Source of the DNA: a virus
IMG/VR virus record: IMGVR_UViG_3300045988_149975
Direction: 5' to 3' (one strand)
Length of the DNA: 64,000 nucleotides
Shown here: piece after piece, positions 1 to 64,000 of the stretch
Numbering within the stretch: position 1 is the first letter of the stretch
How the letters are laid out: the number at the start of each line of letters is the position of its first letter
The notes under the pieces: model-generated
Databases searched by the model: none
Seen by the model: only the letters and a program-made list of their open reading frames with translations
Told to the model about the DNA's origin: nothing
Position numbers and translations under genes: made by a program

Positions 1-78
1 TTTACAGATTGTTTTTTCCTCATGTAATTCCCAATCCTTTAAGTATTCAATACCATTAGTAAGATTTAAGTAAATCAT
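1..78 (-). CDS. 5'-partial CDS running off the window start (N-terminus MIYLNLTNGIEYLKDWELHEEKTICK...), function unknown
   Basis: ATG at 76-78 (minus) preceded by GAGGTGATAAA RBS; frame is open to the window edge. Confidence 0.3.
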   Translation of the reverse strand, partial: MIYLNLTNGIEYLKDWELHEEKTICK

Positions 79-152
79 TTTATCACCTCATTAATAATGC
101 CTTATCTTTGTACTTATTATAGCAAAGATAAGGCATCTTGTCAATAGGTAAA

Positions 153-617
153 TTACATATTTTTTACTACACTTACATAATATCTAAAGGCTTTTCCTGG
201 GGGAACATCTTTATCTGTAAGCCAAAGTTTAGTATAATTTACATAATAATCCGTATTATCACCAAATAAAGGCTTTAAATCACTGTAAGCCATATTAAGA
301 ACATAATACCAATCATAACTATTAAAATGTTCTTTATTAAAATCTATACCTGCTTTTTGTGCAAGTTGAATAGACTGTTCCACAGTCCAATGTCCACCCC
401 TTGTACCGTCAACATTTTCCATTCCCCTTACAGCTTCGTCAGCAAGCATGGGAGTAAAACATTCACCATAAATAGCAGTATAGATGGCTTTGAACAGTTT
501 TAAAGATTCTTCTTTATGCTCTTCAAAATAATTTTTAAAAAAAGTCATCATGAGTTTTAAAGCATCAGGATTACTTTCTGCTGCTGTAATTAAAGATTTA
601 ATATCCATAATTTGCAC
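153..617 (-). CDS. hypothetical protein
   Basis: 154-aa ORF in the minus-strand gene array; no recognisable motifs. Confidence 0.5.
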   Translation of the reverse strand: MQIMDIKSLITAAESNPDALKLMMTFFKNYFEEHKEESLKLFKAIYTAIYGECFTPMLADEAVRGMENVDGTRGGHWTVEQSIQLAQKAGIDFNKEHFNSYDWYYVLNMAYSDLKPLFGDNTDYYVNYTKLWLTDKDVPPGKAFRYYVSVVKNM

Positions 618-783
618 TACCTTTCTTTCCTTCTAAAATATCATCAAAGAAATTCATAAAATTACTACCATAACCCTCAAAACATTCTTTATATATATCA
701 GGGTCTATAATAGCCTTTTTGAACTTATCACACCCATAAGTATAGTTGAAATTTCTAAAGTATTTACACTCCCTGCACCGCAT
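598..783 (-). CDS. small Cys-rich protein (possible zinc ribbon)
   Basis: 61-aa ORF; CxxC...C pattern at the N-terminus; overlaps neighbours by a few nt, as in an operon. Confidence 0.35.
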   Translation of the reverse strand: MRCRECKYFRNFNYTYGCDKFKKAIIDPDIYKECFEGYGSNFMNFFDDILEGKKGSANYGY

Positions 784-967
784 AGAACTTTACCTCTTTT
801 CCTGCATATAATTCAACCCAATCCTTTAACTCTACTATACAATCAAGTATATATGTTTTACCGTTTATTACAATATATACATCTTTTCCTGCCCTTAATC
901 CAAGTAAATCATTGGATTTTAAAGTAATATCAGTATTAGAAGGTTTATAATTCATTTGTTTCTCCAT
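764..967 (-). CDS. hypothetical protein
   Basis: 67-aa ORF, minus strand. Confidence 0.35.
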   Translation of the reverse strand: MEKQMNYKPSNTDITLKSNDLLGLRAGKDVYIVINGKTYILDCIVELKDWVELYAGKEVKFYAVQGV

Positions 968-1103
968 ACAAGATTACCTCACCATTAATAAAATCTAAAT
1001 CATCAATGTATGTACAAAAATTTTCATATTTACTATCAATACTAATAAAACATTCTACATTCCCTTGCTTATCTCTTACTTCAATGAGTGCATCAATAAG
1101 TTC
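945..1103 (-). CDS. hypothetical protein (the tracker ORF runs to 1154; ATG at 1101-1103 with an AAGGAGAGG RBS is the likelier start)
   Basis: MKLNELIDALIEV... start is preceded by a strong RBS and overlaps the stop of the upstream methyltransferase. Confidence 0.4.
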   Translation of the reverse strand, partial: ELIDALIEVRDKQGNVECFISIDSKYENFCTYIDDLDFINGEVILYGETNEL

Positions 1104-1813
1104 ATTTAATTTCATTAGAAATCCTCTCCTTTGCAATGTTGAAATAATTTTCATCTTTTTCTATTCCAATAAACTTACGATTATTCTTTAAAGCTGCTAC
1201 ACCAGTGCTACCACTACCCATACAATTATCCAATACTACATCACCTTCACTTGTATAAGTCTTAATAAAGTATTCAAGCAATGCAACAGGTTTTTGTGTA
1301 GGATGTAATCTACATTTATCTTTATTAAAATCTAATACATCTACTGGATAGCGTTTTCCATCATTTACCGTTACTACTGATACTTGCTCTCCATAATTAC
1401 TACTACCTCTACCACTTTTGCAGGTATAAGGTTTCCCTTCTCTAAATTGTGGATGGTACGGGGGGGGAGGAATAGAATACTAAAATATTTTCATGGTTCT
1501 TTAAAGGCATTTTCTTTGCGTTTAAATGTCCTGTTCCCTGTGGTTTACGCCATATCCACTCATACTTGAGATTTTTGATATTGCTTACACCTAATACCTT
1601 ATCAAAAGGAGTCTGTGCAAAGAGTAGGATAGCACCATTATCTTTTATAATACGATTATATTCTTTCCACATTAAGTCCAAATCTATAACACTATCCCAT
1701 TTATTCCTTGTAGTACCAAAAGGCGGATCACAAAGAATTAAATTAACACACTTATCAGGTATATCTTTCATTACCTCTAAACAATCACCTAAATACAATT
1801 TTAGTTTATCCAT
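1090..1813 (-). pseudogene. DNA methyltransferase (beta-class N4/N6 type, DPPF motif), reading frame broken at a G8 homopolymer
   Basis: N-part ORF 1442..1813 carries CDPPFGTT. The C-part in another frame (about 1090..1459) reads ...KPYTCKSGRGS...HPTQKPVALLEYFIKTYTSEGDVVLDNCMGSGSTGVAALKNNRKFIGIEKDENYF, the classic AdoMet-binding region. The frame switch is at GGGGGGGG, 1460-1467 on the plus strand. Confidence 0.7.
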
Positions 1814-2373
1814 CTAACTACAGTTTCTCCTTTAAATCCCTTTTCCCAAATAAACCAAGCATAAGCAATCGCATTGGATGGGTATTTATCAAAATCACCA
1901 TTCTTTGCGCAAGAAAGCCTACCCCTTGCAACATATACATACTTTGGTGGATTTTCTTTATAAAATTCTCCACGCTCTTTGCCTTCTAAAAATTGAAGGC
2001 GTAAAAAGAACGCTACAGAGTTACCTTTAGGAATAATATCTAATGCGTGTTTCACAAATGGAAGTGCTTGTTTGTAAGGAGGATTAGAAACAATATCTCC
2101 GCCCCATTCAGTCACATCAAAGAAATTTTGTACCTTACCATATCCTCTATCATAAAGGTCAATACTTTCTACAATATAGTTAGCTTTTTCTAACTCTTTA
2201 CTGATATGCCCCTCACCACAACAACACTCTAAAATTTTCGGAGCAAATTTGTACTCTGCAAGTAGTAATTGTACTGCTTTAGGCTGTGTAGCATAGTAAT
2301 CCTCTAATTGCCTTTCTTCCCTTGAATGATTACTTGCACCAAGAGTTACATATACATTATGCTTTCCGTTCAT
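1801..2373 (-). CDS. DNA methyltransferase, probably N6-adenine (SNPPY motif)
   Basis: 190-aa ORF with ...GGDIVSNPPYKQALPFVKHA... catalytic motif IV. Confidence 0.55.
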   Translation of the reverse strand: MNGKHNVYVTLGASNHSREERQLEDYYATQPKAVQLLLAEYKFAPKILECCCGEGHISKELEKANYIVESIDLYDRGYGKVQNFFDVTEWGGDIVSNPPYKQALPFVKHALDIIPKGNSVAFFLRLQFLEGKERGEFYKENPPKYVYVARGRLSCAKNGDFDKYPSNAIAYAWFIWEKGFKGETVVRWIN

Positions 2374-2701
2374 ACTTAACCTCCAATTTTACTTTAGTGC
2401 TAAATTCAGAGTCTTTCAATGCTTCAATTCTTTCTTTCAAATACTTACAGCAATTTTCCTCTGTCATTGTTTTAATAAATTCGCAGTTCTGTAACAAAAC
2501 TTTCATTAAATAATCTTCAGTAGGGCAAAAATCGTACATTTTATCACTATGCGCTTTAAGCACATACCTATCGAATGTTACTGTTAAATCAGTAATATAG
2601 CTACTTCCATAATCACAAGTGGGGCAGCCTTTAAAGGCTTCTTTATCATAATCAATGTTTACAATACCACCGTCTACTAATTTCATTAAATAATCTTTCA
2701 T
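2357..2701 (-). CDS. hypothetical Cys-rich protein
   Basis: 114-aa ORF, CPTC and CC pairs. Confidence 0.4.
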   Translation of the reverse strand: MKDYLMKLVDGGIVNIDYDKEAFKGCPTCDYGSSYITDLTVTFDRYVLKAHSDKMYDFCPTEDYLMKVLLQNCEFIKTMTEENCCKYLKERIEALKDSEFSTKVKLEVKYERKA

Positions 2702-3214
2702 TTTTTAATCTCCTCAAATATAATTTGTTTTGGTAAAATATTATGACATACATATACGCTTGAAAACGGTGGATTAAGAGATGGTTTTTGTTCTCTATAA
2801 TCTTTGAAGTATGCAACTCTCTTATTAAAGTACATAATTTCAAAGTCATTATCTTTGAACATATTAAATCTCTTTTGGCTTTCAAATAATCCTACAACAC
2901 CTACAAGCATTGCAAAGGGTTTACCAATCTCAAACAGCCTTTGTAATACCTCGCCCTTTAAAGAATAGGGAGGATTACTTATAATATAATCACAATCAGG
3001 AATAGGCTCTTTAAAGAAATCTTTACCCTCATTTATATGTGAGTGTATAACCTCATTTCCCCCCCCCTAAAATCTTTACAAAATTCGACTCTTCAGTATC
3101 AAAGGGACACCAAATTGTAGAACCAGGTTTTAGATATTTAATTAAAGGTTCAATAGCATATACAGGAGTGTAAAATTCATCATTACCGCTGCTTGCCACT
3201 TTATCCATTTTCAT
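2698..3214 (-). pseudogene. Dam-like DNA N6-adenine methyltransferase (EFYTP...ISNPPY), frame broken at a C9/G9 homopolymer
   Basis: Upstream frame reads MKMDKVASSGNDEFYTPVYAIEPLIKYLKPGSTIWCPFDTEESNFVKIL. After the run CCCCCCCCC (plus 3059-3067) the frame continues ...DCDYIISNPPYSLKGEVLQRLFEIGKPFAMLVG...SLNPPF... (tracker ORF 2698..2910). Confidence 0.7.
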
Positions 3215-3558
3215 TCCTTATCATACCTTTCTACGTTAGGTTTATCAAAAGTTTCCCACTTATAAGCACGCCAACCAGTTATAATAGAACCGTTACTCGC
3301 TACTACATAACAAAAATCACATTGACGCATTGGTATTCTTACACACACTTTTATAATCTTATCACCACTCATTGCCATTTCAAAAACCATATTTTTTGAA
3401 AGTTTATCCTTTTGTACAAGCGGTAATCTTTTTTGTCTTGCCCTTACCATAAAATGATGAGTAAAATTTACCCTTTCAAAGCCATCCCAAAACTTCTGCA
3501 TATCTACTTTAGGCATAAATATATTTTTGTGATACAGTTTCATAATAACAACCTCCAA
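3211..3558 (-). CDS. hypothetical protein
   Basis: 115-aa ORF. Confidence 0.45.
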   Translation of the reverse strand: MEVVIMKLYHKNIFMPKVDMQKFWDGFERVNFTHHFMVRARQKRLPLVQKDKLSKNMVFEMAMSGDKIIKVCVRIPMRQCDFCYVVASNGSIITGWRAYKWETFDKPNVERYDKE

Positions 3559-3611
3559 TCTTTTCTATGGTTTTATTATACACTACTATTATCACTATGT
3601 CAATACCTTTT

Positions 3612-3643
3612 AATAAAAAAGCCGCCCAAAATCGAGCGGCTAT
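3612..3643 (-). terminator. rho-independent terminator (AGCCGC-loop-GCGGCT followed by U6 on the minus strand)
   Basis: Inverted repeat 3620-3641 with a plus-strand A-run 3614-3620, directly downstream of the minus-strand gene 3640..3951. Confidence 0.5.
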
Positions 3644-3951
3644 TTAGTTAAAGTTTCTTTTACATAAATCTTATATTTAGAATTGCCATAAGTAGAACTT
3701 TCAAATGTATTTGTTGGAATTTTAAAAACACTTTGAAAATTCTCACCAACTGATGATGTGTCTATACAAATAAAATAATCCTTGCTTATATAGACAATAA
3801 AAGCACAAGTGAGAAAATCCTTTCCCTCATCTATTAATATTCTAACAGGGAAATTGTTACTAACATATATACAACTCATTAAAAATAATAAGTTGCCATT
3901 ATTAGGAACATATTTATCCCCATTCTCACTAATAATATATTCGGGAAACAA
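3640..3951 (-). CDS. hypothetical protein
   Basis: 103-aa ORF. Confidence 0.45.
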   Translation of the reverse strand: MFPEYIISENGDKYVPNNGNLLFLMSCIYVSNNFPVRILIDEGKDFLTCAFIVYISKDYFICIDTSSVGENFQSVFKIPTNTFESSTYGNSKYKIYVKETLTK

Positions 3952-3964
3952 CTCTACTCACCTC

Positions 3965-4231
3965 TTAATCTTCATCTTCCAAATCACTAACATTTATAAA
4001 ATCAATAGTTTTAACTGTAGCAAGATTTACATATTTTAAAATATAATTATCTTCAAATACTGTTAAATCCTTGTCATTAATCGTAAAATCTTCACGATCA
4101 GCATAAAGTTCCTCCATGTCATTATTAGCATAAGTAATTAAAATCTGTACCATTATATATTCCTCCTTAATTAAAACCCATAATAATGGTGCATAACACC
4201 AAGCGCAAAACCTACAACACCACCAAACCAA
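3965..4231 (-). CDS. hypothetical acidic protein (the true start is probably the internal MVQILITY...)
   Basis: 88-aa ORF downstream of a consensus promoter. Confidence 0.4.
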   Translation of the reverse strand: MVWWCCRFCAWCYAPLLWVLIKEEYIMVQILITYANNDMEELYADREDFTINDKDLTVFEDNYILKYVNLATVKTIDFINVSDLEDED

Positions 4232-4302
4232 AAGTAACCATTCGTAAATACTTCTTTAACTTTATTATATAATTCCACTCTTTTCACCTCCATTATGTGC
4301 TT

Positions 4303-4331
4303 ATTATAACATATTTTTACTGAAATGTCAA
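4303..4331 (-). promoter_or_regulatory. sigma-70-type promoter: TTGACA, 17 nt, TATAAT, minus strand
   Basis: Minus-strand TTGACAtttcagtaaaaatatgtTATAAT; member of the conserved promoter family in this window. Confidence 0.5.
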
Positions 4332-4337
4332 GTAAAA

Positions 4338-4376
4338 TTTATTCCACACTTTGACGCATTTTTATTCCACACTTTG
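4338..4376 (-). promoter_or_regulatory. two 16-bp direct repeats (TTTATTCCACACTTTG), 23 bp apart, immediately upstream of the -35 box
   Basis: Exact repeats at 4338-4353 and 4361-4376; candidate regulator binding sites. Confidence 0.4.
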
Positions 4377-4377
4377 G

Positions 4378-5451
4378 CTATTCATTGTTTTTAAGTAAGA
4401 AATCAGGATTAATGACTTTAAAGGATATATCCTCTCTATAATTTCTTACAACAATACCTTCCCTATCTATATCATATAAAAGAGATTTACCTCTTGCTTT
4501 TTCTACAATATCATGAATAGTTGGGGGAAGTATAAAATCATTTGTAAGTACAGGAACATTGTTAAGCCCTAATTTTTTGCAGATAAAACTTGCCTTATCT
4601 TGTTCAATGCGTAAATCATCTATAATTACATTGTAAACAAAGAAGTCATATCCTGAAACATGATATTTATTTCCTTGTATAGATTTACCTATAATCTCAC
4701 CTTGTATTACTACTTTATTAGCATTATATGTTTTAGCTATATCTTTTAAACAATCTTTTAAACCAAAACGCCTTGCCACTTCCCAATATGGGGAATCATC
4801 TTCTTTTCTTAACCATACATTTCTACTGCATACACCAAATTTTCCTTCATTTAAAAAATATGTAGCACTACATCCGTCTAATTTTTCAGTCATATAGAAC
4901 TTAACATTGTCCTTATGCCATTTTTCATATTGATTAGGTAAATTTTGTACCCTTTCTTCATCTGTCTTATTACATATATTTACAGGAAATGAAGCATTTG
5001 TAGTTTTAAATTTCGCTAAAAGTTTTCTAAACCACCTGTATTTCATTAAAAACCGTAAAAATCTTGGGTAACTTACACTTTGTTTAATAAGTTTTGTTTC
5101 AGCTTCAGCCTGCGGGTCATATTTAGTTATACCAAGTTCTTTTGTAACATCATCACCGATTTCATGATAACTGCCCCTTAAATAACTAATAGGTAATACC
5201 AAACCTTGTGAAATTTGCTTCCTTAATTTAATAGTTCTTACCCTGTACTTTCTATCCTTCATAAAAGCAAATTCAGGACGAGGAGGCAAAATGGAATCTA
5301 CTTCTACAAAAATAACTTTATCCCCTACATTAAAATTATCAGATTTAGATACAACACATTCCCATCCCCTTACAGTAGCCTTGAGTATTCTATCCGCATT
5401 GGGAATAGGTTCTAAACTTTCAATTCTTGCTATAGTTGCTAATTTACGCAT
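4378..5451 (-). CDS. ATP-dependent RNA ligase (Rnl-type nucleotidyltransferase, KxDG motif)
   Basis: 357 aa; MRKLATIARIESLEPIPNADRI... OB-like N-terminus typical of DRB0094-type RNA ligases; lysine motif EKLDGCSATYF. Confidence 0.6.
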   Translation of the reverse strand: MRKLATIARIESLEPIPNADRILKATVRGWECVVSKSDNFNVGDKVIFVEVDSILPPRPEFAFMKDRKYRVRTIKLRKQISQGLVLPISYLRGSYHEIGDDVTKELGITKYDPQAEAETKLIKQSVSYPRFLRFLMKYRWFRKLLAKFKTTNASFPVNICNKTDEERVQNLPNQYEKWHKDNVKFYMTEKLDGCSATYFLNEGKFGVCSRNVWLRKEDDSPYWEVARRFGLKDCLKDIAKTYNANKVVIQGEIIGKSIQGNKYHVSGYDFFVYNVIIDDLRIEQDKASFICKKLGLNNVPVLTNDFILPPTIHDIVEKARGKSLLYDIDREGIVVRNYREDISFKVINPDFLLKNNE

Positions 5452-5461
5452 TTATTATACC

Positions 5462-7327
5462 TCACTTTACTACCTCTGCTTCAATAGGTTTTTCTTCTGT
5501 TAAAAGTGCTTCAAGTATTCCTCCGCTGCGTGGATTACTACCCTTTACAACGGTACTTTCTATAGTTCCACCTTTTACTACCGTTTTACTTACTGTTACA
5601 GGATTACCATTTACCTCATTCTGTAATTTATGTAGTTTTTCTAAATAACCCCATGCATCTTTCATTAAATCAGAAGTTCTTTCTGTAGCTATACCACCTT
5701 GTTGAGTTTCTTGTAAATATGATTTCTGTACTCTTTCCAAAGCTAAATCGGCTAAAGAAGTCATACCATCTATTACATCATCTTGATTACGAGTATTAAA
5801 CTTACGGAAAAGATTATCGTAAGCACAGATATATCCTGCTTGATATTCAGGACAATTAGTTGCTAATACGCACCTGTCACATGATAATCTTGCTATTGCT
5901 TTAGTAGAAATTTTCTTTTGTTTTCTTAATTTTTTAATACCTGCCTTAATATTACCGTCTTTATCATATATAGGTGTAATATCATTTCTAATAAGTTCTT
6001 TTTCTACCTCATCCTTATCATAACCTGCTGTAAGCAGCGCAGGAAGAAGTTTTCCACATTCCTCTCTTGATAACTCCACCTCTGTATACTCTTTATCTGT
6101 AATATACTGCTGACGCTCTAATGCTTTACGTTCATTATCTAAAGGCTCATGTAAATTCTGTAAAGCCCTCTCCTGTCCATTTAAAGCGTTTTTAAAAGCC
6201 TCTTTTAAGAAGGCTATACATTTATCCTTTGTATTATATTTAACACCCTCTGCGCCAAAATATGCGCAAATTTCAACTAAATCTTCAAGCTGATAAGCAT
6301 TTAAGTCTTTATTATTAATAAAGTTATAAAAATCTAATAATAAAGTAGTGCCAAAATCTTTAGGTACTTGTGTATCTATACCTGCTTCATCTAACTTATC
6401 TTCCCAATCGTTCATATCAGTTGAAAACCACTCATAAGAAGGTAACTTATACATCTTTCTATCACTCCAATACTTTTTAGGGAACATAACCTGTTTTACA
6501 TACTCTTCCATTTTCTTAAAAGCAATAGCTGATGCTTTCATAAGTTCAGTTGACGCTTCTATATCCAATAATTTAGGATTAAGTTTAAGTGCTTCTAACT
6601 TTCCACGATATTCCCCATCTTTCCATTGCTCTTTTTTCAACCTTTTAAGTTTACCACCTTCAAAATAGTTTACTTCCCCGAACTGTGAACCCGTAAGCCA
6701 ACTTGTCATATCAGCAGAGAAAAAAGGATGTTTGAGTAATAATTTATTACTTCCTACACCAAAACCATGTATTTTAGCTTTATTTTTGACTGCTATCTCA
6801 AAAAGTTTATCAATATACTCAATAGGATTATCTAAACTTGCGTTCATTTCAACAGCAGAAAAACCAACATAAGGATGTTTTCTACAAAGTTTATCAAAAT
6901 CCTCAAAGCTATCATCTAAATGATATACATATATTACAGGTATACCCTCTTCTTCTAAAGGCATAAAATATTCTTTACGCCATCTTTCTACAACATCTTT
7001 GCCAACAAGACTTGATAAGTCAAGTTCTACACAAGCAAAGATTAAATCTCTATGCTTTTTAACAAAGCCTATGTATTTCTTTAGATAATCTTCCCACCAC
7101 TCTACGCTTTTATCACGATATTGAGCGTCATTTATGAAAGTATGTGCGCCACTGTCAATAAGAAATTTCATTCCTTTTTTCTTGTATAACCGTTCTTCTA
7201 TCTCCTCTTTACCTCTACGCCTTATATAGTAATAAGACAATAATAAATTTTTAGTGACTGCACTTGCTATATCATAAATTTGTTTAGGCTCAACACCTGA
7301 TAAAAATAATGTAAATTCGCTTTTCAT
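5462..7327 (-). CDS. dpdA: DpdA-like protein: TGT-family (tRNA-guanine transglycosylase fold) N-terminal domain plus a roughly 350-aa C-terminal extension; candidate 7-deazaguanine DNA transglycosylase
   Basis: FLIDSGAHTF resembles the TGT LMTDSGGFQ motif and HGFGVGSNKLL resembles the TGT nucleophile region; queC and queE homologues lie nearby. Confidence 0.5.
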   Translation of the reverse strand: MKSEFTLFLSGVEPKQIYDIASAVTKNLLLSYYYIRRRGKEEIEERLYKKKGMKFLIDSGAHTFINDAQYRDKSVEWWEDYLKKYIGFVKKHRDLIFACVELDLSSLVGKDVVERWRKEYFMPLEEEGIPVIYVYHLDDSFEDFDKLCRKHPYVGFSAVEMNASLDNPIEYIDKLFEIAVKNKAKIHGFGVGSNKLLLKHPFFSADMTSWLTGSQFGEVNYFEGGKLKRLKKEQWKDGEYRGKLEALKLNPKLLDIEASTELMKASAIAFKKMEEYVKQVMFPKKYWSDRKMYKLPSYEWFSTDMNDWEDKLDEAGIDTQVPKDFGTTLLLDFYNFINNKDLNAYQLEDLVEICAYFGAEGVKYNTKDKCIAFLKEAFKNALNGQERALQNLHEPLDNERKALERQQYITDKEYTEVELSREECGKLLPALLTAGYDKDEVEKELIRNDITPIYDKDGNIKAGIKKLRKQKKISTKAIARLSCDRCVLATNCPEYQAGYICAYDNLFRKFNTRNQDDVIDGMTSLADLALERVQKSYLQETQQGGIATERTSDLMKDAWGYLEKLHKLQNEVNGNPVTVSKTVVKGGTIESTVVKGSNPRSGGILEALLTEEKPIEAEVVK

Positions 7328-7512
7328 CTATCAAAGGAACGGTATAAAGGATTACGGCGAAGCCTATCTACTCTCGAACTTAACCTATTCCATGTTCGCT
7401 GATTCCATGTCGGTCGATTTCGGCGTAAACGCCCTGTATCATTACGTTTAATGTCAATAGACACATCATTATTACTATTGCCTAATGTATTATAATCTTT
7501 TCTACTACCCAT
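7324..7512 (-). CDS. small Arg-rich ORF (62 aa) or a non-coding GC-rich spacer between dpdA and queC
   Basis: Locally GC-rich; repeated ACATGGAAT and GGCG...CGCC hairpins; the coding assignment is doubtful. Confidence 0.2.
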   Translation of the reverse strand: MGSRKDYNTLGNSNNDVSIDIKRNDTGRLRRNRPTWNQRTWNRLSSRVDRLRRNPLYRSFDR

Positions 7513-8090
7513 TATAATTCCCCCATTTCATTTTTAGTTAAATAGAATTTATATTTCTGTGCTTCTCGCCATTTACAGTCAGTACATTGTCCACAAGGCT
7601 CTCCTACATTATTTGCAAAATTACAGGAAAAAGTATCTTCTAAATTAACATTTAAAGAGCAGCCTATACGATACACTTCATCTTTATCCTTGTCTATAAA
7701 TGGTGCAATTACTTTATATTTGTCCTCAAATTCCACTCTTAAATAAGCATTTATAGCATCCACCCACTTTTGAGTAGTATCTATAAATTCTGTATTAGCA
7801 ATTAATCCTATATAAATATTAGCGTCCTTTGGATATACCCTATTAATTAATTCTAATACAAATCTTGCATTACGGCAAGGATTAAAACCATCTTTTTCAA
7901 TTTTGGAGCGCATTTTATCAAAATAATCAAACTCTTTATTCTCCAAAATTTCACCTACATTAATAAGTTTACTATCTGTATCTTCCATAATAAAGAAAAA
8001 TGTTTTAGGATTTAAACCTTTATGTTCCATCCATGCCTTCAACACTGTACTGTCATAACCATGACTCCATAATAAAAAATTATCTCTCAA
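7512..8090 (-). CDS. queC: QueC-like PP-loop ATPase (7-cyano-7-deazaguanine synthase family) with SGG changed to SHG
   Basis: FLLWSHGYDSTV aligns with the SGGxDS PP-loop; C-terminal CGQCTDCKWRE matches the QueC Zn site CGxCxxCxxR. Confidence 0.65.
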   Translation of the reverse strand: MRDNFLLWSHGYDSTVLKAWMEHKGLNPKTFFFIMEDTDSKLINVGEILENKEFDYFDKMRSKIEKDGFNPCRNARFVLELINRVYPKDANIYIGLIANTEFIDTTQKWVDAINAYLRVEFEDKYKVIAPFIDKDKDEVYRIGCSLNVNLEDTFSCNFANNVGEPCGQCTDCKWREAQKYKFYLTKNEMGEL

Positions 8091-8295
8091 TCCAAACTAC
8101 GCCCCTTTTCTTTCTATATTTTGTAACAAGAGTATATAAACTCTTTGTACCAAATATAAATACCTTATTAAAGTTGAAAGCATTAAGAATATCTATATCG
8201 CCACCATAAAAAATTTCAAAAGGTACATTAAACTTTTTACAGAAATTATAAACTGCCACAATATTTATGTCCCCTATACTGCAAAAGATATTCAT
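8080..8295 (-). CDS. hypothetical protein
   Basis: 71-aa ORF; start sits in an A9 run that separates it from a 30-codon upstream ORF. Confidence 0.3.
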   Translation of the reverse strand: MNIFCSIGDINIVAVYNFCKKFNVPFEIFYGGDIDILNAFNFNKVFIFGTKSLYTLVTKYRKKRGVVWIER

Positions 8296-8355
8296 TTTTT
8301 TTTGCCATTTAAGTGAAATTCAAGCACATCTGATATATCCTCTTCTGTCAAAATC

Positions 8356-8748
8356 TTATTTGACAGGACAAGTGCTTGCTGCATTTAATTTTACCTCCAA
8401 GTCTGTTAAGTTATCAACAGAACTATCATCTAAATAAACGTGGGCAAATACTTTTCTTGCTCTTAAATTTTCTATCCACCATTTCATACCGTCAGGGAAC
8501 ATTTCTTTTATACGCTCCAAATCATCATTAACAGCGTCAAACTCTAATCCCAACTTTTTACAATAAGAAACTGCCTCATCTAAACTCTTACCACACCTGC
8601 AAGTCCAAAGGATTAATTCGTTCCCTGCTTCTTTTAATTCTATGAGTTTTTCTATTACACATCTACCGCTTTTATCTTCTTTAAGATAGCCAATATTCGG
8701 AAAAGCATTTTCTACGATAGTTCCATCAAAATCTACTGCTATAATCAT
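8356..8748 (-). CDS. HAD-superfamily phosphatase, T4 Pnk-phosphatase-like (DxDGT)
   Basis: MIIAVDFDGTIVEN... motif I and a C-terminal ...VYLDDSSV motif. The tracker ORF extends to 8862 through an N-terminal region that overlaps the RNR 3' end; start at internal M39. Confidence 0.5.
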   Translation of the reverse strand: MIIAVDFDGTIVENAFPNIGYLKEDKSGRCVIEKLIELKEAGNELILWTCRCGKSLDEAVSYCKKLGLEFDAVNDDLERIKEMFPDGMKWWIENLRARKVFAHVYLDDSSVDNLTDLEVKLNAASTCPVK

Positions 8749-8791
8749 TTTATACTCCTTATAAAATAGTGCGCCAAAAGGCGCACCATAA

Positions 8792-11671
8792 TTAACATTT
8801 ACTATAGCCACAATTATTACAATAAGCACACTTACCATCAGGAATAAGAGTATACTCACCACATTCAGGGCATTTCATTTTGCCATTATGAATATCATCC
8901 TTTACCTCATGAATAGCTTTCTGCGTTTCCTCTGTAAGTGCTTTTTCAAAAGTATTTTTAGCATCCTCTATAGCTGTCTTATTTTCTTGCAAGTCTTTAT
9001 AAATATCTCTAATTGCACTTGCAATACAAGAAGCGCAAGATTTAGAAATATCTTTTCTACCGCTACGCATTAAATAACTACAAGCAGGACAGTTAGCGTT
9101 GCTTAACTCATCAGCAATATCTAATGCTTTACCACCAAGCCTTAAAGCATAGCTTGTAAGTCTTGCAATAGTAGAAATATTAGCTTGACAGCCTGTTTCT
9201 GCACCTACAAAAACCTCAAAAATGTGATTATCTTTTACATTTACTGTTACATAAAAATTTCTTACACAAGCTGTATGGTAAACAAAAGTGCGCCCCCAAA
9301 GGGATTTCACTCCATTACGTTTAACAGGCTCAAGATTATCTAACTGTCTTGCTTGCATATCATCTACTGTAACAGGTTCTTTAATAATCTCAACTTTTGG
9401 CACATGATTTTTAACTTCTTTATTCTCTACATCAGCACGTTTTACACCATGGTCAGTACCAAGGATATTAATGCGTTTGCAGTTATCACGAAAAATAGTA
9501 ATACCCTTACAACCATTTGACCATGCCTGCAAATAAAGGTTAAAAATATCATCTACAGTTGCACTCTCTTTAAGATTAATAGTAGAAGAAATTGCATTAT
9601 CTACATAAGACTGCATAGTAGATTGTAAATCAACCCTATCCTTGGGGTCAATATCATAAGTATCTACAATATAAGGAAACTTTTCTTTAATCTGTTCAGC
9701 AGTAAGTTCATTGGGATTATAACCTCTAAATTTTAAAAGATTTTCCACTGCAAGCATATTAATATGGAAAGATTTACCTTCTTTTTCAAGAACATGAGTA
9801 GTTCTATCATAAGACACTTGATAGTATGGTTCTACACCACCACTTTCTCTAAAGAGCATTGAAATTGAACCGGTAGGTGCAATACTCAATAAAGTGCCAT
9901 TACGCATATTTTGAGATAAATCCTTTGCCACTCTTGAAGTAAATCTGTACTGAATATCATGTACCATACCACTTTTATCAAATTTTTCTTTGTCAAATTT
10001 ACCAAAACTACCCTTTTCTGCCCCTAATTTTGCAGAAGTGGCATAGGCAGTAGTCTGCATATTGCGCATAATAGATGCTATAAGTTCAATACTTTTTTGA
10101 CTGCCATATTTAATACCCATTGCTACAAACATATCTGCCATACCAAATATGCCTAAACCAATGCTACGCCAATCATCAATACATTTCCTATTCTTATCTA
10201 AAGGTTGAAGTTCATAACCATAATCAAGAATTTCATCTAATGCGGTTACAGCATTTTTAACTGTATCACAGAATCGCTCCATATTGAAATGCGCCGTATC
10301 AGTATAAGGATTATCTACGAAGTTATAAAGATTAATACTACCTAAATTACAAGCATTATACTCTGAACCTGCAAATTCACCACAATTCCCTGTCAAAACA
10401 CCATTGGCAATGAAGGTATGATTTTTAGGCTCATTCATACAATAAACAGTATCAACTACTTCTGCTTCTTCGATAGCTACAACGCTAATTTTAGGGCAGG
10501 CATAAGCTGTTACAATAAAATCAAGGTCATTATTAAAAACAGGATGTTTATACCAATCTAAAGTGTCACCAACTTTTAAATCTTTAGCTTCAACTCTGCC
10601 GACATCCCTCAATACCCATTTATGGTAAGGGGTACACTGAACAGTAGCACCATTAGAGAATTTAATCTTTAAAGTCTTTTGGTCATGCCCTGTTACTTTA
10701 GGAGTAACTTTGCTCCACTCATAACCATTCCAAACTTCTACCTCTTTACCTGCTAATTCCCCAATAGGTTTATACCCCTTTTTAGTAAGAATAAGGGTAT
10801 CACCAGTTACACAAGGGTTTGTAGTATCAATCCTATATTCATTAATAGGATAGCCACTCAATAAGTTACATTCTCTTACATTATCAATAAATAATGCCCC
10901 AGGCTCTCCCCAATCATACTGCGCTTCACAAAATTTCCTAAAGAAATCTCTTGCATTAATTTCTTTTTTAACCTCTTCACCATTTTCTTCATTTTTAAAG
11001 TGCAACTCAAAATTCTCATTACTAATTACACTTGTCATAAAATCATCAGTGAAACATATAGAAATGTTCGCACCCTGAATTTTATCATTATTCTGTTTAA
11101 TAGTTAAAAATTCTTCAATATCAGGATGGTCACAATTCAAGGAAATCAGAATTGCTGCCCTTCTTCCGTTATTTCCAATAACTTCACCAATTACATTATA
11201 GACATCCATGAAGGAAACTGCACCGCTTGAAGTCTTTGCAGAATTATTAACTTTAGCACCCTTTGGGCGAAGGTTACTCAAATTAATACCTGCTCCACCG
11301 CCAAAGCTAAAAATTCTTGCCATTTCCTTACCTACATCAAAAATAGATTCAATGTTATCTTTAGGTGAGGGAAGAATATAACAATTACTTGTTGTGGCTC
11401 TAAATTTTCCTTTACAACCTGCTGCATAAAGTGTTCTGCCCGCAGGTAAGAAAGTACCATCTATAATACTCTCTACCATAAAATCTTGTAATTCTTTTGT
11501 AGAAAAAATACTTGATACTCTTTTAATGAAAGCATTAAATCCTGCATCAAAACCTTCCTGTTCTACAATTTTTAACTCGTCATCGTGCATATATTTTTTC
11601 TTTATAATATTTTGCGGAATTTCATCATCCCACCATACTTTATACATATTTACATTACTAATTCTACCCAA
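8792..11671 (-). CDS. nrdJ: ribonucleotide reductase (probably class II, adenosylcobalamin-dependent, monomeric type) containing a mini-intein
   Basis: Active-site NPC-GE split as ...TTNP / CVTGDTLILT...FIANGVLTGN / CGEFAGSEYNACNLGSINL; no ATP cone; Cys-rich C-terminal zinc-ribbon tail. Confidence 0.75.
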   Translation of the reverse strand: MGRISNVNMYKVWWDDEIPQNIIKKKYMHDDELKIVEQEGFDAGFNAFIKRVSSIFSTKELQDFMVESIIDGTFLPAGRTLYAAGCKGKFRATTSNCYILPSPKDNIESIFDVGKEMARIFSFGGGAGINLSNLRPKGAKVNNSAKTSSGAVSFMDVYNVIGEVIGNNGRRAAILISLNCDHPDIEEFLTIKQNNDKIQGANISICFTDDFMTSVISNENFELHFKNEENGEEVKKEINARDFFRKFCEAQYDWGEPGALFIDNVRECNLLSGYPINEYRIDTTNPCVTGDTLILTKKGYKPIGELAGKEVEVWNGYEWSKVTPKVTGHDQKTLKIKFSNGATVQCTPYHKWVLRDVGRVEAKDLKVGDTLDWYKHPVFNNDLDFIVTAYACPKISVVAIEEAEVVDTVYCMNEPKNHTFIANGVLTGNCGEFAGSEYNACNLGSINLYNFVDNPYTDTAHFNMERFCDTVKNAVTALDEILDYGYELQPLDKNRKCIDDWRSIGLGIFGMADMFVAMGIKYGSQKSIELIASIMRNMQTTAYATSAKLGAEKGSFGKFDKEKFDKSGMVHDIQYRFTSRVAKDLSQNMRNGTLLSIAPTGSISMLFRESGGVEPYYQVSYDRTTHVLEKEGKSFHINMLAVENLLKFRGYNPNELTAEQIKEKFPYIVDTYDIDPKDRVDLQSTMQSYVDNAISSTINLKESATVDDIFNLYLQAWSNGCKGITIFRDNCKRINILGTDHGVKRADVENKEVKNHVPKVEIIKEPVTVDDMQARQLDNLEPVKRNGVKSLWGRTFVYHTACVRNFYVTVNVKDNHIFEVFVGAETGCQANISTIARLTSYALRLGGKALDIADELSNANCPACSYLMRSGRKDISKSCASCIASAIRDIYKDLQENKTAIEDAKNTFEKALTEETQKAIHEVKDDIHNGKMKCPECGEYTLIPDGKCAYCNNCGYSKC
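10385..10813 (-). mobile_element. mini-intein (about 143 aa, no endonuclease domain) inserted at the RNR catalytic Cys
   Basis: Begins CVTGDTLIL and ends ...GVLTGN, followed by +1 Cys of the C-extein CGEF; residues 287-429 of the ORF. Confidence 0.7.
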
Positions 11672-11684
11672 TTCATTCCCTCCA

Positions 11685-12281
11685 TTATAATAAAAATTCT
11701 TCTGCCATTGGCAACTTCTCTACAAAATCCATGAATACTTTATTCCACGCTTTAAGTCTATGGTTTTTACGCTGCGATACCATAGTTTTAATTTGCTGAT
11801 AATTTGTAGAAATACGAGCAGTAAGCTGATAACCCATTGGTACATTAGCAAGTACAGTATCAAAATCACATTCACCTTTATTGTATCTATCTACATATTC
11901 TTCAGCAATAGCGATAACTCTTTCATCTGTACCTTCTACACACATCTTTGCAATATCTGCTTTAAGTAACTTGTGCATTTTACTTGTGCTACTTACAATC
12001 TGCTGAAAATGATACCTTTGCCATTCTGCCCAAAAATATTGTGGCATTTCTAAATCAAACTGAACTATAATACCAGTTAAAAAATTATTATGACCGCTTC
12101 CGATAGGTGCTTTGGCTAATGCTTCTGCTCTAATAATATGTTTATTTTCATCATCCAATAATGCAATTTTCATTGTCTGTTTATCAAATTCTTTAGCATT
12201 AGGAGTTTTCAATAACATAGGATAACCCGAAGCCAAAATACTTTCCTCTAAACCATACACATTTACATTACTTATCTCCAT
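11685..12281 (-). CDS. thyX: ThyX-family flavin-dependent thymidylate-synthase-like protein (divergent: RHR replaced by RYHF)
   Basis: [30 protein letters not shown] parallels the ThyX [39 protein letters not shown] parallels LRADSHAQWEI. Confidence 0.5.
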   Translation of the reverse strand: [198 protein letters not shown]

Positions 12282-12495
12282 TTTTTACCTCCAAATACTG
12301 TCCTGTCTTAATAATATAACCTTTTAACCCACATTTTGAACATACTATATCTTTCAACCATAATTTTGTAGGTGCTACAATAATGCCACGATATAAACAT
12401 TTTAAACAGATGCCCTCAAATACTTGATGAGGAATCTTCTGTTCCCTTAATTCATCCATATCAATTACCATCTTGTTCTTCCTCAAATAATTCAT
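12268..12495 (-). CDS. zinc-ribbon protein (CLKC...CSKCG)
   Basis: 75-aa ORF with two CxxC pairs. Confidence 0.35.
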   Translation of the reverse strand: MNYLRKNKMVIDMDELREQKIPHQVFEGICLKCLYRGIIVAPTKLWLKDIVCSKCGLKGYIIKTGQYLEVKNGDK

Positions 12496-12856
12496 TTAAA
12501 ACCCTGGGAGCATAAGCACGTCCTTCAGTTTTAGCTAATGCTTTTTTAGTTTCATTGACAATCTTACCCATCCTATTAATAGAATTATTATCATATCCAT
12601 TTGCAAGCGGCGTAAGAATATCAATTAAATCTTTAGCTACCCTACGTTCTTTAGAGTATTCATTAATTAACCTACATATTTTAGTCCGCATTTTTCTATC
12701 AGTAGGATAATTAAATTCACAAAAGTGGCGAATATCACCAAAGGCTTTATCTGCTTCATTAACAGTAGTACTACAAATTGAAATATCGGATTTTGCATCC
12801 TTTAAAACTTCATAAAAATCAGAAATAATTTGACAAATCTCTTCTTTTGTTTTCAT
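12461..12856 (-). CDS. hypothetical protein
   Basis: 131-aa ORF with GAGGTGAT RBS, directly downstream of a consensus promoter. Confidence 0.45.
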   Translation of the reverse strand: MKTKEEICQIISDFYEVLKDAKSDISICSTTVNEADKAFGDIRHFCEFNYPTDRKMRTKICRLINEYSKERRVAKDLIDILTPLANGYDNNSINRMGKIVNETKKALAKTEGRAYAPRVLNELFEEEQDGN

Positions 12857-12874
12857 ATAATCACCTCAATAATG

Positions 12875-12903
12875 ATTATACCACAAAATATCTAAAATGT
12901 CAA
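12875..12903 (-). promoter_or_regulatory. sigma-70-type promoter (TTGACA, 17 nt, TATAAT with TGG extended -10)
   Basis: Minus strand TTGACAttttagatattttgtggTATAAT, then GAGGTGAT and the start codon at 12856. Confidence 0.5.
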
Positions 12904-13545
12904 TTACTTTACATTTAAAATTTTATGTAATTGTATACCTATCCTGCCCTTTATACTTCCGTCCAGTAAAGTTTTATTTATAAGTTTTACAGATTCCTCA
13001 TTGTTATTAACTGGTGAAAGAATTATTTCTGCTTTTGTAGGATATTTCTTCAAAATCTTTTTAGCAAATTCAATATCCCTCTCATTATCAATCACAAACT
13101 TAACTTCATCATAGGATTTTAATACAGCTAAATTATTATACTTATTAAGCCCTTCTACACCACTACATGGACATTTTATATCCATTACATAATTATAGCT
13201 TCTTTTATAGTCATCACTATCTATATCTATAAGTCCGCTTGTTTCAATACTTACAATATATGAAAAAGATAAAAGTTCATAAATAAGCGGGTAAATATCA
13301 TTCTGTAATAAAGGCTCTCCACCTGTTAAACAAACATATTTATTACCTAATTTACTTACCTCTAACATAATTTTATCCAAACTCATTAAACTATAATTCT
13401 TACCCTCACAAGCATATATTGAATCACAATATCTACAAAATGGCTTTGCAACACATCCATAAAACCTAATAAAAGTAGTAGGATAGCCCGTATACTTCCC
13501 CTCACCTTGTATTGATGAAAAAATTTCAACTACTTTCATTTTCAT
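12904..13545 (-). CDS. queE: 7-carboxy-7-deazaguanine synthase QueE (radical SAM)
   Basis: VEIFSSIQGEGKYTGYPTTFIRFYGC...C..C motif, and LTGGEPLL. Confidence 0.75.
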   Translation of the reverse strand: MKMKVVEIFSSIQGEGKYTGYPTTFIRFYGCVAKPFCRYCDSIYACEGKNYSLMSLDKIMLEVSKLGNKYVCLTGGEPLLQNDIYPLIYELLSFSYIVSIETSGLIDIDSDDYKRSYNYVMDIKCPCSGVEGLNKYNNLAVLKSYDEVKFVIDNERDIEFAKKILKKYPTKAEIILSPVNNNEESVKLINKTLLDGSIKGRIGIQLHKILNVK

Positions 13546-13909
13546 ACCCCCAATCTAATTTGACAACATCACCATTCTTTCTTCTTCCAAAATTTCTTGA
13601 AAAACTATCGACTAATAAAAAACGTAACTCTTCTTCAGATTTAACTTTAACTTTAAAATATTCCTTTAAATCTAACTTACTATAGTCATATTTATTTAAT
13701 GGTGTAACACGTTCTGCAATATTGCATAAACCAAACGGTAAGGAAACATACAACTTGGTAAGATACTTACTTCTATTCCTGTTTTGCCATTCATATTTAT
13801 TCTGTTTTATGCCTTCACCAACTGTACGATAGTATGGAAATTTTAAAACAAAGTTACCTATAATCAATATAAACCTACTACCACCTCTTGTAGTATAAAA
13901 CCATTTCAT
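13526..13909 (-). CDS. hypothetical protein
   Basis: 127-aa ORF; no QueD-like HGH motifs. Confidence 0.45.
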   Translation of the reverse strand: MKWFYTTRGGSRFILIIGNFVLKFPYYRTVGEGIKQNKYEWQNRNRSKYLTKLYVSLPFGLCNIAERVTPLNKYDYSKLDLKEYFKVKVKSEEELRFLLVDSFSRNFGRRKNGDVVKLDWGYENESS

Positions 13910-13933
13910 TACCCCAACTCCAAATTGGAAGCC

Positions 13934-13964
13934 TTAAAAAAGAAGCCCCCATAAGAGGGCTTTT
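13934..13964 (-). terminator. rho-independent terminator downstream of spoVS
   Basis: AAGCCCCC-loop-GGGGCTT hairpin followed by a U-run on the minus strand. Confidence 0.4.
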
Positions 13965-14244
13965 AATTTAAACTTGTAAATAATTTAATCAAAGTGCGTT
14001 CTTCACCTTCAACTACAGTAACATCAAATCCTGGGCGCACAACTATATCCCTACCATTTGAAGCAAGAAAACCTCTTGCAACAGCAACTGCTTTTACAGC
14101 TTGTGATAAACTTGCAGCACCTATACAATGTAATACTACATTTGAAGCTACTGTATTGCCCTCACCTTTAAGAGTTTTAGCAATACAGCCTGCAAGAGAT
14201 TTAACATTACTGCTACCACTTACTTTTAATACTACCTCTTTCAT
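13963..14244 (-). CDS. spoVS: SpoVS (stage V sporulation protein S) homologue
   Basis: 93 aa. Strong full-length similarity to SpoVS (VLKVS..SN..SLAGCIA...QAVKAVAVARGFLA...EGEERT.IKL). Locally higher GC than its surroundings. Confidence 0.8.
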   Translation of the reverse strand: MKEVVLKVSGSSNVKSLAGCIAKTLKGEGNTVASNVVLHCIGAASLSQAVKAVAVARGFLASNGRDIVVRPGFDVTVVEGEERTLIKLFTSLN

Positions 14245-14334
14245 TGCCTTACCTTCCTATATTTTCTGCTTATTTATTATACTTTTAATCTACATTTAAA
14301 GCCTCAATTATACATATTTATTTCTATACTTTAT

Positions 14335-14362
14335 ATTATAACATATTTTGATAAAAATTCAA
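14335..14362 (-). promoter_or_regulatory. candidate promoter for spoVS (TTGAAT, 16 nt, TATAAT)
   Basis: Minus strand TTGAATttttatcaaaatatgtTATAAT, about 90 nt upstream of the start codon. Confidence 0.3.
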
Positions 14363-14892
14363 CATTGATTTATAATTTTTTTCTCATCAATAATAGAGAA
14401 AAAATCATTAAATTTCAACATTACAAAATCTTGTGACTTAAACTTTCCTTTTACCTGACTTTGGTGCATTATAAGTACAGGTATTTTTCCATTAATGCAA
14501 TCATTTTCTGCCTGTTTAAACCATTCCTGAACGGAAGTCCATCCATTCTTATGATTTTTAAGTTCTAAATGTAAGAGAAAATTTACATTATCAGTATAAC
14601 ATACTACATCTCCTCGCAAAGCATTATTCTCAATTCCCTTTAAATAACCACCACTTGATGCTGTTCTACCGAATTTAAGTAAAGGAAAAATTTTATTCAA
14701 CTCATTGACTATTTTCCTTTCAAAATTTGCACCTTTAGTTTTAGAGGATTTACCTAAATTGCTTTTTTTAATTTGTTTTTCTAATTTCTCTATTTCAGGA
14801 CTGTCAGGAGCATTTTCTTTCAAGAAAACTAATTTATCTTTTAATAAATCAACCCTACGCATTAAACTTTCCGCTCCTATTACTATCTTCAA
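14359..14892 (-). CDS. putative PD-(D/E)xK nuclease (Holliday-junction-resolvase-like)
   Basis: GDVVCYTDNVNFLLHLELKNHK gives a D...ExK pattern; lies in the recombination/replication module. Confidence 0.3.
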   Translation of the reverse strand: MKIVIGAESLMRRVDLLKDKLVFLKENAPDSPEIEKLEKQIKKSNLGKSSKTKGANFERKIVNELNKIFPLLKFGRTASSGGYLKGIENNALRGDVVCYTDNVNFLLHLELKNHKNGWTSVQEWFKQAENDCINGKIPVLIMHQSQVKGKFKSQDFVMLKFNDFFSIIDEKKIINQC

Positions 14893-15331
14893 AATCTTTC
14901 AAGCGGCGGGAAAGTTCACGGCTCACAAGGAAAGTACCATCTTCATAAGATTTAAGAATATCACTTAAATAATCATACTTTTCAAGTGCATATTCCATTG
15001 CTTTCCTACTCCCCTCTGCAAAAGAGTCATTGAATACCCTTAACTCTTTTTCTGTTACACTCATTCGTGGAGGACATTCTGAAAATACCCTGCATTTCTC
15101 TTTATCAAAAATTGATTTAGCTTCCCTATATACCGCCCTTGCATCACTCATAAGTGTTCTTACATACATTCTCTGCTGCACAATAGCATTAAGATATTTA
15201 CTAATATCTGATGTGGATAAAATAGTTAAATCCTTGGGCAATGTAAGATAATCAATTTCTACATTTTTATTATTAAACAATACTACCCCATCTTCCTGTA
15301 ATTCTTTCTTAATTCTTTCTATATTTGTCAT
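14855..15331 (-). CDS. hypothetical protein
   Basis: 158-aa ORF. Confidence 0.45.
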   Translation of the reverse strand: MTNIERIKKELQEDGVVLFNNKNVEIDYLTLPKDLTILSTSDISKYLNAIVQQRMYVRTLMSDARAVYREAKSIFDKEKCRVFSECPPRMSVTEKELRVFNDSFAEGSRKAMEYALEKYDYLSDILKSYEDGTFLVSRELSRRLKDFEDSNRSGKFNA

Positions 15332-15339
15332 AACTTACC

Positions 15340-15855
15340 TCACTTATAATTTGTGGAAAACATTATTCCTACTGCTGATGTTTCACCATCTGTCATTCCC
15401 CAAGCATGGATAGGAGAATGTCCTAACCTCAAAGTTGCTATTCCTGCAACCTTTTTATTAGTAGATATGCCTACACCCACACCCCATGTTGGCTCTAAAG
15501 GTTTATTATCAATACTTAAATTATACTTACTTTCCTGCTTTAAACTTACATAATCCCTGCCATACTCAAATGTATCTTTATTTTCAGGCTTTAAGTTAAA
15601 CCTTTCACCGTTTAATTCTACATCAAAAGTTTGTTTACTATTATAAACTAAATCAGGGTCAGAAGTGTTCTTTTTAGTTTGAACACTCACTGACGCTGTA
15701 TTTTCCGTTCTGACAACTTCAGTTACTACAGGGGTACTAACTACCCTTTCTATAACTTTCTCACTTGTAGGTGGATTTATGTGGATATAAACGGCATATA
15801 TAATGCAAACTATTGCTATTATATAAGGTAACGTGTCTTTAATTTTTTCCCACAT
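15340..15855 (-). CDS. membrane-anchored protein (N-terminal TM helix)
   Basis: 171 aa; IIAIVCIIYAVYIHI hydrophobic segment. Confidence 0.4.
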   Translation of the reverse strand: MWEKIKDTLPYIIAIVCIIYAVYIHINPPTSEKVIERVVSTPVVTEVVRTENTASVSVQTKKNTSDPDLVYNSKQTFDVELNGERFNLKPENKDTFEYGRDYVSLKQESKYNLSIDNKPLEPTWGVGVGISTNKKVAGIATLRLGHSPIHAWGMTDGETSAVGIMFSTNYK

Positions 15856-16054
15856 TTACTTTATCCTTAAAATTAAAGAATAAACTAACAAGCAGGGTAT
15901 AGAACACTAAATAAAAGAAGTATAAATTAAGCCCTGTAAAATGTGAAGCACCATAAGCTGCTACTACAGTCCACAAACAAGCTGCCACATATACAGTTCC
16001 TACTACAATAGCCATTAAAAGTACAATAACTAAACCCATAAGTAAATATTTCAT
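15839..16054 (-). CDS. small integral membrane protein (2 TM)
   Basis: 71 aa, almost entirely hydrophobic. Confidence 0.4.
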   Translation of the reverse strand: MKYLLMGLVIVLLMAIVVGTVYVAACLWTVVAAYGASHFTGLNLYFFYLVFYTLLVSLFFNFKDKVNVGKN

Positions 16055-16921
16055 CTAATTTCCCCTTTCACACAAATCTTTAAATGCACACCATTTACAA
16101 TAACGTGTATTATCCTTTTTAGGAATGATTCCTTCTGCTACATACTTATTAATCTCCTTACAACGATTAAGCAAATCACTAATTAAATCTCTATCCCATT
16201 CAAAGGGAAATTCCTTCAATTCTTGTGTATCTTTACATTCATAAAGAAAAATAATCTTTCTAATAGGTTTAGGATATTCCTCTAAAAGTTCAAGAGTTTT
16301 ATCAAAGATTGCCATTTTCTTTTCCAACTTCTGCTCTTTTGTATATTTTCTACCATCCTCTAAAAAACTCTCTAATTTAGTTTTATAAAGATTTCTTAAC
16401 CATTCCCCATCACCTAAAAGAACTTTTTTACGCATTTCATCTAAACAATACATATATAAACTTGCTTGAAGTTTATGTTCAGGTTTTGCATCAGTTAAAG
16501 CATTAAAACCGTTACTATTAATACTCTTAATTTCAAGTATTGATAACCTGTCACTATCTTTAAGTAAACCATCTGTATTACCCATTACTTCATATTCCAC
16601 ATTAAATACAGGTGCCTCATCAAGTAAAAGTACGCCTGCTTCTTTTAAATAACCTTGTAATCTCTCATGTACAAAAGTGCCATTATTTAAAATGCGGAGG
16701 GAACGTGGGTCATCATTAGCATTAGTCTTTTTAGCAAAACAACGGTTATAATAAGAAGCCCTCATGCAACCTCCTATACCACTTGGACTATTCCATCCAT
16801 GCCCCCTATCCTCTGTTCCGCTATCCTTCATTAAAAGCATATCAATAGCAGGAATTAACAGGCTGTTCTTTGTAAGTGTATTTAAAGAGGGAACACTTCC
16901 TACTACTTTAAACTTCTTCAA
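16055..16921 (-). CDS. PD-(D/E)xK exonuclease, Cas4/RecB-nuclease-like, with a 4-Cys cluster
   Basis: N-terminal Cys plus C-terminal CKWCAFKDLC; DGLL...LEIKS (D..ExK). Confidence 0.55.
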   Translation of the reverse strand: MKKFKVVGSVPSLNTLTKNSLLIPAIDMLLMKDSGTEDRGHGWNSPSGIGGCMRASYYNRCFAKKTNANDDPRSLRILNNGTFVHERLQGYLKEAGVLLLDEAPVFNVEYEVMGNTDGLLKDSDRLSILEIKSINSNGFNALTDAKPEHKLQASLYMYCLDEMRKKVLLGDGEWLRNLYKTKLESFLEDGRKYTKEQKLEKKMAIFDKTLELLEEYPKPIRKIIFLYECKDTQELKEFPFEWDRDLISDLLNRCKEINKYVAEGIIPKKDNTRYCKWCAFKDLCERGN

Positions 16922-17367
16922 ATTACTGCTACCTCCTTAAAATCCTCTAATCTTGTTATCTGCCAAACTGCACCACCGTTGAATCTATACAAATATAAAT
17001 ACCCCACATCAATATAATTTAAAATATCAGCAGAAAGTTTAGAACTCTCCTTGCAATCTAATACATCACTCTCATTATAGTAATTATAAAAATCATAAGC
17101 CCTATAAGCAATATAATCTTTATCTTTAACTCTTATTGCAAGTAAGGGTATTCTATTACATTTAAGTGCCTCATTCTCAATCTTGCTTAAAATCTTCCCC
17201 TTTAAAATGTAATAATCTTTTTCAGTTGCTTTACACTCAATTAAATAATCATCTGTTACTACATCACCTTTTGCAAAATATAATGCGCCTGAAGCTATTA
17301 CTGTTTTTCCACCTAAACTTTCTGCTATAAATGTTTCATGCTTATTACTTAACTTCTTCGGTTTCAT
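16918..17367 (-). CDS. hypothetical protein (possible nuclease fold, D...ECK)
   Basis: 149-aa ORF. Confidence 0.4.
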   Translation of the reverse strand: MKPKKLSNKHETFIAESLGGKTVIASGALYFAKGDVVTDDYLIECKATEKDYYILKGKILSKIENEALKCNRIPLLAIRVKDKDYIAYRAYDFYNYYNESDVLDCKESSKLSADILNYIDVGYLYLYRFNGGAVWQITRLEDFKEVAVI

Positions 17368-17677
17368 CTTTCACATCCTCTGGTTTCCAAAAACAACAAA
17401 ATGTTCTACCTTCCTCTGTTACCATATCAAAAGGGGTAACAAAAGAATTTTGGCAGATGTCATTTTCGTCATAATATTTACAACTCTCACACCTTGAAAT
17501 GAAATGGGCAGCTTTCATTAAGGCTACATAAAGCCTTGTATCATAGCCTACATGAAAATCCAATACCTCACCTCCTTTATTGTAACTCTTGATAAGCAAA
17601 TTCACCAAAATATTTGAGTTCACCTGCTCTCCTTGCTTGTTTAGCCTCTTCCTCTGTTGTATAACACCATAGTTCAC
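17345..17677 (-). CDS. hypothetical protein
   Basis: 110-aa ORF. Confidence 0.4.
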   Translation of the reverse strand: MNYGVIQQRKRLNKQGEQVNSNILVNLLIKSYNKGGEVLDFHVGYDTRLYVALMKAAHFISRCESCKYYDENDICQNSFVTPFDMVTEEGRTFCCFWKPEDVKDETEEVK

Positions 17678-18753
17678 ATTCTTTTCACAATTTCAGCAAA
17701 CAATGATTCATTTTCCCTTAAAAGACGGACTAAATTATCTTGACCTTGTGCAAGCATTTGGGAATCCATGTAATACCACGCTCCCTTACGCTCTATAATA
17801 CCTTTAAGAACAGCTAATACAACTAACTCTTTAGCGGTATCAATAGAACCTTTAGGAAGTAATCCATCATCAGTATATAAATCGTATTCACCTGTTGTAA
17901 AAGCAGCACCTAATTTATTTTTCTGAATTTTCCATTTAATTACACGCCCTACAATTTTAGCATTAGTACCAGTGCCTTCTTTAATGTAATCGCCTGCCCT
18001 TAAACGGATTTCGATACTATTAGTAAACTTTTGGCTATTTCCTCCAGGAACAGTAGTAGGATCACCATAACCACCAATTTTATCCCTAAATTGATTTATG
18101 GATAAGACAGTAGTAGGCAGTTTACCATTCCTCTCCAAAGTATTATTAAAACTTTGAAATTTACCGTGATAAGTCTGTAATTTCAATGGTTTAATACCCA
18201 TTTGAGCAGTATCAGAAATATCTGTTTCAATATACTTTGTGGGTAACATGGCAGCAATAGAATCTATCACAATAAATTCCACACCCGCTTTTTGCAATTC
18301 TACTGCAATATCTAATGCTTGTTCCATACCTTCAGGTTGACAAAATAGTAATTTATCATTATCAATACCATTCTGCGCTCCCCATTCCTCACTATAACTA
18401 CCACTTTCAATTTGAATTAAAGCAGCTTGTAGGGGTATATCACCATCATCAGCTACTACCTCATATTCAAAATTGCCTTTAGTTATTTTCTTCTTATACA
18501 TATTCTGTACGGCAGCAATGGCTTTATAAGCAAGTAAAGATTTACCACTACTCTCTTGCCCTGCAAGTGTAATATATCGCCCCGAAGGTAAGCCACCACC
18601 TAATGCGTCATTAAGTGATACACTACCTAAAGGAATTTTGAAATTCATTTCATCATTTATATCTGCGCCCTTACGGATGGCATTTACGCCAAAGCGTTTG
18701 TTTATATCTTTTATTAGTGTATTTATATCTGCCATAATTTCCTCCTTTATCAT
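17674..18753 (-). CDS. RecA/UvsX-family recombinase
   Basis: ALGGGLPSGRYITLAGQESSGKS Walker A within a RecA-like N-terminal architecture. Confidence 0.7.
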   Translation of the reverse strand: MIKEEIMADINTLIKDINKRFGVNAIRKGADINDEMNFKIPLGSVSLNDALGGGLPSGRYITLAGQESSGKSLLAYKAIAAVQNMYKKKITKGNFEYEVVADDGDIPLQAALIQIESGSYSEEWGAQNGIDNDKLLFCQPEGMEQALDIAVELQKAGVEFIVIDSIAAMLPTKYIETDISDTAQMGIKPLKLQTYHGKFQSFNNTLERNGKLPTTVLSINQFRDKIGGYGDPTTVPGGNSQKFTNSIEIRLRAGDYIKEGTGTNAKIVGRVIKWKIQKNKLGAAFTTGEYDLYTDDGLLPKGSIDTAKELVVLAVLKGIIERKGAWYYMDSQMLAQGQDNLVRLLRENESLFAEIVKRM

Positions 18754-21008
18754 TTTGCGGTGTAATAATCCCTACCGTACCCGGTCTCTGCCTCCAAAGG
18801 AATAGTAAGGTGTATTCCTCTGCGTGGCATACAATGGCTCATAATATATTGCATACGCTCCATACACAAGTGTACAAACTCTGTGGGGCACATCATTACA
18901 ACCTCATCGTGTACAGAACTTACTTGATATGCGCCAATAGAATTAAGAATTGTATCATTGTCTAAATCTATCTGTGCAAATGCTACTGCATCAGCAGCAC
19001 TACCCTGCGAAAGCACATTCACTGCTACTCTTTCAAGATAAGAACGTACCCTCATATCTTCACTATTTATATCCCAAAGATGTCTTTTATGTCCACCCAA
19101 AGTTTTTACATAGCCATTTTCCCTTGCAAACTTTACTGCTGCTTTATCATAAGCGTGTAAACCGCTGAAACCCTCAAAATATTTATCAATATATCCTTGT
19201 GCTTCTTCTTTACTAATCTCAAGGTTTTTAGATACTGCTATACTCGTGCCCCCATAATCCACAGCGAAGCCTATCTTTTTAGCTATCTGCCTCTTTTCAG
19301 GGGCAATCTTTTTAACATCATTAGGGTTTACATCTTTAAGTTCAGGAAAAACCAAAGTAGCTACTGTTCCGTGGGGGTCAAGATTTTCTACCATCATTTT
19401 AATAAGCATTTTATCTTGAGATAAATGTGCTGTTAAAAATTTTTCCAAGGCATGATAATCGGCTGCCACTACTGAATAACCTTCATCTGCTATAAAAAGT
19501 TTTCTTATTTCAAATCTATCCCAAAAATCAAAATAAGTTCTATCTTCACCCTCTTTAGGCTCTTCTAAAGGATGAGGAAGCTGCTGAAGATTAGGCTGTT
19601 GACAAGATAAACGGAAACTATCTGTACCACACAACCCAAAACTACAATGCACTTTACCATCTTCATAAATTAAATCCCAAAGTCCATCCATAAAAGCACT
19701 TTTTAATTTTACTAACTTCTTATAATCAGTAAGACAATCTATAAATTTATGTGCTTCTTCTGATACTTTTTGGCGTTTTAATTTCTTTAACTCATCTTTA
19801 CCTACCTTCGGCGTTTTTAATTCCTCATAGGCATATTGCCCTCCTGCTGTCCATTCTACCACTTTAAAACCAAAATTTCTACTTACAAAATCTTTATTAT
19901 AACTTTCCTTAAAGATTACATTTGCCCTTTCAGACATTAACTGTTTCTTATAGCTTAATTTATCTTTTGTCGCCAAATTCTTTGCTACTTCATCATACGC
20001 TTTTTGCGCACTCTCATTAAGCTGTACAGCTTTCTTTTTAAAACCGAATAATAACTCATAAAGATTTTGTGAACTTGAAGGATTAAATTCTACCCCCGCT
20101 AAACTATATAGCTTATATTCAAGATTTTTAATCTCTATCTCTGCTTCTTTAGACATTTTCTCTAAAAGCTGTGTATCAATTCTAAAACCTTTTCGCTCCA
20201 TTTTCCACAACACTTTGAGATAAGGAATACGCACTTTATAATAGTAATCTGTCATTCCCTCATTCTTTAAGCCCTCAATAAGCTGCGGAAACATCTGTTT
20301 CATAAACCATACGTCCTCGGCAGAGTATTGTCCACCAATGGGAATCTGTACTTGCATAAAAGCGGCATTAGCATTGGCTTTTATACCTACTGATAATTTC
20401 TCATCATTTGTAACAGTCTTAATAACATCACTATAATGTGACTTTTCTACGCCATAAATCATTTTAGTTACTGCTTCCAAATTCTTTTCCACAGTTTCAT
20501 CTATAGTATGAACCATTACCATTGTATCTTCAATAATATTTTTATTAAAAACTTTTACTATATCTATATCCTCATTAGCAATGGCGTGTAAGTCAAAATC
20601 TATATTATGGGCAATATATGTCTTGCCCTCATTTTCCATTATTAATCTCAATCTCTGTGCAAAATTATAGGCATCTACATTGTAATATTCCCCTTCAAAC
20701 TTTGATTTATCAAAATCAGGAAAATATTTAGGATTAAAAAATTTCGGAGGAACAAGTCTAAAACGATTATTCTCTTTATATAATCCTTCAAAATCATGCC
20801 TCACAGGAACATAAAATACATCTTTAGATACTTCATCTTCAAAAGCAAATGTATAACCTACTACATAATCTTTCCCTGTCCATCTTACACTTGTCCCTGA
20901 AGTTTCAGTATCAAAATATACCATCTTTGCCTTTTCAAATAAAGCAAAAAAGGAGTCTAAAGAATGTTCCTGCACAATACTTAAATTAAAATATTTTTGG
21001 TGAAACAT
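18750..21008 (-). CDS. DNA polymerase, family A (Pol I-like) with a 3'-5' exonuclease domain
   Basis: Motif B RQIAKKIGFAVDYGG, motif C VHDEVVMM, and exo motifs upstream. Confidence 0.8.
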   Translation of the reverse strand: MFHQKYFNLSIVQEHSLDSFFALFEKAKMVYFDTETSGTSVRWTGKDYVVGYTFAFEDEVSKDVFYVPVRHDFEGLYKENNRFRLVPPKFFNPKYFPDFDKSKFEGEYYNVDAYNFAQRLRLIMENEGKTYIAHNIDFDLHAIANEDIDIVKVFNKNIIEDTMVMVHTIDETVEKNLEAVTKMIYGVEKSHYSDVIKTVTNDEKLSVGIKANANAAFMQVQIPIGGQYSAEDVWFMKQMFPQLIEGLKNEGMTDYYYKVRIPYLKVLWKMERKGFRIDTQLLEKMSKEAEIEIKNLEYKLYSLAGVEFNPSSSQNLYELLFGFKKKAVQLNESAQKAYDEVAKNLATKDKLSYKKQLMSERANVIFKESYNKDFVSRNFGFKVVEWTAGGQYAYEELKTPKVGKDELKKLKRQKVSEEAHKFIDCLTDYKKLVKLKSAFMDGLWDLIYEDGKVHCSFGLCGTDSFRLSCQQPNLQQLPHPLEEPKEGEDRTYFDFWDRFEIRKLFIADEGYSVVAADYHALEKFLTAHLSQDKMLIKMMVENLDPHGTVATLVFPELKDVNPNDVKKIAPEKRQIAKKIGFAVDYGGTSIAVSKNLEISKEEAQGYIDKYFEGFSGLHAYDKAAVKFARENGYVKTLGGHKRHLWDINSEDMRVRSYLERVAVNVLSQGSAADAVAFAQIDLDNDTILNSIGAYQVSSVHDEVVMMCPTEFVHLCMERMQYIMSHCMPRRGIHLTIPLEAETGYGRDYYTAK

Positions 21009-21294
21009 CTTTACTCTCCTTTACTACTTTCCTATACCTCTCTGTCATACTTGGCACAATGCGAGTTACTTTAGCATATTCTATCTGTCCTGTAAGCACG
21101 TTATGATATTTTTTGGGCTTTGATTCTGCAATATGGTAATCCATAATAGGGTATAACCTAAAACGCTTATATCCGTCTTTAGTTAAATCTTCAATAGCGA
21201 GTAATACATTATCTACCATCTTTCTTGCCTCATTAAGTGATACATTCTGCATTGTCCCGATTTTCCTTGCAATAATCTCTCTATTTGCTAACAT
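20986..21294 (-). CDS. HU/IHF-like DNA-binding protein
   Basis: 102 aa; layout resembles bacterial HU (N-terminal helices, beta-arm with conserved R/K/P spacing). Confidence 0.45.
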   Translation of the reverse strand: MLANREIIARKIGTMQNVSLNEARKMVDNVLLAIEDLTKDGYKRFRLYPIMDYHIAESKPKKYHNVLTGQIEYAKVTRIVPSMTERYRKVVKESKDVSPKIF

Positions 21295-21348
21295 AACATA
21301 CTCCTTAATAAACTAAAGCCCCATTCACAGGGGCTTTAGTATTATACC

Positions 21349-22074
21349 TTAAAGTCTTTTAAGTCCAGTAGCTTGCTGTACTTCTTTAGGCTCTTCTACT
21401 TCAGTTTCACCATAAGGTACAAACAAATTCTGTAATACACCCATAAAACCTTCAGTCTTTGCAATCTCCTTATATTTTTCAGGCAGTGATTCAATAATCT
21501 TTTCTTTAGCTTCCTCTGTTAAAGGTGCTTTAGACCAGTACAGAGGGTCTTTACCTGCGGGGCAATCATCTACCCTATCAAAGTTATAAGGATTTTTCTT
21601 ACCATTCTTACTTACATAATATGCTCTATCAAGTAAACCATACTTTTCTTTATTACGCTGAATAGCTGCAACATCAGAAGTACCTCTCACCATTACTCTT
21701 ACTTGGTCAGTATACTCAATAACTTTACCAGTAGGTACGCCATTTACTACCTCATCTTTTGTAGTTACAGTACCATCAAGTACAAGGAAGGCAGATTTAA
21801 TGGAGCGTTTATTAAGTTTACTTGCGTCAAAACTATCAGGCTGCTGACAACCTTTGCAATCAGGTTCACCAGTGCATACAAATACACGAGGTACAGTACC
21901 TACCTTAATAGTATGGGCGTAAAAAGAAAGCGGCTCATCAGTTAAGAAACGCATAAGTTTCTCTTCCCCATCTTTTACATAAAAATCATAAATACCAGTT
22001 CTACCTGAATTTGCTTTTGCTTCTTCACTCATTTTATTAACTGCGTCAAAACCTTTTTGAAAAAAACTTTTCAC
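21349..22074 (-). CDS. putative ssDNA-binding protein (gp32-like, Cys/His cluster)
   Basis: Sits between the polymerase and primase; VCTGEPDCKGCQ cluster; assigned by position and weak similarity only. Confidence 0.3.
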   Translation of the reverse strand: MKSFFQKGFDAVNKMSEEAKANSGRTGIYDFYVKDGEEKLMRFLTDEPLSFYAHTIKVGTVPRVFVCTGEPDCKGCQQPDSFDASKLNKRSIKSAFLVLDGTVTTKDEVVNGVPTGKVIEYTDQVRVMVRGTSDVAAIQRNKEKYGLLDRAYYVSKNGKKNPYNFDRVDDCPAGKDPLYWSKAPLTEEAKEKIIESLPEKYKEIAKTEGFMGVLQNLFVPYGETEVEEPKEVQQATGLKRL

Positions 22075-22085
22075 TTTACATTCTC

Positions 22086-23040
22086 CTATTCATATAAACT
22101 ATAATTTCTCTTTGGATAAATTTCCAAATTACTAAACATTACTTTTAATTCATTTTCATTACAATCTTGTATATCTTTTTTACCATCAGGAAATCTACAA
22201 CGCATAAAAGTAAAATCATTCTTTAAATACTTATAAATTCTTTTACAACCATCTTCTCCTGCCTTATCATTATCTAAAGCTAAAATAATTTTATCCGCTT
22301 TAAACATTTTAAGTTTTTCAATTTGTGTCTTACTAATTTGAGCAGATATAATGGAAAGAGTATTAGTATAACCAAATCTATATAACCAAATTGCATCTAA
22401 TAAACCCTCCACTAAAATAATCTCATCTTTAGGTTCAAATAAGTTCATGGGGTAGAAATAATCTTTAGCATTAAAATGATTATAAATCTTATATTTAGGC
22501 TCATTACCATAAATAGAATTATAACCTCTATCCTTTTCGGATAATACTGCCCTACTACTAAACCCTAAAAGATTACCACTATAATCAAAAAAGGGAATTG
22601 TAATACGTTTTAATTCACCATCCCAACCTAATTTAAACTTAACAAAATCTTCCTCACTAAAACCTCTCTTTAATAAATAAGGATGTACAATTTCTCCACT
22701 TTTAAAAGGCGCAAGCGCACTCATAGACAATACATCTTCTTTAATCTCATCGGATTCTTCGTATAGATTTCTATGTCTACTTACAGCCATTCTAAAATCT
22801 TTATTAAAGTAACTGTTAAGAAATTCATAAGCGTCCATAATTGAAATATCTTTTACAAACGCTACTAAAGACACTAAATTGAATTTTGCACCACAAGCAA
22901 AACAACCACCTACCTCTTTCTCTGCATGAATACCACAAGAGGGATTACGTTCACCATGATAGATAAGGACAGCAAAACATAATATTTTCGCCCCTAACTG
23001 TTACTTTTTCAAGCCCCAGTTCATTGCAAAAATTCTTCAT
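22086..23040 (-). CDS. DnaG-type DNA primase (Zn-finger plus TOPRIM); the frame is interrupted between the Zn-finger halves
   Basis: TOPRIM EGLLDAIW and ALDNDKAGEDG lie in ORF 22086..22874. The upstream frame reads MKNFCNELGLEKVTVRGENIMFCCPY then stops; the Zn motif continues in another frame as YHGERNPSCGIHAEKEVGGCFACGAKF. The shift occurs at TATCTATC. Confidence 0.65.
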
Positions 23041-23051
23041 TTCATCTACTG

Positions 23052-23642
23052 TCACATAACCACCTCCTGTTTTATTCTAAAAAATACTTTTACGCCATCA
23101 ATTACAGAACATCCTCTGTTACTACTAATAGTATGCCCTCTTATCATAGCGTGTACTATTGACTTATCTTTATTAGGAAATAAGGTACGAGAAGCAGCCT
23201 TACTGCTCTTAAAAGTAGCTAATACCTCATTACTTTCCACAGAAACCATCTCAACTGGTTTTTCAAATAACCTATGTAACTTTTTAGCGGATATTCTTGC
23301 TTTCTCACGAACATTCTCTCTTAAACCGATATTCCACGAATGTAATAAATTATCTTTGTTTTCTATCCACTCTAAATTTTCAACATGGTTATTTAATTTA
23401 TTACCGTCTTTATGATTTACTTGTGGTAAATTTTCGGGGTTAGGTATAAATGCTTCTGCTACTAAACGATGTACCCTTTTAGGATAACACTTACCATCTT
23501 TAGCTAATGCTACCTGTAAATAACCCTTTGTAGTTGTGTTTGCCATCAAACACCTCTCTTTATTATACTTATGAGATATTACTACCCCTTCATCTGTAAC
23601 AGTATAATCAGGAAAATCTTTTACAATAGCTTCTATAAGCAT
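23052..23642 (-). CDS. HNH homing endonuclease (NUMOD4-HNH type)
   Basis: NHKDGNKLNNHVENLEW motif; own promoter; close paralogue of ORF 57615..58145. Confidence 0.75.
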   Translation of the reverse strand: MLIEAIVKDFPDYTVTDEGVVISHKYNKERCLMANTTTKGYLQVALAKDGKCYPKRVHRLVAEAFIPNPENLPQVNHKDGNKLNNHVENLEWIENKDNLLHSWNIGLRENVREKARISAKKLHRLFEKPVEMVSVESNEVLATFKSSKAASRTLFPNKDKSIVHAMIRGHTISSNRGCSVIDGVKVFFRIKQEVVM

Positions 23643-23663
23643 TTCACCTCCATTACTTCATAT

Positions 23664-23692
23664 ATTATATCATAAAATTACCAATTTGTCAA
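23664..23692 (-). promoter_or_regulatory. sigma-70-type promoter driving the HNH endonuclease gene
   Basis: Minus strand TTGACAaattggtaattttatgaTATAAT, then GGAGGTGAAAT and the ATG at 23642. Confidence 0.5.
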
Positions 23693-24936
23693 GATAATTT
23701 TTTCAAAGTTTGTGGTTTATCTACCTTAAATGTTCGCTCTTTCTTATCATCAAAATTTGCATAGACTACATCATAATTCATTTCCCTAAAATCAAATTGC
23801 ATTGTAAATTTTGGTGTCCATTCACCATCACGAATTTTAAGAGTTTGAATTTCAACCTCTTTAGCTGCCCTCTGTACTTCATCCTGTAACATTGCCCACA
23901 TTCCATCACAATACTGTTTAAGACTTGTAGCATAAGCAATATTACCCTTATCAGTAAGCTGTGTAGTAGTAATAATGGGTATTTTCCTGTTTAAAGCAAT
24001 AATTTTAAATGCCTTAAATACTGCTAATACTGCTTTCCAATCTTCAGGGTCTTTACCCTCACTCATAAGATAACCACCATCTATTAAAACTATATCAGGT
24101 TTATAGGCATCTATTTTAGCTGCGCACTCTGCTACACCGTTTATAATAAGTTCAATGCTTAATTTAGAAGCATACTTTGGCGCAATATTTTCAAGATAAT
24201 CTTTATAAATACTTTCTTCATCATTAGTTAAAGCACCATCTTTTAAACGGCTATAACTTACACCACTCATTATAGCATCCACCCTTTTTAATATTTGATG
24301 TGGACTCATTTCCTTTGTAAGAAAAAGTGTCTTATAACCTGCTTTAATTAAATTAGAAGCTATAATACATAACAAAAAAGTTTTACCTACACCTGACTTT
24401 GCAAGGAATGATATTAAATCTACCTCTTTTATGCCACCAGTTTGTTTATCAAGAGGGTAAATCCCAAGGGGTATACCTGTCATACCTCCTGTAGCTTTAT
24501 TTACTAAATAATCTTGAAAACGCTTCTCTGTATTTGCCCCTAAATCAACTTTTTCAGTAAAGGTAAAATCACTATTTACTTCTGAAATTAAACTCTCCAA
24601 AAGGGTATAACATTTATCTACATCCCTATCATTTATAAGATTATCTATCTTTTCTAAAGTAGTTACTAACTTATTATGCCTAATCTTACGGCGCAGTTCA
24701 TCACAATAATAACCTACTGTTTCAGGACTTTCAATGTTAAGATTGACTTCAGGAAAATGCTTTTTAAAAGTTTCCTTATCAGGCAATTCACCATACTTAA
24801 CTTTAAAATCAGATAACCACTTAAAAGCCCTTTTATTTGCACCTGAAAAATAGTCAGCAGTTATATCTTTGTTAAGTACAGTTTCCCATTCTTTTGTTTC
24901 AATAAGTTTTCTTAAAAAAGAATTTTCTACTGACAT
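23689..24936 (-). CDS. DnaB-like replicative helicase
   Basis: 415 aa; Walker A LAKSGVGKT; RecA-fold C-terminal domain with an N-terminal helical domain. Confidence 0.75.
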   Translation of the reverse strand: MSVENSFLRKLIETKEWETVLNKDITADYFSGANKRAFKWLSDFKVKYGELPDKETFKKHFPEVNLNIESPETVGYYCDELRRKIRHNKLVTTLEKIDNLINDRDVDKCYTLLESLISEVNSDFTFTEKVDLGANTEKRFQDYLVNKATGGMTGIPLGIYPLDKQTGGIKEVDLISFLAKSGVGKTFLLCIIASNLIKAGYKTLFLTKEMSPHQILKRVDAIMSGVSYSRLKDGALTNDEESIYKDYLENIAPKYASKLSIELIINGVAECAAKIDAYKPDIVLIDGGYLMSEGKDPEDWKAVLAVFKAFKIIALNRKIPIITTTQLTDKGNIAYATSLKQYCDGMWAMLQDEVQRAAKEVEIQTLKIRDGEWTPKFTMQFDFREMNYDVVYANFDDKKERTFKVDKPQTLKKLS

Positions 24937-25325
24937 TAATACATCTCCTTAAATTTCTCTAAACTGATAGCATTTTCCACAAATTCCGTGGTATGTGTTT
25001 CATCTATATAATACTTGTACAAATATATGCAATTACTGTATAATTCATTAAGAGAAATCTTTTCAATTTGATTAAAAAATAAATATTTACCAAACAACTC
25101 ATCCTCATATACACTTATATCCTCTTTTGTTGATATAATATGTATGTTAAATTTATCAAAAAGTTTTAAAGTTAAATCTCTATATTCAGGATTAAACTTA
25201 TATTTAAAACTATCACCAAATATACCTTTCAATCTTTGCATTGTAGTAGGTTTTCTGTTAAAAATTGTTTCAAAATTTATAGCAATTATTGGAGCAGTTT
25301 TATTGCTAATATCACCGTTTTTCAT
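24936..25325 (-). CDS. hypothetical protein
   Basis: 129-aa ORF. Confidence 0.45.
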   Translation of the reverse strand: MKNGDISNKTAPIIAINFETIFNRKPTTMQRLKGIFGDSFKYKFNPEYRDLTLKLFDKFNIHIISTKEDISVYEDELFGKYLFFNQIEKISLNELYSNCIYLYKYYIDETHTTEFVENAISLEKFKEMY

Positions 25326-25492
25326 GATACTTCTTATCCAATTCCGCTACTGATAAATCACCATTTAAAACAGCCAGTGTATGATAATCACATAACGGTA
25401 CTGCATTTTCTCCTGCTTTACTACGAATTGTATAATTATCCTTACCTTCTAACAAACAAGCAAAACATTTTTCTTTTACCATTTTAACCCTC

Positions 25493-26107
25493 CTATTTCA
25501 AATACTGTAATGCGGATTTACTTCTTAAAGTTGTTTTCCGCACATCTTCACCTGTAATATCAATCTTGATATACTCACTTAACATAGAAAATACTGTATT
25601 TCCATACCTTGTCTTAATAGTATTCAAATCTAAATTTGTACAAATTATTGTAGGTAAACCTTTTGAAAATCTTTGTTTTAAAAGTTCCTCTAATAATGAT
25701 TTTTCAGAGGAACTTTTAAGATTGACCTCTGCTCCTAATTCATCTAATACTAAAAAATCGACATTATAATAAATATCTACATCCTCATTATTAAAAGTCT
25801 TTGAAATTAAATCCTTAAAGGTCAAAAGTCTTGCAGTATAATAACAGGAATAAACATATTGTAAGATAATAGAAGAAGCATAAGTTTTTCCAACACCATT
25901 ACTACCACTTAAAAGAATACAAATGTTATCTCTATACATTTCATCACAATGACTTGTATAACCAGTCAATACCTTTTTGAGTCCCTCATTTGTAAACCTA
26001 AAATCTTTCCATGTCAAACCTTGATAAGTAACAGGAATACCCATTAAAGTAAGTGCTTCACTACTAATAACATCTCTTGTTCCTCGTTTAAAATTCAATA
26101 GTAACAC
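25493..26107 (-). CDS. DnaC/IstB-like AAA+ helicase loader
   Basis: LLSGSNGVGKTYAS Walker A and LVLDELG Walker B. Confidence 0.55.
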   Translation of the reverse strand: MLLLNFKRGTRDVISSEALTLMGIPVTYQGLTWKDFRFTNEGLKKVLTGYTSHCDEMYRDNICILLSGSNGVGKTYASSIILQYVYSCYYTARLLTFKDLISKTFNNEDVDIYYNVDFLVLDELGAEVNLKSSSEKSLLEELLKQRFSKGLPTIICTNLDLNTIKTRYGNTVFSMLSEYIKIDITGEDVRKTTLRSKSALQYLK

Positions 26108-26528
26108 CTTCCTTAACTGCTTCCCTACCCCTTACAGGGGTTTCTTTATAGTTATTATACCACCTAATTGCCTTATTGTAAATACCATTTAACCATTTAT
26201 TGGATAAAAGAAAAAGCCCATAAGATGTATAATTTAATACACCATCTTTAGTATAAATTCTCTCATCACTATCCCAAAGATAATCCATCATTATTTTAAT
26301 CTCACTACTCTTAAAATTCTTCATAAGACTCTTAATAATTGCTCGGTCACTGTATTTAACAGGAACATAAATAATATCTTTTTCCTTTGCTTTAGTTTTC
26401 CAGTATTTCATAAAATCATCAGCAGTATAGTTTTCTACATCTAAAGCAGATTTTAAAACACCCTCTGCTTTAGATGTAACTACTGCTTTACCAAATAAAA
26501 CTTTGCTCATTGCTTTATTATAAAACAT
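26088..26528 (-). CDS. hypothetical protein
   Basis: 146-aa ORF. Confidence 0.45.
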   Translation of the reverse strand: MFYNKAMSKVLFGKAVVTSKAEGVLKSALDVENYTADDFMKYWKTKAKEKDIIYVPVKYSDRAIIKSLMKNFKSSEIKIMMDYLWDSDERIYTKDGVLNYTSYGLFLLSNKWLNGIYNKAIRWYNNYKETPVRGREAVKEGVTIEF

Positions 26529-26719
26529 TAGCCTTGCAGCCCCTTAAATTCTTCCTCTAATACATTATCAATTTGAATAGAAAGTCTTTGAATTTCTTTT
26601 TCCCAATCCTTCTCATCTACAATAGTTTCAAAACCACATTCAACTCTTGCACTTTCATAATTACCCATATTTACTGTTTGACTTTTTACTAATCTAATTA
26701 ATCTTTCACCTTTATTCAT
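26528..26719 (-). CDS. hypothetical protein
   Basis: 63-aa ORF. Confidence 0.3.
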   Translation of the reverse strand: MNKGERLIRLVKSQTVNMGNYESARVECGFETIVDEKDWEKEIQRLSIQIDNVLEEEFKGLQG

Positions 26720-27116
26720 CTAATAACTCCCTTTCTAATGCTTCTTTAATTGCTAATTGTAATCTGCTCTTTAATACATCATTCCAAGAACTTTTCTTAT
26801 CTGCTCCACACTCAATAAATGTGAGTACAATAGCTTCAATCATTGCCCTTGTATAATAAGATTTTCTATTAATAATAATAGGACTTTCAGGTAAAATACC
26901 ATTTTTACGCCATAAATTAATAGTTTGATAAGTTCGTGGAATACCATAAGCAGAAAAGGCTTCTACTAATTTAGCTGTAGTATAAACCCTTAATTCTTTT
27001 CCATTAACCTTAATAATTCTGCCAATAGTTGCCCAATCTTTAAAATGCTGTGCGCAAAACTCCTTATTCGATTTCTTCTTCCTGCGTTTCCGCTTTTTCG
27101 ACTGCATAAAGTGCAT
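26712..27116 (-). CDS. hypothetical protein with a strongly basic N-terminus (KKRKRRKKK)
   Basis: 134-aa ORF. Confidence 0.4.
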   Translation of the reverse strand: MHFMQSKKRKRRKKKSNKEFCAQHFKDWATIGRIIKVNGKELRVYTTAKLVEAFSAYGIPRTYQTINLWRKNGILPESPIIINRKSYYTRAMIEAIVLTFIECGADKKSSWNDVLKSRLQLAIKEALERELLDE

Positions 27117-27507
27117 AACTCTCCTTTTGCTTAAACATTTTACTCAAATCTTCTTTATTTATTGTACCATCTTTTATATAATTTGTCAAGACATTTAAGT
27201 CATACTGTGGTACAAAAGTTACTACCTTATCATAAATGTGCAAGCGTTTAAGAATAGGGTCAGCCATAATTGGGTCAATTTCTTTAGTAATTCTTAAAGC
27301 ATTTTTAAAGTTACCATTAGAAGTTTCAATCCAATAGTTGCCACTACCATCCCTATTTACAAACTTGTCCTTTAATAACTCTTTAATCTCCTTGCGTCTT
27401 TTCTCTGCCATTGAAATAGTTTTTGTATACATTACATATTCATCGTACAAAGTATCTAAATCAATTTTCTTTTCTTCCTCCACTACAACCACATCTATTT
27501 TTTTCAC
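27064..27507 (-). CDS. hypothetical protein
   Basis: 147-aa ORF, acidic C-terminus. Confidence 0.4.
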   Translation of the reverse strand: MKKIDVVVVEEEKKIDLDTLYDEYVMYTKTISMAEKRRKEIKELLKDKFVNRDGSGNYWIETSNGNFKNALRITKEIDPIMADPILKRLHIYDKVVTFVPQYDLNVLTNYIKDGTINKEDLSKMFKQKESYALYAVEKAETQEEEIE

Positions 27508-29015
27508 TATTCTACCTCCATATTAAATATACCCATGTTTTTATAAAAAATATCTCTCTTATAACCATGATAACAAATACCTGATACAAAAGGATGACGA
27601 TAATCATAAAAGATTATTTTTTCTTTTCCTTCCTTTGTACGTCTTAATCTGCCTATTATTTGAATTAAATCTTTTTCGTTAGCTACACTTGATACTAAAA
27701 ATCCTACTTCCCATGACTTAACATTAGTACCTTCAGTAGCTATTGCAACAGTAGCTAATGTTACTAATACTTCTTTACTCTCTGCCTTTCTCAAAACCTC
27801 TTCTTTAGAGTCGCCCATATTACCATAAAATTTTTGAATTTTGGGGCAGGAAGGTAAGAGCATTTCATATAGATTATCTAACTGCTCAATAGTCTTACAG
27901 AATACTACACAGGATTTTCCCTCATTATAGTTCTTTTTAATATCAGCACATATCATCCTATTAAAGTTATCATCATTAGCAATTTTAGCGTATGCTTCAT
28001 GTAATCTTAAAGGATAGGCTTTTATCTTACCTAACGCTTCAAGTTCTATACACATATCACGCCATTCAGGAGTCCCTTCTACAAATTGATTACCTTTATA
28101 CACAAAACTATGTACGTCCTTCAAAGTTTTAACATCATAATAATATTTCTTATAATACCATTTCACATTACTCTTTCTTACCTTTATGAGTATGTTTTCA
28201 GGGGCTATTATAGCGTCAGATTTTAGTTTTGAGCCGTCAAAAACGGTTGCCCCACAGATTATATCTACCACATCAACAAGCCCGTCATTTCGCATTTTTG
28301 TAGCTGTAAGCCCTAACCTGAACATTGCAGGAAAATTAAATAATACTTTATAACTTGCTGCGCCAACATGATGTACCTCATCACAAATAATAAAACCAAT
28401 ATGCTCATAAAGCTGTTTAAGTTTAACTTCACCTAAACGAGAGAGAGTTTGTATTGTAGTAAGTGTAAAATGCTTACCAAGTTTAAATACTTTTCCTTTT
28501 ACAAGTCCTACATCAGCTTCTCCATTATATGCAAGTTCAATATCCTTTTTCCACCCTTCAATTAAATCATCTTTATTAACAACTATAAGAGTGCTTTCAG
28601 ACATTCGCCCTGCAAGATAAATGCCACAAAGACTTTTTCCGCTACCAGTTGGTAATACAAGAGTTCCGTATGGATAATTACTATTTAACCACGCTTCAGT
28701 AGCTTGCTTTTGTATATCCCTTAACTCTAAAACAAATTTAGGAAATCCCACAGTATTTACTACCCTTGAATCATTTACTACCTCAAAATCATCTACTTTA
28801 AGAACATAACCCATAGGCACTTCAATAAATGCTTTATTATCCTTATAGTAATGCAAATATGGAGGTACTTTTGTTTTAGCATATTTACTATATTTTAGTA
28901 CACTTTCATAGGCAGGATTTTTAAAAGTTAAATCTTTTCTTATCTGCATTTTTTGTTCTTCTGTTAAACAAAATATTCTTTTACAATTACTGTATGCTAC
29001 TTTTATCAATACCAA
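27507..29015 (-). CDS. superfamily-2 DEAD/DEAH-box helicase
   Basis: Walker A LPTGSGKS; DEVHH box FIICDEVHHVG. Confidence 0.7.
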   Translation of the reverse strand: MVLIKVAYSNCKRIFCLTEEQKMQIRKDLTFKNPAYESVLKYSKYAKTKVPPYLHYYKDNKAFIEVPMGYVLKVDDFEVVNDSRVVNTVGFPKFVLELRDIQKQATEAWLNSNYPYGTLVLPTGSGKSLCGIYLAGRMSESTLIVVNKDDLIEGWKKDIELAYNGEADVGLVKGKVFKLGKHFTLTTIQTLSRLGEVKLKQLYEHIGFIICDEVHHVGAASYKVLFNFPAMFRLGLTATKMRNDGLVDVVDIICGATVFDGSKLKSDAIIAPENILIKVRKSNVKWYYKKYYYDVKTLKDVHSFVYKGNQFVEGTPEWRDMCIELEALGKIKAYPLRLHEAYAKIANDDNFNRMICADIKKNYNEGKSCVVFCKTIEQLDNLYEMLLPSCPKIQKFYGNMGDSKEEVLRKAESKEVLVTLATVAIATEGTNVKSWEVGFLVSSVANEKDLIQIIGRLRRTKEGKEKIIFYDYRHPFVSGICYHGYKRDIFYKNMGIFNMEVE

Positions 29016-29235
29016 AAAACTCCTTCCTTACTTTAAAAATCAAATCCCAAAGTTTATCACTATCTTTATGTGGTAACATAATTGCCCTTAAAGAAAAATA
29101 AACATCACCCTTATCAGAAAAACTTACAAGTAATCCATCACTATCTTTAATACAAAGCCTTAAATTGTTATTTTCCTCTATAACCAACTTTATCACCTCT
29201 GTACATATATTACCATACTTTCTACATTTTGTCAA
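28987..29235 (-). CDS. hypothetical small protein (true start probably TTG/GTG after the GAGG RBS)
   Basis: The tracker ORF begins inside the promoter -35 box; the coding part is about 70 aa. Confidence 0.3.
   Translation of the reverse strand: MTKCRKYGNICTEVIKLVIEENNNLRLCIKDSDGLLVSFSDKGDVYFSLRAIMLPHKDSDKLWDLIFKVRKEFFGIDKSSIQ
29207..29235 (-). promoter_or_regulatory. sigma-70-type promoter (TTGACA, 17 nt, TAATAT)
   Basis: Minus strand TTGACAaaatgtagaaagtatggTAATAT, immediately after a terminator hairpin. Confidence 0.45.
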
Positions 29236-29243
29236 GTCTTATA

Positions 29244-29278
29244 AATAAAAAAAGTAACAAGAGATAACTCTTGTTACT
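29244..29278 (-). terminator. rho-independent terminator after the endolysin gene
   Basis: GTAACAAGAG-loop-CTCTTGTTAC stem followed by U7 on the minus strand. Confidence 0.55.
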
Positions 29279-29807
29279 GTAAATAATCTGTTACACCTCT
29301 TGCAATGGCTCTTGCAATATCATCTTTTTTATTTACTAAAATATTTGCATCGTCCATATTATCAATAAAGGCAATTTCTACTAAAACGGCAGGCATTGAA
29401 GTAGAATTTAATACCACTAAACCTGTTCGTTCTTTTAAACCTCTATCTACTGTGCCAATAGTGCTTACAAGCTGATTTTGTATACATTGCCCTAATTTTG
29501 CACCTGCACCATATAAACTATAAACACAAGTTTCAGTGCCTTTAGCTTCTGTATTAAAAGCATTACAATGTAAACTAATAAATAAATCAGCATAACTATT
29601 GGCAGATTCTACAACACATTCCCCTATACCATCATAATTAAGATTATCAGACTGCAAAAGTTTTACCTCAAAACCTGCATTTTCAAGATAACCTTTTAAC
29701 AAATTACCTATTTCAAGAACTGTATCAGCTTCAGTAATACCTAAAATATGATTTACTGCACCTGAATCGATACCAGGGCAATGCCCAGGATTTATAAAAA
29801 TCCTCAT
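29274..29807 (-). CDS. N-acetylmuramoyl-L-alanine amidase (Amidase_3, CwlD/CwlC-like), the endolysin
   Basis: INPGHCPGIDSGA, SLHCNAF and LVEIAFIDN motifs; no cell-wall-binding domain. Confidence 0.7.
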   Translation of the reverse strand: MRIFINPGHCPGIDSGAVNHILGITEADTVLEIGNLLKGYLENAGFEVKLLQSDNLNYDGIGECVVESANSYADLFISLHCNAFNTEAKGTETCVYSLYGAGAKLGQCIQNQLVSTIGTVDRGLKERTGLVVLNSTSMPAVLVEIAFIDNMDDANILVNKKDDIARAIARGVTDYLQ

Positions 29808-30130
29808 TTCTTATCCTCACCTTCCTCTAAAGCGTCAGGAGTACCATTGTTATTAGTATCTACAAGCATACCTAAAATAAAAGTTACGAAACCTACCATA
29901 GAACCGTCAATTAATATTCTCAAGTATGCTAAAAGTTCTGATAACATCACTTTGTCTAATACAAATAGATATATCCAACAACCTAAATATAATAATAAAA
30001 CAACGGCAACTATTAATATATACCCTATAAGTACATACTTCACAGGTTTAGGCATATTCTCTAAACCTACCCTTAACTTATTAAGAAGTTCAGGTATTTT
30101 AGATTTAATAGTATTTAATAAATTATTCAC
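29804..30130 (-). CDS. holin (two TM helices, charged C-terminus)
   Basis: 108 aa; TM segments; sits between the XhlA-like gene and the amidase. Confidence 0.5.
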   Translation of the reverse strand: MNNLLNTIKSKIPELLNKLRVGLENMPKPVKYVLIGYILIVAVVLLLYLGCWIYLFVLDKVMLSELLAYLRILIDGSMVGFVTFILGMLVDTNNNGTPDALEEGEDKK

Positions 30131-30138
30131 TTTCTCAC

Positions 30139-30459
30139 CTACTTTAAAATACCTAATAAAATTGAACTTATTAAAGATATAATAAAAGCAATTATAGAAG
30201 CCATTCTATATATATTTTCCATTTTATCGTCTAATAATTTAGAAAAATCTACTTGCCTATCCCTATTTAACTTCTTTTCCGTTTCAAGCCCTCTATCAAC
30301 ACTTTTTAAAGAAACTTCAAGCACGGCAATATCTTTGCCGTGCTTTTCAAGTTCTTTTGCTTTCTCTTTTAAATCTTCAGCAAGTGCTTTCTGTGCTTGA
30401 TTTACCTCTGCCAATTTAGAAGTGGCATCTAAAAGAAGTTCTAAAATTTCTTTCTCCAT
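30139..30459 (-). CDS. XhlA-like protein (coiled coil plus C-terminal TM anchor)
   Basis: 106 aa; the architecture matches PBSX XhlA at the head of the lysis cassette. Confidence 0.45.
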   Translation of the reverse strand: MEKEILELLLDATSKLAEVNQAQKALAEDLKEKAKELEKHGKDIAVLEVSLKSVDRGLETEKKLNRDRQVDFSKLLDDKMENIYRMASIIAFIISLISSILLGILK

Positions 30460-30489
30460 AAAATCACCACTTTAAATATGGTAAGAAAA

Positions 30490-30981
30490 TTATGCTACTT
30501 TAACAACAGTCATGGAAGCATTAGTAAGTGTTACCGCAGTATCTACCTGTACTTGTAAACTTGCGCCCACATTAGGATTACAAGCACATGGTTTAGCAAC
30601 CCTAATTAAAGTTGTAAAACTTAAATTATCAGTATCACCTGCTACACCTGTTACAGACGCTTCTGCACCATTTACATCTACACCATTATTTACTAATCTA
30701 ATAGAATATAAACCTGCAACAGTAGGTACTGCATCTACATTTACCTCTACTAAATATATACCTTCTCCACACAAATTAATAGTTGTATCAATACCTCTTT
30801 GTTGGCACAAATTTTGTACCATTCCTTGTAACTGCTGCTCATTCATTCCCTTATACTGATTCATAATTCCTTGTACTTCGGGATTATTACCAAACATCCT
30901 CATAAACATTTGTTCAGGATTAGGATTGTTTCTTATTTGAGCCGCCATTTGCAGAACCTGCATTAGTGATTGGTCTAACAT
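30490..30981 (-). CDS. hypothetical protein (Q/N-rich N-terminus)
   Basis: 163-aa ORF. Confidence 0.4.
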   Translation of the reverse strand: MLDQSLMQVLQMAAQIRNNPNPEQMFMRMFGNNPEVQGIMNQYKGMNEQQLQGMVQNLCQQRGIDTTINLCGEGIYLVEVNVDAVPTVAGLYSIRLVNNGVDVNGAEASVTGVAGDTDNLSFTTLIRVAKPCACNPNVGASLQVQVDTAVTLTNASMTVVKVA

Positions 30982-31396
30982 TGCCCATCTCTCCTTTCAG
31001 CTTTTCAACATCATTTACAAGTTTTCTCAAAGTATCATCATACTTCTTAAAATACTCTTCAGGTTGAACATTTGTAGGCTGATACAATTTATAGGTTAAG
31101 AAATCTGATGTACCATTTGCTAAATTATACTGTTTAGTATAAATCTCTCCTTGAGATACATTAACAAATACATACATACTACCATCTAAATCTACTATTG
31201 CCGCCTTTGCCTCTTCAAGAGATGTTACAGGCAATGCCTTTAAGTACACTCTTGCAGATTGATTATTAGGAACATAATTAGACAAACTGTTTAGACCAGG
31301 ACTTGTTTGTCTATTCATATCCCAATTATTATAATTAACGCCATTATTAGGCGCAGGGTAACTAAAACCATTTCCATAATTATTATTATATAGCAT
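30920..31396 (-). CDS. hypothetical protein with an Asn-rich low-complexity N-terminus
   Basis: 158-aa ORF. Confidence 0.4.
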   Translation of the reverse strand: MLYNNNYGNGFSYPAPNNGVNYNNWDMNRQTSPGLNSLSNYVPNNQSARVYLKALPVTSLEEAKAAIVDLDGSMYVFVNVSQGEIYTKQYNLANGTSDFLTYKLYQPTNVQPEEYFKKYDDTLRKLVNDVEKLKGEMGNVRPITNAGSANGGSNKKQS

Positions 31397-31461
31397 AATT
31401 TCTTACCTCCATAATACTATTATACCACACTTTGGCAAAATTGCCACACTCATTTTCAATA

Positions 31462-31746
31462 CTATTTTAACATCTTATCAATAAGAATTTGTATCTCTTT
31501 AGGATATAACTCATAGTCATCATTCATAAGGCGTTTCATTTCAAGCCTTGAAGTGCTTAATAAATTACTTGCGGATTCATAGGTAAGAACCATCTTTTCT
31601 GATATATCCCAAAGACTATCTTGATTTACATATTTTAACATTAATATTTCTTCATTTCTTCTATGTAAACCAAGAGCAGGTATTAATGTTTTTAAGGTAT
31701 TTACATTAGCCAACTTTAACTTTCTACTAAACTCCTTCTTATCCAA
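31462..31746 (-). CDS. ArpU/sigma-70 region-4-like HTH protein (possible late-gene regulator)
   Basis: EILMLKYVNQDSLWDISEKMVLTYESASNLLSTSRLEMKRL resembles sigma region 4. Confidence 0.35.
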   Translation of the reverse strand: MDKKEFSRKLKLANVNTLKTLIPALGLHRRNEEILMLKYVNQDSLWDISEKMVLTYESASNLLSTSRLEMKRLMNDDYELYPKEIQILIDKMLK

Positions 31747-31748
31747 TC

Positions 31749-33148
31749 TTATGCCCCTAATTTTTCCACAATCTCATCTTTTGTAAAACCAAGGTTTTTA
31801 TAAAGACTCCGTGGATTTTCTACATATTCGTATTTTAAAATGGTAGTCTTACCATTTTCTTCCATTGTTTCATATTTAACTGTATCTGTATTCTTGCCTG
31901 CTTTTTCTACCTCACCTGCATAAATCCAAATATAATCATCAAATAATAGATTACCCCATAAAGGCTTCCAAACTTCCTCGTTGAAATTTTCTGCCATATA
32001 ATAGTAATCCTCTTTAGAACTTAATACTTTTGGTATACCTCTCATTAATAACTCAATCCTTTCTTTAACAGAATCTAATTTTATACTTTTACGAAAATTA
32101 TAGGTATTTGCCCACTTCATCCAACCTTCTATACTGGCTACCATACCTCTTGCATAGTCCAAATCTAAATCAGCAGTCTTTAATAGACTATCCAATTTTC
32201 TAAACCTGCGTTTTATCCTTTTTGCTGTACTCTTTCTTAATAAAACACAGTTGTTAGGAAATGTCCTATAACCAAGAAAGTCTACACCTTGCGTTATAGG
32301 AAATACATTACTTTTACTTAATAACAGGTTTAACTTATCATAAGCAAATACCTTCGCTTTTTCAGCTACCTCATGTAACTCCTTCTTATCATTACCGAAA
32401 ATTATAAAATCATCACAATACCTTATATATGCACTACATTTTAAATCATACTTTATATAAGTGTCTAATTCATTCATGTATAGATTACCAAACCACTGTG
32501 AAAGATAATTTCCAATAGGTACGCCCGCCTTTCTATGACCAAATTCCTCTACATATCTTTCAAGTTTTCCACGCATTATATCAGCATCTTTACGCCCTTC
32601 AAAATTCTTCAAATAACCTATATTAGCTTCTCTTGTTGCAAGGCTATCTATTATTATATCAAGAATACTTAATAAATCTTTATCTTTAATCTTTTTACGC
32701 AATATTATTTTCAATATTTCATGGTCAATATTTACATAAAATTGTGAAATATCAAGTTTAGCACAATACTTATACTTTCTTACATATTCAGAGCATTTTA
32801 TCATTCCCTTATGCTGCCCCTTACCTTTACGACAAGCATAACTATCATATATAAATAAACTATCCCAAATAGGCTCTAACACATTCATTATAGCATGATG
32901 TACTATTCTATCAGGATAATATGGAAGTACATAAATTAAACGCAATTTAGGCTCATACATTGAATAAATCCTATAAACGGAGTTCTTATAATTTCCATCC
33001 ATTAAATCTTTTTGTAATGATAATAGGTTAGCTTCCAAATTTTCTCTTACTTTAATAACCTCTGATAAATTTCCTTTACCTTTTCCTGCTTTTAATTCAG
33101 CAATTTTAAGATTTTCAATATCAATAATTCTATTCCAAAGATTTCCAT
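31749..33148 (-). CDS. diversity-generating retroelement (DGR) reverse transcriptase
   Basis: YIRYCDDFIIFG (YxDD); PIGNYLSQWFGNLYMNELD, the DGR-specific IGxxxSQ signature; N-terminal NLWNRIIDIENLKIAELKAGKGKGN. The conserved N-terminus extends upstream of the tracker start at 33038; see findings. Confidence 0.8.
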
Positions 33149-33397
33149 ATCTTCGTATTTGAAAAACACCCTCTCTATTAAAAAGTTTAACAAATTGGCA
33201 CTCTTTATAAAGAGTGCCAAAATGCTATTTAGGTATTTAGGTAAATTGATTTTCGCCTTAACTACTAACCCCTTTACCATCCTGTAATGTGTTTCTGCTT
33301 TCGCAGAGGATAGAGATTCAGCCGAAGGATTAGCTTTATACCTATTGTATGATACCTTCGTATCACTACAGCTACGCTCGCCGTTGTTAGAGTTCAC
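33092..33397 (-). CDS. doubtful ORF overlapping the TR and the RT 5' end (no convincing Avd features)
   Basis: 101-aa ORF; its C-terminal third overlaps the conserved RT N-terminus in another frame. Confidence 0.15.
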   Translation of the reverse strand: MNSNNGERSCSDTKVSYNRYKANPSAESLSSAKAETHYRMVKGLVVKAKINLPKYLNSILALFIKSANLLNFLIERVFFKYEDMEIFGIELLILKILKLLN

Positions 33398-33481
33398 ATT
33401 CGCTGAAGCATTATTGACATTAACTGAACGAGAACTGCAACTCGAACTGTTATTCCAGTTACTGCCGAGTTTCGCCTTTAT
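33362..33481 (-). repeat. DGR template repeat (TR)
   Basis: About 120 bp, near-identical to the VR except at roughly 25 positions. At every one of those positions the TR carries A on the minus (transcribed) strand. Confidence 0.75.
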
Positions 33482-33611
33482 AACCTCTACCCTTTTAGTT
33501 GCAACTATTTATATATATAAATTGGGGGTACGAGATGGTTGTCTACATTACCTCTCCAAGTTTATATCAACTTAAACACCACATTAACTTGAATTAATGG
33601 GCTACGCCAAC

Positions 33612-34673
33612 TCAATTCCCAAGTTTATGGAGCGGCTCACCACAGCCACGCCCGCCGCTGAAAGAGTCCACAAGCGCCGAAGCACCATTGACATCAACCG
33701 AACGAGAACCGCAACCCGAACCGCCACCCCAGAGACCGCCGAGCCTCGCCCTGTACAAAGTACCATAGCTTCTACCATAAGACTGGTCATCTACACCACT
33801 ATTATATACAGAATCATTCCAACCACTTGAACCGTTTACACCAACATCACTTGCCCATTGCCATAAGAAACCACAAGCATCTTCAAGCCCATAATTACTT
33901 ATCATTCTTCTGCCCGCTGTATCAACGTGTCCACCAGTTGTATTGGCATCTGTACTACCTTGTATATTAGTACCTTCATTACTTCCTTTTGCCGCCACCT
34001 GAAACTCATATCTCCACGGCAATCTTTTCTTTATATCAGCAAGTCTTTCTACAAACTGTTCACCATGAAATTTCTTTGTAGAAGCACCATCTGCTGTTGT
34101 TCCACCATTTACACTCACAAGTTTACTTCCATTCCACGAGTTTAAGTAAATGTCCATCCATATATCTACTTCAGGAATATAAACCATTCCTTCAGGTGAA
34201 CATTTTGGGCGATGAATTAAATCCCATACTGATTGTGGTAATATATCACCTGCTACATAACCACTTAATGTATGCCCGCTTATCGTACCCACATTTGTAC
34301 ATAAACAATGGAAACCACCTATTTTTCTACTATTATCTGCATTATAACCATTAGGTACAGTAGAATTTAAAGATAATACAAAATCTAATCCATTATTTTC
34401 TACTGCATACACATAAACATCTTTACCGTTTCTATTTGCCAAACTTAAAGACAATGTTTTATCCATATCAGTAGAGTATACATTATCATTTATTCTTAAA
34501 ACCATCCCCGCAGGTATTGTTACAGTAGTCTTATTTGTAGTCATTAAACTTTTTCTATTAAAATAAGTATCAATATACTTTGCCAAAATTTCTTCACTAA
34601 AATTTTCACCATCTATTAAAGAGTTTAAATATGCTCTAATTGTTTCTACCCTTAAATTATTTAATTTATCCAT
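33612..34673 (-). CDS. DGR target protein: tail fibre / receptor-binding protein with a C-type-lectin (FGE-like) fold VR at the C-terminus
   Basis: 353 aa; C-terminal ...YRARLGGLWGGGSGCGSRSVDVNGAS... is encoded by the VR; lies in the tail-fibre gene block. Confidence 0.7.
   Translation of the reverse strand: MDKLNNLRVETIRAYLNSLIDGENFSEEILAKYIDTYFNRKSLMTTNKTTVTIPAGMVLRINDNVYSTDMDKTLSLSLANRNGKDVYVYAVENNGLDFVLSLNSTVPNGYNADNSRKIGGFHCLCTNVGTISGHTLSGYVAGDILPQSVWDLIHRPKCSPEGMVYIPEVDIWMDIYLNSWNGSKLVSVNGGTTADGASTKKFHGEQFVERLADIKKRLPWRYEFQVAAKGSNEGTNIQGSTDANTTGGHVDTAGRRMISNYGLEDACGFLWQWASDVGVNGSSGWNDSVYNSGVDDQSYGRSYGTLYRARLGGLWGGGSGCGSRSVDVNGASALVDSFSGGRGCGEPLHKLGN
33636..33755 (-). repeat. DGR variable repeat (VR) at the 3' end of the target gene
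   Basis: Matches the TR 33362-33481. All mismatches are TR-A to VR-G/C/T on the coding strand; locally GC-rich. Confidence 0.75.
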
Positions 34674-34684
34674 TATCTCACTCC

Positions 34685-34957
34685 TTAAACTTTCAATTTA
34701 TAGTAATACTTACCACTTATAGGCTCTTCCAAAACAATATTATTGCTGCTTGTATCATATAAAACAGAATTATTATTACTATCTACTACTGCAAGCGGTA
34801 ATCTTTCTGCCGTTACTGCTAAAGTATATACATCCCCACTTTGTGTAAAATCATCGGCAGAAAAAGACTGTGACTCTGCTGTACTTCCACTACTGCCGCT
34901 ATTTGCTACATTTATAAGTTCCCAAGTTACAGAACCATCTACAATTAAACTACTCAT
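34685..34957 (-). CDS. hypothetical protein
   Basis: 90-aa ORF. Confidence 0.4.
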   Translation of the reverse strand: MSSLIVDGSVTWELINVANSGSSGSTAESQSFSADDFTQSGDVYTLAVTAERLPLAVVDSNNNSVLYDTSSNNIVLEEPISGKYYYKLKV

Positions 34958-34969
34958 TTTATTTCCTCC

Positions 34970-35197
34970 TTATATAATTAAGAATAAATACCATACCCCT
35001 AAAACCGCACCTAATATTATAAAATACTTTATGTATATTAAAATATAAAGCGCAATTAAATCATACATGGTCATTACATGGGCAGAGGTACGATTACTAA
35101 TACAATAACTAAATACTATACAAACTATTACTGCTAATACAAACCATACTGCTAATGCTATCTCTAAAACCCCAATCATTCTTCTACCTCTTTCCAT
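34970..35197 (-). CDS. small membrane protein
   Basis: 75 aa, two hydrophobic helices. Confidence 0.35.
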   Translation of the reverse strand: MERGRRMIGVLEIALAVWFVLAVIVCIVFSYCISNRTSAHVMTMYDLIALYILIYIKYFIILGAVLGVWYLFLII

Positions 35198-35886
35198 CCT
35201 TGCGGATATGCTTCAGGACTCCATACATTATTATCTATTACACTTTCATAAATTTTTCCATTGAATTTTACTTTGTCACCTTTCATATAAGGATTAGTTG
35301 AAGATGGTTGCTCCCAATCTAATATTTCTCCCTCACTTGTCAGCACTTTTGCAAATAAAGAGGGCGCAGAAGTTGGTGTCCATCCTTCTTGAGATGTATG
35401 ATTTTGTAATACTTTGTATAATACATTATTATATAATACTTTATCACCTACTACATATTCTTTACTATTACCATTCCAGTGAGGGAATACTTCGGTCATT
35501 TTTAACGCCGCTCCATCACTAATAGAACGCAGTTTAGTTTGATAAGTATTCTTTGTTTCTACTAAATCATCATCTGCTAATGACATCATCATAGCATTTA
35601 TGGCTAAAGTTTGTAATTCATTTTTTGCTGCCGCTGCTTCTTGTTCATCTAACTCATCTTGTGTTGGCACATAAGGTGGCTCTTCTTCATAAACTACTTC
35701 ACCATCTACTTCCTTGCGTATATACACTTTACCATCCGTATTACCTATAAGTAATTGATAATCTTCCTCATTAATCTCTATATAACCTTCATCTAAAAGT
35801 TCTTGTATTCTTTCTTCTGTCATTTCTTCTTTTACATAAGTTTCTTGACGATTTCCATTTTCATCGAACTTAATAATATATGTCAT
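35176..35886 (-). CDS. protein with two CBM5/12-like carbohydrate-binding repeats (tail-associated)
   Basis: GDKVLYNNVLYKV...GWTP and YMKGDKVKFNGKIYESVIDNNVWSP repeats; acidic N-terminal half. Confidence 0.4.
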   Translation of the reverse strand: MTYIIKFDENGNRQETYVKEEMTEERIQELLDEGYIEINEEDYQLLIGNTDGKVYIRKEVDGEVVYEEEPPYVPTQDELDEQEAAAAKNELQTLAINAMMMSLADDDLVETKNTYQTKLRSISDGAALKMTEVFPHWNGNSKEYVVGDKVLYNNVLYKVLQNHTSQEGWTPTSAPSLFAKVLTSEGEILDWEQPSSTNPYMKGDKVKFNGKIYESVIDNNVWSPEAYPQGWKEVEE

Positions 35887-35946
35887 ATTATCATTCCTTT
35901 CTTTCAGTTTTCATAATTTATATGCCCATCATCAGAAAGTATATCT

Positions 35947-36237
35947 TTGGACAATCTCCAAAGGTACTAATGGTTGGGCGAGGGAGAGTAGCACAGGATT
36001 CACAATTCAATGGGGGAGAGGCACAACATCTTCAAATTGGAATACAAAAATTTTTTTAATAGAAGTTTTAGTAGTATTTATACTATAAATTTAGATATTT
36101 ATAATCCTAATGGTAGTCCTGCAAGTGGGGTTTATCAGGACAGCGGCGGTATTACGTATTTTGATAATGATGGTTTTTACGGCGGTTTTTCACGAGTTGG
36201 TTACACGTTTTTTTGGATAGCAGTAGGTATATCTTAA
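35947..36237 (+). other. silent tail-fibre C-terminal cassette 1 (plus orientation, internally frameshifted)
   Basis: Begins with a 33-nt stretch identical to the inverse of the main gene at 37058-37090, then encodes ARESSTGFTIQWG. After an A5T7 run it continues in another frame ...NFFNRSFSSIYTI...GYTFFWIAVGIS*. Confidence 0.5.
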
Positions 36238-36240
36238 TGT

Positions 36241-36286
36241 TTGCTGAAATGCAATTTTTAAAAATTTAAAAATTGCATTTCAGCAA
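36241..36286. repeat. 46-bp perfect palindrome between convergent cassettes
   Basis: TTGCTGAAATGCAATTTTTAAAAATTTAAAAATTGCATTTCAGCAA; hairpin that could act as a bidirectional terminator or a recombination element. Confidence 0.6.
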
Positions 36287-36308
36287 ACAAATTAGCTTAT
36301 TCCAATGG

Positions 36309-36556
36309 CTATCCAATTACATCTATTAAACCACGGGCTACCCCCATATCTTGTTGATATAAGTAAAATCCACTTTTATCTACAGTTCTTACTTGAAATT
36401 CTCCATCATATCTTGAGGGATTATTAGTATCAGTATTTACTAAACTTACCATCATAGTATAATAAGTAGTAAAAGTTCGAGGAAAATTGAATTTACCAAT
36501 TTGTTGTTCAGATGCACTATTAGTGCCTACTACTTGCCCCCATTGAATTGTGAATC
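36309..36556 (-). other. silent tail-fibre C-terminal cassette (minus orientation)
   Basis: Starts with GGATTCACAATTCAATGGGGG (GFTIQWG), a 21-nt perfect inverted copy of 35996-36016; encodes ...FNFPRTFTTYY...GLIDVIG*. Confidence 0.45.
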
Positions 36557-36561
36557 CTTAA

Positions 36562-36816
36562 AAATTCACTTTATAAACCCCATTTTATACTGGTTTTACT
36601 ATACAATGGGGTTCAACTGGTACTTTAAGCGGCACTGCAACAATTTCTTTTCCTCGCACATTTTCTACTGTTTATCAAGTTATACCTGTCGGAAATGTAG
36701 AAGAAACAAATGAAAACTGGGGTTTCCCATTAAATGAACGTCCTACAACAAAGAATTTTAAAGCTGCACATTGGTATAGTGGTCAGTGGAGATACATTGC
36801 AGTAGGAATTAGCTAA
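36562..36816 (+). other. silent tail-fibre C-terminal cassette 2 (plus orientation)
   Basis: Contains TACTGGTTTTACTATACAATGGGG, a 24-nt perfect inverted copy of the expressed gene at 37022-37045. Encodes GFTIQWGSTGTLSG...ISFPRTFSTVYQ...WRYIAVGIS*; its stop overlaps the main gene stop inside the palindrome GGAATTAGCTAATTCC. Confidence 0.5.
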
Positions 36817-38242
36817 TTCCAATAGCATACCATAATAAATATCCTCCTGTAGTATACATTTGACCCCAAAGCCAATTAAAATTTGTTGTAGAAAAAGATT
36901 TTATACGGGAAGTATATTTTTCGTCATTAGTATTTAAACCTGTTTGTGTTAAATATACTCCATATAAAGTTGTAAACTTTCTGGGAAAAGTTGTAGTACC
37001 GGCTACTGCTTTGCCTGTAGTTCCCCATTGTATAGTAAAACCAGTAGATGATTCACGTGCCCAACCATTAGTACCTTTGGAGATTGTCCATCCATTATTA
37101 GTAATACTACCACTTCCGCCGCCGATTCCTGCACCATCAGCAGGGTCAGGTGAAGGCTGTGTACTTCCTGTTGTACCTGCTACTTTACATACCAAAAAAC
37201 AACCTGCATATTGCTTACCTACAAGTTTACGCACTGTATCTCTTGTAACAGTTTCATTAGGCTGCCAATATCCAGTATCTACATCTGTTAAAACTCTTTT
37301 CCATACATAATTAGTATCTTCACTTGCTGTATCAATAGAAAATTGCAATACATAATTTACTGCATACCCATTTCCACTCTCTGTTGTAATCTCATAAAAA
37401 ACATGATTAGTATGCGCTCTTACTACTGTCAAATTACCAGTTTGAGAAGGATAATTATATGTATTACCTTCCCCACCAATTCCCACTATGAGCATTGAAT
37501 TTGCAGGTAAAGCATTACCTATTGCATAAGGTGAATTATCTAATACTCCCCCGCTTAACCCTATTTGACTTAATTGACTATAAGTCTTAATATTTGTTAA
37601 ATCATTAAGCGATTTTTTATTTACCACATCATAATCATTTACAGGGCTTTTATCTGTCTGTAAACTTTTAAATAATGTAGGGATTACATTCATATCACTA
37701 CCTAAAGTTACTAAATTCGTAACAGATGTATTTACCACAGGGGCAATCCACTCTTCTGTTGTATAACCACTTACCCATAAAGTATCTGCATTACCAGTTG
37801 TTAGTTTTAAGCCCGCATATTTTATATTATTATATGTAAAAGTACAAGGCTCTGCTTTGGCATCATCACTATTTGTAGTATTAAAATTTACATTACATTC
37901 ATTAGAATTGTGTACTTTTTGTAAATTAATGTCACAATTTACCGCTGCTGTACTACCATTTTTAGTAGACATTACTACCTTCAATGAGCAAGCAGAGAAT
38001 TTTGCAATATCTATATTATCTAATACTGCTAAAGGCAATACCTGTGTAGTACCTGTTCCTAAAGTTGTTTCATGAATTAAGAATTTAGCATTAGTTCCTT
38101 TAAACTGTACAGGCATTACCTGCCAACGAGAAGCATCATCTACATATTCTTTTAAAGAATTAAAATTCTCATTTAATAAAGGGGCAAGTTCTGTATCTAC
38201 ATATTCTTCCCCTGTAAAAATGTGTAAATCTCCTAAAGCCAT
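36809..38242 (-). CDS. tail fibre protein whose C-terminal roughly 85-aa module is exchangeable with the silent cassettes
   Basis: 477 aa; C-terminus ...STGFTIQWGTTGKAVAGTTTFPRKFTTLYG...GGYLLWYAIGIS*, homologous to the three cassettes. Confidence 0.6.
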   Translation of the reverse strand: MALGDLHIFTGEEYVDTELAPLLNENFNSLKEYVDDASRWQVMPVQFKGTNAKFLIHETTLGTGTTQVLPLAVLDNIDIAKFSACSLKVVMSTKNGSTAAVNCDINLQKVHNSNECNVNFNTTNSDDAKAEPCTFTYNNIKYAGLKLTTGNADTLWVSGYTTEEWIAPVVNTSVTNLVTLGSDMNVIPTLFKSLQTDKSPVNDYDVVNKKSLNDLTNIKTYSQLSQIGLSGGVLDNSPYAIGNALPANSMLIVGIGGEGNTYNYPSQTGNLTVVRAHTNHVFYEITTESGNGYAVNYVLQFSIDTASEDTNYVWKRVLTDVDTGYWQPNETVTRDTVRKLVGKQYAGCFLVCKVAGTTGSTQPSPDPADGAGIGGGSGSITNNGWTISKGTNGWARESSTGFTIQWGTTGKAVAGTTTFPRKFTTLYGVYLTQTGLNTNDEKYTSRIKSFSTTNFNWLWGQMYTTGGYLLWYAIGIS

Positions 38243-38254
38243 TCATTTACCTCC

Positions 38255-39448
38255 TTAATCATTATATCTCAATATAATCCATCCGTCTTGTCCTGGACTT
38301 GCACCACCTGCATAAGAAATGCCATTTGCACCATCATGTCCTTTAACCCAAGTCCAACCATCATCACTTTTTCGTGAAACATAACCACCACTACCTGCAC
38401 CACCGCCTCTTGCAGTAGCACCAAAAGCAGTAGTATTTCCACCTGCTGTACCACTTCCTGCACTTACAGGAGTTTCACCTTTTCTTGTAGCATCACTACC
38501 ATTAGTGCCACCTTTACCTACTACAAGACTATACTTTTGACCCGCTGTAACATTTACAGTACCACTTACTAATTCGCCAGTACCGCCATCACCACCATAA
38601 CCTACTCCATGGTAGACATCATCTTGGTCATCATAATCGGCTCTTGCAGTACCACCTGCACCACCACCTGCACCATAAAGTGAATAGTTTACAGTTTTTA
38701 CATTTGCAGGGCAAGTCCATTGCTGACTACTTGTAATTTTTAAATAATTTTTATAACCACTATATGTAACCTCTACTTGAAAAGGGTCAATATACAATGC
38801 TGCGTGTTTATTATTATTCTCATACATTCTAATCCACAAATCAAAAGTATTAACGCCGCCTTTTAAGCCAACTTCAATATTCTCACCTAAAGTCATCCAT
38901 TTAATAACGCCTGGCATATTACTCTCATCTGCTCTACCTGTACTATAAGGATAGAAAATACTTTCAGCTAATGTATGCTGTCCTGTATCTGTTAAAATAT
39001 CGTTACCAAAACGTGTTTGAAACTGATAAGCAGAGTTTCTTCTATAATTATGATAATCATTGTAACTACCTGCCCATTTAACTTTAGAAGTTATAGTATA
39101 TAAACCATCTTCAGGAACATTAACAGTACAACTTAAAACCTTGGCTAAACCATAACTTGCACTCCCGCCTGATATATACTTGTAAAAATGTCCTGTAGAA
39201 ACAAACGGTTCACCTTGTTCAAATGCAGATGTTAAAAAATAGTACCTTATACCGTCTACTATTACACCTGCATTTACACTCATATCAGAACGTGTTGTAG
39301 TAAGAGGAGCATAAAGATCTTTATTAAATGTTTTTATCCGTACATATTTTCCATTATAAAAATCTCTATAATCATCATATAAAGGGAGGCTATGTTTTGC
39401 TGAACCTATTGTTAAATTTAATCTTGTTTTTGTATCTATATTAGCCAT
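38255..39448 (-). CDS. glycine-rich tail fibre protein
   Basis: 397 aa with long GxGG-rich tracts, typical of phage receptor-binding fibres. Confidence 0.5.
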   Translation of the reverse strand: MANIDTKTRLNLTIGSAKHSLPLYDDYRDFYNGKYVRIKTFNKDLYAPLTTTRSDMSVNAGVIVDGIRYYFLTSAFEQGEPFVSTGHFYKYISGGSASYGLAKVLSCTVNVPEDGLYTITSKVKWAGSYNDYHNYRRNSAYQFQTRFGNDILTDTGQHTLAESIFYPYSTGRADESNMPGVIKWMTLGENIEVGLKGGVNTFDLWIRMYENNNKHAALYIDPFQVEVTYSGYKNYLKITSSQQWTCPANVKTVNYSLYGAGGGAGGTARADYDDQDDVYHGVGYGGDGGTGELVSGTVNVTAGQKYSLVVGKGGTNGSDATRKGETPVSAGSGTAGGNTTAFGATARGGGAGSGGYVSRKSDDGWTWVKGHDGANGISYAGGASPGQDGWIILRYND

Positions 39449-39452
39449 AACC

Positions 39453-40061
39453 TTAACTCCCTATAAAAATAGTATTACCATTAGTAGAGGTAAGTGAACC
39501 ATCATCATTAAATACAGCCACATTATCAGGAATTACAGAATCATTGAGTTTCCCTTTTGATACCAAAACAGGAATCTGCCCTTCCTTTACGCCTAAATTT
39601 AATACACCTGTAGGAATTTTTCCATCTGCCCCTACCTGTACTATTTGATTAGCCTTTGTACCAGTATCAATTAAAGATGTAGCTATATGGTTATTATCAC
39701 CTACAGCTACTAATTGCCCATTTTCAACACCAGTATACATTAATGACATTTTAACTTTTTTAGTAAGAGGGTCTATCAAATTATCTACCCTACTAATATC
39801 AATGTGCATACTATCAACATATTCTTTATCTACATAAGTTAAAGTAAGCTGCGCTATCTTAACCCATAATCTATCATGTACATTCGCTAAAACATATAAT
39901 GCTAACTCATCTGTCCTAAAACACGCTTGCCCTAATTCCAAATTAGAAACTGGAAAGCTAATACCACTATTCTGTGATAAAAGACTTTGCCAGTTTTCAT
40001 TCATTGGTGCAAGAGAATTAGCTATTGTCCATTCCTCTTGTATTGTCTGAACATTTTGCAA
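39453..40061 (-). CDS. tail fibre / baseplate-associated protein
   Basis: 202-aa ORF in the fibre block. Confidence 0.45.
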   Translation of the reverse strand: MQNVQTIQEEWTIANSLAPMNENWQSLLSQNSGISFPVSNLELGQACFRTDELALYVLANVHDRLWVKIAQLTLTYVDKEYVDSMHIDISRVDNLIDPLTKKVKMSLMYTGVENGQLVAVGDNNHIATSLIDTGTKANQIVQVGADGKIPTGVLNLGVKEGQIPVLVSKGKLNDSVIPDNVAVFNDDGSLTSTNGNTIFIGS

Positions 40062-40064
40062 TTC

Positions 40065-40736
40065 TTACTCCCCCTTATACGCAAATTCACCAAACAACTC
40101 TTCTCTTAACTCTTTAGCGACTTTTGCTGCTTCCTCTTCAGTGTCATAACTGCCACCATAAAAACGCTTACCATCTTTGCTACAATACGCTTTCCATTTA
40201 CCCGTTTCCTTATTATAAGAATAACCCTTACGCCTATGATTCATATTGTTTTGCCTTACTGTACAAATTCTTAAATTGCACTTCCTATTATCTGCTTTAT
40301 CGTGGCTAATATGGTCAACTATCATTCCTTCAGGGCAATCCATAATAAACCTGTTTAAACGAATATGTGTATGTGTAGTTTGCCAATAACCTTTAGAACC
40401 TAATGTAAAATAATGCGGTTTTACTTTCTCAATATCCTCCGTATCTATTAAAGTATAATTTCCCTTATTATCATACATTTTTGTAACTTCACCATCTATA
40501 TAATATGTGTTATAAGCCCTGTTCTTTAAAGAAATTGCCTTTCTCATATTACAACCACAAGAAGTTGTACTACCTTGTCTTAAAGAACGATATATAACAG
40601 GTTTTACATTTCCACAATCACATTGACATAAAACCTGCGCTTCAGTATTGCCTGACTTTGTAATCTTGTCAGGCAATAATCCAATAATTTCCATTCTACC
40701 ATATCTTTCCCCAATTTGAGGAATAATCTTTCTCAT
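40065..40736 (-). CDS. HNH homing endonuclease with a C-terminal AP2 DNA-binding domain
   Basis: Cys-rich N-terminus; HNH region MIVDHISHDKADNRKCNLRICTVRQNNMNH; AP2-like KWKAYCSKDGKRFYGGSYDTEEEAA. Confidence 0.7.
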   Translation of the reverse strand: MRKIIPQIGERYGRMEIIGLLPDKITKSGNTEAQVLCQCDCGNVKPVIYRSLRQGSTTSCGCNMRKAISLKNRAYNTYYIDGEVTKMYDNKGNYTLIDTEDIEKVKPHYFTLGSKGYWQTTHTHIRLNRFIMDCPEGMIVDHISHDKADNRKCNLRICTVRQNNMNHRRKGYSYNKETGKWKAYCSKDGKRFYGGSYDTEEEAAKVAKELREELFGEFAYKGE

Positions 40737-40749
40737 ACCTACACCTCCA

Positions 40750-41478
40750 TTAGTAACCTCTACTTGCCCAAGAAATCGTGCCCGCTACATATTCACTACC
40801 CATTTTCATTGTCACATCAAATGATTTAGTAGTAATATTATAAACAATTATTGTAGGCGTTCCATCAATTCCACTATAAGATTTAATAGTAGTATTTACA
40901 TCAGGCACAATATGTAAAGGTCTTGTAAATTCTACTGTATATGGCTGATTATCTTCCGTAAGTTCTGCAATGCCTGTTTCATAAGTATCTGGGCAGTCTA
41001 TTTTATGAATATAAGTTCTTGCATTAGGTCTATCAGCATTTAAACTTGCTTGCATTACAAACTTACAAAGACATTTTTGATAAATATAATCACCTGTAAT
41101 TAATTCTTTCCATTTACCATAACCAAATGGAGTAATTGTTTCATCCCAATTAGTTTCATTTAATACCTTGTTATAAAATCTAATGTCACCAATTACTTGC
41201 CCCGCATTTGATACCTTCAAGAAACCTACATCTAAATTAATAGGCACATTTTTAGTAAAATTATTTACTACTGTGGTATCCATATTAACATTAATATTAA
41301 AATTTCTTATAAAAGCGTTAGTTGTAGTAAATGGTAATTCTACATCTAAAGTATCTAACCATGTATTTAAATATTCTATACCATTTACATCTTTAATCTT
41401 ATAGTGTAATTCATTCATTTTAAAAGGCAATTCAATCATTTTATAACTTCTCGCCTTTTGACTGATTACAACACTCAT
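40750..41478 (-). CDS. tail/baseplate structural protein (hypothetical)
   Basis: 242-aa ORF. Confidence 0.4.
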   Translation of the reverse strand: MSVVISQKARSYKMIELPFKMNELHYKIKDVNGIEYLNTWLDTLDVELPFTTTNAFIRNFNINVNMDTTVVNNFTKNVPINLDVGFLKVSNAGQVIGDIRFYNKVLNETNWDETITPFGYGKWKELITGDYIYQKCLCKFVMQASLNADRPNARTYIHKIDCPDTYETGIAELTEDNQPYTVEFTRPLHIVPDVNTTIKSYSGIDGTPTIIVYNITTKSFDVTMKMGSEYVAGTISWASRGY

Positions 41479-41933
41479 ACCGTTTCTACCTCATTAAATA
41501 ATAATGTAAAACTAATTATATAAGTATCTAATTCCTCTTTATTTATAACAGGATAAGTTACCCTGTCAAACATTGTTCCTTCTGTCGCCGCATTAAATAT
41601 ACCTGCCTCTGTTAAAGCCCCTGTTGCTACGCCTGCGCCAAAAGTTGCACTCAATGTTAAAAACTTATCGGCAGAAGTATGACTATAACCCGCTTTAAGC
41701 CTTTCTATTTCTGCAACAAGTGTAGTATCAGTTAAAGCAGGTGCTGTAGTACCTGTTCCTACTGCTATATATTCCATAGGGTCAGGGCGTGTTGCATTTG
41801 CAAAACAATTACATAAAAAATCATAACCCACATTAGTTATAAGATTATGTTTTATAAATTTTTGTTTTAAATTTCCTTCCCCATCTAATAACTCACCTGT
41901 TACAATAACTTTTATTGCACTTTTTGTATTCAT
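41475..41933 (-). CDS. tail structural protein (hypothetical)
   Basis: 152-aa ORF. Confidence 0.4.
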   Translation of the reverse strand: MNTKSAIKVIVTGELLDGEGNLKQKFIKHNLITNVGYDFLCNCFANATRPDPMEYIAVGTGTTAPALTDTTLVAEIERLKAGYSHTSADKFLTLSATFGAGVATGALTEAGIFNAATEGTMFDRVTYPVINKEELDTYIISFTLLFNEVETV

Positions 41934-41944
41934 TTTATACCTCC

Positions 41945-44900
41945 TTATAAATCACCGTATAAAGCAAACTGATTATATACTTTCGGCGTTTCATAACGCT
42001 CCCTGCTTATTTCAAAAGAATCGTAAGTAAGACTATACATTACAAAAGTAAAATAACCATCGCCCTGTGATATTACAAAACTCAAAAAGTCTGCTTTACC
42101 TGAAAAATCTTTCAATGTATATTCTTTTCCATCTGATAATGTTACTACAAATCTATCATCTGTTTCCCTATAATGTAGCCATATATAATCGCCCTCATCA
42201 TTTTTCATTGTAAAAACAGTATAATTATTTGTACTATCAAACGGTACATACATTGTAAAACTGATTGAAAACTTCTCTGTTAAATCAATATCTGTCCACT
42301 TTGGTCGACATTTTCCATCTATTAGTAAACCTTTTTCATACCTATTTTCTGCATAAGATGGTACACCATAACCACTTAAAGGATTATTCCCTTCATCTGA
42401 TACAAGTGTTTCATTTAAAGATAACCTATCCTGCACAGATTCCTTATTAGCCTCACTATAAGTAGTTATCTCTGTCCAAGAATTATACATATCGTCTACA
42501 CCTAATGGAAACCATAACCTACGGCGTGCATCTTCACTATTCCATACAAAATGTGCATCTTTCCATTTTAATTCCAACGCTTCATTTGCAGGTTTAATTA
42601 CCTTTTCAATCCAGTTCCTCGCACAATATTCTTGGTCAAGTTCTATCTCATAAGTGTAATCACCATATACCTTTGCAGTATCAAGCTGTAAACCTTCAGC
42701 ATTAACATGGGTATTATAGAATCTGCCATTCCAATCTTCTGCAACAGCGTCATACTCCTTAATCATATTTCTATTAGGTATAGAAGCTACTGTTAAAGTA
42801 CAATATGCAGGATTTTCACAGGAAACACCTTTATCTGTATAAGCCTTTAACCAAAACATTGTACTTTGCGCCCACGCATAAGGATAACTGAAGAATTGAC
42901 CTGCACTTGTAGCAAGTATATTACCATATTCCCAATTATCGCCCTCTTTTAATACATAATAGGCTGCACCTTCTACTTTATCCCAATGGAACTCAATATT
43001 ACGTTCATTCTGAACACAGTCAAAACCACCAACATCTCTTGGTCTTGCAATTTCCATTTCCAATACAGCAGGAGTAGAACGATTACCCACAGTATCTACT
43101 GCAATAAGTAAAAATCTATACTCACCAACATCTGCACTATAATAAAAATTATCAGCGTGTATATCTCTTGCAATAGCTGTTTCATCTGATACAACACCTA
43201 AATATAATTCATAATGGTCTACATCTAACTCACCTTTATCCCAATATAACTGGAAACCACCAACTACTTCTTCCCCTCTAAAATTCAAGGGCATTGCAGG
43301 TGCTACATTATTTCCTGTTATATAAATTTCAGGTGAATAAGTATAGGCTGATACTTTACCATATTTACTTGTATTTTGAAATCTAAAAATATAAGTTTCA
43401 AAAATCTCCATATCACCTACAATAGCAGTATATTGTCCATCATCAACAAAGCCGCCGTCTACCCACTCGTCACTACCAACTTTTCTGTAACTTACGTTAA
43501 ATCCTTTATTGTAAGTAAATTCAGCATAAGAAACATTTAACTTAACATTACTTACCACCACCTTATCAGGTAAGATATAATATTCTTGCTCATTAGATAT
43601 ATAAACAATTTCAGGCGGCGCTTCTTGTGGGTCTGCCAAATTTGACACATTAATGATTGGATTACTTGCACCACGTTGTTCAGAATATATATCTTCATTA
43701 TATTCTCTACAAGTAAGTTTAATGCTGCCATCTTGAGTATCTTCTATTTTTTGAATACGGAATTTCTTATCAATGAACTCTGTAACATAATCTGTTACAG
43801 ATATTACATCACCTACTGTTCTATTTAAAGCACGCCTATCTGTTTCAAATTCTATATAAGTCTGACAAGTAAGTGCTTGGTTCAAATAAAACCATGCTAA
43901 TCTACTTGCCTGGTCAAAATTAGTTACACCATACAACTCCATTGTTTCTACTAAAGGCTGTTTTCTAATATAACTTTCAGGACTTAACGATGCTTCAGCA
44001 TTTACTTTTACCCATTCATTATTAGGGTCAACATAGACTACCCTATAAATATCGGGAACATCCTGTAATGGCGCAAAACTAATAGATAAACCACTCTTTA
44101 TTTCAGCAGGAGTATAACTCTGTACTACCTCGTCTGCCTTTTCTACAAATAGACTATATTTACCCGCTCTATATACAAGCATTGAACGGCAGCAATTAAG
44201 CATATACTGTACCCACTCTAACCTACTACGCTGTTCATCCAAACATAAGTTCAAAGTATAATCCTTTTCATCAAAAAACTTTGCACCGTCTATAAAACTT
44301 TGTACATCAATTTCGTCTAAATCCATACCGCACCCGTTATAACGTGTCATGAAATCAAGTACACACCATGCAGGATTATCTGACCATTCTTCCGTATAAT
44401 CTGTTAAATCTTCAGCATTATTATATTTTTTAACAATAGAACCATCTACTATACAAGTAAAATTAAAACTACCATTCAAATTTTCATTGGCATTTGCTTG
44501 CAAAGCTGCATAGGCTAAATGCCTTAAACCACCTACTGTTTCAGCTTTAGTTTCTTGGTCACCACCAGTAACACGCCCATCAATTTGTTGAGTACCGTCA
44601 CCTACATAAGTATTCCACGATACACCTTCAAATTTATCTGAATTAATAGGTAAATCATCTAATTCCAACTCTCTGATTTCTTTAATTTTACCATCACACA
44701 AAGCGATAATCTTATAAATTGTTTTTTTATCACTACTTAAACGAGAATAAATTAAATTACCTGCTACTTTTACAGTACCATAAATAATTGGTATAGGACT
44801 TGTATTGCTTACACTTGTTTGTAGTGCGCCGTCACTATATGTATAAGACTGCCTTTTTTTAGATAACTCTTTTTGCTTTCTTAAACCTACAAACGTACTT

Positions 44901-44956
44901 ACAAGAGTAAGTGCTATACCAATCCAACCAAAAACTGAACCTAATACTTTGGACAT
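41945..44956 (-). CDS. large tail-tip / host-specificity protein (gpJ-like) with an N-terminal TM segment
   Basis: 1003 aa; follows gpM/L/K-like genes. Confidence 0.55.
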   Translation of the reverse strand: MSKVLGSVFGWIGIALTLVSTFVGLRKQKELSKKRQSYTYSDGALQTSVSNTSPIPIIYGTVKVAGNLIYSRLSSDKKTIYKIIALCDGKIKEIRELELDDLPINSDKFEGVSWNTYVGDGTQQIDGRVTGGDQETKAETVGGLRHLAYAALQANANENLNGSFNFTCIVDGSIVKKYNNAEDLTDYTEEWSDNPAWCVLDFMTRYNGCGMDLDEIDVQSFIDGAKFFDEKDYTLNLCLDEQRSRLEWVQYMLNCCRSMLVYRAGKYSLFVEKADEVVQSYTPAEIKSGLSISFAPLQDVPDIYRVVYVDPNNEWVKVNAEASLSPESYIRKQPLVETMELYGVTNFDQASRLAWFYLNQALTCQTYIEFETDRRALNRTVGDVISVTDYVTEFIDKKFRIQKIEDTQDGSIKLTCREYNEDIYSEQRGASNPIINVSNLADPQEAPPEIVYISNEQEYYILPDKVVVSNVKLNVSYAEFTYNKGFNVSYRKVGSDEWVDGGFVDDGQYTAIVGDMEIFETYIFRFQNTSKYGKVSAYTYSPEIYITGNNVAPAMPLNFRGEEVVGGFQLYWDKGELDVDHYELYLGVVSDETAIARDIHADNFYYSADVGEYRFLLIAVDTVGNRSTPAVLEMEIARPRDVGGFDCVQNERNIEFHWDKVEGAAYYVLKEGDNWEYGNILATSAGQFFSYPYAWAQSTMFWLKAYTDKGVSCENPAYCTLTVASIPNRNMIKEYDAVAEDWNGRFYNTHVNAEGLQLDTAKVYGDYTYEIELDQEYCARNWIEKVIKPANEALELKWKDAHFVWNSEDARRRLWFPLGVDDMYNSWTEITTYSEANKESVQDRLSLNETLVSDEGNNPLSGYGVPSYAENRYEKGLLIDGKCRPKWTDIDLTEKFSISFTMYVPFDSTNNYTVFTMKNDEGDYIWLHYRETDDRFVVTLSDGKEYTLKDFSGKADFLSFVISQGDGYFTFVMYSLTYDSFEISRERYETPKVYNQFALYGDL

Positions 44957-45336
44957 TATTTATCACCTACATATCTAAAAATACCTTTTACACGGTCTTT
45001 ATACCTTGCATAAGAGATTATCTCGGTTTTAATATGCCCTGTACAGTGAATCGCCTTTCCATCACCTAAACAAACCATTAAATGCCATTTATTTAACGGT
45101 AATTTTACAACCAAAATATCACCATACTGAATATCTTTAAATTCTTTTATTTCTTCACAATGCTCTTTAAAATATTGTAACATATTAACTTCTTCACTTA
45201 CTGGATATTTGAACTTCCATGTTTCAGGAATTATTTCATACATAGGTGCAAGCTAAAGACAACCCCAAGCAAAGCCGTCCTTTTCGTCAATAAATGGCTG
45301 TCCTACCAGTTTTACAGCTTCATTTCGAGTCAACAT
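44956..45336 (-). CDS. NlpC/P60-like tail protein (gpK-like) interrupted by an in-frame TAG
   Basis: ATG at 45336 with a GGAGGTGG RBS. MLTRNEAVKLVGQPFIDEKDGFAWGCL, then TAG at 45253-45255, then the same frame continues LAPMYEIIPETW...HLMVCLGDGKAIHCTGH (tracker ORF 44956..45243). Confidence 0.4.
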
Positions 45337-45347
45337 TAAACCACCTC

Positions 45348-45965
45348 CTATTTATTAATCAAATATTCTCTCGGCACACTTGGATAACCACCAAAATTTA
45401 ACTGATTATGCCTTTGAATACAATCATTTAAAGTTTTACCGCAAGAATAATACTCTAATCCATTATAGCCACATCTATCACTCTTAAATACAAGTTGACA
45501 ATTTACATCATAAGTCATTAAGGGGGCTTCTTGTTCATAATCCCCTAAAACCCTTACTACCGAAAGTGAAAATGTTTCGGCAGTCATTTTAATATCATCA
45601 AGTATTCCTGAATACATTGCAACTGGTTCATCTTCAGGATAGTCAGGAAACCATTCATATAAAGTGCATTTTTTACCTAAAAACTCATTACCATGATTAG
45701 CTACTATTGCTGCCCATTCTTGCCATTTATTGCTTAATTCAAGTGAAATACTTTCGATAGAGTTATCAGAATTTTCCTCTCTTGTACCCCTTACAATCGG
45801 CGCAGATTGATATACATTGCCATCTATTTCTACACTCTCTACACTATCGTCAGCTATAAATCTATAAATATTATTTTCATCATACCATATTACTACTAAT
45901 AATCTTGTCTGTACCTCATCAGTTTCTAAATACTCTGCTATCTCATTTTTAATACCAACAGTCAT
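45348..45965 (-). CDS. minor tail protein L-like (four-Cys C-terminus)
   Basis: 205 aa; C-terminal CQLVFKSDRCGYNG...YYSCGKTLNDC; lies after the TMP. Confidence 0.4.
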   Translation of the reverse strand: MTVGIKNEIAEYLETDEVQTRLLVVIWYDENNIYRFIADDSVESVEIDGNVYQSAPIVRGTREENSDNSIESISLELSNKWQEWAAIVANHGNEFLGKKCTLYEWFPDYPEDEPVAMYSGILDDIKMTAETFSLSVVRVLGDYEQEAPLMTYDVNCQLVFKSDRCGYNGLEYYSCGKTLNDCIQRHNQLNFGGYPSVPREYLINK

Positions 45966-45997
45966 TTAGTCACCTCCAATAATTTAAGGGGCATATT

Positions 45998-46426
45998 TTA
46001 TGCCCCATTTCTGACCTCCAATAAGTCGATTGTTACAACTCGATAGCCCATTTCATTAATTTGAAACTGCAAATCATCTGAAGCGAACCTTACATAATAC
46101 CATTGGTCATCTCCGCCCATATCAGTACCATCCTCATAAGTCTTTGACCACTTGAACTTAAAGGCTTTGAACTGACCTCTAACCTCTTTAAAGAAGTTTT
46201 CAAGTTTTCTACCACCATCAGGTGTCTTTCTAAACTCTAAAGTCCATTTTCTGCGTGGATAAGTCCACTGCTGTCTACGCTGTTCATTCCCTGTCCACTT
46301 CTCATCAACAAGTGTATTATAACTTAAAGTATAGGAATAAACCTGTAATGCCATAATCCCCCACGCTTCTACGCCATTAGCTACATCTTTATAGTCGCTA
46401 TTACTTGTTACATCAAGTCCTATCAA
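45998..46426 (-). CDS. minor tail protein M-like
   Basis: 142-aa ORF immediately downstream of the TMP. Confidence 0.35.
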   Translation of the reverse strand: MIGLDVTSNSDYKDVANGVEAWGIMALQVYSYTLSYNTLVDEKWTGNEQRRQQWTYPRRKWTLEFRKTPDGGRKLENFFKEVRGQFKAFKFKWSKTYEDGTDMGGDDQWYYVRFASDDLQFQINEMGYRVVTIDLLEVRNGA

Positions 46427-46438
46427 GTTGTCACCTCC

Positions 46439-49400
46439 TTACTTTGTTGCACCTTTTGCAGCGTTCCTCATACTTGAATTAGTCTGCAAATCCTTTATAA
46501 TCTGTGAACGAATCATAGGATATTGCTGTTTCCACATATCCATATTAGCTTTAGGGTCTACAGATTGGAAGTTATTATTTATCGCTAATTGAATAGGCTG
46601 TCCACCCACTGCCCCACTATTACTTGCAAGGTCAGCACTTGTGTCTGCCGTTACATAACCACCTTCAGCATAACGGAATTTAGGTAACTTACCTTTACCA
46701 CTTAATCCACTACCTGCTGTATTTAACCTATCTAAAAAGTCTGTTCCTAAAGCCCTTACTGCTTTTGCCCTTACTACATATTCACCATCTGACAATCTTG
46801 CAGGTATACTATCACTTGTAGATGTTCCTGCACCACTTACATAACCGCCTCCTGCAAAACCAAATCCCAATAAACTTGAAGATTGTGCTTTGGCTGCCTG
46901 CATTTGCATCCACATTTGCCAAATCTGCATTACTGCCATTAAAATCATCATTGCATTAGATAATTTTTCCGAATTAGCAGAAGCACCTATTAAGGCTGCC
47001 CCCATACTAATTGCATTTGCTGCGGCGATTTCATTAGCATAGTTATAACCAGTCTGTGCTGTATCACCAAATTTAACAGCAGAACCTAAACTTGTCATTT
47101 TCTCGCCTGTAGCTGTTACAACATCACCTAACTCAAGGAAATCATTATCTAACTGCATACTGCCATTTACACCGTTTACAGTAGTTGAACTACCCCTGCC
47201 CATATTATAACCTGTATTTGTAAAGCCACCTGTTACAGTAGTTGTAGTACCACCACCTAAAGATGTTGTAGTTCCACCAGTAGTATCAGATACCTGAATA
47301 CCTACTGCACCGCCTATCTTCTGTGCCGCCTGTGTTACCACATCACCTAACTGCCTAATTGGAGGAATAGCAGTATTTACAATGGCATTTTGGAAATCCA
47401 AAGAAGCCTGTTTAAACTTATCTTGAAATTCTTTAGAATCTACATCTATTATCTTTAACTTACTCTGTACAGTAGAATCAATTTCCACCTCTCTATTACC
47501 GACCTGTTCATTAGAGGGTAGTATTGCACTGAATAAGCTGTCTGTAATATTTGTAGCCATCCTATCAAATATCTTCTTACTCCACGTTTGCAGTACAGAT
47601 TTTGCAAAATCTTGTAATGCTTCTTTAGCTGTTTTTTCACCCCAAAGCATACTTTGGAAAGCATCTGATAAACTACCAATAAACTCTTCCTTAATAACTC
47701 TTTGGAATGGAGGTACAGCGTCAGTAAGTTCAAGCAATGCTTGTTTAGCATCTAATGCCTGTTGCCTAAAATTATTTGCCTGTGTTAAACTACCTCTTTG
47801 GGCAGCAACCTGTGACATTTTAGTATATAAAGCAATCATATCTGTATATGCGTCTATATACTCATCCATGTGTTCTTTACGGAAATCGAATAAATCACCT
47901 TCAGCGTCTGCTTCTGTATAAGCTAATCTATTAGCTTGATTTTTCTTACTAATATATTGCTCTTGTACATCAAGATTTATTCTCTCTATCTGTGCATTAG
48001 CTTGCTGTGCTTGCTTCTCAAGGTTTCTTAATCTAATAATATCTTCTAAATTATTTATTGTCCCCTCTAAAGCAGTTTTACGGATTCCCCATGCATCTAT
48101 CTCTGCTTGCTTACCACTCTCTACTGCCTGTGCATAACGTTCTTGAGCAGTAGTCATTTCAGCAAGTAATCTTGAATAATCACCTGCAAATTCTCTAATT
48201 AAATTCTGTTCAAATGCTTGCCTTGACTCGCCTGCTATATCTTGATATTTCTTATTTATCTCATCTAATCTATCGTCTAACTTTTTATATTCTTCAATCA
48301 GCTTTCTTGTATATTCAGCTTCTAAATTCATTGCCTTCTGTCTTGCTTCAGCAATTTTATTATCAAACTGCTCTACATCAGAAGTTTGTCCCAAGGACTG
48401 TGCAATTTCTTTACGCTTTTCATAATTTGCAATTTCCTCATCAAGCTGTTGCTTTGATAATTCCATTGATGCTTCTATATAATTTTGAGTAGATACTAAA
48501 TCATTTTTATATGCAGAATCTAACGCCTTTTGCTGTTCCTTTAAAGATGTTAAAGCAAGTTTTAACTCTGCCTCTAATGCTTTATAAGCACTTTTAGCTA
48601 ATTTACCTGCCCCTTTTCCTGCACTTCCTGCATCAGCACTATCACCTGCTGTAAACAAAGCCTTAATATTATCAGGTAACAAACTGCTATCTGCAAAATC
48701 CTTCATAAGATTATCAGGATTTAAAGTATCTTTAACTTTATTTGCCGCCGCTTTAGCATCTGCTACAAACTCATCCATTATGTCACCCATAGTGGTTGAG
48801 TCATAAGCGTTCCACGCATTATTTACGGCATTGGTTAAAGTATCAATTTCACCCTGCATTGCATTAGCAGCGTCTTTATCTGTTAAGGAATACCAAAATT
48901 GCTCTATTTTCTTTTTAGCTAAATCTACTTCGAGTCCGATAGCGTTCCACAATTTATTCCATTTCTGTCCTAATGCACTTGAAGCGTCAGACACTTTGTA
49001 AACTGCATATACAACAGTTCCTATTGCCGCAACTATTGCCGCTATGGAAGCCACTGTTGCCGCTGACGCAACTAAAAATGCCGCTATTCTTGCAACTAAT
49101 AATGCAACTTGTTTTGCCGCATTTTTTAAACCAATGGATAAGGTATTAGTAATAACTGACCATATAGCTGTCGCACCTGAAGCCGCTGTCTGTGCTACTG
49201 TAGAAAGTGTAACTTGTCCTGTAAATAAACCTATAATAGTTCTTCCAGTTGCCAATACACCATTAAAAATAGCTTGTGCTGCTGACCATGCTGTTGTAGC
49301 TATCCTACCTGCTATTGTTGAATCTGCAAATGCTTTAGTTGCATTTGCCATAGCTGTTATAGCACCTGTAAATGTTGTACTTTGTGAGATAGCGACACCC

Positions 49401-51232
49401 AACAATCTCCATTGATTAACTAAATTAGCTAATGTTGTAGAAATTCCTGCTAATTTAGTTAAGCCACTTGCAGAACTAAACATATTTGCAAATTCACTTA
49501 CTAAACCTATAATACTATTTTTAGCTGTTACTACTATTGCACTTGTTGTAGCTATTACAGCTAACAAAGCACCATATTCACTTACAAATCTGCCAATAGA
49601 AGTATCAGAGAATGAGGCTATAAAATTATACATCTCTGCTGCCGCATTACTTATAATACTTATTAACGGCTGTAACATAGTCAATGCACCATTTAAAGTT
49701 ACAACTAATATATTTATAACATTTAATGCACCATTAAAAGCCGCATTAAAAGCAGGCATCGCAGTTTTACCAATAGTCCAAATCAAATCAAGTAGATTAG
49801 ATAATGTATTATAAAACTTTGTCATTGTACTCAAAGTTTGCTGATTCAAATTTATATCCGTTACTACTTCTCTTGTCTGCTGTTGACCATTACTATCAGT
49901 ATAAGTAAAATCCTCTTTCTGCAAAGTAAACAACATATCTGTTATTTCTTTTAATTTACTTTTAGTATTCTGATAAAGATTTTCTACTGCTACACTTGCA
50001 ATCTTATTTACACCATCAGCAAAGTTGTTTAACATACCTTCCCAAGTGGTACTTAAATCATAAGAGGCTGCTTCAAAACCCGCCATACGTTTCCTAATAT
50101 CTTCATACAGCGTTCCCTCTTCACGCAGTTTATTTACAGTTGCAGTAGTATAGCCCAAAACTGTAGCCATCATATCTACACCTGGGCGGATTGCATCACC
50201 GCTAATTAAACCACGAATTTCCTGTATTACCTGCTGTTTCGGTAAACCGAATGATTTAACTGCATTTGCAGAAGCTACTACTAAATCCATTATTTGATTT
50301 AAGTCCATACCTGCATTTAAACCACCTGCTAATGCAGATTGATACGCTTCTGATAATTCAGAAACGGTTAAAGTAGTGCGCATTGCTTCTATCTGCATAC
50401 GTTTAAGTATTTGTTCAGATATTTGTAAACCTTGTGCATAACTTGTCTGCTGCCCATTTATTTCAGTAGTAGATGCTAAAATACCTGCCATGCCTATCCT
50501 CATAGTTTCCATTGAGGAAGCAAATTGGAAACCTGGGGCTACAAGACTTTGTACTGTCCCTGCAATCATTTGAAAAGACTGTTCCAAAATAAATGCCTGG
50601 AAAGAAATCTTACTAATCATCTGCCAACTACTACTTAAACTACCAAAGAATGAATTTGCGCTCTTTGCTGCCCCATCCATACTACCCGCTAAATTGGTAT
50701 TCCTTGTAGGGGTAGTAGACTGTTTACTTGTTGGCGTTTTTACATTTGCTCCGCTTGCTAAAGCCTTATTTGTAGCTTCTGCTTGCTTTTGTATAGCTTG
50801 TAAATTAGATACTACTGTTTTAGTATTCTTTGTACTTGCAGTAGCTAATTTATTCAAACCTGTTGTAAAATCCTTATTTGTCGCCTTTTGTAGATTAGCA
50901 AACTCTTTAGACAACTTTTGTAATTCTTTTACAACATCTGCTCTCATTTTATTAATTGCTTTTGTAGTTGTTACTGTATTTGAAGCCATAGAATCATTTA
51001 ATACTTTAAAACTATTCTGTAACTTCTTTGTTTGTGAAATTACAGAGTTTGTATTTTCATTAACTGATTTATTTATAGCTACTAAATGCGTATTAATATT
51101 CTTACTTGCTTGCTGAAATGATTTAGAAAGCTGGTTTAAATCTTTTTCGGCAGTTTTTACACCTTTTTCAAGGTCAGTAGTATCTAATGTAATATCAGCA
51201 GATACACTACCTACTTTAAAATCGTCTGCCAT
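46439..51232 (-). CDS. tail tape measure protein
   Basis: 1597 aa; long coiled-coil/Ala-rich repeats, hydrophobic segments, Gly-rich C-terminal part. Confidence 0.85.
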   Translation of the reverse strand: MADDFKVGSVSADITLDTTDLEKGVKTAEKDLNQLSKSFQQASKNINTHLVAINKSVNENTNSVISQTKKLQNSFKVLNDSMASNTVTTTKAINKMRADVVKELQKLSKEFANLQKATNKDFTTGLNKLATASTKNTKTVVSNLQAIQKQAEATNKALASGANVKTPTSKQSTTPTRNTNLAGSMDGAAKSANSFFGSLSSSWQMISKISFQAFILEQSFQMIAGTVQSLVAPGFQFASSMETMRIGMAGILASTTEINGQQTSYAQGLQISEQILKRMQIEAMRTTLTVSELSEAYQSALAGGLNAGMDLNQIMDLVVASANAVKSFGLPKQQVIQEIRGLISGDAIRPGVDMMATVLGYTTATVNKLREEGTLYEDIRKRMAGFEAASYDLSTTWEGMLNNFADGVNKIASVAVENLYQNTKSKLKEITDMLFTLQKEDFTYTDSNGQQQTREVVTDINLNQQTLSTMTKFYNTLSNLLDLIWTIGKTAMPAFNAAFNGALNVINILVVTLNGALTMLQPLISIISNAAAEMYNFIASFSDTSIGRFVSEYGALLAVIATTSAIVVTAKNSIIGLVSEFANMFSSASGLTKLAGISTTLANLVNQWRLLGVAISQSTTFTGAITAMANATKAFADSTIAGRIATTAWSAAQAIFNGVLATGRTIIGLFTGQVTLSTVAQTAASGATAIWSVITNTLSIGLKNAAKQVALLVARIAAFLVASAATVASIAAIVAAIGTVVYAVYKVSDASSALGQKWNKLWNAIGLEVDLAKKKIEQFWYSLTDKDAANAMQGEIDTLTNAVNNAWNAYDSTTMGDIMDEFVADAKAAANKVKDTLNPDNLMKDFADSSLLPDNIKALFTAGDSADAGSAGKGAGKLAKSAYKALEAELKLALTSLKEQQKALDSAYKNDLVSTQNYIEASMELSKQQLDEEIANYEKRKEIAQSLGQTSDVEQFDNKIAEARQKAMNLEAEYTRKLIEEYKKLDDRLDEINKKYQDIAGESRQAFEQNLIREFAGDYSRLLAEMTTAQERYAQAVESGKQAEIDAWGIRKTALEGTINNLEDIIRLRNLEKQAQQANAQIERINLDVQEQYISKKNQANRLAYTEADAEGDLFDFRKEHMDEYIDAYTDMIALYTKMSQVAAQRGSLTQANNFRQQALDAKQALLELTDAVPPFQRVIKEEFIGSLSDAFQSMLWGEKTAKEALQDFAKSVLQTWSKKIFDRMATNITDSLFSAILPSNEQVGNREVEIDSTVQSKLKIIDVDSKEFQDKFKQASLDFQNAIVNTAIPPIRQLGDVVTQAAQKIGGAVGIQVSDTTGGTTTSLGGGTTTTVTGGFTNTGYNMGRGSSTTVNGVNGSMQLDNDFLELGDVVTATGEKMTSLGSAVKFGDTAQTGYNYANEIAAANAISMGAALIGASANSEKLSNAMMILMAVMQIWQMWMQMQAAKAQSSSLLGFGFAGGGYVSGAGTSTSDSIPARLSDGEYVVRAKAVRALGTDFLDRLNTAGSGLSGKGKLPKFRYAEGGYVTADTSADLASNSGAVGGQPIQLAINNNFQSVDPKANMDMWKQQYPMIRSQIIKDLQTNSSMRNAAKGATK

Positions 51233-51289
51233 TTAAACTCCCCTTTCTTTTATAAAAAAAGTCGAGATAGTAACACTACCTCGACTGTC

Positions 51290-51930
51290 TTATTTTCCTT
51301 TTATCATCTTACCTGACCATAATTTAAAAAGTTCAGGTGTCATCTTTGGTAAATCGGAAACATCCTTATTAGGTTTTTTAGATGGATTTTCTACACTCAA
51401 ATGGTAGTCCAATAATGCGAAAATCTTTGCAGGAGAACTACTCCAAAATTCAATATCTGACATTTTAAGCACCCTCTTTGCAAAATAATAAAATGCTACC
51501 CAATCCCACTCACCATCATCATTGGAAAGAGTTTTCTTTAGTTTTTTCCGCTTTTAGGTGCTTTTTCTGTATTTTCAGGTAATGAAGAAGTAAGAGCATC
51601 TGTGATTACCTCTACAAGTTGTGTAATGTTTCGTGGTGTAAGATAAGAACCCAACTCTTTAGTTGAAATATCAACATCACTTGAAGCCATACCTGCCTTA
51701 ATAATATTAAGAATATCTATCATTCTTGCATTAACTGACATTGCTTCAAATGCTTTTTGAACAGACCCAAACTTCTCCTCTAACTCTGCAAAAGCGTTAA
51801 AATCATAAACTAATTCAATATCTTTACCACCCAAGCTAATAGTAACACCTTTAGCCTTAACAAGATTTAATTTACTCATATATTTATTACTCCATTCTTT
51901 TCTAACTTTTATACATATATTATACCACAA
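51290..51930 (-). CDS. tail assembly chaperone G-T fusion product via a -1 programmed frameshift
   Basis: The G frame ends ...APKSGKN* at 51538. The -1 frame is open from the slippery heptamer A_AAA_AAC (plus 51541-51547) through ORF 51290..51472. Confidence 0.5.
51538..51879 (-). CDS. tail assembly chaperone (gpG-like); start taken at the internal MSKLNLVKAKG...
   Basis: ISLGGKDIELVYDFNAFAELEEKFG matches the TAC signature; promoter just upstream. Confidence 0.6.
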   Translation of the reverse strand: MSKLNLVKAKGVTISLGGKDIELVYDFNAFAELEEKFGSVQKAFEAMSVNARMIDILNIIKAGMASSDVDISTKELGSYLTPRNITQLVEVITDALTSSLPENTEKAPKSGKN

Positions 51931-51947
51931 AAATTACATTTTGTCAA
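51919..51947 (-). promoter_or_regulatory. sigma-70-type promoter (TTGACA, 17 nt, TATAAT, TGG extended -10)
   Basis: Minus strand TTGACAaaatgtaatttttgtggTATAAT. Confidence 0.5.
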
Positions 51948-51954
51948 GTAAAAT

Positions 51955-51990
51955 TTTAAAAAAATAAGGGGTAAATTAATTTACCCCTCT
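51955..51990 (-). terminator. rho-independent terminator after the major tail protein region
   Basis: AGGGGTAAATT/AATTTACCCCT perfect stem followed by U8 on the minus strand. Confidence 0.6.
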
Positions 51991-52440
51991 GGCTCATAAG
52001 ACAGTTCAAAAGCATAATTCTTTGTTACTTCCCTTGAACCTGTGGCATTTACTTTAATCTGTAAGGATTTTTTCTTTGCTTCTGTATCAGTATTACCCAG
52101 GAAAACAATTCCAATGAAATCTTCATCAAAATTTACTGCACCTTTCTTACCATTAACAACTTGGAAAGAAGCTACACCTCTTGACTCATCCCAATCTTCG
52201 GGTTTTTCAAGTTTAAAAGGTAAGAAATAACCTTCTTGTTCAGTAGGCTCTGATGCATTAAAACCTGTATAACCTGTTACATATTTCAAACTACCACTAA
52301 TTACGCCATTAACACCGTCATTACCTATGTTAAAGGCTATATTGGAAGCTAAATCAGAAGTTTGTTTCCCTAACAAATCCTGTTCAGCAACAGCGGTTAA
52401 GGTAATCTCACCGCTATCTACTTCCCCGCACCAATTTCCT
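51981..52440 (-). CDS. Ig-like-domain C-terminal extension of the major tail protein, reachable by a -1 shift at the end of ORF 52418..53011
   Basis: Open in the -1 frame from before the upstream stop: ...CGEVDSGEITLTAVAEQDLLGKQTSD.... The domain resembles the C-terminus of 55258..55875. Confidence 0.4.
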
Positions 52441-53011
52441 CCGCAGTAGCATTAAGTACCATATCCCACCATTTACCGCTAAAGTTAGTAGGTACGGCAG
52501 AACCAGTGAAGGAACATTCACCGAAGTCACCGCTTGCATCATTAATATCAAAGTCAGGTGCTTCAGTCATACGGCACTTATAAAGTGTAACATGGGCATC
52601 GGCTACCGTACCGTCTGTTGACGGATAATTCCACTTACCTTCAATTTTAAAGTAAGGAGGTGTAGCTGCATCTGCTGTCATACTATAAGTAACTTTTTCA
52701 GTTAAATCAGTACCACCTCTTGAAACTTTACCGCCCATAATAACTTCCAAACCACTAAAACTCAATACACTGTTAGTAACTGTAAAATTAATACCAGTAA
52801 TACGAGAATAAGTGTCCATAATAATGGAATCGCCCTGTAAATTCTTTGTTTCCATTTCAGGGGAAATCTGTAAAGTTAAAATACCTGCTAAATCTACCCA
52901 TTCACTATAAGTAGGCTCGGCAGTTGATGGGTCAGTTAAAAGTTTAGCAACTTTAACATCCTGCAACTCCATAAGTACAACTTTTGTATCGTCAATACTT
53001 GCTGCCATCAA
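52418..53011 (-). CDS. major tail protein
   Basis: 197 aa; position upstream of the chaperone/TMP; composition typical of siphovirus tube proteins. Confidence 0.55.
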   Translation of the reverse strand: MMAASIDDTKVVLMELQDVKVAKLLTDPSTAEPTYSEWVDLAGILTLQISPEMETKNLQGDSIIMDTYSRITGINFTVTNSVLSFSGLEVIMGGKVSRGGTDLTEKVTYSMTADAATPPYFKIEGKWNYPSTDGTVADAHVTLYKCRMTEAPDFDINDASGDFGECSFTGSAVPTNFSGKWWDMVLNATAEEIGAGK

Positions 53012-53409
53012 TAATCAATCCTTTCATAATTTAAAGCTAATCCAGTTACATTTAATATCCAGTTAGCCCTGTTTGAATCATCATACATAAGAAATGTAGG
53101 AGGATTTAAAGGTCTTATACAAAACCTTTTATCATTCCCATCCCTAATTTCTCCTTTATTTAACAATAAATAAATATCATGTGCAATCTTTACTGCCATA
53201 TCATTTTGTTGATTTCTAACTCTAATCTGACAAGTAAAATCTACACTATTTCTTTCTCGCCCTCTTATTGCATAAGAAGCGGTATCGTATACACATATTG
53301 AATTATCTGCTTCCCCACGCCTTGAAGGAAACCTATTAATAAAAATATCTTTATCAATAGTACCAAAATTTGATTTTTCTAAAAAAGTCGCCATACTCTT
53401 TGCAAACAT
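53008..53409 (-). CDS. tail completion / neck protein (hypothetical)
   Basis: 133-aa ORF in the connector block. Confidence 0.35.
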   Translation of the reverse strand: MFAKSMATFLEKSNFGTIDKDIFINRFPSRRGEADNSICVYDTASYAIRGRERNSVDFTCQIRVRNQQNDMAVKIAHDIYLLLNKGEIRDGNDKRFCIRPLNPPTFLMYDDSNRANWILNVTGLALNYERIDY

Positions 53410-53822
53410 TATTTTCTCATTTCCTCTCTCACTATACTAATTAATTTATCAGCATTACGCCTTAAAGGCTCTTCCAAATACTTCGCTTGCCCTACTTCAT
53501 GATGGTATTCAAGATTTTCATGCTGTATCATAGCATAGTTATAACCAGTTTCAGGATTTTCAGTAGAATATACCACACTATAACCTTTTGGAATCTCTAC
53601 TACTTTCCCCGATTCTTTCAATCTACCAGTATCAACAGGAACTAAAGGCTGTGATTCTTCTAACAAATATTCAGCAGCTTTTTTGCAACCTCTCATAGCT
53701 TTTTGCTTTGTAGTATTTGCAAATTCCTGTATAAATTTAGGGTTTAAATCAAGATACAGTTTGACACTGCCACCATATTTAAACTTACCTAATGTTGCTA
53801 ATGCCATTATCTGCCCATTCAA
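53409..53822 (-). CDS. HK97 gp10-like head-tail joining protein
   Basis: 137 aa; ...LVPVDTGRLKESG... pattern. Confidence 0.45.
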   Translation of the reverse strand: MNGQIMALATLGKFKYGGSVKLYLDLNPKFIQEFANTTKQKAMRGCKKAAEYLLEESQPLVPVDTGRLKESGKVVEIPKGYSVVYSTENPETGYNYAMIQHENLEYHHEVGQAKYLEEPLRRNADKLISIVREEMRK

Positions 53823-54291
53823 AATCAGTAAAAGTAGAAGTCATTTCAAAGGCTCTCACACTTACATAAACACCTTGTAACAGAACGCCATTATCTATGC
53901 CTACAATTAAATAATTAGCTGTTCTTCCATCAACAAACTCTATGTAAATTCTATCTAAAACCTGTACTTTATGAGGGGCAATACTATCTAATGTAAATTG
54001 TATAGTGACAATCTTTTTATTTGTTGTAAGCTGCGCAGTAGTGGTTTCTAAATCAACATCACTTGTTTGAGTAGAGTTTATAGTAGCATTAATAGGGATT
54101 TTATTCTCAAAATCATAATCTATATAATCAAGACTATTTTTAAAACCCCTTGACAATATAGGCACATAATAGTATTTCATGCCTATACCACCTAACCAAC
54201 TATAAACTTCATCAAAAGATTTACTCAAATATTCTAAATCATTCATAAGGCAATGTCTTTCCTGTAATTTCAGATGCTGTAAAAGAACCAT
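53785..54291 (-). CDS. head-tail connector protein (hypothetical)
   Basis: 168-aa ORF. Confidence 0.35.
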   Translation of the reverse strand: MVLLQHLKLQERHCLMNDLEYLSKSFDEVYSWLGGIGMKYYYVPILSRGFKNSLDYIDYDFENKIPINATINSTQTSDVDLETTTAQLTTNKKIVTIQFTLDSIAPHKVQVLDRIYIEFVDGRTANYLIVGIDNGVLLQGVYVSVRAFEMTSTFTDFEWADNGISNIR

Positions 54292-54991
54292 CTCTACTGT
54301 AAAAAACTATTACAATATAATAGCTTGTATCAGCTTCTAAATCTGTTAAACGGTATTTCAAACGCTTAATATCATAAAAATCAAATTTTGTTATATCTAA
54401 ACCATCCCGCAACTTTGTTTCGGCGTATTCATCATAAATAGGTTCTTTACTATACATTAAAGTGTACTTATAAAAGTTACCCTTCGACATATCATATCTA
54501 TTCCATTCTAACTCGAAAGAATAAACATTTGTACTATTTATTTTGAATTTAATTGTTTGTTCTTGGGATAATTTATAGTTCCGTAAAGAACCATCTCTTG
54601 CCCTCAATATAATATCTTTTACTTCAACAGGTGAATTGGAGATTGCCTCATCTAATTCCTCTTTAATTTTATCGGCTAAAGAGGTATAATGATAAACCCT
54701 ATCACCTTTTTTAAATGTCACCTGTTCAGTGCTTGCATCATATTCAGGTGCTACAGCAAGTGCTAATCTTAAATAAATTGTATGTAAACACTTTAAAATT
54801 ACAATGTTTATTTCCTCTGATGTCAACTCTTCCGCATTATCTTTACCTATGCTTACCATTGACATTTTAATTATGGTAGGAATACTCTTTTCAACACTTG
54901 CAAAAGCGGGGTCATTTTCAATAGAAGGTGTAGATAACATTAAGCTATCTATCAAATATTGAGTAATTAACTCTAAATTTGAATCCGCCAT
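54239..54991 (-). CDS. head-tail adaptor-like protein with a C-terminal FN3-like segment
   Basis: 250 aa, acidic N-terminal part. Confidence 0.35.
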   Translation of the reverse strand: MADSNLELITQYLIDSLMLSTPSIENDPAFASVEKSIPTIIKMSMVSIGKDNAEELTSEEINIVILKCLHTIYLRLALAVAPEYDASTEQVTFKKGDRVYHYTSLADKIKEELDEAISNSPVEVKDIILRARDGSLRNYKLSQEQTIKFKINSTNVYSFELEWNRYDMSKGNFYKYTLMYSKEPIYDEYAETKLRDGLDITKFDFYDIKRLKYRLTDLEADTSYYIVIVFYSRDGSFTASEITGKTLPYE

Positions 54992-55009
54992 TTTACACCT
55001 CCAAATCTA

Positions 55010-55258
55010 TTAAAGAACTGCTAATGCTCCCTGTAAACGAAGATACTCTTTAATTTCAGGAATAACAGATACTTTCTCACCTTTATTGAAGAAATACCAT
55101 CTATCCCCATAATAAATTTTTAAATCCTCATTAGTAGCTACTTCTACTTTCTTTTCCACAGGGGCTTTTTTAGTTTCAACCTTGGTTTCAACTTCTACTG
55201 TTGGCATTGTTACTTCAATTGCTTTATCTTCTTTCTTAATTGCCATAATTTCCTCCAT
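55010..55258 (-). CDS. hypothetical protein
   Basis: 82-aa ORF. Confidence 0.35.
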   Translation of the reverse strand: MEEIMAIKKEDKAIEVTMPTVEVETKVETKKAPVEKKVEVATNEDLKIYYGDRWYFFNKGEKVSVIPEIKEYLRLQGALAVL

Positions 55259-55875
55259 TATTCATTAAATGTAGCTGTCGCAACTGATAATGTTAAAGTT
55301 ACATTATCATTCGTTTTAAGCTGTACAGTTACAGCCCTTGCAGTTGTAGAATCTGCACCTAAAAATACAACAGCAGTTTTATCAGAATCATCTATAGTAC
55401 GCCATTCTTGTAAACGTGAGGAGTACATTTGAATCGAAGTAGAACCTTTAGGTAATTCTACTGTAAATGGTAAATAATAACCATTCTGTTCATCTTCTTT
55501 ACTACTAAAATCTGTCCAACCTGTTATTTTTTTAAATGTACCAGTTACTACACCTGTTTCACCATATACAGGACTCTCTACTAAATCAGAAGTATTCTTT
55601 CCTAATAATGTAATAGTAGGTGCTTTAACTACAATTTTCCTTTCTACTGGCGGCTCACTACCACCATCAACTGCTTTTACAAAAGCACTACTACCTGCTT
55701 CAGCATAAAATACTTGTGAGGGTTTAACGCCTAATTTTGTGGCTACTTTATAAGGGTCTTGCTCCATATAAAACACCTCATTTGCTGTTACATTTTTACC
55801 TAATGCTTTTGCTAACTTTTGTGGAGATTGTTTTGCGTACAGTACATCATTTGCTGTTATACTCATGTTCAACAC
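55258..55875 (-). CDS. head-associated protein with a C-terminal Ig-like domain (decoration-like)
   Basis: 205 aa; C-terminal GTFKKITGWTDFSSKEDEQNGYYLPF...AVVFLGAD.. is paralogous to the major-tail extension domain. Confidence 0.45.
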   Translation of the reverse strand: MLNMSITANDVLYAKQSPQKLAKALGKNVTANEVFYMEQDPYKVATKLGVKPSQVFYAEAGSSAFVKAVDGGSEPPVERKIVVKAPTITLLGKNTSDLVESPVYGETGVVTGTFKKITGWTDFSSKEDEQNGYYLPFTVELPKGSTSIQMYSSRLQEWRTIDDSDKTAVVFLGADSTTARAVTVQLKTNDNVTLTLSVATATFNE

Positions 55876-55922
55876 TCCTAAATATAAATGGAAGGGAAAC
55901 CTAACGGTTTCCCTAAAATTAA

Positions 55923-56258
55923 TTACGCAGTTTCAATTATTACGCCATGTGTAGGATTAAGAACTGCTGTACCCCAAATGCCATACCAAGCAATCTTAAC
56001 TTCACGCCCAAAATCTTCAGTATCATCTGTACGAATTTCAGGGGCTAAAGATTCTGCAAGTGCATAATAATCTTCGCCAAAGATTACTGCCTGATATACG
56101 TTAGCACTGGAAGCACCTGCGGCTTTAAGTTCTGCTACATAGCCTAAATCGCTTTCAGCAGCAGCACCATTAGGCATAATGGTTGTTTCAATAAAACGAA
56201 CATCGTCAATTCTACCGATTTCCAATCTGTTACTATGGGCGGTAAATACCCATTTCAC
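55923..56258 (-). CDS. major capsid protein (HK97 fold), 3' exon
   Basis: ...AVIFGEDYYALAESLAPEIRT...KIAWYGIWGTAVLNPTHGVIIETA matches the HK97-family C-terminus. The tracker M is GTG; the exon probably begins 1-2 nt inside. Confidence 0.65.
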   Translation of the reverse strand: MKWVFTAHSNRLEIGRIDDVRFIETTIMPNGAAAESDLGYVAELKAAGASSANVYQAVIFGEDYYALAESLAPEIRTDDTEDFGREVKIAWYGIWGTAVLNPTHGVIIETA

Positions 56259-56358
56259 TTACTTTATGTAAGCGGGGGCGTACTTCTATGAGTGTCTTTA
56301 CACTCGACTGCCCCTCTTATGTTCACACATAAGGTCTGACTATCTCTTTACCCCTTTC

Positions 56359-57246
56359 TTATGTTCGAGGTATCTCGTGTATAGTCGATAGACTTTTTTC
56401 AGATAATTTATAACTCATTGATTTTGGTATAAATTCTTTTATGTAGTCGCAAAACTTTGTAAAACTTTTTGAAGGTATTCTTATCATCGGATAACCACAT
56501 TCAAGCTGAACATAGGTTTCAATTTTAATAATTTCATTTAAAGAATTGCTCAATAACTGACACTCCTCAATAGTAAAACAACAAGTTGCTATCTTACCCC
56601 AATTTCCTTTACCTTTACTACCATCATCTGCATACCATATAGCGATTGATAAAGGATTGAGCATTTCCTTAATGTTATTAGGAATAATCTTTGTTTTACC
56701 TTTATAGAACATTTCCCTTAACTGTTTTATATCTCCAAAGGCTTTTGTCCTTTTCCTAACCGATTGATAACCTTCTTTAGTTTTTCTATAATAACTACTG
56801 CTTATATCATTGCCAAAGAAACTTGCCTTATAGTTTAAGTAATCTTCTTGTTTAAGCGAATGACTTAAATAAAGTACCCTTCCATCAAGATAACCGTCAC
56901 CTAAAATGCTACCAATTACAACACTTCTTTGATTATCTGTTAAGTGCTTATAATCACTTTGTACAGCAGATATGCCATAATGTGTTAGCCATTTTGTAAC
57001 TGTACTATTCTTTACATTAAACTTTTCGCCGACATCTTTCTTCCTACCACCATTTTGAAAAACCTCTAATATCTCCTCTTTCGGTGGTATATAAGCAAAA
57101 TGTTCAAAAGTTCCTAACTTATACTCTTTAACAAGTCTTTTTATAACTTTTAAACTTACACTAAAATGTTTTGCAACTAATTTCTGACTTTTTAAGTCAT
57201 TATATACTTTTTGTAAATCTTCTTTTGCAATATAAATCTTTTTCAT
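56359..57246 (-). CDS. LAGLIDADG homing endonuclease (two-motif, intron-encoded), N-terminal HTH
   Basis: VIGSILGDGYL and SIAIWYADDGSKG motifs; its stop lies between P8 and P7' of the downstream intron core. Confidence 0.8.
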   Translation of the reverse strand: MKKIYIAKEDLQKVYNDLKSQKLVAKHFSVSLKVIKRLVKEYKLGTFEHFAYIPPKEEILEVFQNGGRKKDVGEKFNVKNSTVTKWLTHYGISAVQSDYKHLTDNQRSVVIGSILGDGYLDGRVLYLSHSLKQEDYLNYKASFFGNDISSSYYRKTKEGYQSVRKRTKAFGDIKQLREMFYKGKTKIIPNNIKEMLNPLSIAIWYADDGSKGKGNWGKIATCCFTIEECQLLSNSLNEIIKIETYVQLECGYPMIRIPSKSFTKFCDYIKEFIPKSMSYKLSEKSLSTIHEIPRT

Positions 57247-57614
57247 TATAAATTACCTTCCTTTAGTACGGTATTACCCCTCTGGGGTTCACTTTCTATA
57301 TACATAGTATTATAGGCTTTTTAAAGCCAACCGTTTAGCGAGATGCTTTGTACTTGTTTTTATTCAAGCACAACGGCAAAATCTACCGTTAAATAACTGT
57401 TCAGGCGCACCATAGTTGCTCGCATTACAGCACTATTACTTTCACCCACTATGGTAAGGGTTACTGACTAATATCTCTATTAGCGGGGCAACTGCTTCTC
57501 TAAAGTGTCTTTACACTTGAGTCACCCTCTTATGGTTTCCCATAAGGTTAGACTATCTCATCCCCCGATTTTTTACATCGGGGGCTTCGTCCATAGTCGT
57601 TGCAAGGGTATCAA

Positions 57615-58145
57615 TTAAACATATTCAAACCTATACGTTCCTAATAATACATTATTTCTTAACAATGCAGAAGTTATTGATGGGTATTTAAGATTGAGTT
57701 TCTCTGACGCTTCTCTCGTACTATTAAACTCAAACTTTTCTCCTGTTTTTATATTCTCACATTTAATTTTGCGACTTCTATGTTTTATACCATTTTCTCT
57801 CGCCGCTTTGCTATGTGCTTCTGTCATAACATTTATCAGACCATGTGCATAAGCGTGTCTAATATTATAACTTGAATCACACCATTCTAAATTCTCAACG
57901 TGGTTATTTAACTTGTTACCATCTATATGATTTACTTGCGGTAAATTATCAGGGTTAGGTATAAAATTCATTGCTACAAGCCTATGAATTTTCTTTGAAT
58001 GTTTACCATCCTTATCATATAAGTTTACATATAAATAACCGCCTTTGTTGACAGTTTGAACTAAAAACTTTTGTGTAAATGTGGAATATACCCTTCCATC
58101 ATCATAAATATAATAATTTTCAAAACCTTTAATTTTTCGTTTCAC
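57615..58145 (-). CDS. HNH homing endonuclease (NUMOD4-HNH), intron-encoded
   Basis: IPNPDNLPQVNHIDGNKLNNHVENLEW, near-identical motif block to ORF 23052..23642; followed at once by the intron P7-P8-P7'-P9. Confidence 0.8.
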   Translation of the reverse strand: MKRKIKGFENYYIYDDGRVYSTFTQKFLVQTVNKGGYLYVNLYDKDGKHSKKIHRLVAMNFIPNPDNLPQVNHIDGNKLNNHVENLEWCDSSYNIRHAYAHGLINVMTEAHSKAARENGIKHRSRKIKCENIKTGEKFEFNSTREASEKLNLKYPSITSALLRNNVLLGTYRFEYV

Positions 58146-58279
58146 TTACGTTACTCCTCTCTTTATGTTTAATCTTAACCTTCTCACAGGATTGGCATGA
58201 CTTTTCAGTTTTAGCTTTCCCTGTTTTCACGAAGTTTAATCGAGTACATTACTGTACAAGTGGACTAATGCTAATGGCT

Positions 58280-58972
58280 TTATGCCACTCTTTCAATCCA
58301 TTCAGGGCAATCTCTCAAATCACGGCTCTGATGAGGATGAACAAATGCGATATAATAACTACCATCAATTTTCGGTGCATTATTAGTAGAAAGAATTTCT
58401 ACTGCATCTTTAATAGTAGCTACTGTAAGGGTATTTACACCTGCTGCTAATTGATTACGCTGTGTAACTTTAGCACCGTCTTTCTGTCTACCAAATACTT
58501 TAGAAGTACCACTGCCACCTTTAACAGCTACATCACGCAGTTCCAGTTCAAGAGTAGTTACATAGTTTCTTGCTAACTGACGCATTGCAATTTCAAGTTC
58601 GTTTACAAAGGAGAAACGAATTGCAGCTTCAGTAATCATTACAGCAGTACCATGTTCTACTACTTTAATGGATTTAGTGCTGGAACTTAAAGTCTGTGTT
58701 TTAATGTGCTTACCTTCTTCAAGAGGTGAAGATACTTTTAAATTATTATAAGTAAGCATTTTAATTTCATTACCAGGATTTACAGTTAAATCCGTTTTTC
58801 TTGCCGCAAAATCATAAAAGCGATACACAGGCTCTGACAGGAAAAGAATTTCTCTGCTCAAAACAGGTGCTAAAGAATTTACTAACTGTACGGCAGTACC
58901 ACTATCCAGTTCAGTATCAGTAGTCTGAATAATAGTATTGATTTCATTGCCAAGCGGCCATTTTGTTGCCAT
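58280..58972 (-). CDS. major capsid protein (HK97 fold), 5' exon
   Basis: ...AAIRFSFVNELEIAMRQLARNYVTT...SYYIAFVHPHQSRDLRD... matches the central part of HK97-family capsid proteins; ends in a stop at the intron boundary. Confidence 0.65.
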   Translation of the reverse strand: MATKWPLGNEINTIIQTTDTELDSGTAVQLVNSLAPVLSREILFLSEPVYRFYDFAARKTDLTVNPGNEIKMLTYNNLKVSSPLEEGKHIKTQTLSSSTKSIKVVEHGTAVMITEAAIRFSFVNELEIAMRQLARNYVTTLELELRDVAVKGGSGTSKVFGRQKDGAKVTQRNQLAAGVNTLTVATIKDAVEILSTNNAPKIDGSYYIAFVHPHQSRDLRDCPEWIERVA

Positions 58973-58989
58973 TATTTAATCACTCCTAA

Positions 58990-59640
58990 TTATCTTTTAA
59001 ATCTTCTTGCCTCACGATATTCCTCATCAGACATTGAATTTAACTTACTAACAAGGTCATTGATTGATGTAGGCATTTGTCTTCTTCCTTGTTTCGGTGG
59101 TTTCGGTAAAGGCTCTCTATTTTTACCATACTTTTCTTTAACAGAATCTTGTAGGGCTTTTATCTCTGTATAAGAAGCATCAATTTCCTCTTTTGTACTA
59201 CCTTTTACCAAATTCTTAAAGTCATCATCAATATCTGACAGCTTACTTTCCCTGTAAGCCTTTAACTCTTCGGCATTTTTATAATCAGCAAAATCTTTTT
59301 CTGATTTCGCTAATTTAGCTTTATAATCTTCTAATTCCTTTTTGAGATTTTCAATCTCTGCTGTTGCTTCCATTTTCCCCTCATCCTTTGCCTTTGTAAT
59401 TTTTTCATTCAAATCGGAAAGTTCTTTCTCTTTTGCTTTAATGGTTTTTTCTAATTCATTGATTTTAAGAAAATTACCATTTGCATCTTTTACCTTGTTT
59501 GCTACCTCATCTTTCCATTTCTGAACCTCATCTTTCAGCTTTTGAATTTCAGGGTACAATTTATCCCTTTCCTGTTTTCTTGCTTTTTCTATTTCTGCTT
59601 GAATATCCACATTTGAATTAGTATCAATGTTATCTGCCAT
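58990..59640 (-). CDS. scaffolding protein
   Basis: 216 aa; highly charged, predicted coiled coil; between portal and capsid. Confidence 0.6.
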   Translation of the reverse strand: MADNIDTNSNVDIQAEIEKARKQERDKLYPEIQKLKDEVQKWKDEVANKVKDANGNFLKINELEKTIKAKEKELSDLNEKITKAKDEGKMEATAEIENLKKELEDYKAKLAKSEKDFADYKNAEELKAYRESKLSDIDDDFKNLVKGSTKEEIDASYTEIKALQDSVKEKYGKNREPLPKPPKQGRRQMPTSINDLVSKLNSMSDEEYREARRFKR

Positions 59641-59657
59641 TACTTTTTCCTCCTAAA

Positions 59658-59783
59658 TTATTTAGTTACTGTAAATTTAAGTTTCTGTTTATTTTGCGGT
59701 AATACAGGAGAATGTTTTGCAAACTTCTGTACTTTGGGAGCAGAAACTTTTTCAGAACTACCTTTCACTTTGTCATAACTCAT
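59658..59783 (-). CDS. small basic protein (41 aa)
   Basis: MSYDKVKGSSEKVSAPKVQKFAKH... between portal and scaffold; below the tracker cutoff. Confidence 0.2.
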   Translation of the reverse strand: MSYDKVKGSSEKVSAPKVQKFAKHSPVLPQNKQKLKFTVTK

Positions 59784-59786
59784 TAC

Positions 59787-61385
59787 TTATTCCTCCTTTG
59801 GGGGATTAGTATTACCTTCCCCTGTATTTAACTTATTATCCTCACCATTTCTATTACGCCCTACTGTATTCTTTAAATCAATTTGAGGATTAGCATTGCT
59901 ATCAGAATTTTGCTCTTTTTCCTTCACAATTACATTACCATCATAAGAATTTACGAGCCTACTTGATGTAGGCAAACTAATAGGTTGAATACCATAGAAC
60001 TGCGGATTATCTTTTACATCTTTTTCAATCTCACTTAAAAGGTCTTTTACCCTATCCTTATGCAATCTTGTCATTGCATCTTCTCTTGTAGTTAAACCTG
60101 CTTTAAGTTCAGATAAAATCATATCAAGAGTTGTTACTTCATCTTTAGGTAACATTTCACCCCACCAAATTCTATGATTATAAAAATCATAAGGACTTAC
60201 ATTATCAGGCATTGTTACTAAACCTTCTGTTAAACCTACTTTTAAAATTATCTTATTCAGATAAACTAAAGATTTTTCAGTCTGCACCCTTTTCTGATTA
60301 ATTAAATCAGTTAAAGGCATAAAGGCTATTTTAAGTGCTAAACCACTTAAATTACTTGGAGCAGTTTCACCACCAATAGCAAGTTTTGGCATACTACCTA
60401 TATTAAAGATTGAGTTTTCAATTCTATCTATATGAGTATTTGAAGCACTTAAATCACCATTTAATTCAAGATTATATGCTTTAGCTTTCTCACTCGGTAA
60501 GCACCATACTTTATTTGCACCTTTTTCGAGATTATGAAGTTTACATCCTTGTACAATAGTAGTAGGGGAAGCATTATAATCAAGAATCTGTGACACATCA
60601 CTTGCTTTTAAATTATATTCAATGTTAAGAGGAATTAAGTCTTTTAAATCTGACTGCCCAAACATCGAACCAACTAAAGGTAAATTTCTAAAAGGAACAA
60701 TAGGTATTACACCATATCTATTTTCTACTGTATAATCTTCTTCACCTTCAATATATCTTGTGATTCTTTCCCTTGTATACTCATATCTAACTACTTTTGT
60801 ATGTGAATTTAAAACACCATCTGTTTCTATCGGATATATAATATCAACTGCTTCTAATGCTTCAAAACTATCATCATACCCATCTTGATATTTAGGGAAT
60901 ACTAAACCTGACGGAATTGCAAATAATCTAATCCGTCCATTAGGATATATACCAAAGGGGTCTATTAAATCTTCTGCATCTTCAAAATATACTTGCACAT
61001 AAGCATCACCAGTTACATCTTTTGACTGTCCTACTTTACTCATTAAAGACGAACCATCATTATCATCCCAAACATTATTCAAAAAAGGTAATACTTTTTC
61101 CTCTATATCCTTATTTTCAAACTTAAATAAGAAACCACTATTAAACTCTGTTGCAACGTATTTATTAATAAACCTTGCTACCCAATTTGTTGTTATTTCA
61201 GGACTATCCTCATCATTTAAAACCTCTTCAAAATGATAGCCATTGTAGTAGTTCCAGTAGCGAGCATATTCCTTTACCCTTTGCCTGTCATCCTCATTTA
61301 AAAATTTAGTAATATCTGTTCCAGTCAAATATGGAGTTAAAAGTTTTTGCATTACTAATTTAGATAACTTATCTATGAACAACAT
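59787..61385 (-). CDS. portal protein
   Basis: 532 aa; immediately downstream of the large terminase. Confidence 0.65.
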   Translation of the reverse strand: MLFIDKLSKLVMQKLLTPYLTGTDITKFLNEDDRQRVKEYARYWNYYNGYHFEEVLNDEDSPEITTNWVARFINKYVATEFNSGFLFKFENKDIEEKVLPFLNNVWDDNDGSSLMSKVGQSKDVTGDAYVQVYFEDAEDLIDPFGIYPNGRIRLFAIPSGLVFPKYQDGYDDSFEALEAVDIIYPIETDGVLNSHTKVVRYEYTRERITRYIEGEEDYTVENRYGVIPIVPFRNLPLVGSMFGQSDLKDLIPLNIEYNLKASDVSQILDYNASPTTIVQGCKLHNLEKGANKVWCLPSEKAKAYNLELNGDLSASNTHIDRIENSIFNIGSMPKLAIGGETAPSNLSGLALKIAFMPLTDLINQKRVQTEKSLVYLNKIILKVGLTEGLVTMPDNVSPYDFYNHRIWWGEMLPKDEVTTLDMILSELKAGLTTREDAMTRLHKDRVKDLLSEIEKDVKDNPQFYGIQPISLPTSSRLVNSYDGNVIVKEKEQNSDSNANPQIDLKNTVGRNRNGEDNKLNTGEGNTNPPKEE

Positions 61386-61386
61386 C

Positions 61387-63798
61387 TCACCACCTTATCC
61401 TATGATTTCTTCTGCCTACAAATATATTCCTCTTTGTAGTCTGTATAAACTCATTGTTATCTACTACTTCAACTTCCCCAACATCATGCTTTAATCCCCA
61501 TACCATTAAGGCAGCACTAAATGGGTAATCATCATGTTTATTTCTTTCTTTAGGGGCAGCCACTACAAGTTTATCGCCCCTATAATCCTTTGTAAGTTCA
61601 AGACATTGCTCTTGAAATTTCCTATACTCAATAGTATCTTGTGCGCTCGAACTTGATGGATAGTGAAAACATTTATTATTAAGGTATGCACTAAAATTTT
61701 TCATTAACATACTCTTACTTGCAGGGGTAAATACAAAAGGTATCACTGGAAAATCTACATTAGCTGCTAATCTATCAGCTACTGGACTTCCTACACCGCT
61801 TCCATCTATAACACATAACTTGATATTAAATCTATTCAAATAATCCTTTACTTTATAAAACTGCTCTTCATAGTTGTCACCAACTATTTCCAACCAATCT
61901 ATTATCTTTATGTCATAAAGTACATAATCCTCTGCATCATACTCTGTTGCCTTTTCTAATACCACAGGACTTTCATAATTCGGAATACCTATTGTTACTA
62001 CTGTACTATCTTGTGATTTACCAACATCAATACCTGCTATGCAAACTTGATCTTTACAATAATCCATCCTATCTAATGTAGAATCTGCAACAGGGTCAGT
62101 AGTAAATAACTCTCCGTCAATGAACATACCAAACTGAAATACCCATTTCAAGCAGTTATGACTTGCAAGCCCCTCTGCTATAAAGGTATGTGTTGATGTT
62201 CTAATAGGAATTACTTTTCTATTACCGACAAATTTAACGCTTGTAACGTGAGGGTGTATATCCCTACCTAATTCACCATTTGAACATCTTAAAGTGCCCA
62301 AAGTATTAACATCAAGATTTTCAAGTAACCTTTTAGGTCTTACCATTCCTAAAAATTTGAGGGTTTCCCTCTTACCACCTGTTATTATGAGTCTATAAAC
62401 ATCATCTTGGTTTCTTTCAGCATATATAGGACTTGTATAATAACTATACTCAAATCCATATTTATCTAAACACTCTTTAACGTGCTTGAGCATTGCATTA
62501 TCTCTTTGTGCAAAACAAAGTTGTTGCAATCGCCCATCTGCGTGTCCTACATTACCTTCACCGTCAAAAGCAGCAGCTAAATAACCTAAATCATAATCAC
62601 TTTTTGGCATTTCCCATTTATTCAAAATTTTATATGCCCTATCAGTAAGTTTGAGGTCTTTAGTTTTTCTCCAACGTGTCAGTCTACCAGGTGTCATTAC
62701 AAGCCACTGATGCTCCTCCGAACAAGTAACTTTAGTACCATCCTCAAAAGTTACCTCATAACAAGGTCTTTCAATCTCACCTACATCTTCTACAATAGCT
62801 TCTCTGTATTTACGCTGTCCATATTTACCAGGTTTTTCCTCATCAAAACCTAATAATTTGTCGCCAACTTTAATAGAATCTGCTCTTACCCATCTTAAAT
62901 CTGCTGTAAGAATTTCCGTTTCAGGTGCAACACAGTAGTTCATTTCAAATTCCACACTGTTTTCACCCATTATCTTTTTAGCAGCTTCTACTGTTTTAGC
63001 GTATTTAGGATTATATTTAATAATCGTTTCATAGTTATACTCAAAATGATTTCTCTTTTTCTTGCCATTTTCATATTCTTTTTTATTTAATTCAATAGCA
63101 TCATAAAAAAAGTTTTTCTTAATTGACGGCGTACCAATAAGAATTTTAGTACCATTATAGAATGATACAGTAGGAAATATGGATTTCCTGTATTTATAAT
63201 TACTAATATCCTGTGCTTCATCACAAACATATAAATGGTATGAACCACCTTCAATGTTTGAACCGTCACTTGCTGAAAAACAAGTTATGGAAGATTTAAC
63301 ACCTAAATTATTAAATACAATAGTTACTCTCTCACCATTAAAAGTATCTTTAGTAATATTAAATTCATCACTTTCTAATATCTCTATTGCTCTTTTTGAT
63401 GATAAAAAATCTTTAATATTATTAAAGATAATCCTCGCCTGCGCCAGTGTTGGCGCAAATACGCCCATCATAATACCATTTTTAAACGGCTGTAAACGTG
63501 TATCATCTGCAAATAATGGCATATTAGCAAATACAGGTAGTATTACCATTAAACCTGATAATGTGGCTGATACTGTAAAACTTTTACCACTCTGTCGGGA
63601 CATAAGAGAAGTTATAGTGTCAGGGTCATTTGAAAGTACACCTTCGATAATTCTCCTACTAAATTGTGCTTGATGTGGAAAGAACTTTCTACCAGTCAAC
63701 ATTTCACAAAAAATCTGTATCTTACGAGTTAGTTCAGAAGTTTTAAGTGTTCTTCCTGTATAAGTAATAATATCACCACCTACATAACAAAAAACCAC
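61387..63798 (-). CDS. terminase large subunit containing a full-length intein
   Basis: Walker A SRQSGKS, Walker B HLYVCDEAQD, C-terminal nuclease domain. An intein lies between EFEMNY and CLKWVFQF. The true start is probably downstream of the tracker GTG, which sits inside a hairpin. Confidence 0.85.
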   Translation of the reverse strand: MVFCYVGGDIITYTGRTLKTSELTRKIQIFCEMLTGRKFFPHQAQFSRRIIEGVLSNDPDTITSLMSRQSGKSFTVSATLSGLMVILPVFANMPLFADDTRLQPFKNGIMMGVFAPTLAQARIIFNNIKDFLSSKRAIEILESDEFNITKDTFNGERVTIVFNNLGVKSSITCFSASDGSNIEGGSYHLYVCDEAQDISNYKYRKSIFPTVSFYNGTKILIGTPSIKKNFFYDAIELNKKEYENGKKKRNHFEYNYETIIKYNPKYAKTVEAAKKIMGENSVEFEMNYCVAPETEILTADLRWVRADSIKVGDKLLGFDEEKPGKYGQRKYREAIVEDVGEIERPCYEVTFEDGTKVTCSEEHQWLVMTPGRLTRWRKTKDLKLTDRAYKILNKWEMPKSDYDLGYLAAAFDGEGNVGHADGRLQQLCFAQRDNAMLKHVKECLDKYGFEYSYYTSPIYAERNQDDVYRLIITGGKRETLKFLGMVRPKRLLENLDVNTLGTLRCSNGELGRDIHPHVTSVKFVGNRKVIPIRTSTHTFIAEGLASHNCLKWVFQFGMFIDGELFTTDPVADSTLDRMDYCKDQVCIAGIDVGKSQDSTVVTIGIPNYESPVVLEKATEYDAEDYVLYDIKIIDWLEIVGDNYEEQFYKVKDYLNRFNIKLCVIDGSGVGSPVADRLAANVDFPVIPFVFTPASKSMLMKNFSAYLNNKCFHYPSSSSAQDTIEYRKFQEQCLELTKDYRGDKLVVAAPKERNKHDDYPFSAALMVWGLKHDVGEVEVVDNNEFIQTTKRNIFVGRRNHRIRW
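62155..62934 (-). mobile_element. intein (260 aa) with a LAGLIDADG homing-endonuclease domain, in the terminase ATPase domain
   Basis: CVAPETEILT N-terminal splicing block; YLAAAFDGEGNV LAGLIDADG motif; C-terminal THTFIAEGLASHN, then Cys+1. Confidence 0.8.
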
Positions 63799-63820
63799 AA
63801 TGGACTTTCATTGTGGTTTA
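63786..63820 (-). terminator. hairpin plus U6 just 5' of the terminase coding region (terminator or attenuator)
   Basis: AACCACAATG-loop-CATTGTGGTT followed by UUUUUUG on the minus strand. Confidence 0.4.
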
Positions 63821-63827
63821 CTACATT

Positions 63828-63929
63828 TTATTCTACAAAATAATAACCATATTTAACTCTTACTACTCGATTTTTATATCTTCTATCTTGCTTACAGGCA
63901 AGATATTCTCTTTTAGTAATTCTTCTCAT
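63828..63929 (-). CDS. 33-codon basic leader ORF with a strong RBS
   Basis: AAGGAG, 8 nt, ATG; MRRITKREYLACKQDRRYKNRVVRVKYGYYFVE. Confidence 0.25.
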   Translation of the reverse strand: MRRITKREYLACKQDRRYKNRVVRVKYGYYFVE

Positions 63930-63955
63930 TTAATACTCCTTTATTTTATACCTAT

Positions 63956-63984
63956 ATTATACCACAAAATTATTATTTTGTCAA
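63956..63984 (-). promoter_or_regulatory. sigma-70-type promoter (TTGACA, 17 nt, TATAAT, TGG extended -10) upstream of the structural gene block
   Basis: Minus strand TTGACAaaataataattttgtggTATAAT. Confidence 0.5.
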
Positions 63985-64000
63985 GTAATTTTTGAAAAAA

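Follow-up and report, generated by a model that had tools for sequence, protein, structure and literature searches.

Does the gene cluster at positions 31,749 to 34,673 of this phage DNA form a working diversity-generating retroelement (DGR), and which protein could assist its reverse transcriptase (RT) where no Avd gene is found? The stretch analysed here, referred to as the window, covers 64 kb of the genome of an uncultured, AT-rich (33% G+C) and large (about 95-101 kb) phage.

A functional DGR in a tailed phage is the best explanation of the locus, at a probability of about 0.93. Every part is on the minus strand, where the target gene with its VR is followed by the TR, the structured spacer RNA, and the RT. 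A preliminary description had already recognised a DGR here, and this identification is supported by mismatches confined to TR adenines, an RT resembling bRT, an Mtd-like target, and a VR that is hypervariable among relatives. Mtd-like tail proteins diversified by phage DGRs have been known since BPP-1, and this kind of DGR is well known, so that the element as a DGR adds little to known systems; its unusual details are the absence of an Avd gene, an acidic domain fused to the RT, and an ATA start codon.

TR, VR, and the target tail protein

The features of the diversified half of the cassette are as follows.

33612..34673, minus strand: Mtd-like tail (receptor-binding) protein, 353 aa (ORF; Pfam, PHROG, PDB, and Foldseek matches)
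33637..33753, minus strand: VR, 117 nt, codons 307-346 of the 353-aa target
33634..33656, minus strand: VR 3' end and homology-stop junction (GGCGGGCGTGGCTGTGGTGA/GCC), the likely IMH equivalent
33363..33479, minus strand: TR, 117 nt, with 36 adenines and, in frame with the VR, 10 AAY codons

The TR (33479..33363) aligns with the VR (33753..33637) without gaps at an offset of 274, the two being separated by 157 nt, and in this ungapped minus-strand alignment all 28 mismatches (28/28) fall on TR adenines. Given the 36 adenines in the TR, the hypergeometric probability of this outcome is 3.8e-20. Similarity breaks off abruptly beyond the 117-nt limits, and when the non-A positions of the TR were searched against the whole window on both strands, only the TR and one VR matched. 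The preliminary description had placed a TR of about 120 bp at 33362-33481 and the VR at 33636-33755, with roughly 25 mismatches, all at TR adenines. Tabulating the mismatches by TR base upholds both the location and the restriction to adenine; the limits move by at most 2 nt, and the count rises to 28.

The changes comprise 21 A>G, 4 A>T, and 3 A>C, meaning that 75% are A>G, which is more biased than random A-to-N substitution. Part of this excess stems from sites at which each VR has G, probably scaffold glycines. Near the VR 3' end, three A>G differences hardly vary (6/6 aligned VRs have G at two of these positions and 5/6 at the third). The G+C content of the VR is 65%, compared with 33% for the genome. 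Across most of the clade the junction at the end of the repeats reads ...GA/GCC in the VR and ...GA/TAC in the TR, and the VR 3' end together with this junction is likely the IMH equivalent. No significant GC-rich hairpin or cruciform was detected 3' of the VR (z -1.65).

The target ORF (34673..33612), whose product ends in ...YRARLGGLWGGGSGCGSRSVDVNGASALVDSFSGGRGCGEPLHKLGN, carries the VR in its 3' part, as residues 307-346. The product matches Pfam mtd_2nd (1.5e-22), PHROG 11262 "tail protein" (5.9e-61), and the PDB structure of Mtd (1yu0, 8e-20) over residues 43-344, which include the VR region; the top five Foldseek matches are all Mtd. The 353-aa tail protein with a 3'-terminal VR thus exists as first described, and it is an Mtd homologue. 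The C-type-lectin-like tip that had also been proposed agrees with the homology to Mtd, which runs through the VR, but the AlphaFold model, with pLDDT <50 for residues 276-353, does not independently confirm the fold. Because the model is poor in this region, the predicted C-type-lectin fold of the tip rests on homology to Mtd.

Relatives of the locus were reached through proteins, since an exact IMG/VR search with the TR as a pattern (N at each A) gave no match. Megablast of 10 kb against deposited phages also gave no match, tblastn hits of the RT were all below 40% identity, and GTDB genomes yielded nothing above 48%. Other metagenomes yielded eight near-identical phage genomes, among which the VR is polymorphic at 27/36 TR-adenine sites as opposed to 10/81 other sites (Fisher P 5e-11). 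In the eight lineage genomes whose contigs include the VR, all VRs differ, and their flanks are 95-100% identical. Similarly, the target cluster (90% identity, 285 members) varies almost only at TR-adenine codons. Most close relatives have the same TR or one that differs little; in L003 and L012 its 5' third is altered and the TR is depleted in A, perhaps through chimeric assembly. Comparison of each genome's own TR with its own VR placed 95-100% of mismatches at A in 5/6 genomes, and a TR change in a relative is mirrored by the same base in its VR, for example, in L004. A largely conserved TR facing a VR that varies at TR-adenine sites indicates that the element is active in nature; the VR heterogeneity sought in metagenomic relatives lies exactly at the TR-adenine codons. 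The locus is therefore a clean, naturally validated example of a DGR, with 285 distinct target-cluster sequences in the public domain and the VRs of eight related genomes directly comparable.

The reverse transcriptase and its start codon

Four features define the RT gene, and a fifth lies just ahead of it.

31749..33158, minus strand: DGR RT, 469 aa, with ATA start at 33158..33156 (profile and PDB matches, motifs, N-terminal conservation)
32519..32496, minus strand: PIGNYLSQ motif (sequence)
32420..32409, minus strand: YCDD motif (sequence)
33175..33169, minus strand: GAGAGGG, Shine-Dalgarno-like motif (sequence)
33195..33220, minus strand: terminator-like hairpin, an 11-bp stem followed by UUUGUU, downstream of the conserved RNA structure and ahead of the RT start

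Motifs and database matches alike place the RT in the DGR clade. The DGR-type IGxxxSQ and YxDD motifs noted at the outset are present as PIGNYLSQ and YCDD, PHROG 1423 matches at 9e-104, and the best solved relative is the bRT of BPP-1 (8ub7, E 1.8e-45). Matches to RTs of the group II intron and retron types are only at E 5e-15 or weaker, and the NCBIfam retron, Drt, and group II models all score far under their cut-offs (121 versus 300 bits and less), so profile searches favour a DGR RT. The protein has an insertion of about 40 aa ahead of motif 4.

These data bear on the idea that the VR diversity among relatives was produced by ordinary recombination, or by point mutations favoured by diversifying selection on a receptor-binding tip, and that the RT is of an unrelated type (retron, group II intron, or defence). 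Many phages do have recombination hot spots at their tail-fibre tips, and weak NCBIfam matches to group II, Drt, and retron models do exist. However, ordinary recombination would have to account for mismatches confined to TR adenines and for variation concentrated at A columns, and an unrelated RT is at odds with the subthreshold NCBIfam scores and with bRT as the best solved relative. In addition, the compact VR-TR-RT layout with A-specific mismatches recurs in 73/89 related loci, and an Rfam search of 901 bases around TR and VR returned two subthreshold matches, neither of them to a group II intron or retron RNA family. We regard this explanation as hardly credible.

The RT ORF reported in the preliminary description is real, but its start moves 120 nt upstream. 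The reading frame extends beyond TTG 33038, and the conserved N-terminus (IRRYGNLWNRIIDIENL...) begins at ATA 33158; the open frame upstream of 33038 contains no canonical start codon (ATG, GTG, or TTG). At the aligned start position, 45/55 relatives have ATG. ATA occupies this position in 9/9 genomes of this phage lineage, with the Shine-Dalgarno-like motif 10 nt upstream, and both frame and residues of the 40 N-terminal amino acids are conserved in relatives. Because of the ATA start, gene callers mis-annotate the RT, giving a shortened product of 403 aa, which is relevant to automated DGR surveys.

The same features could mean that the DGR is a relic in this genome, with TR and VR recording past activity of an RT that is no longer made. 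The lack of a canonical start codon, the truncated annotation, and the terminator-like hairpin at 33220..33195 just upstream of the RT would all fit. Yet ATA and the Shine-Dalgarno-like motif are common to all nine lineage genomes while the eight available VRs all differ, so diversification went on after ATA arose. The conserved N-terminal 40 residues and the intact catalytic motifs also speak against loss of the enzyme, and we consider a relic very unlikely. In a functional DGR, the ATA start and the hairpin probably keep RT levels low. The hairpin is specific to this lineage, and in L011 a G-C pair is replaced by A-U on both stem arms; its function as a terminator is a prediction.

Spacer RNA and accessory proteins

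Between TR and RT lies a spacer with the following elements.

33159..33362, minus strand: TR-RT spacer, 204 nt, interpreted as the structured 3' portion of the DGR RNA
33360-33356 / 33327-33323, minus strand: helix 1 (mapped from family-alignment columns)
about 33323-33319, minus strand: invariant GGCUG (family alignment)
about 33308-33294, minus strand: CUGC-GAAA-GCAG hairpin (sequence)
about 33278-33240, minus strand: stem-loop with UAGUAG...GAAA (family alignment)

In an alignment of 42 related spacers, 16 pairs were assessed for covariation; 90.3% of cells are paired, compared with 35-46% when the partners are slid, and the covariation score is 0.83 versus at most 0.20 in these controls. 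The fold z-score of the spacer RNA is -4.9. The stem-loop was re-registered by eye in the row of the window (GGUAAA/UUUACC), because two of its pairs are G-A there. Rfam RF03022 (Phage_DGR) matches 33369..33239 at the same position and on the same strand (TR 3' end into spacer), covering the full model (1-127) and sharing the AAUACA..GG and GAGUAG..GAAA motifs, but it scores 22.7 bits (E 0.15), below the gathering score of 50. This threshold was likewise not reached by any of 17 related loci (0/17), although covariation supports an RNA structure at this site. Given these scores, the RNA of the clade is at best a distant variant of RF03022.

No Avd protein (four-helix bundle, Pfam 23S_rRNA_IVP family) was found among the 42 window ORFs of 90-200 aa, nor did the gene calls of relatives within 4-6 kb contain Avd Pfam matches; the search covered the 64-kb window of a genome of about 95-101 kb, about 35 kb of which lies outside. 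Avd was the sole accessory family sought by name; the Pfam families reported among window ORFs include neither HRDC nor MutS-type domains. With no Avd found, an RT-Avd complex of the BPP-1 type could not assemble, and in its details the BPP-1 model may not hold here.

Several small ORFs were considered and rejected as accessory genes. A 101-aa ORF (33397..33092) that might have been Avd-like starts inside the TR, and its end reads the conserved RT N-terminus in another frame; neither Pfam nor NCBIfam gives a match, and the ORF is uncalled in five near-identical relatives (L001-L005). In L006, a called gene of 115 aa between target and RT spans the TR and was read as not real. A 94-aa ORF after the RT (31746..31462) is conserved in 11/107 loci, all from this phage lineage, and for that reason is probably an ordinary phage gene.

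The remaining candidate is part of the RT itself.

31752..32045, minus strand: acidic C-terminal RT domain (from M372, MRGIPKVL...), a candidate accessory factor identified by comparison of related loci

The last 105 residues of the RT have a pI of 4.85. In about 14 loci this domain is part of the RT; in about 60 it is encoded by a separate small gene (about 100 aa) that adjoins the RT and usually follows it directly. Altogether the domain lies beside or within the RT in 79/107 loci, from very different hosts, and about 65/79 of its library representatives stand alone, as proteins whose alignment begins at residue 1. Family members are about 95-130 aa long with a median pI of 4.8; neither Pfam nor PHROG has a model for them, and they match no solved fold. 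The other clade members have a second, unrelated family of about 100 aa (KFSDFA...KYFTFS) at the same position.

We propose the acidic domain as a candidate accessory subunit of this clade. The broader idea, that it represents an uncatalogued DGR accessory family standing in for Avd across a large clade of Mtd-type phage DGRs, is tentative and somewhat doubtful. Alternatively, the DGR is real, and Avd or another accessory protein is encoded in the other 35 kb or so or by the host, the acidic domain being irrelevant to retrohoming. The partial coverage of the genome (64 of about 95-101 kb) allows for this, and so does the very poor conservation of Avd proteins (PMC5758913), which Pfam could miss. 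On the other hand, Avd Pfam matches are absent from gene-called relatives as well as from the window, surveyed Avd-less DGRs had no distant avd genes (Wu et al., PMC5758913), and the acidic domain stays by or in the RT across the 79 loci despite their very different hosts. We judge an Avd or other accessory encoded elsewhere to be improbable. If the acidic domain does replace Avd, it provides concrete candidate proteins for the long-standing question of Avd-independent mutagenic retrohoming, the natural RT fusion among them being suited to structural work. The fused or split domain and the covarying spacer RNA are testable candidates for an Avd-independent mechanism.

By homology to Bordetella phage BPP-1, a mechanism can be outlined. 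The RT would bind an RNA that comprises the TR and the conserved structure of about 120 nt after it, the acidic domain serving, as we propose, as accessory subunit in place of the missing Avd. Synthesis of cDNA would begin at the TR 3' end, beside spacer helix 1; in BPP-1, cDNA synthesis is cis-primed by the spacer (PMC6182149; bioRxiv 10.1101/2023.10.23.563531). C, G, and U would be copied faithfully, and any nucleotide could be inserted opposite adenine. The cDNA would then replace the VR, rewriting up to 21 adenine-containing codons among the last 40 or so of the target. AAY codons, which cannot turn into stops, account for ten of them, and the theoretical diversity has an upper bound of about 10^18 proteins. 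The outcome would be a phage population with differing receptor-binding tips.

Relation to known systems and the neighbouring inversion system

The cassette resembles the BPP-1 DGR (mtd-VR / avd / TR / brt) in its Mtd-homologue target with the VR at the 3' end, its RT closest to bRT, its A-specific mismatches and AAY codons in the TR, and a TR upstream of the RT followed by structured RNA. It differs from BPP-1 (Architecture B, avd-TR-RT) by the absence of an avd gene, a longer spacer (204 nt) with an extra terminator-like hairpin, an RT with the insertion of about 40 aa before motif 4 and the acidic C-terminal domain of about 100 aa, the ATA start, the lack of a clear GC-rich hairpin after the VR, and the AT-rich host genome (33% G+C).

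Cassettes without Avd account for about 29% of the DGRs surveyed (PMC5758913), and the locus has the core of their Architecture A1, which is defined by the lack of an avd, HRDC, or MSL gene, with TR and RT on one strand and the target adjacent (target-TR-RT, no Avd). It also resembles the Mtd-domain "category a" of Wu et al. (2018, PMC5758913) in having an Mtd-domain target and a C-type-lectin-type VR, the latter judged from alignment to the Mtd VR. C-terminal extensions, such as the one present here, occur in about 20% of DGR RTs (PMC5758913). Unlike in Architecture A1, the extension is traceable to a small gene, which is separate in most relatives, and the cassette is therefore not truly free of accessory components. 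Compared by description only, the acidic domain is like CH1 (Architecture E, Lineage 3a, Bacteroides and relatives; Wu et al. 2018, PMC5758913) in being small, acidic, devoid of known motifs, and found only in DGRs without avd; CH1 proteins are longer, however, at 160-169 aa (pI 4.7 ± 0.2) versus about 95-130 aa.

About 2 kb from the DGR, the preliminary description had noted an inversion-based diversification system. No serine or tyrosine recombinase for it was found among 52 ORFs. As a sequence feature the system is real, being represented by a perfect 32-nt inverted repeat (35948-35979 / 37059-37090). With a DGR and invertible tail-fibre cassettes, the phage would carry two independent devices for host-range diversification some 2 kb apart.

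Template and variable repeats, target and reverse transcriptase

The template repeat (TR) and variable repeat (VR) of the diversity-generating retroelement (DGR) lie within 2 nt of the positions in the preliminary description, and their likeness ends sharply at either boundary.

33479..33363, minus strand: TR, 117 nt, ungapped alignment to VR
33753..33637, minus strand: VR, 117 nt, ungapped alignment to TR
33158..31749, minus strand: reverse transcriptase (RT), 469 aa
33156-33175, minus strand: putative ATA start of the RT with GAGAGGG

Of 28 mismatches between the repeats, none falls outside TR adenines: 21 are A>G, 4 are A>T, and 3 are A>C. Given 36 TR adenines, the probability of this is 3.8e-20. 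The restriction to adenines noted earlier thus stands, whereas the earlier count of about 25 mismatches was slightly low. When the 81 non-A TR positions were scanned over the whole window on both strands, only the TR and one VR were found, which indicates a single target. In the VR frame, adenine occurs in 21 TR codons, ten of which are AAY, a make-up allowing up to ~10^18 protein variants, and a stop codon can be reached by mutation from just two adenine codons, at the 5′ edge. The G+C content of the VR is 65%, compared with 33% for the genome, and A>G accounts for 75% of VR changes. At several AGT>GGT (Ser>Gly) sites, every VR examined has G, a pattern that points to scaffold glycines that are fixed, not freely diversified. 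The end of the homology is kept across the clade, with GA followed by GCC in the VR and by TAC in the TR, and is a plausible equivalent of IMH/IMH*, the VR/TR end elements of the Bordetella phage BPP-1 DGR. No significant hairpin was found 3′ of the VR.

The VR had been assigned to a 353-aa tail protein. This protein indeed has matches to the “Mtd second domain” of Pfam (1.5e-22) and to a tail-protein family of PHROG (5.9e-61); its residues 43–344, VR included, match crystal-structure sequences of Bordetella phage Mtd, the BPP-1 target (8e-20). An AlphaFold model was confident in the N-terminal two thirds only (pLDDT <50 for residues 276–353); the five PDB entries that match it best are Mtd variants (E ~1e-9), with the next match at 0.017.

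The proposed DGR-type RT, based on IGxxxSQ and YxDD motifs, is borne out by the presence of PIGNYLSQ and YCDD and by its closest solved relative, bRT of the BPP-1 DGR (8ub7, 1.8e-45). The best value for a group II intron or retron-type RT was 5e-15, and the NCBIfam models of retron, Drt, and group II RTs all scored well under their cut-offs, which argues against an RT of these types. A ~40-residue insertion (TREANIGYLKNFEGRKDADIMRGKLERYVEEFGHRKAG; window 32525-32650, RT residues ~170–212) immediately before motif 4 is common to the closest RT homologues only.

The RT start is TTG 33038 by ORF listing and an internal Met by gene callers, the latter giving 403 aa. Upstream of TTG 33038, the frame stays open, encoding IRRYGNLWNRIIDIENLKIAELKAGKGK..., and tblastn matches from ~80 related loci start exactly at the first residue of this segment; we therefore annotated the RT with this conserved N terminus. 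The codon at the aligned start is ATG in 45 of 55 relatives (MKRHGNLW...) and ATA in all nine near-identical genomes of the window’s lineage, with GAGAGGG (GGGAGGG in the related locus L001) 5′ of it at a spacing of 10 nt. We infer that the RT initiates at ATA; the lack of an ATG, GTG, or TTG start would explain the truncation by gene callers.

Variation among natural relatives

The 90%-identity cluster that includes the target has 285 sequences. In an alignment of 15 members, columns 1–300 are almost invariant, and the hypervariable positions (310, 314, 316–317, 327, 329–330, 334, 336, and 338–339) are those encoded by TR AAY and AAA codons. At the DNA level, we compared the window with seven related loci (L001–L005, L011, and L012). 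In five of six genomes, 95 to 100% of the mismatches between a genome’s own TR and VR are at A. Where a TR differs from that of the window, for example in L004, the same base is present in that relative’s VR, as expected for information flow from TR to VR. The preliminary description had called for a check of VR heterogeneity in metagenomic relatives: among eight genomes, polymorphism was seen in 27 of the 36 VR columns at TR adenines and in 10 of the other 81 (Fisher P 5e-11). Nucleotide diversity reaches its maximum (0.14–0.16) in the VR, with most flanks at 0 to 0.06. These population-level sequence data are evidence for mutagenic retrohoming, short of direct demonstration.

Two of nine close relatives have a TR with an adenine-poor, VR-like 5′ third (L003:5192-5308 and L012:3680-3796), containing 21 and 24 adenines, respectively, compared with 36. 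At 14 of the 15 sites changed in the L012 TR, the base is that of the VR in this genome. These TRs reflect either assembly chimeras of both repeats or VR-to-TR conversion.

Cassette type, spacer RNA and candidate accessory factors

The window element has every defining DGR feature that was testable and appears to work like the BPP-1 DGR, but differs in cassette type because no gene for the accessory protein Avd was detected. The VR–TR gap of 157 nt leaves insufficient room for a gene, and the Avd Pfam family was detected neither among 42 minus-strand window ORFs of 90 to 200 aa nor in the relatives’ gene calls. A 101-aa ORF (33397..33092) was rejected as an artefact combining the TR frame and an alternative frame of the RT N terminus. 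The compact arrangement with an A-specific TR/VR pair recurs in 73 of 89 loci of the RT clade; VR–TR offsets are 143 to 330 nt, L077 (946 nt) being the sole exception. The cassette is the known Avd-less “Architecture A,” which comprises 29% of DGRs and for which a mechanism independent of Avd was inferred by Wu et al. (PMC5758913).

The 204-nt TR–RT spacer has a folding z of −4.9. It matches Rfam Phage_DGR over its full length but under threshold (22.7 bits vs 50), a threshold reached by none of 17 relatives. Alignment of 42 related spacers revealed invariant GGCUG, AAAAUACA, UAGUA, and GAAAG and three helices, the first beginning three bases past the end of TR/VR homology; a 9-bp stem surrounds UAGUAG, a 2-bp hairpin, and GAAAG. 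Paired cells amount to 90.3% of 659, compared with 35 to 46% when partners were shifted by 1 to 3 columns, and the covariation score is 0.83 compared with ≤0.20 in the control, with double changes in 15 of 16 pairs. The RNA that follows the TR in BPP-1 acts as the primer for cDNA synthesis and wraps around the RT–Avd complex (bioRxiv 10.1101/2023.10.23.563531); by analogy, the window spacer RNA would have a comparable role. The spacer is ~204 nt in this lineage, compared with 113 to 190 nt elsewhere, and carries a further element:

33220..33195: terminator-like hairpin with a perfect 11-bp stem and a T-rich run after it, located 3′ of the conserved RNA and 5′ of the RT start

This hairpin occurs in this lineage only, with a compensatory change in L011, and could serve to terminate the TR RNA or to reduce expression of the RT.

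RT residues 372–469 (MRGIPKVLSSKEDYYY...) are absent from bRT and most homologues in an RT protein search. A profile of this region matches 79 of 107 fetched loci: in ~14, chiefly of this phage lineage, the domain is fused in frame, and ~60 encode it as an ORF of its own (~95 to 130 aa), which mostly starts 3 to 400 nt past the RT core. In L031 and L021, the separate domain has its own ATG at the residue aligned to M372. In a library of 1.84 billion proteins, 79 representatives match the profile, ~65 stand-alone and aligned from residue one and ~8 as C-terminal fusions. The occurrence of an RT-adjacent gene in fused and split states makes a case for physical partnership, and the domain is a candidate accessory factor; this accessory-domain hypothesis is the most novel defensible point here. 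By description, the charge of the domain and its Avd-less context recall the “CH1” genes of Wu et al. Related DGRs without the acidic domain have a conserved ~100-aa ORF directly after the RT, which may be an alternative accessory gene; a Pfam scan of three members gave nothing significant.

L014:4015-4329, L077:5023-5331, L065:5001-5309, and ~12 other loci: alternative ORF, M.KFSDFA...LPF..TIKKIGKYFTFS, pI 6.6–9.5

A 94-aa ORF abutting the RT stop (31462-31746), by eye similar to a sigma-70 region-4 or HTH protein, has no family match and is kept in 11 of 107 loci, all of this lineage; it is therefore probably not a DGR component.

Genome setting and the neighbouring inversion system

The window is 33% G+C, has almost all long ORFs on the minus strand, and reads as a large tailed phage. 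Near-identical contigs of 62 to 101 kb occur in public metagenomes, and a DNA-level search against deposited phages found none similar.

~64 kb down to 35 kb: structural module, followed by the DGR
Beyond the DGR: lysis block (Amidase_3)
After the lysis block: replication genes (helicase, DnaB, primase, RecA)
12904-13545: radical SAM protein (Pfam)
17674-18753: RecA (Pfam)
4378-5451: RNA ligase (Pfam)

Pfam matches among the scanned ORFs also include SpoVS, QueC, DnaB, and primase. SpoVS is a hint of a Firmicutes host that forms spores, and QueC with the radical-SAM protein may point to 7-deazaguanine DNA modification.

The neighbouring tail-fibre inversion system named in the preliminary description is real as sequence. 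A scan of 52 window ORFs revealed no recombinase of the serine or tyrosine type.

35948-35979 / 37059-37090: perfect 32-nt inverted repeat, within the 3′ part of a 477-aa fibre gene
36588-36620 / 37014-37046 and 35995-36016 / 36537-36558: further inverted repeats
36010-36237, opposite strand: alternative C-terminal fibre cassette

In L004, a fibre-like gene is on the opposite strand. The window also contains homing-endonuclease ORFs (HNH, NUMOD, and LAGLIDADG, e.g., 56359-57246), and a related phage has a group I intron (L007:9034-9294; Rfam RF00028, 92 bits) ~1.4 kb downstream of its DGR.

Follow-up and report, generated by a model that had tools for sequence, protein, structure and literature searches.

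The window, by which we mean the whole 64-kb stretch of DNA analysed here, comes from an uncultivated gut phage of ∼100 kb. It carries an expressed tail-fibre gene on the minus strand (36809..38242; 477 aa), an open reading frame made up of a constant head, a sequence termed alpha, a beta-type spacer, a sequence termed beta and a terminal tip, tip E. The N-termini of the fibre homologues (>100) were 88–98% identical and their C-termini were different. Fibre residues 399–475 matched the Pfam family Gp53-like_C (PF21882) at 28.4 bits, above the cut-off of 24.9, which places them in this family, and a profile built from 28 tips matched 6CT8, 6CL6 and 4MTM at ∼1e-6. As judged from these matches, the tip is a homologue of the foot domains of R-type pyocins and AP22 gp53 (PDB 6CT8, 6CL6, 6CXB, 4MTM), with which it shares the G-x-T-x-QWG entry strand.

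Three silent tip cassettes accompany the fibre gene. The variable part of tip E (36809..37022, minus strand), which is now expressed, matches the P0002 C-terminus at 99% identity; the same tip is silent and inverted in the relatives L002, L004, L016 and L012. Silent tip C lies on the plus strand (variable part 36612..36816; cassette from its beta arm, 36588–36816). It is intact, has no start codon and is 98.7% identical to the expressed tips of P0009 and P0057, and its stop codon overlaps that of the fibre within the palindrome GGAATTAGCTAATTCC. Silent tip B lies on the minus strand (variable part 36290..36536) and has its expressed counterpart in P0049 (93% identity). In this cassette, the last ∼19 codons are out of frame owing to a 1-nt deletion near 36352: the in-frame end reads ...VIG(stop), and the conserved WIAIGIS(stop) lies in another frame. 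Silent tip A, on the plus strand (variable part 36017..36237), is 85–87% identical to the expressed tips of P0021, P0030 and P0036, and a 1-nt deletion near 36055 leaves GFTIQWG and the remaining tip in different frames. Both frameshifts are present in an independent MEGAHIT contig (L046, 99.985% identical). In the present genome only tips E and C are intact, and A and B are frameshifted. The silent E copy of L002 and L004 also leaves the family consensus near its end when translated and is apparently frameshifted. The three silent modules in alternating orientation that a preliminary description had reported are therefore real; the GFTIQWG...GIS(stop) architecture that it ascribed to all of them is intact in cassette C and is broken by the 1-nt frameshifts in A and B.

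The convergent ends of A and B are separated by a hairpin with a perfect 25-bp stem (36238..36289; RNA fold −32.7 kcal/mol, z = −6.9). It is probably a bidirectional terminator, as predicted from this fold, and was not called by a simple terminator scan. The heads of B and C diverge from a short non-coding spacer (36559..36587), which is kept in L010, L012, L002 and L016; its stop codons mean that cassettes B and C both stay silent.

Three pairs of perfect inverted repeats connect the expressed fibre (36809–38242, minus strand) to these promoterless cassettes. The alpha pair is 32 nt long and 100% identical: arm 1 (37059..37090, minus strand) covers the codons WTISKGTNGWA within the expressed gene and has equivalents in L010, L012, L013 and L016, and arm 2 (35948..35979, plus strand) forms the start of the distal cassette A. 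The beta pair is 24 nt long, with arm 1 (37023..37046, minus strand) at the codons TGFTIQWG of the expressed gene and arm 2 (36588..36611, plus strand) at the start of cassette C; drawn more widely, it extends over 33 nt at 88% identity. The gamma pair is 22 nt long and 100% identical, with arm 1 (36537..36558, minus strand) in the recoded codons GFTIQWG at the start of cassette B and arm 2 (35995..36016, plus strand) inside cassette A. The alpha arms lie at codons other than those of the beta and gamma arms, and the pairs are nested as alpha[ beta[ ] gamma[ ] ]. Each arm is present in exactly two copies in the window, even with up to four mismatches allowed, and the chance expectation for perfect inverted repeats of at least 22 nt in 1.3 kb of the same composition is ∼5e-7. 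The existence of three perfect pairs had been recognised previously, with coordinates that were 1–2 nt off: a pair given as 33 nt from 35947 is the 32-nt alpha pair, one given as 21 nt is the 22-nt gamma pair, shifted by 1–2 nt, and the 24-nt beta pair had its correct length and was placed 1 nt off.

Synonymous recoding, in which the same amino acids are written with different codons, distinguishes the repeat classes, as the preliminary description had proposed. In alpha, the degenerate codons are identical in 8/8 cases, and in the next stretch, ARESSTGFTIQWG, 11/12 degenerate codons differ, a contrast with P = 0.0076 relative to random draws from the codon usage of the same phage. Across the five arrays compared, inverted partners share 22–33 nt and direct pairs at most 11 nt; the non-partner inverted pair of C and B shares at most 9 nt. 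Beta and gamma have only CAATGGGG in common. The class is fixed per tail, with beta always on E and C and gamma always on A and B, and both arms are perfectly conserved over 22–24 nt in lineages that are 3–9% different elsewhere. In the distant relative L045 (fibre identity 61%), the nested pairing is kept and the arm sequences are different: only a 13-nt core is common to its four cassettes, and the class-specific part lies on the core's other side. A SNP in alpha (GGT>GGA) occurs in both arms of L013, and the base after alpha appears to have been converted in L012, which together point to concerted evolution. The L045 arms, the covariation in L013 and the recoded direct pairs indicate that partners are set by identity alone, as would be expected of homologous recombination. 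Visual inspection of the arm sequences revealed no dyad-symmetric consensus common to alpha, beta and gamma.

The relatives of this phage were then compared with respect to the order of their tips. The family of the phage is represented in public metagenomes by >100 fibre variants, with no fewer than 25 types of tip. In L002 and L004, whose flanks are 97% identical to those of the window, precisely the segment between the beta arms (window 36588–37046) is inverted, which brings tip C into expression and silences tip E. The four tips of L010 and the window recur in L012, there in the order B+ A- C+ E-, which reads as the product of an alpha plus a gamma inversion, and an alpha-inverted layout was seen in L013-15. 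Events at alpha, beta and gamma are thus all represented among the relatives. Every one of the four tips was found elsewhere as an expressed fibre end, which gives more than two C-termini for one constant N-terminus, and the exchange is reciprocal, the displaced tip occupying the silent slot of its partner. This reciprocity rejects non-reciprocal gene conversion from silent cassettes in the style of pilin or VSG systems, in which the displaced tip would not sit in the donor slot. The relatives with the beta isomer (L002) or the alpha plus gamma isomer (L012) are 3–9% diverged. Differing configurations occur only between genomes at least 3% diverged, and genomes with identical flanks have one configuration, so fast switching at alpha and beta is at most conjectural; the rate of switching is something that we infer. 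The frameshifts in silent cassettes (A, B and apparently E in L002 and L004) further suggest that selection seldom acts on some of the cassettes.

The ends of the assembled contigs provided a second line of evidence. Two contigs (L001, L011) end exactly 55 nt past the first base of gamma arm 1, and two more (L002, L017) end 55 nt past the first base of the arm equivalent to gamma arm 2; these four contigs come from four samples. A further contig (L004) ends on the last base of gamma arm 1. All contigs that break inside the array (5/5, from five different assemblies) therefore break exactly at a gamma arm boundary. Such ends imply that the same arm plus tail follows on two different sequences in those samples, a de Bruijn signature which shows that both gamma orientations coexist within single samples. 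Two other contigs were set aside: a 101,499-bp HMPC19 contig thought to end in the array has ends that map near 38.3–39.8 kb, in a Gly-rich gene, and the start of L046 lies 150 nt before alpha, which does not fit a k-mer junction at the arm. We are highly confident that inversions between the arms of the three repeat pairs exchange one receptor-binding tip for another, a proposal of the preliminary description that is now supported by the isomers in L002/L004 and L012, the expressed counterparts, the contig ends and the foot-domain homology.

Read in the direction of the gene, the layout is head, alpha[ beta[ tip E > < tip C ]beta gamma[ tip B > < tip A ]gamma ]alpha. A flip of the beta segment (36588–37046) would place tip C on the head, a flip of the alpha segment (35948–37090) would place tip A there, and an alpha flip followed by a gamma flip (35995–36558) would bring in tip B. 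Since the pairs are nested, no inversion ever makes direct repeats of a pair. The nesting may be read as a binary decision tree, and relatives show the hierarchy delta > alpha > {beta, gamma}, in which a mid-domain would be chosen and then a tip. The crossovers would most likely arise by general, homology-dependent recombination at the perfect arms of 22–33 nt, catalysed either by a phage RecA/UvsX-like protein with its nucleases or by replication-linked template switching. Homologous recombination is blind to the distinction between inversion and deletion, and selection would therefore keep identity between inverted partners only, recoding the same amino acids (ARESSTGFTIQWG) wherever cassettes lie in direct orientation. 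We do not think that a sequence-specific invertase takes part. The complete proposal, a nested tip-inversion switch with a homology-driven catalyst, is in our estimate evenly balanced between being right and being wrong.

Flip-flop by homologous recombination depends on a RecA-type or annealing recombinase, or on replication. Recombination genes of this kind are present in the window, all on the minus strand. A RecA/UvsX-like recombinase (17674..18753) matched Pfam RecA at 6e-40, together with RecA_C, and a UvsX-like PHROG at 5e-49; we infer that it is the candidate catalyst. Recombination nucleases with Pfam and PHROG matches occupy 14359..17367, namely two PD-(D/E)XK proteins (14359–14892 and 16918–17367) that match Holliday-junction-resolvase PHROG families and a Cas4-like exonuclease (16055–16921; Pfam/PHROG match). 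On these annotations, the phage appears to encode a full homologous-recombination toolkit. The mechanism has points against it. The usual efficient minimum for RecA-type recombination lies at or above 22–33 nt, and the arms fall short of the repeats usual for flip-flop by homologous recombination, which exceed the minimal efficient processing segment by far and typically run to hundreds of bp. A tyrosine recombinase with a requirement for identical overlaps, encoded by the host or by an unannotated ORF, could explain the class specificity just as well, and the strict conservation of beta and gamma also fits a recognition site.

These points lead to the alternative of classical site-specific inversion, in which the recombinase either comes from the host or is a phage protein that has diverged beyond recognition by Pfam and PHROGs. 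The three classes would then have similar binding arms and differ in their crossover (overlap) sequences, which would restrict recombination to like pairs. To our knowledge, every phage tail-fibre switch, including those in the literature that we searched, uses a dedicated invertase. The site-like length of the arms (22–33 nt), their strict conservation across lineages and the presence of CAATGGGG in the beta, gamma and L045 arms speak for such an enzyme, as does the large number of genome ORFs that carry no annotation and could harbour one. No serine or tyrosine recombinase was recognised, however, in the ∼95–101 kb of genome examined. A regex scan of the six frames of the window for their motifs found none, Pfam and PHROG scans of selected window ORFs found no resolvase, invertase or integrase, and the precomputed Pfam annotations of L018, L021 and L040, the relatives from which the rest of the genome was reconstructed (L040 and the array-bearing L011 share one contig), contained no PF00239- or PF00589-type protein. 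The earlier observation that the window shows no invertase gene thus holds, and extending the search for a serine invertase or an Rci-like recombinase to the remainder reconstructed from relatives, as had been suggested, recovered none. No relative of the phage was found in 185,579 bacterial genomes, which gives no sign of lysogeny or integrase biology. Further, no shared dyad-symmetric consensus was seen by eye, alpha uses other codons than beta and gamma, the L045 arms differ with their class-specific part on the opposite side of the core, and an orientation-selective invertase needs no recoding of 11/12 codons. We regard this alternative as the less likely one, though it is the most serious rival. 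With no recognisable invertase and no site common to the three repeat classes, the Mu G or R64 style of mechanism put forward in the preliminary description is not established.

The array could also be imagined as no programmed switch at all, a set of decaying relics in which isomers are rare accidents and mixed orientations reflect co-occurring strains. Two of the three silent cassettes are frameshifted and silent E in L002/L004 looks so as well, configurations differ only among lineages at least 3% apart, and the relatives L003, L007 and L008 have no array. Against this, the four-tip nested layout and exact arm pairing are kept from 98% to 61% fibre identity as the tips turn over, arm identity is maintained with partners that co-vary, the recoding exceeds what drift predicts, the silent cassettes are otherwise 85–99% identical to expressed, functional tips, and the contigs stop at gamma boundaries in all five assemblies. 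We consider relics improbable. An assembly artefact, in which the repeats and alternating modules stem from chimeric joining of strain variants, is more improbable still and close to negligible: metagenomic contigs do frequently break or mis-join in the array region, but the same arrangement came independently from different assemblers and different samples: L001 agrees with the window at 100% identity and the MEGAHIT k141 contig L046 at 99.985% over 6.5 kb. Being below the k-mer length of the assemblies, the arms alone are unable to produce a collapse.

Switching of host range by tail-fibre inversion is a textbook phenomenon that has been linked to dedicated invertases and, for the most part, to temperate phages. 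In Mu and P1, the invertase gene lies adjacent and acts on a common site of 26–34 bp. As in the Mu G and P1 C segments, inversion in the present phage exchanges the C-terminal receptor-binding part of the fibre on a constant N-terminal part, with repeats inside the coding sequence and the alternatives kept on the other strand. A single repeat pair gives Mu and P1 two states, whereas three nested pairs and four tips are found here; no invertase was recognised, the arm sequences are class-specific, and the phage looks virulent, not being found in bacterial genomes. Of the features of serine-invertase systems (Gin/Cin/Pin/Min), the exchange of the fibre C-terminus is present (L002, L004, L012 and the expressed counterparts of all cassettes), no PF00239 gene lies in or beside the element, and three arm classes take the place of a single gix/cix/mix-like site consensus, an imperfect dyad around a 2-bp core. 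Systems of this type further involve a recombinational enhancer and depend on Fis. Mu Gin and P1 Cin are dedicated invertases for fibre switches (summarised in preprint 10.64898/2026.02.14.705889).

The p15B Min system and the R64 shufflon resemble the array in having several invertible segments, which invert singly or grouped and give one adhesin or fibre more than two C-terminal variants. In these systems (for R64, Rci and sfx sites), one recombinase acts on one site consensus family and any inverted pair can recombine, whereas each arm here has exactly one partner, the nesting is strict and direct pairs share at most 11 nt. Independent or joint segment inversion giving more than two C-termini is common to R64 and the present phage; no adjacent rci-like tyrosine recombinase gene was found (no integrase-family match or motif), nor were repeated sfx-type sites with a shared core and many recombining pairs. 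The Rin shufflon of Bifidobacterium prophages reportedly rearranges the distal end of a gut-phage fibre gene among cassettes, in a temperate phage. A similar rearrangement of the fibre's distal end among cassettes characterises the array and the BV01-like shufflon; BV01-like and Rin phages are temperate, whereas the present phage has three orthogonal arm classes and no recognised recombinase. The tail-fibre shufflon of BV01-like Phocaeicola phages is recombinase-flanked with one shared 10-bp directional motif, and viromes contained all of its configurations (PMC13596623).

Isomers produced by homology alone offer a different comparison. Plastid and herpesvirus isomers arise by homology-driven flip-flop between inverted repeats. 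The array likewise has coexisting isomers, no dedicated recombinase identified and arm identity as the sole common feature, but with a multiplexed set of in-frame arms of only 22–33 nt it rewires a protein. For the fibres of R-type pyocins and AP22 gp53, we know of no inversion switching, and their diversity lies between strains. Cyanophage inversion isomers of ∼30 kb, a further case of homology-driven flip-flop in which isomers coexist and no dedicated recombinase has been identified, involve repeats of 400–700 nt or longer that flip large genome blocks, with no coding consequence (bioRxiv 10.64898/2026.02.14.705889).

A search of GTDB genomes with the fibre found no relative, hence no host clue and no prophage copy, and IMG/VR contained only one relative, which lacks the array. 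The window region 35000–39500 had no blastn match among INPHARED phages, and the exact arm sequences had none in IMG/VR and GTDB genomes. With no copy in 185,579 bacterial genomes, the phage looks virulent. The array adjoins a DGR. A role of the neighbouring DGR reverse transcriptase in the exchange is ruled out because the exchange is reciprocal, and an HNH-AP2 homing endonuclease (40065–40736), considered as another participant, is rejected because its gene is missing from both L010 and L012, which bear the array. With the DGR alongside, the phage would combine the switching of cassettes with mutagenic retrohoming, on two adjacent host-recognition proteins.

Taken in its widest form, the proposal is that a virulent phage carries programmable, multiplexed inversion without a dedicated invertase, in which general recombination (RecA/UvsX-type or replication-coupled) would be addressed by orthogonal in-frame arms of 22–33 nt, combined with deletion-forbidding recoding, binary-tree nesting and an adjacent DGR. 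We put this forward tentatively, with slightly less than even confidence. No recombinase-less or codon-recoded fibre inversion system was described in the literature covered by our search, which was not exhaustive. The analysis shows a hierarchical four-tip fibre inversion with no recognisable invertase in a widespread gut phage family of ∼100 kb, and its codon-level design looks as if it makes recombination favour inversion over deletion. Should homology drive the crossovers, the choice among synonymous codons would be a selectable trait that controls genome rearrangement, and the design would offer engineers a basis for orthogonal inversion switches that need no recombinase. The switch explains the repeated assembly breaks in these phage genomes. 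As the silent tips belong to the repertoire of the phage, they matter for the prediction of host range from metagenomes.

The tail-fibre gene (36809-38242, minus; 477 aa) lies in an AT-rich window (G+C 32.8%) whose minus strand carries nearly all genes, with a Gly-rich protein gene upstream and a CBM_5_12 protein gene (35176-35886) downstream. Three copies of the final ~75-95 fibre codons, each without a promoter or start codon, lie in the interval from the fibre stop to the CBM gene: the silent tip cassettes C (36588-36816, plus), B (36558 down to about 36290, minus) and A (35948-36237, plus); the expressed tip is termed E. A repeat search recovered the three perfect inverted pairs of the preliminary description, with coordinates that differ from it by 1-2 nt: alpha (32 nt; 35948-35979 / 37059-37090), beta (24 nt; 36588-36611 / 37023-37046) and gamma (22 nt; 35995-36016 / 36537-36558). 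Each arm has two copies and no more across the 64 kb (≤4 mismatches allowed), and the chance expectation for one such inverted pair is ~5e-7. In gene direction, the order is head, alpha, spacer, beta, tip E, reversed tip C, reversed beta, a 29-nt stop-rich spacer, gamma, tip B, a hairpin, and then A, gamma, spacer and alpha in reverse. The pairs are nested as alpha[ beta[ ] gamma[ ] ], and no inversion can make direct repeats of any of them. The stop codons of E and C overlap within the palindrome GGAATTAGCTAATTCC. An 8-nt palindrome (TTAGCTAA; 36809-36816) is common to these convergent tips and the source of both stops, and beta inversion leaves this junction unchanged in sequence. A perfect hairpin (25-bp stem; -32.7 kcal/mol, z = -6.9) separates B from A.

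The corresponding loci were fetched from relatives, and the tips and perfect inverted repeats were annotated on each. The obtained results showed identical arm sequences and an identical four-tip array, in an order that varied exactly as inversion predicts. The window shares the reference order E+ C- B+ A- with L001, L010, L011 and L046, while L002, L004, L016 and L017 express C and hold E in the silent slot, as after beta inversion. L012 reads B+ A- C+ E-, the product of alpha plus gamma inversion of the L010 set, and L013-L015 have the gamma pair first and the beta pair second, an alpha-inverted layout. The L002 equivalent of 36588-37046 aligned in reverse at 97.6% identity, with forward flanks on both sides. 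The class of the tails was constant: E and C types always accompanied beta, and A and B types always gamma. These orders uphold the tip-swapping inversion at three pairs that had been proposed from the sequence, and inversion at these arms very probably swaps tips in nature. One-way gene conversion from the silent cassettes was rejected, since the exchange among relatives is reciprocal. In a distant relative (L044, 7218-8261), whose contig ends inside the array, the tip order E+ X+ Y- Z+ is not derivable from the nested scheme.

The fibre's final ~80 residues matched Pfam Gp53-like_C above threshold. A profile of 28 tips matched R-type pyocin fibres at their C-terminal 'foot' (6CT8, 6CL6, 6CXB) and the putative tail-fibre protein 4MTM, at ~1e-6; judged by these similarities, the tips are receptor-binding modules. 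Public metagenomes yielded over 100 homologous fibres, carried on ~95-101 kb contigs, with N-terminal ~380 residues 88-98% identical and very different C-termini. The 48 distinct tip sequences extracted, roughly at least 25 types when grouped by eye, all start with WTISKGTNGWARESSTGFTIQWG, and most end in ...IGIS. Tip E matched that of the homologue P0002 (99%), and all three silent cassettes correspond to the expressed tip of some relative: C to P0009/P0057 (98.7%), B to P0049 (93%) and A to P0021/P0030/P0036 (85-87%).

In function, the array follows the same idea as Mu G, P1 C, p15B Min and the shufflon. A motif scan of all frames of the window gave no serine or tyrosine recombinase motifs, and no site-specific recombinase emerged when selected candidate ORFs were scanned against Pfam and PHROG, in line with the preliminary description, which saw no invertase in the window. 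The remaining ~35 kb of the genome was reconstructed from relatives L018, L021 and L040, the last forming one 95-kb contig with the array-bearing L011. It encodes methylases, a radical-SAM protein, RtcB, ArdA, small early ORFs, a tRNA array, dUTPase, DNA ligase and terminase; genes for a resolvase, an invertase or an integrase were not found there, and the suggested search for a serine invertase or Rci-like recombinase returned no recognisable candidate. The array therefore differs from both the serine-invertase and the Rci families, as it has no common site and no recognised recombinase gene, and the mechanism suggested earlier, in the style of Mu G or R64, was not established. A paper on a Bifidobacterium prophage reportedly presents one gut-phage fibre shufflon. 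Another, with an adjacent recombinase, has been described in BV01-like gut phages (PMC13596623), and tail-fibre genes are enriched for programmed inversions (PMC9881135). No account of a nested fibre inversion that lacks a recombinase and has recoded codons appeared in our literature search. The phage was not found among 185,579 bacterial genomes, and the nearest isolate, Bacillus phage BCD7, shares only 35% portal protein identity.

The codon usage of the arms bears on how the crossovers arise. Beta and gamma occupy common codons (GFTIQWG), yet they differ at every variable third position, and the spacer ARESST is also recoded, with switches between the six-fold Ser and Arg codon families. 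The degenerate codons are identical in 8/8 cases within alpha and immediately afterwards different in 11/12 (P = 0.0076 even when codons are drawn at random from the usage of this phage), which agrees with the synonymous codons reported earlier between repeat classes. In the five arrays compared, inverted arms that are designated partners have 22-33 nt in common; for direct-orientation pairs and for the inverted pair of non-partners the figure is ≤11 nt. A homology-driven process, being blind to inversion versus deletion, would need this recoding, while an orientation-selective invertase would have no need of it; a tyrosine recombinase requiring identical overlap regions could, however, mimic the class specificity. 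A distantly related phage, L045 (fibre head 61% identical, motif GLTLQWG), retains nested pairing with different arm sequences, and the class-specific part lies on the opposite side of a shared 13-nt core.

The window also encodes a recombination toolkit: a RecA/UvsX-like protein (17674-18753), a Cas4-like exonuclease (16055-16921), two PD-(D/E)XK proteins matching Holliday-junction-resolvase PHROG families (14359-14892 and 16918-17367) and a weak SSB-like match (21349-22074; PHROG E = 3e-4). L013 carries an alpha SNP in both arms and, in L012, the base after alpha appears converted; heteroduplex repair would produce both. Against homology stands the length of the arms, which is very short for a RecA-type process. 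Read at the sequence level, the design favours homology over motif, and we give homology-driven crossovers about an even chance; they would use the short orthogonal arms as substrates for general recombination or for template switching.

Inside the array, five contigs come to an end, each from a different assembly. Those of L001, L011, L002 and L017 (four samples) end exactly 55 nt past the first base of a gamma arm, and that of L004 at the arm's last base. Contigs from a k=55 de Bruijn graph stop at the first k-mer common to two paths; a terminal 55-mer starting at the arm's first base therefore means that 'arm plus tail' is preceded by two sequences in the sample, which is the recombinant junction of gamma inversion. 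At 22-25 nt, the arms could not by themselves break a k=55 assembly. These junctions indicate that gamma isomers coexist within samples, the contig-end evidence being confined to this pair, and genomes differing in alpha or beta state have flanks at least 3% diverged. The gamma state is phenotypically silent while E or C is expressed, which may explain why the polymorphic pair is gamma.

Most relatives have an additional ~220 aa mid-domain, itself modular, between head and alpha, which the window fibre does not have. In L012, a fourth, outer pair, delta (39 nt, codons SIHSALPINSVLEY; 6200-6238 / 8499-8537), brackets and swaps a 260-aa long cassette comprising an alternative mid-domain and tip; L010 retains the distal delta arm alone (8454-8492), and L003, L007 and L008 have no array. 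Past the CBM gene, ~1.3 kb downstream of the array, lies an active-looking diversity-generating retroelement (31749-34673, minus). A reverse transcriptase (31749-33038) and a template repeat (~33359-33480) are accompanied by an Mtd-like target gene (33612-34673; PF21916 in relatives), whose 3' end carries the variable repeat (~33633-33755). Nearly all mismatches between the repeats fall at template adenines, where the variable repeat varies among relatives.

Selfish elements are abundant and vary in presence between near-identical relatives (window 61387-63798, 8792-11671, 40065-40736 and 56359-57246; L018 5834-7996). Inteins occur in the large terminase (803 aa, versus 543 aa in L022/L023), in the ribonucleotide reductase and, with LAGLIDADG, in the L018 RNA ligase (720 aa, versus 357 aa in the window version without them), and the structural module holds free-standing HNH-AP2 and LAGLIDADG genes. 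A QueC-family gene (Pfam on the L018 homologue) and, judged by sequence only, apparent QueE-like and TGT/DpdA-like genes (loci: window 7512-8090 and 12904-13545, and L018), together with several DNA methylases just past the window start, suggest 7-deazaguanine and methyl DNA modification. An array of ten tRNA genes (L021 764-2486) lies just past the window's high end, upstream of the terminase region, and the relative L024 has 17-nt tandem iterons near an apparent genome end or origin.

All three silent modules described earlier are present; two details were overlooked. Cassettes A and B each carry a 1-nt deletion (near 36055 and 36352, respectively) relative to the intact copies in L010, and both are therefore frameshifted. 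As the deletions recur in L046 (an independent MEGAHIT contig, 99.985% identical), they are real traits of the phage lineage and not consensus errors. Owing to the shift in A, most of that tip reads in frame from an ATG that falls within the gamma arm (ORF 36010-36237, 75 aa), probably by coincidence. In this genome, full-length fibres would be expected from the E/C (beta) switch only: alpha inversion would join the head to frameshifted A, and alpha plus gamma inversion would join it to B, whose C-terminal strand is wrong. The translation of the silent E copy in L002/L004 leaves the family consensus near its end, which suggests that it is likewise frameshifted. The frameshifts therefore point to a noticeable decay rate of the silent cassettes, which limits how often selection sees them.

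Follow-up and report, generated by a model that had tools for sequence, protein, structure and literature searches.

Two palindromes at the centres of a nested, invertible tail-fibre tip switch in an uncultured human-gut phage

Why should the convergent reading frames at the end of a phage tail-fibre gene meet on palindromes? The question is raised by a 64,000-nucleotide stretch of viral DNA (IMG/VR record IMGVR_UViG_3300045988_149975; hereafter the window), where one palindrome lies between each of two pairs of convergent frames. The initial annotation proposed that the locus is invertible, and that symmetric ends keep a stop and a terminator in either orientation and could also be recombination cores. 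Are these elements stops, terminators, crossover sites or something else?

The tail-fibre gene (36809..38242, minus strand, 477 aa) is a short form in which the constant part is joined straight to the tip. Residues 399-475 match the Pfam domain Gp53-like_C (PF21882) with 28.4 bits against a cutoff of 24.9; the match spans profile positions 3-83 of 84, the gathering score being passed over the whole domain, and homologues of the gene carry the same precomputed domain. Among 158 homologues the N-terminal ~380 aa are conserved and the C-termini are mosaic. The expressed tip in the window is cassette D (36809..37042, minus strand, GFTIQWG...LLWYAIGIS*), also expressed in P0002/L005. Facing it is cassette C (36592..36816, plus strand, GFTIQWGSTGT...RYIAVGIS*), silent but intact; P0009/L037 and P0057/L041 express it on this backbone. 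Farther out lie two silent and frameshifted tips: cassette B (36296..36557, minus strand, recognized by three-frame translation), which lacks one base at about 36350-36352, and cassette A (35996..36237, plus strand), where the T run at 36051-36057 has seven T instead of the eight of intact copies. B is intact in L005 and P0049/L007 and expressed in the latter; A is intact in L005, L007 and L038 and expressed in P0036/L038. The two inner heads are separated by a conserved non-coding spacer (36559..36587) that is nearly identical in five genomes and makes small stems with both. A downstream gene with a tail-fibre-assembly-like N-terminus and CBM_5_12 repeats (35176..35886, minus strand) directly follows the locus; in relatives that lack cassettes, such as L001, L008 and L009, its homologue directly follows the fibre gene.

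The cassettes are arranged tail-to-tail in two modules, beta (D, expressed, and C) and alpha (B and A). Each of the four tips is found in nature expressed on one backbone: A in homologues P0021/P0030/P0036, B in P0049, C in P0009/P0057/P0060 and D in P0001/P0002. The four cassettes are paralogous Gp53-like_C tips in a nested invertible tail-fibre tip switch, and a flip of beta, of alpha or of the whole segment puts D, C, A or B on the constant part. An assembly error behind the frameshifts in A and B is unlikely, because contig L046, from another assembly and two SNPs from the window, carries both, i.e. the 75-aa ORF of A and the frameshifted ORF of B. Of the 24 silent cassettes observed, three carry frameshifts (A and B in the window, D in L037), which suggests that selection on the switch is weak.

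The repeats that delimit the modules lie in the coding sequence of the cassette heads. The alpha repeat (22 nt, 100% identity) has its outer copy, AGGATTCACAATTCAATGGGGG, at 35995..36016 on the plus strand, coding GFTIQWG of A, and its inner copy at 36537..36558 on the minus strand in the head of B. The beta repeat (24 nt) has its inner copy, TACTGGTTTTACTATACAATGGGG, at 36588..36611 on the plus strand in the head of C, and its partner at 37023..37046 on the minus strand in the head of D, within the expressed gene. Both pairs are perfect, are coded in the GFTIQWG head and bracket their own module. A further pair of 32 nt (100% identity), the distal copy TGGACAATCTCCAAAGGTACTAATGGTTGGGC at 35948..35979 on the plus strand, coding WTISKGTNGWA, and a copy within the expressed gene at 37059..37090 on the minus strand, brackets both modules. 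Longer relatives add a repeat of 37-39 nt (IHSALPINSVLEY) and one of 21 nt (LAKQSDL), for a total of four to five repeat sequences, each placed on a conserved linker motif and, compared by eye, unrelated to one another; the same comparison found no common consensus, common core or obvious dyad symmetry. ACAAT was considered as a shared motif, being present in four of the five repeats, but its recurrence is explained by Thr-Ile and Gln-Trp/Gln-Ser codons. Heads in direct orientation (alpha vs beta) share runs of at most 8 nt, whereas inverted partners are identical, and this low direct similarity may protect the locus against deletion. As each repeat matches only its own partner, be it alpha, beta or outer, the switch forms a strict two-level binary hierarchy, with eight possible arrangements of the 1.2-kb locus.

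Do the palindromes take part in the exchange itself? Seven related gut-phage genomes retain the layout and show flipped states, as predicted for an invertible cassette locus. L005 is colinear with the window; L007 is obtained from the window by the outer and the alpha inversion, its segments being bounded by the 32-nt and 22-nt repeats; L037 and L041 are in the beta-flipped state with C expressed; and between L041 and L043 the alpha module, here the I/J pair, is flipped. Genomes are separated by single as well as double inversions, and each cassette pair moves as a rigid block together with its junction. The asymmetric loop of the alpha-junction palindrome reads CTT vs AAG between L041 and L043, so the whole block has turned. 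The expectation that breaks fall at the GFTIQWG repeats is borne out, as end points of rearrangements and contig ends lie at head repeats, and so is the expectation that a palindrome is left unchanged by inversion.

The suggestion that the palindromes are crossover cores of these inversions, or of a second recombination system, fared otherwise. Site-specific crossover sites are often short and dyad-symmetric, and the junction and the last ~25 nt of the cassettes are conserved while the bodies have been exchanged (A|B, A|E, E|F), so that phages might exchange cassettes with the junction as a homology anchor. All observed inversions nevertheless leave junctions and partners intact, the CTT/AAG loop turns with its block, and all rearrangement end points as well as seven of seven informative contig ends are at head repeats, none at a palindrome. 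A single palindromic site, moreover, has no partner for inversion. Rigid block movement and contig ends at alpha edges contradict the palindromes as crossover cores of inversion, and the reading as a whole is highly improbable. The two palindromes are module centres, carried inside the inverted blocks.

The contig ends also bear on what happens within samples. Seven ends from six samples show 55-mers with one end flush to an edge of the alpha repeat, and these track the alpha repeat length of each genome (22+33, 23+32 and 25+30). The six samples are SAMN04329780 (ERZ28618332), SAMEA3664650 (ERZ28659958), ERZ1313475, SAMEA104467367, SAMEA104467355 and IMG 3300045988. In one sample, the overlap between contigs L004 and L046 is precisely this 55-mer. 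The ends of L002 and L046 are flush with the outer alpha copy (35995..36016), and L004, L006 and L046 end one 55-mer from, or at, the edge of the inner copy (36537..36558). With an assumed k of 55, this geometry implies that alpha orientations are mixed within samples. The same assembly graph would result if a flipped strain shared the sample. Among SPAdes-type assemblies, the contig was broken at a silent alpha module in five of five cases and at a silent beta module in none of five, a contrast drawn from ten assemblies. Only the module that bears the hairpin described below, alpha, looks heterogeneous in assemblies, and the homology of beta is no less than that of alpha (24 nt vs 22 nt).

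How did the two junction motifs originate? At the beta junction the 16-bp palindrome GGAATTAGCTAATTCC (36805..36820) is perfect, and both convergent ORFs end with Gly-Ile-Ser-stop inside it, as first described. The two stops had been said to overlap. It is the ORFs of C and D that overlap, by 8 bp (TTAGCTAA, 36809-36816); the stop codons themselves are apart (36814-36816 for C on the plus strand, 36809-36811 for the fibre gene on the minus strand), each coinciding with the Ile/Ser codons on the opposite strand. The overlap is possible because TTAGCTAA is self-complementary, and each overlapped base is consequently constrained on both strands. By frequency alone GGAATTAGCTAATTCC is unremarkable, five 16-bp perfect palindromes being found in the 33% GC window where first-order Markov simulations expect 2.3. 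Judged by its position at two stops and its exact conservation in seven relatives and three cassette pairs, it is non-random: the junction is identical in L005, L007, L037, L038, L041, L043 and L045, and is shared by the pairs C|D, G|H and K|G'. No significant RNA fold is predicted for it (z -1.3 and -1.7). Of 64 related tips 45 end in GIS and 7 in GVS. Both beta cassettes write Gly-Ile-Ser-stop as GGA ATT AGC TAA, and the alpha cassettes write this ending with other codons (GGTATATCTTAA and GGAATAAGCTAA). The 16-bp palindrome is probably a frozen by-product of convergent ORFs that share the family's Gly-Ile-Ser-stop.

The alpha junction presents a different picture. The 46-bp perfect palindrome reported at 36241-36286 does represent a large symmetric element, but not a perfect one, as two central positions (AA) are non-complementary; the true element is also longer, a hairpin palindrome of 52 bp (36238..36289) between the stops of A and B, whose 25-nt arms (36238-36262 and 36265-36289) flank a 2-nt centre. 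Arms of this length are far beyond chance and nothing comparable occurs elsewhere in the window; a chance origin is rejected. The predicted RNA free energies are -32.7 and -34.4 kcal/mol (z -6.9 and -9.3) for the two strands. In six genomes the arms are conserved with one substitution and the centre differs in most, while the adjoining cassettes differ by 3-8% between those genomes. A second, diverged version has compensatory changes in 8 of 24 pairs, none broken and one G.U; the G.U pair is on the sense strand (L038) and leans towards constraint at the RNA level. Compensatory changes in a perfect palindrome fit RNA-level and DNA-level constraint alike. The hairpin is found between five different cassette pairs, and exactly one is kept in all eight genomes despite replaced flanking cassettes. 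In relatives without cassettes, the 14-52 nt that separate the fibre gene from the gene after it contain no hairpin. A search of Rfam 15 with the hairpin gave only sub-threshold matches, to eukaryotic miRNA-precursor models, and the hairpin pattern had no exact match in IMG/VR or GTDB genomes. The element is probably a separately conserved stem-loop or palindrome specific to the alpha module.

Could such a stem-loop end the fibre transcript? The proposal that symmetry preserves a functional stop does not hold, since each cassette carries its own stop regardless of orientation and the palindromes are not needed for that function. A reading in which the junctions are an orientation-independent stop-plus-terminator, or an RNA stem-loop that ends or insulates the fibre transcript either way, deserves more attention. 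Transcribed from either strand, the hairpin is predicted to be very stable (roughly -33 and -34 kcal/mol, z about -7 and -9), and it starts immediately downstream of a stop codon; every observed arrangement has exactly one copy between the fibre gene and its neighbour, the two diverged versions retain all 24 pairs with their single G.U on the sense strand, and the loop bases vary freely. Against these points, the stem is AT-rich, with 6 G-C pairs in 25; its U-rich side is 5' and its A-rich side 3', the reverse of a terminator; the 3' flanks, AAUUAGCU and UUAAGAUA, give no U tract on either strand; and a terminator scan did not call the hairpin. Bidirectional intrinsic terminators resemble it in having a symmetric stem-loop exactly between two convergent stop codons, but differ in their G+C-rich stem and flanking A and U tracts. 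In the cassette-less relatives the short gaps, weak folds and lack of a hairpin make the fibre gene and the downstream gene look co-transcribed. The beta junction has no significant structure, and in arrangements that place beta beside the gene ~0.5 kb separates the hairpin from the expressed cassette. The missing U tract and the absence from cassette-less relatives show that the hairpin is not a canonical intrinsic terminator, a class also contradicted by the composition of the stem, and the earlier assignment of terminators to both palindromes is not sustained. The broader idea of a terminating or insulating stem-loop is unlikely.

Are the junctions then without function, relics of the inverted duplications that created the cassette pairs, with the arms kept alike by gene conversion and the 16-bp palindrome by double coding? 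This would account fully for the 16-bp palindrome, and arms only 2-3 nt apart can homogenize, giving 'compensatory' changes without selection. The single arm substitution in six genomes, set against 3-8% divergence in adjacent cassettes and a mostly different centre, is hard to reconcile with a relic, as is the retention of exactly one hairpin in all eight genomes through cassette replacement. That the junctions are functionless is quite unlikely.

The next question is what catalyses the inversions. No match to Resolvase, Recombinase or Phage_integrase, nor to a PF00239-type domain, was obtained in window ORFs of at least 100 aa between 1 and 46 kb, up to the structural genes that occupy 46-64 kb, and no invertase or PF00239-type domain was found in ~26 kb more from close relatives, which leaves ~11 kb of a cassette-bearing genome. 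An rci-type tyrosine recombinase is likewise absent in so far as no Phage_integrase match occurs in the scanned window ORFs or scanned relatives, and six frames of the whole window contain no YxRVSTxxQ-type motif. The window does encode a Holliday-junction resolvase-like protein (14359-14892), a Cas4-domain exonuclease (16055-16921) and a UvsX-like recombinase (17674-18753), all recombination genes, together with a weak match to an HU-like DNA-binding protein (20986-21294). Database comparisons place the phage at a distance from known ones: GenBank gave no nucleotide match to the window and no protein match to the tip, and the portal protein shares only 35% identity with its counterpart in Bacillus phage BCD7. 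The host is probably a member of Bacillota. In IMG/VR the alpha and beta head patterns are present in L002 alone or in no record, and a metagenome pattern scan with the outer repeat found mostly an unrelated phage with a single tip.

A dedicated site-specific invertase could still act on the alpha repeat, its gene located in the remaining ~11 kb of the phage genome or in the host, the palindrome perhaps serving as an accessory or enhancer site and flips of beta and the outer segment being rare side events. Repeats of 22-32 bp are of the usual size for invertase sites, heterogeneity appears only in alpha although the homology of beta is equal or longer, and the weak HU-like protein would fit. 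Some known invertases act on dissimilar repeats, e.g. C. difficile RecV and B. fragilis Mpi. The scanned window ORFs and ~26 kb of relatives nevertheless lack the three domains, and the four to five repeat sequences are without consensus or obvious dyad symmetry. In known tail-fibre inversion systems, moreover, the invertase adjoins the segment (Mu gin, P1 cin, e14 pin). A dedicated invertase is somewhat unlikely.

The fairly probable explanation is a nested invertible tip switch that is flipped by homology-guided recombination, with no dedicated invertase, and in which the alpha palindrome stimulates flipping. Inversion would occur between the pairwise-identical heads, with the UvsX-like recombinase, Cas4-type exonuclease and Holliday-junction resolvase of the phage itself as the putative enzymes, and the alpha palindrome would be a structure-forming site in DNA that raises the rate of alpha flipping. 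Least certain in this account are the enzymes and what the hairpin does. At 22-32 bp the repeats have the length typical of site-specific invertase sites and are short for RecA-type recombination, which speaks against homology-driven inversion, and pure homology leaves unaccounted for why alpha flips more than beta.

A stronger form gives the palindrome the leading part, as a DNA-level initiator of recombination where cruciform or hairpin extrusion drives frequent flips with no invertase. The extruded structure might be cut, or might stall replication, and so lead to flips between the flanking 22-nt repeats; the same resolvase, exonuclease and recombinase would be candidate processors. If true, this would explain the heterogeneity restricted to alpha, the variable centre beside constant arms and the missing invertase, and the locus would be a structure-triggered phage cassette switch with a logic comparable to G4-initiated pilin variation. 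In Neisseria the pilE G4, and in Borrelia an inverted repeat that lies between vlsE and its silent cassettes, provide structure-forming DNA beside antigenic-variation cassettes. By analogy, the phage locus may likewise combine a conserved element that forms non-B DNA with silent cassettes that recombine without a site-specific recombinase. Those systems perform unidirectional gene conversion, whereas inversion is seen here, and the link between hairpin and recombination is drawn by analogy only. An initiating role of this kind is a tentative and unlikely possibility.

How does the locus compare with established switches? Tail-fibre tip switching by inversion is classical and has been tied to dedicated invertases in temperate phages and plasmids. 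The Mu G/Gin, P1 C/Cin and e14 P/Pin systems are alike in having inverted repeats inside the fibre gene that swap its C-terminal receptor-binding part, a convergent alternative tip and one version expressed per genome. They have one repeat pair, gix/cix sites of 26-34 bp that follow a shared consensus; a serine invertase gene lies next to the segment, a Fis-dependent enhancer is present, and each alternative comes with an assembly gene of its own. The present locus differs in its nested repeat pairs, three to five in number and unrelated in sequence, with no invertase gene detected, in its four tips of only ~75-90 aa, and in the overlapping stops of one module and the conserved palindrome of the other. 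In common with the Gin/Cin/Pin/Hin/Min group, perfect repeat pairs in the fibre gene, three in number, bracket the four tips; an adjacent Resolvase-family serine recombinase was not found in the scanned ORFs, nor, with the repeats compared by eye, one dyad-symmetric consensus of ~26 bp for all sites.

The p15B Min region and the R64 shufflon (Rci) are alike in having several cassettes and crossover sites and many arrangements of an adhesin C-terminus. There all sites conform to one consensus served by one adjacent recombinase, and any inverted pair can recombine. Multiple inversions giving several alternative C-termini are present here as well, but the repeats are pair-specific, direct-orientation heads are dissimilar, and neither an adjacent rci-type tyrosine recombinase nor sfx repeats with a common core were found. 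The hsdS type I R-M loci (pneumococcal SpnD39III/ivr) offer a further parallel, with nested inverted-repeat pairs of differing sequence that shuffle half-gene cassettes, and some hsdS inversions persist without a recombinase at the locus. These and other programmed-inversion loci are chromosomal or prophage-borne, usually with a tyrosine or serine recombinase nearby, unlike the ~100-kb, lytic-type uncultured phage described here, whose scanned regions contain none. Programmed gene-altering inversions are enriched in tail-fibre genes, among other targets (PMC9881135).

The locus is a new variant of Mu G/shufflon-type switching. The initial reading of the palindromes is corrected accordingly: they mark the centres of invertible blocks rather than break points, and one is probably a by-product of coding. 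A widespread family of uncultured human-gut phages of ~91-101 kb carries this compact two-level switch with four receptor-binding tips, and longer variants carry more than four. If the flips are homology-driven and structure-stimulated, they would constitute a cheap and general form of host-range hedging for lytic phages, and would account as well for the repeated breaks seen in assemblies of gut virome contigs. Some 2 kb from the locus lies a separate diversity-generating retroelement, which acts on a different tail protein.

The tail-fibre gene (36809-38242, minus strand) encodes 477 aa, with a Pfam Gp53-like_C tip domain at the C-terminus. It is followed downstream by three further tip cassettes, each with GFTIQWG at its start and (A/V)(I/V)GIS-stop at its end. 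Cassette C (36592-36816, plus) is intact, B (36557-36296, minus) has lost one base (A) near 36350-36352, and A (35996-36237, plus) carries T7 at 36051-36057 where T8 is otherwise found. The expressed tip, D, lies tail-to-tail with C with overlapping stop ends (the beta module), and B lies tail-to-tail with A with a hairpin in between (the alpha module). Three perfect inverted-repeat pairs are present at the locus: the alpha repeat AGGATTCACAATTCAATGGGGG in the heads of A and B (35995-36016 and 36537-36558), the beta repeat TACTGGTTTTACTATACAATGGGG in the heads of C and D (36588-36611 and 37023-37046) and a 32-nt outer repeat, TGGACAATCTCCAAAGGTACTAATGGTTGGGC (35948-35979 and 37059-37090). Different codons are used in the alpha and beta heads for one and the same peptide, and the longest identical run between them is at most 8 nt. 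Identity is limited to inverted partners; heads in direct orientation, where recombination would delete a cassette, are not identical. The inner heads are separated by a non-coding spacer (36559-36587) that is conserved across genomes. It carries short pieces (AAAATGGGG and GTGAAT) complementary to both heads, folds into two small stems (-24.5 kcal/mol) and may be the scar of an old head-to-head event.

Where do the inversions break? The initial annotation offered the palindromes between the cassettes as possible recombination cores. The relative L005 is colinear with the window, and the order in L007, constant part-B>hairpin<A-spacer-C><D, is that of the window after an outer and an alpha inversion, with aligned segments switching at the 32-nt and 22-nt repeats. 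L037 and L041 represent a beta flip, in which C is the expressed tip and D is silent. L041 and L043 differ in the orientation of the I/J pair (I>hairpin<J versus J>hairpin<I), with CTT as the 3-nt loop of one genome and AAG as that of the other; the entire block, hairpin included, has therefore turned over. The tail-to-tail pair and its junction are intact in every inversion compared, and thus the palindromes are not crossover sites. These comparisons show the locus to be a nested binary switch, with crossovers in the head repeats and both palindromes as internal junctions.

The fibre homologues (158, all from human-gut metagenomes) have an N-terminal region of ~380 aa in common and mosaic distal parts. 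All four window tips occur expressed on this backbone: A in P0021, P0030 and P0036, B in P0049, C in P0009, P0057 and P0060, and D in P0001 and P0002. The locus was compared between the window and seven further genomes, and all seven have one architecture, i.e. alpha heads with a hairpin junction, beta heads with an 8-bp overlap whose junction is exactly GGAATTAGCTAATTCC, the conserved spacer that separates the inner heads, and outer heads that carry the 32-nt repeat. The occupants vary by genome: B/A, E/F, E/A, I/J or F'/L in the alpha module, and D/C, G/H or K/G' in the beta module. Three relatives (L001, L008 and L009) have no cassettes, and the next gene directly follows the fibre gene. 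Longer relatives have additional nested inverted repeats, of 37-39 nt on IHSALPINSVLEY (L007 5200-5238/7499-7537; L043 3700-3736/6023-6059) and of 21 nt on LAKQSDL (L043 3977-3997/5801-5821), as well as a silent inverted shaft-plus-tip extension of ~260 aa; the window fibre is a short form without these levels. A ~114-kb phage found in the same sample type, but unrelated, carries just one tip of this family, which ends AIGVS (L003 11819-14137; L030-L036). The DNA of its 32-nt WTISKGTNGWA sequence is identical, suggesting that phage lineages have recently exchanged tip modules.

The initial annotation proposed that read data be searched for breakpoints at the GFTIQWG repeats or at the palindromes; contig-end geometry was used in place of reads. 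Several long contigs end within the locus, their terminal 55 nt flush at one end with the alpha-repeat edge. This geometry follows the alpha-repeat length of each genome: 22 + 33 in L004 and L006, 23 + 32 in L037, and 25 + 30 in L042 and L044. Contig L002 ends exactly at the alpha-repeat edge, and the 597-bp contig L046 runs from flank (33) and repeat through to the other repeat edge. L004 shares its sample of origin with L046, and the overlap between the two is exactly the 55-mer. Because a 22-25-nt repeat alone cannot branch a k=55 graph, the same cassette body was joined via the repeat to two flanks in the reads. It can be inferred from the contig ends that both alpha orientations were present in the sampled reads, with k=55 itself deduced, and a co-resident flipped strain would look alike. 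The hairpin, the 16-bp palindrome and the beta and outer repeats had no contig ends. Among SPAdes-type assemblies, contigs with a silent alpha module were broken by it in 5 of 5 cases (L004, L006, L037, L042 and L044) versus 0 of 5 for a silent beta module (L007, L038, L039, L040 and L045), a difference with one-sided Fisher p ~0.004 in a small sample. Single-base frameshifts are found in silent cassettes A and B of the window and D of L037 (L037 5002-5313), and both window frameshifts recur in L046, which is 2 SNPs from the window. The two window frameshifts look real, and yet the dead alpha module still appears to flip.

The element at the alpha junction was initially described as a 46-bp perfect palindrome. 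It is not perfect, as the central AA is non-complementary, but it has perfectly complementary arms of 25 nt (36238-36262 and 36265-36289) and is the sole element of its kind within the window. A role as an RNA stem-loop or insulator is a rival reading. The predicted RNA stability of the element is high (-32.7 and -34.4 kcal/mol; z -6.9 and -9.3), and Rfam returned only sub-threshold miRNA-like matches to it. As for the suggested terminator role, the hairpin is not canonical: 6 of its 25 pairs are G-C, both strands lack a U tract and a terminator scan did not call it. In cassette-less relatives the fibre gene and its downstream neighbour are 14-52 nt apart, with weak structure in the gap, and termination at that point is therefore not expected in them. 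Another rival reading takes the junctions as a functionless relic. Across six genomes one base of the arms differs, yielding G.U on the sense strand, and the centre is AA, GG, GT or AC. A diverged hairpin in L041 and L043, CGTTTTTCTGAAAGCAATTTATAA-CTT-, has 8 of 24 aligned pairs changed on both sides relative to the first version and none broken; the symmetry of the hairpin is therefore maintained. The hairpin pattern had no exact match in IMG/VR and GTDB genomes.

At the beta junction, the proposed 16-bp perfect palindrome (36805-36820, GGAATTAGCTAATTCC) is present, as is Gly-Ile-Ser-stop at both convergent ends: AVGIS-TAA in the plus cassette (stop 36814-36816) and AIGIS-TAA in the minus fibre gene (stop 36811-36809). 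Contrary to the initial annotation, the stop codons themselves do not overlap; the ORFs share 8 bp (TTAGCTAA). Perfect 16-bp palindromes are not rare in the window (5 observed vs 2.3 expected at 33% GC), and the RNA fold of the junction is not significant (z -1.3 and -1.7). The protein has no need of this DNA sequence, because the alpha cassettes write G-I-S-stop as GGTATATCTTAA or GGAATAAGCTAA. GIS is the ending of 45 of the 64 fibre homologues with such a tip, and GVS that of 7; the ending thus belongs to the protein family. When the codons are ATT AGC TAA, the final eight bases are self-complementary and can be shared by two convergent ORFs; the junction is identical across three different cassette pairs because the shared bases are constrained on both strands. 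The 16-bp palindrome is read here as a frozen by-product, which also minimises the size of the beta module (about 410 bp).

Which enzyme makes the flips? Resolvase, Recombinase and Phage_integrase domains were absent from window ORFs of at least 100 aa at 1-46 kb, the remaining ORFs at 46-64 kb being structural genes, and a six-frame motif search of the window found no serine-recombinase active site. Close relatives have no invertase-type domains in ~26 kb of remaining genome; ~11 kb of a cassette-bearing genome lies outside this coverage, and an invertase encoded in unseen phage DNA or by the host is a rival source of the flips. The window carries genes for a UvsX-like recombinase (17674-18753), a Cas4-domain exonuclease (16055-16921) and a Holliday-junction resolvase-like nuclease (14359-14892). 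In the locus family, longer relatives included, four or five unrelated repeat sequences each lie on a conserved linker motif, a pattern more in keeping with homology-guided recombination than with one sequence-specific invertase. That the general recombination machinery of the phage makes the flips has about an even chance of being correct; the repeats, however, are short, and homology alone leaves unexplained that alpha flips more readily than beta. The alpha palindrome might raise the flipping rate of its module at the DNA level, but this is rather doubtful.

Programmed inversion is known to target tail-fibre genes (PMC9881135). The system described here works like Mu G/Gin, P1 C/Cin, p15B Min and the R64 shufflon, but does not belong with them in recombinase and common site consensus. 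New are the nested repeats specific to each pair, the overlapping-stop and palindrome junctions as fixed parts of two modules, a lytic-type gut phage that apparently lacks an invertase, and a cassette switch alongside a diversity-generating retroelement (DGR) on a neighbouring tail gene.

The DGR is complete (31749-34673) and lies ~2 kb from the cassettes. It consists of a reverse transcriptase (31749-33038, minus), a 114-nt template-like repeat (33363-33476) and a 77%-identical variable copy (33637-33750) at the 3' end of an Mtd-like tail gene (33612-34673); two diversifiers of host range, each independent of the other, are thus neighbours in this phage. Between reverse transcriptase and template repeat is a 26-bp perfect palindrome (33195-33220). 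It is longer than any other perfect even palindrome in the window and may be a DGR-associated hairpin. An HNH-AP2 homing-endonuclease gene (40065-40736) is inserted in the tail module of the window, L004, L009 and L037 and is absent from L005 and L007, with an HNH-only variant occupying this position in L008. Inteins or homing-endonuclease insertions are also found in ribonucleotide reductase and terminase (8792-11671 and 61387-63798) and in the RNA ligase of relatives (L010 5834-7996; 720 aa vs 357 aa in the window). Outside the window, two relatives have ~2.1 kb without genes upstream of a DUF2828 gene (L012 706-2883; L013 851-2861). A 7-deazaguanine-type DNA-modification gene set (5462-8090 and 12904-13545) includes a queuine tRNA-ribosyltransferase-like (DpdA-like) protein of 621 aa, QueC and a radical-SAM protein, with DNA methyltransferases close by.
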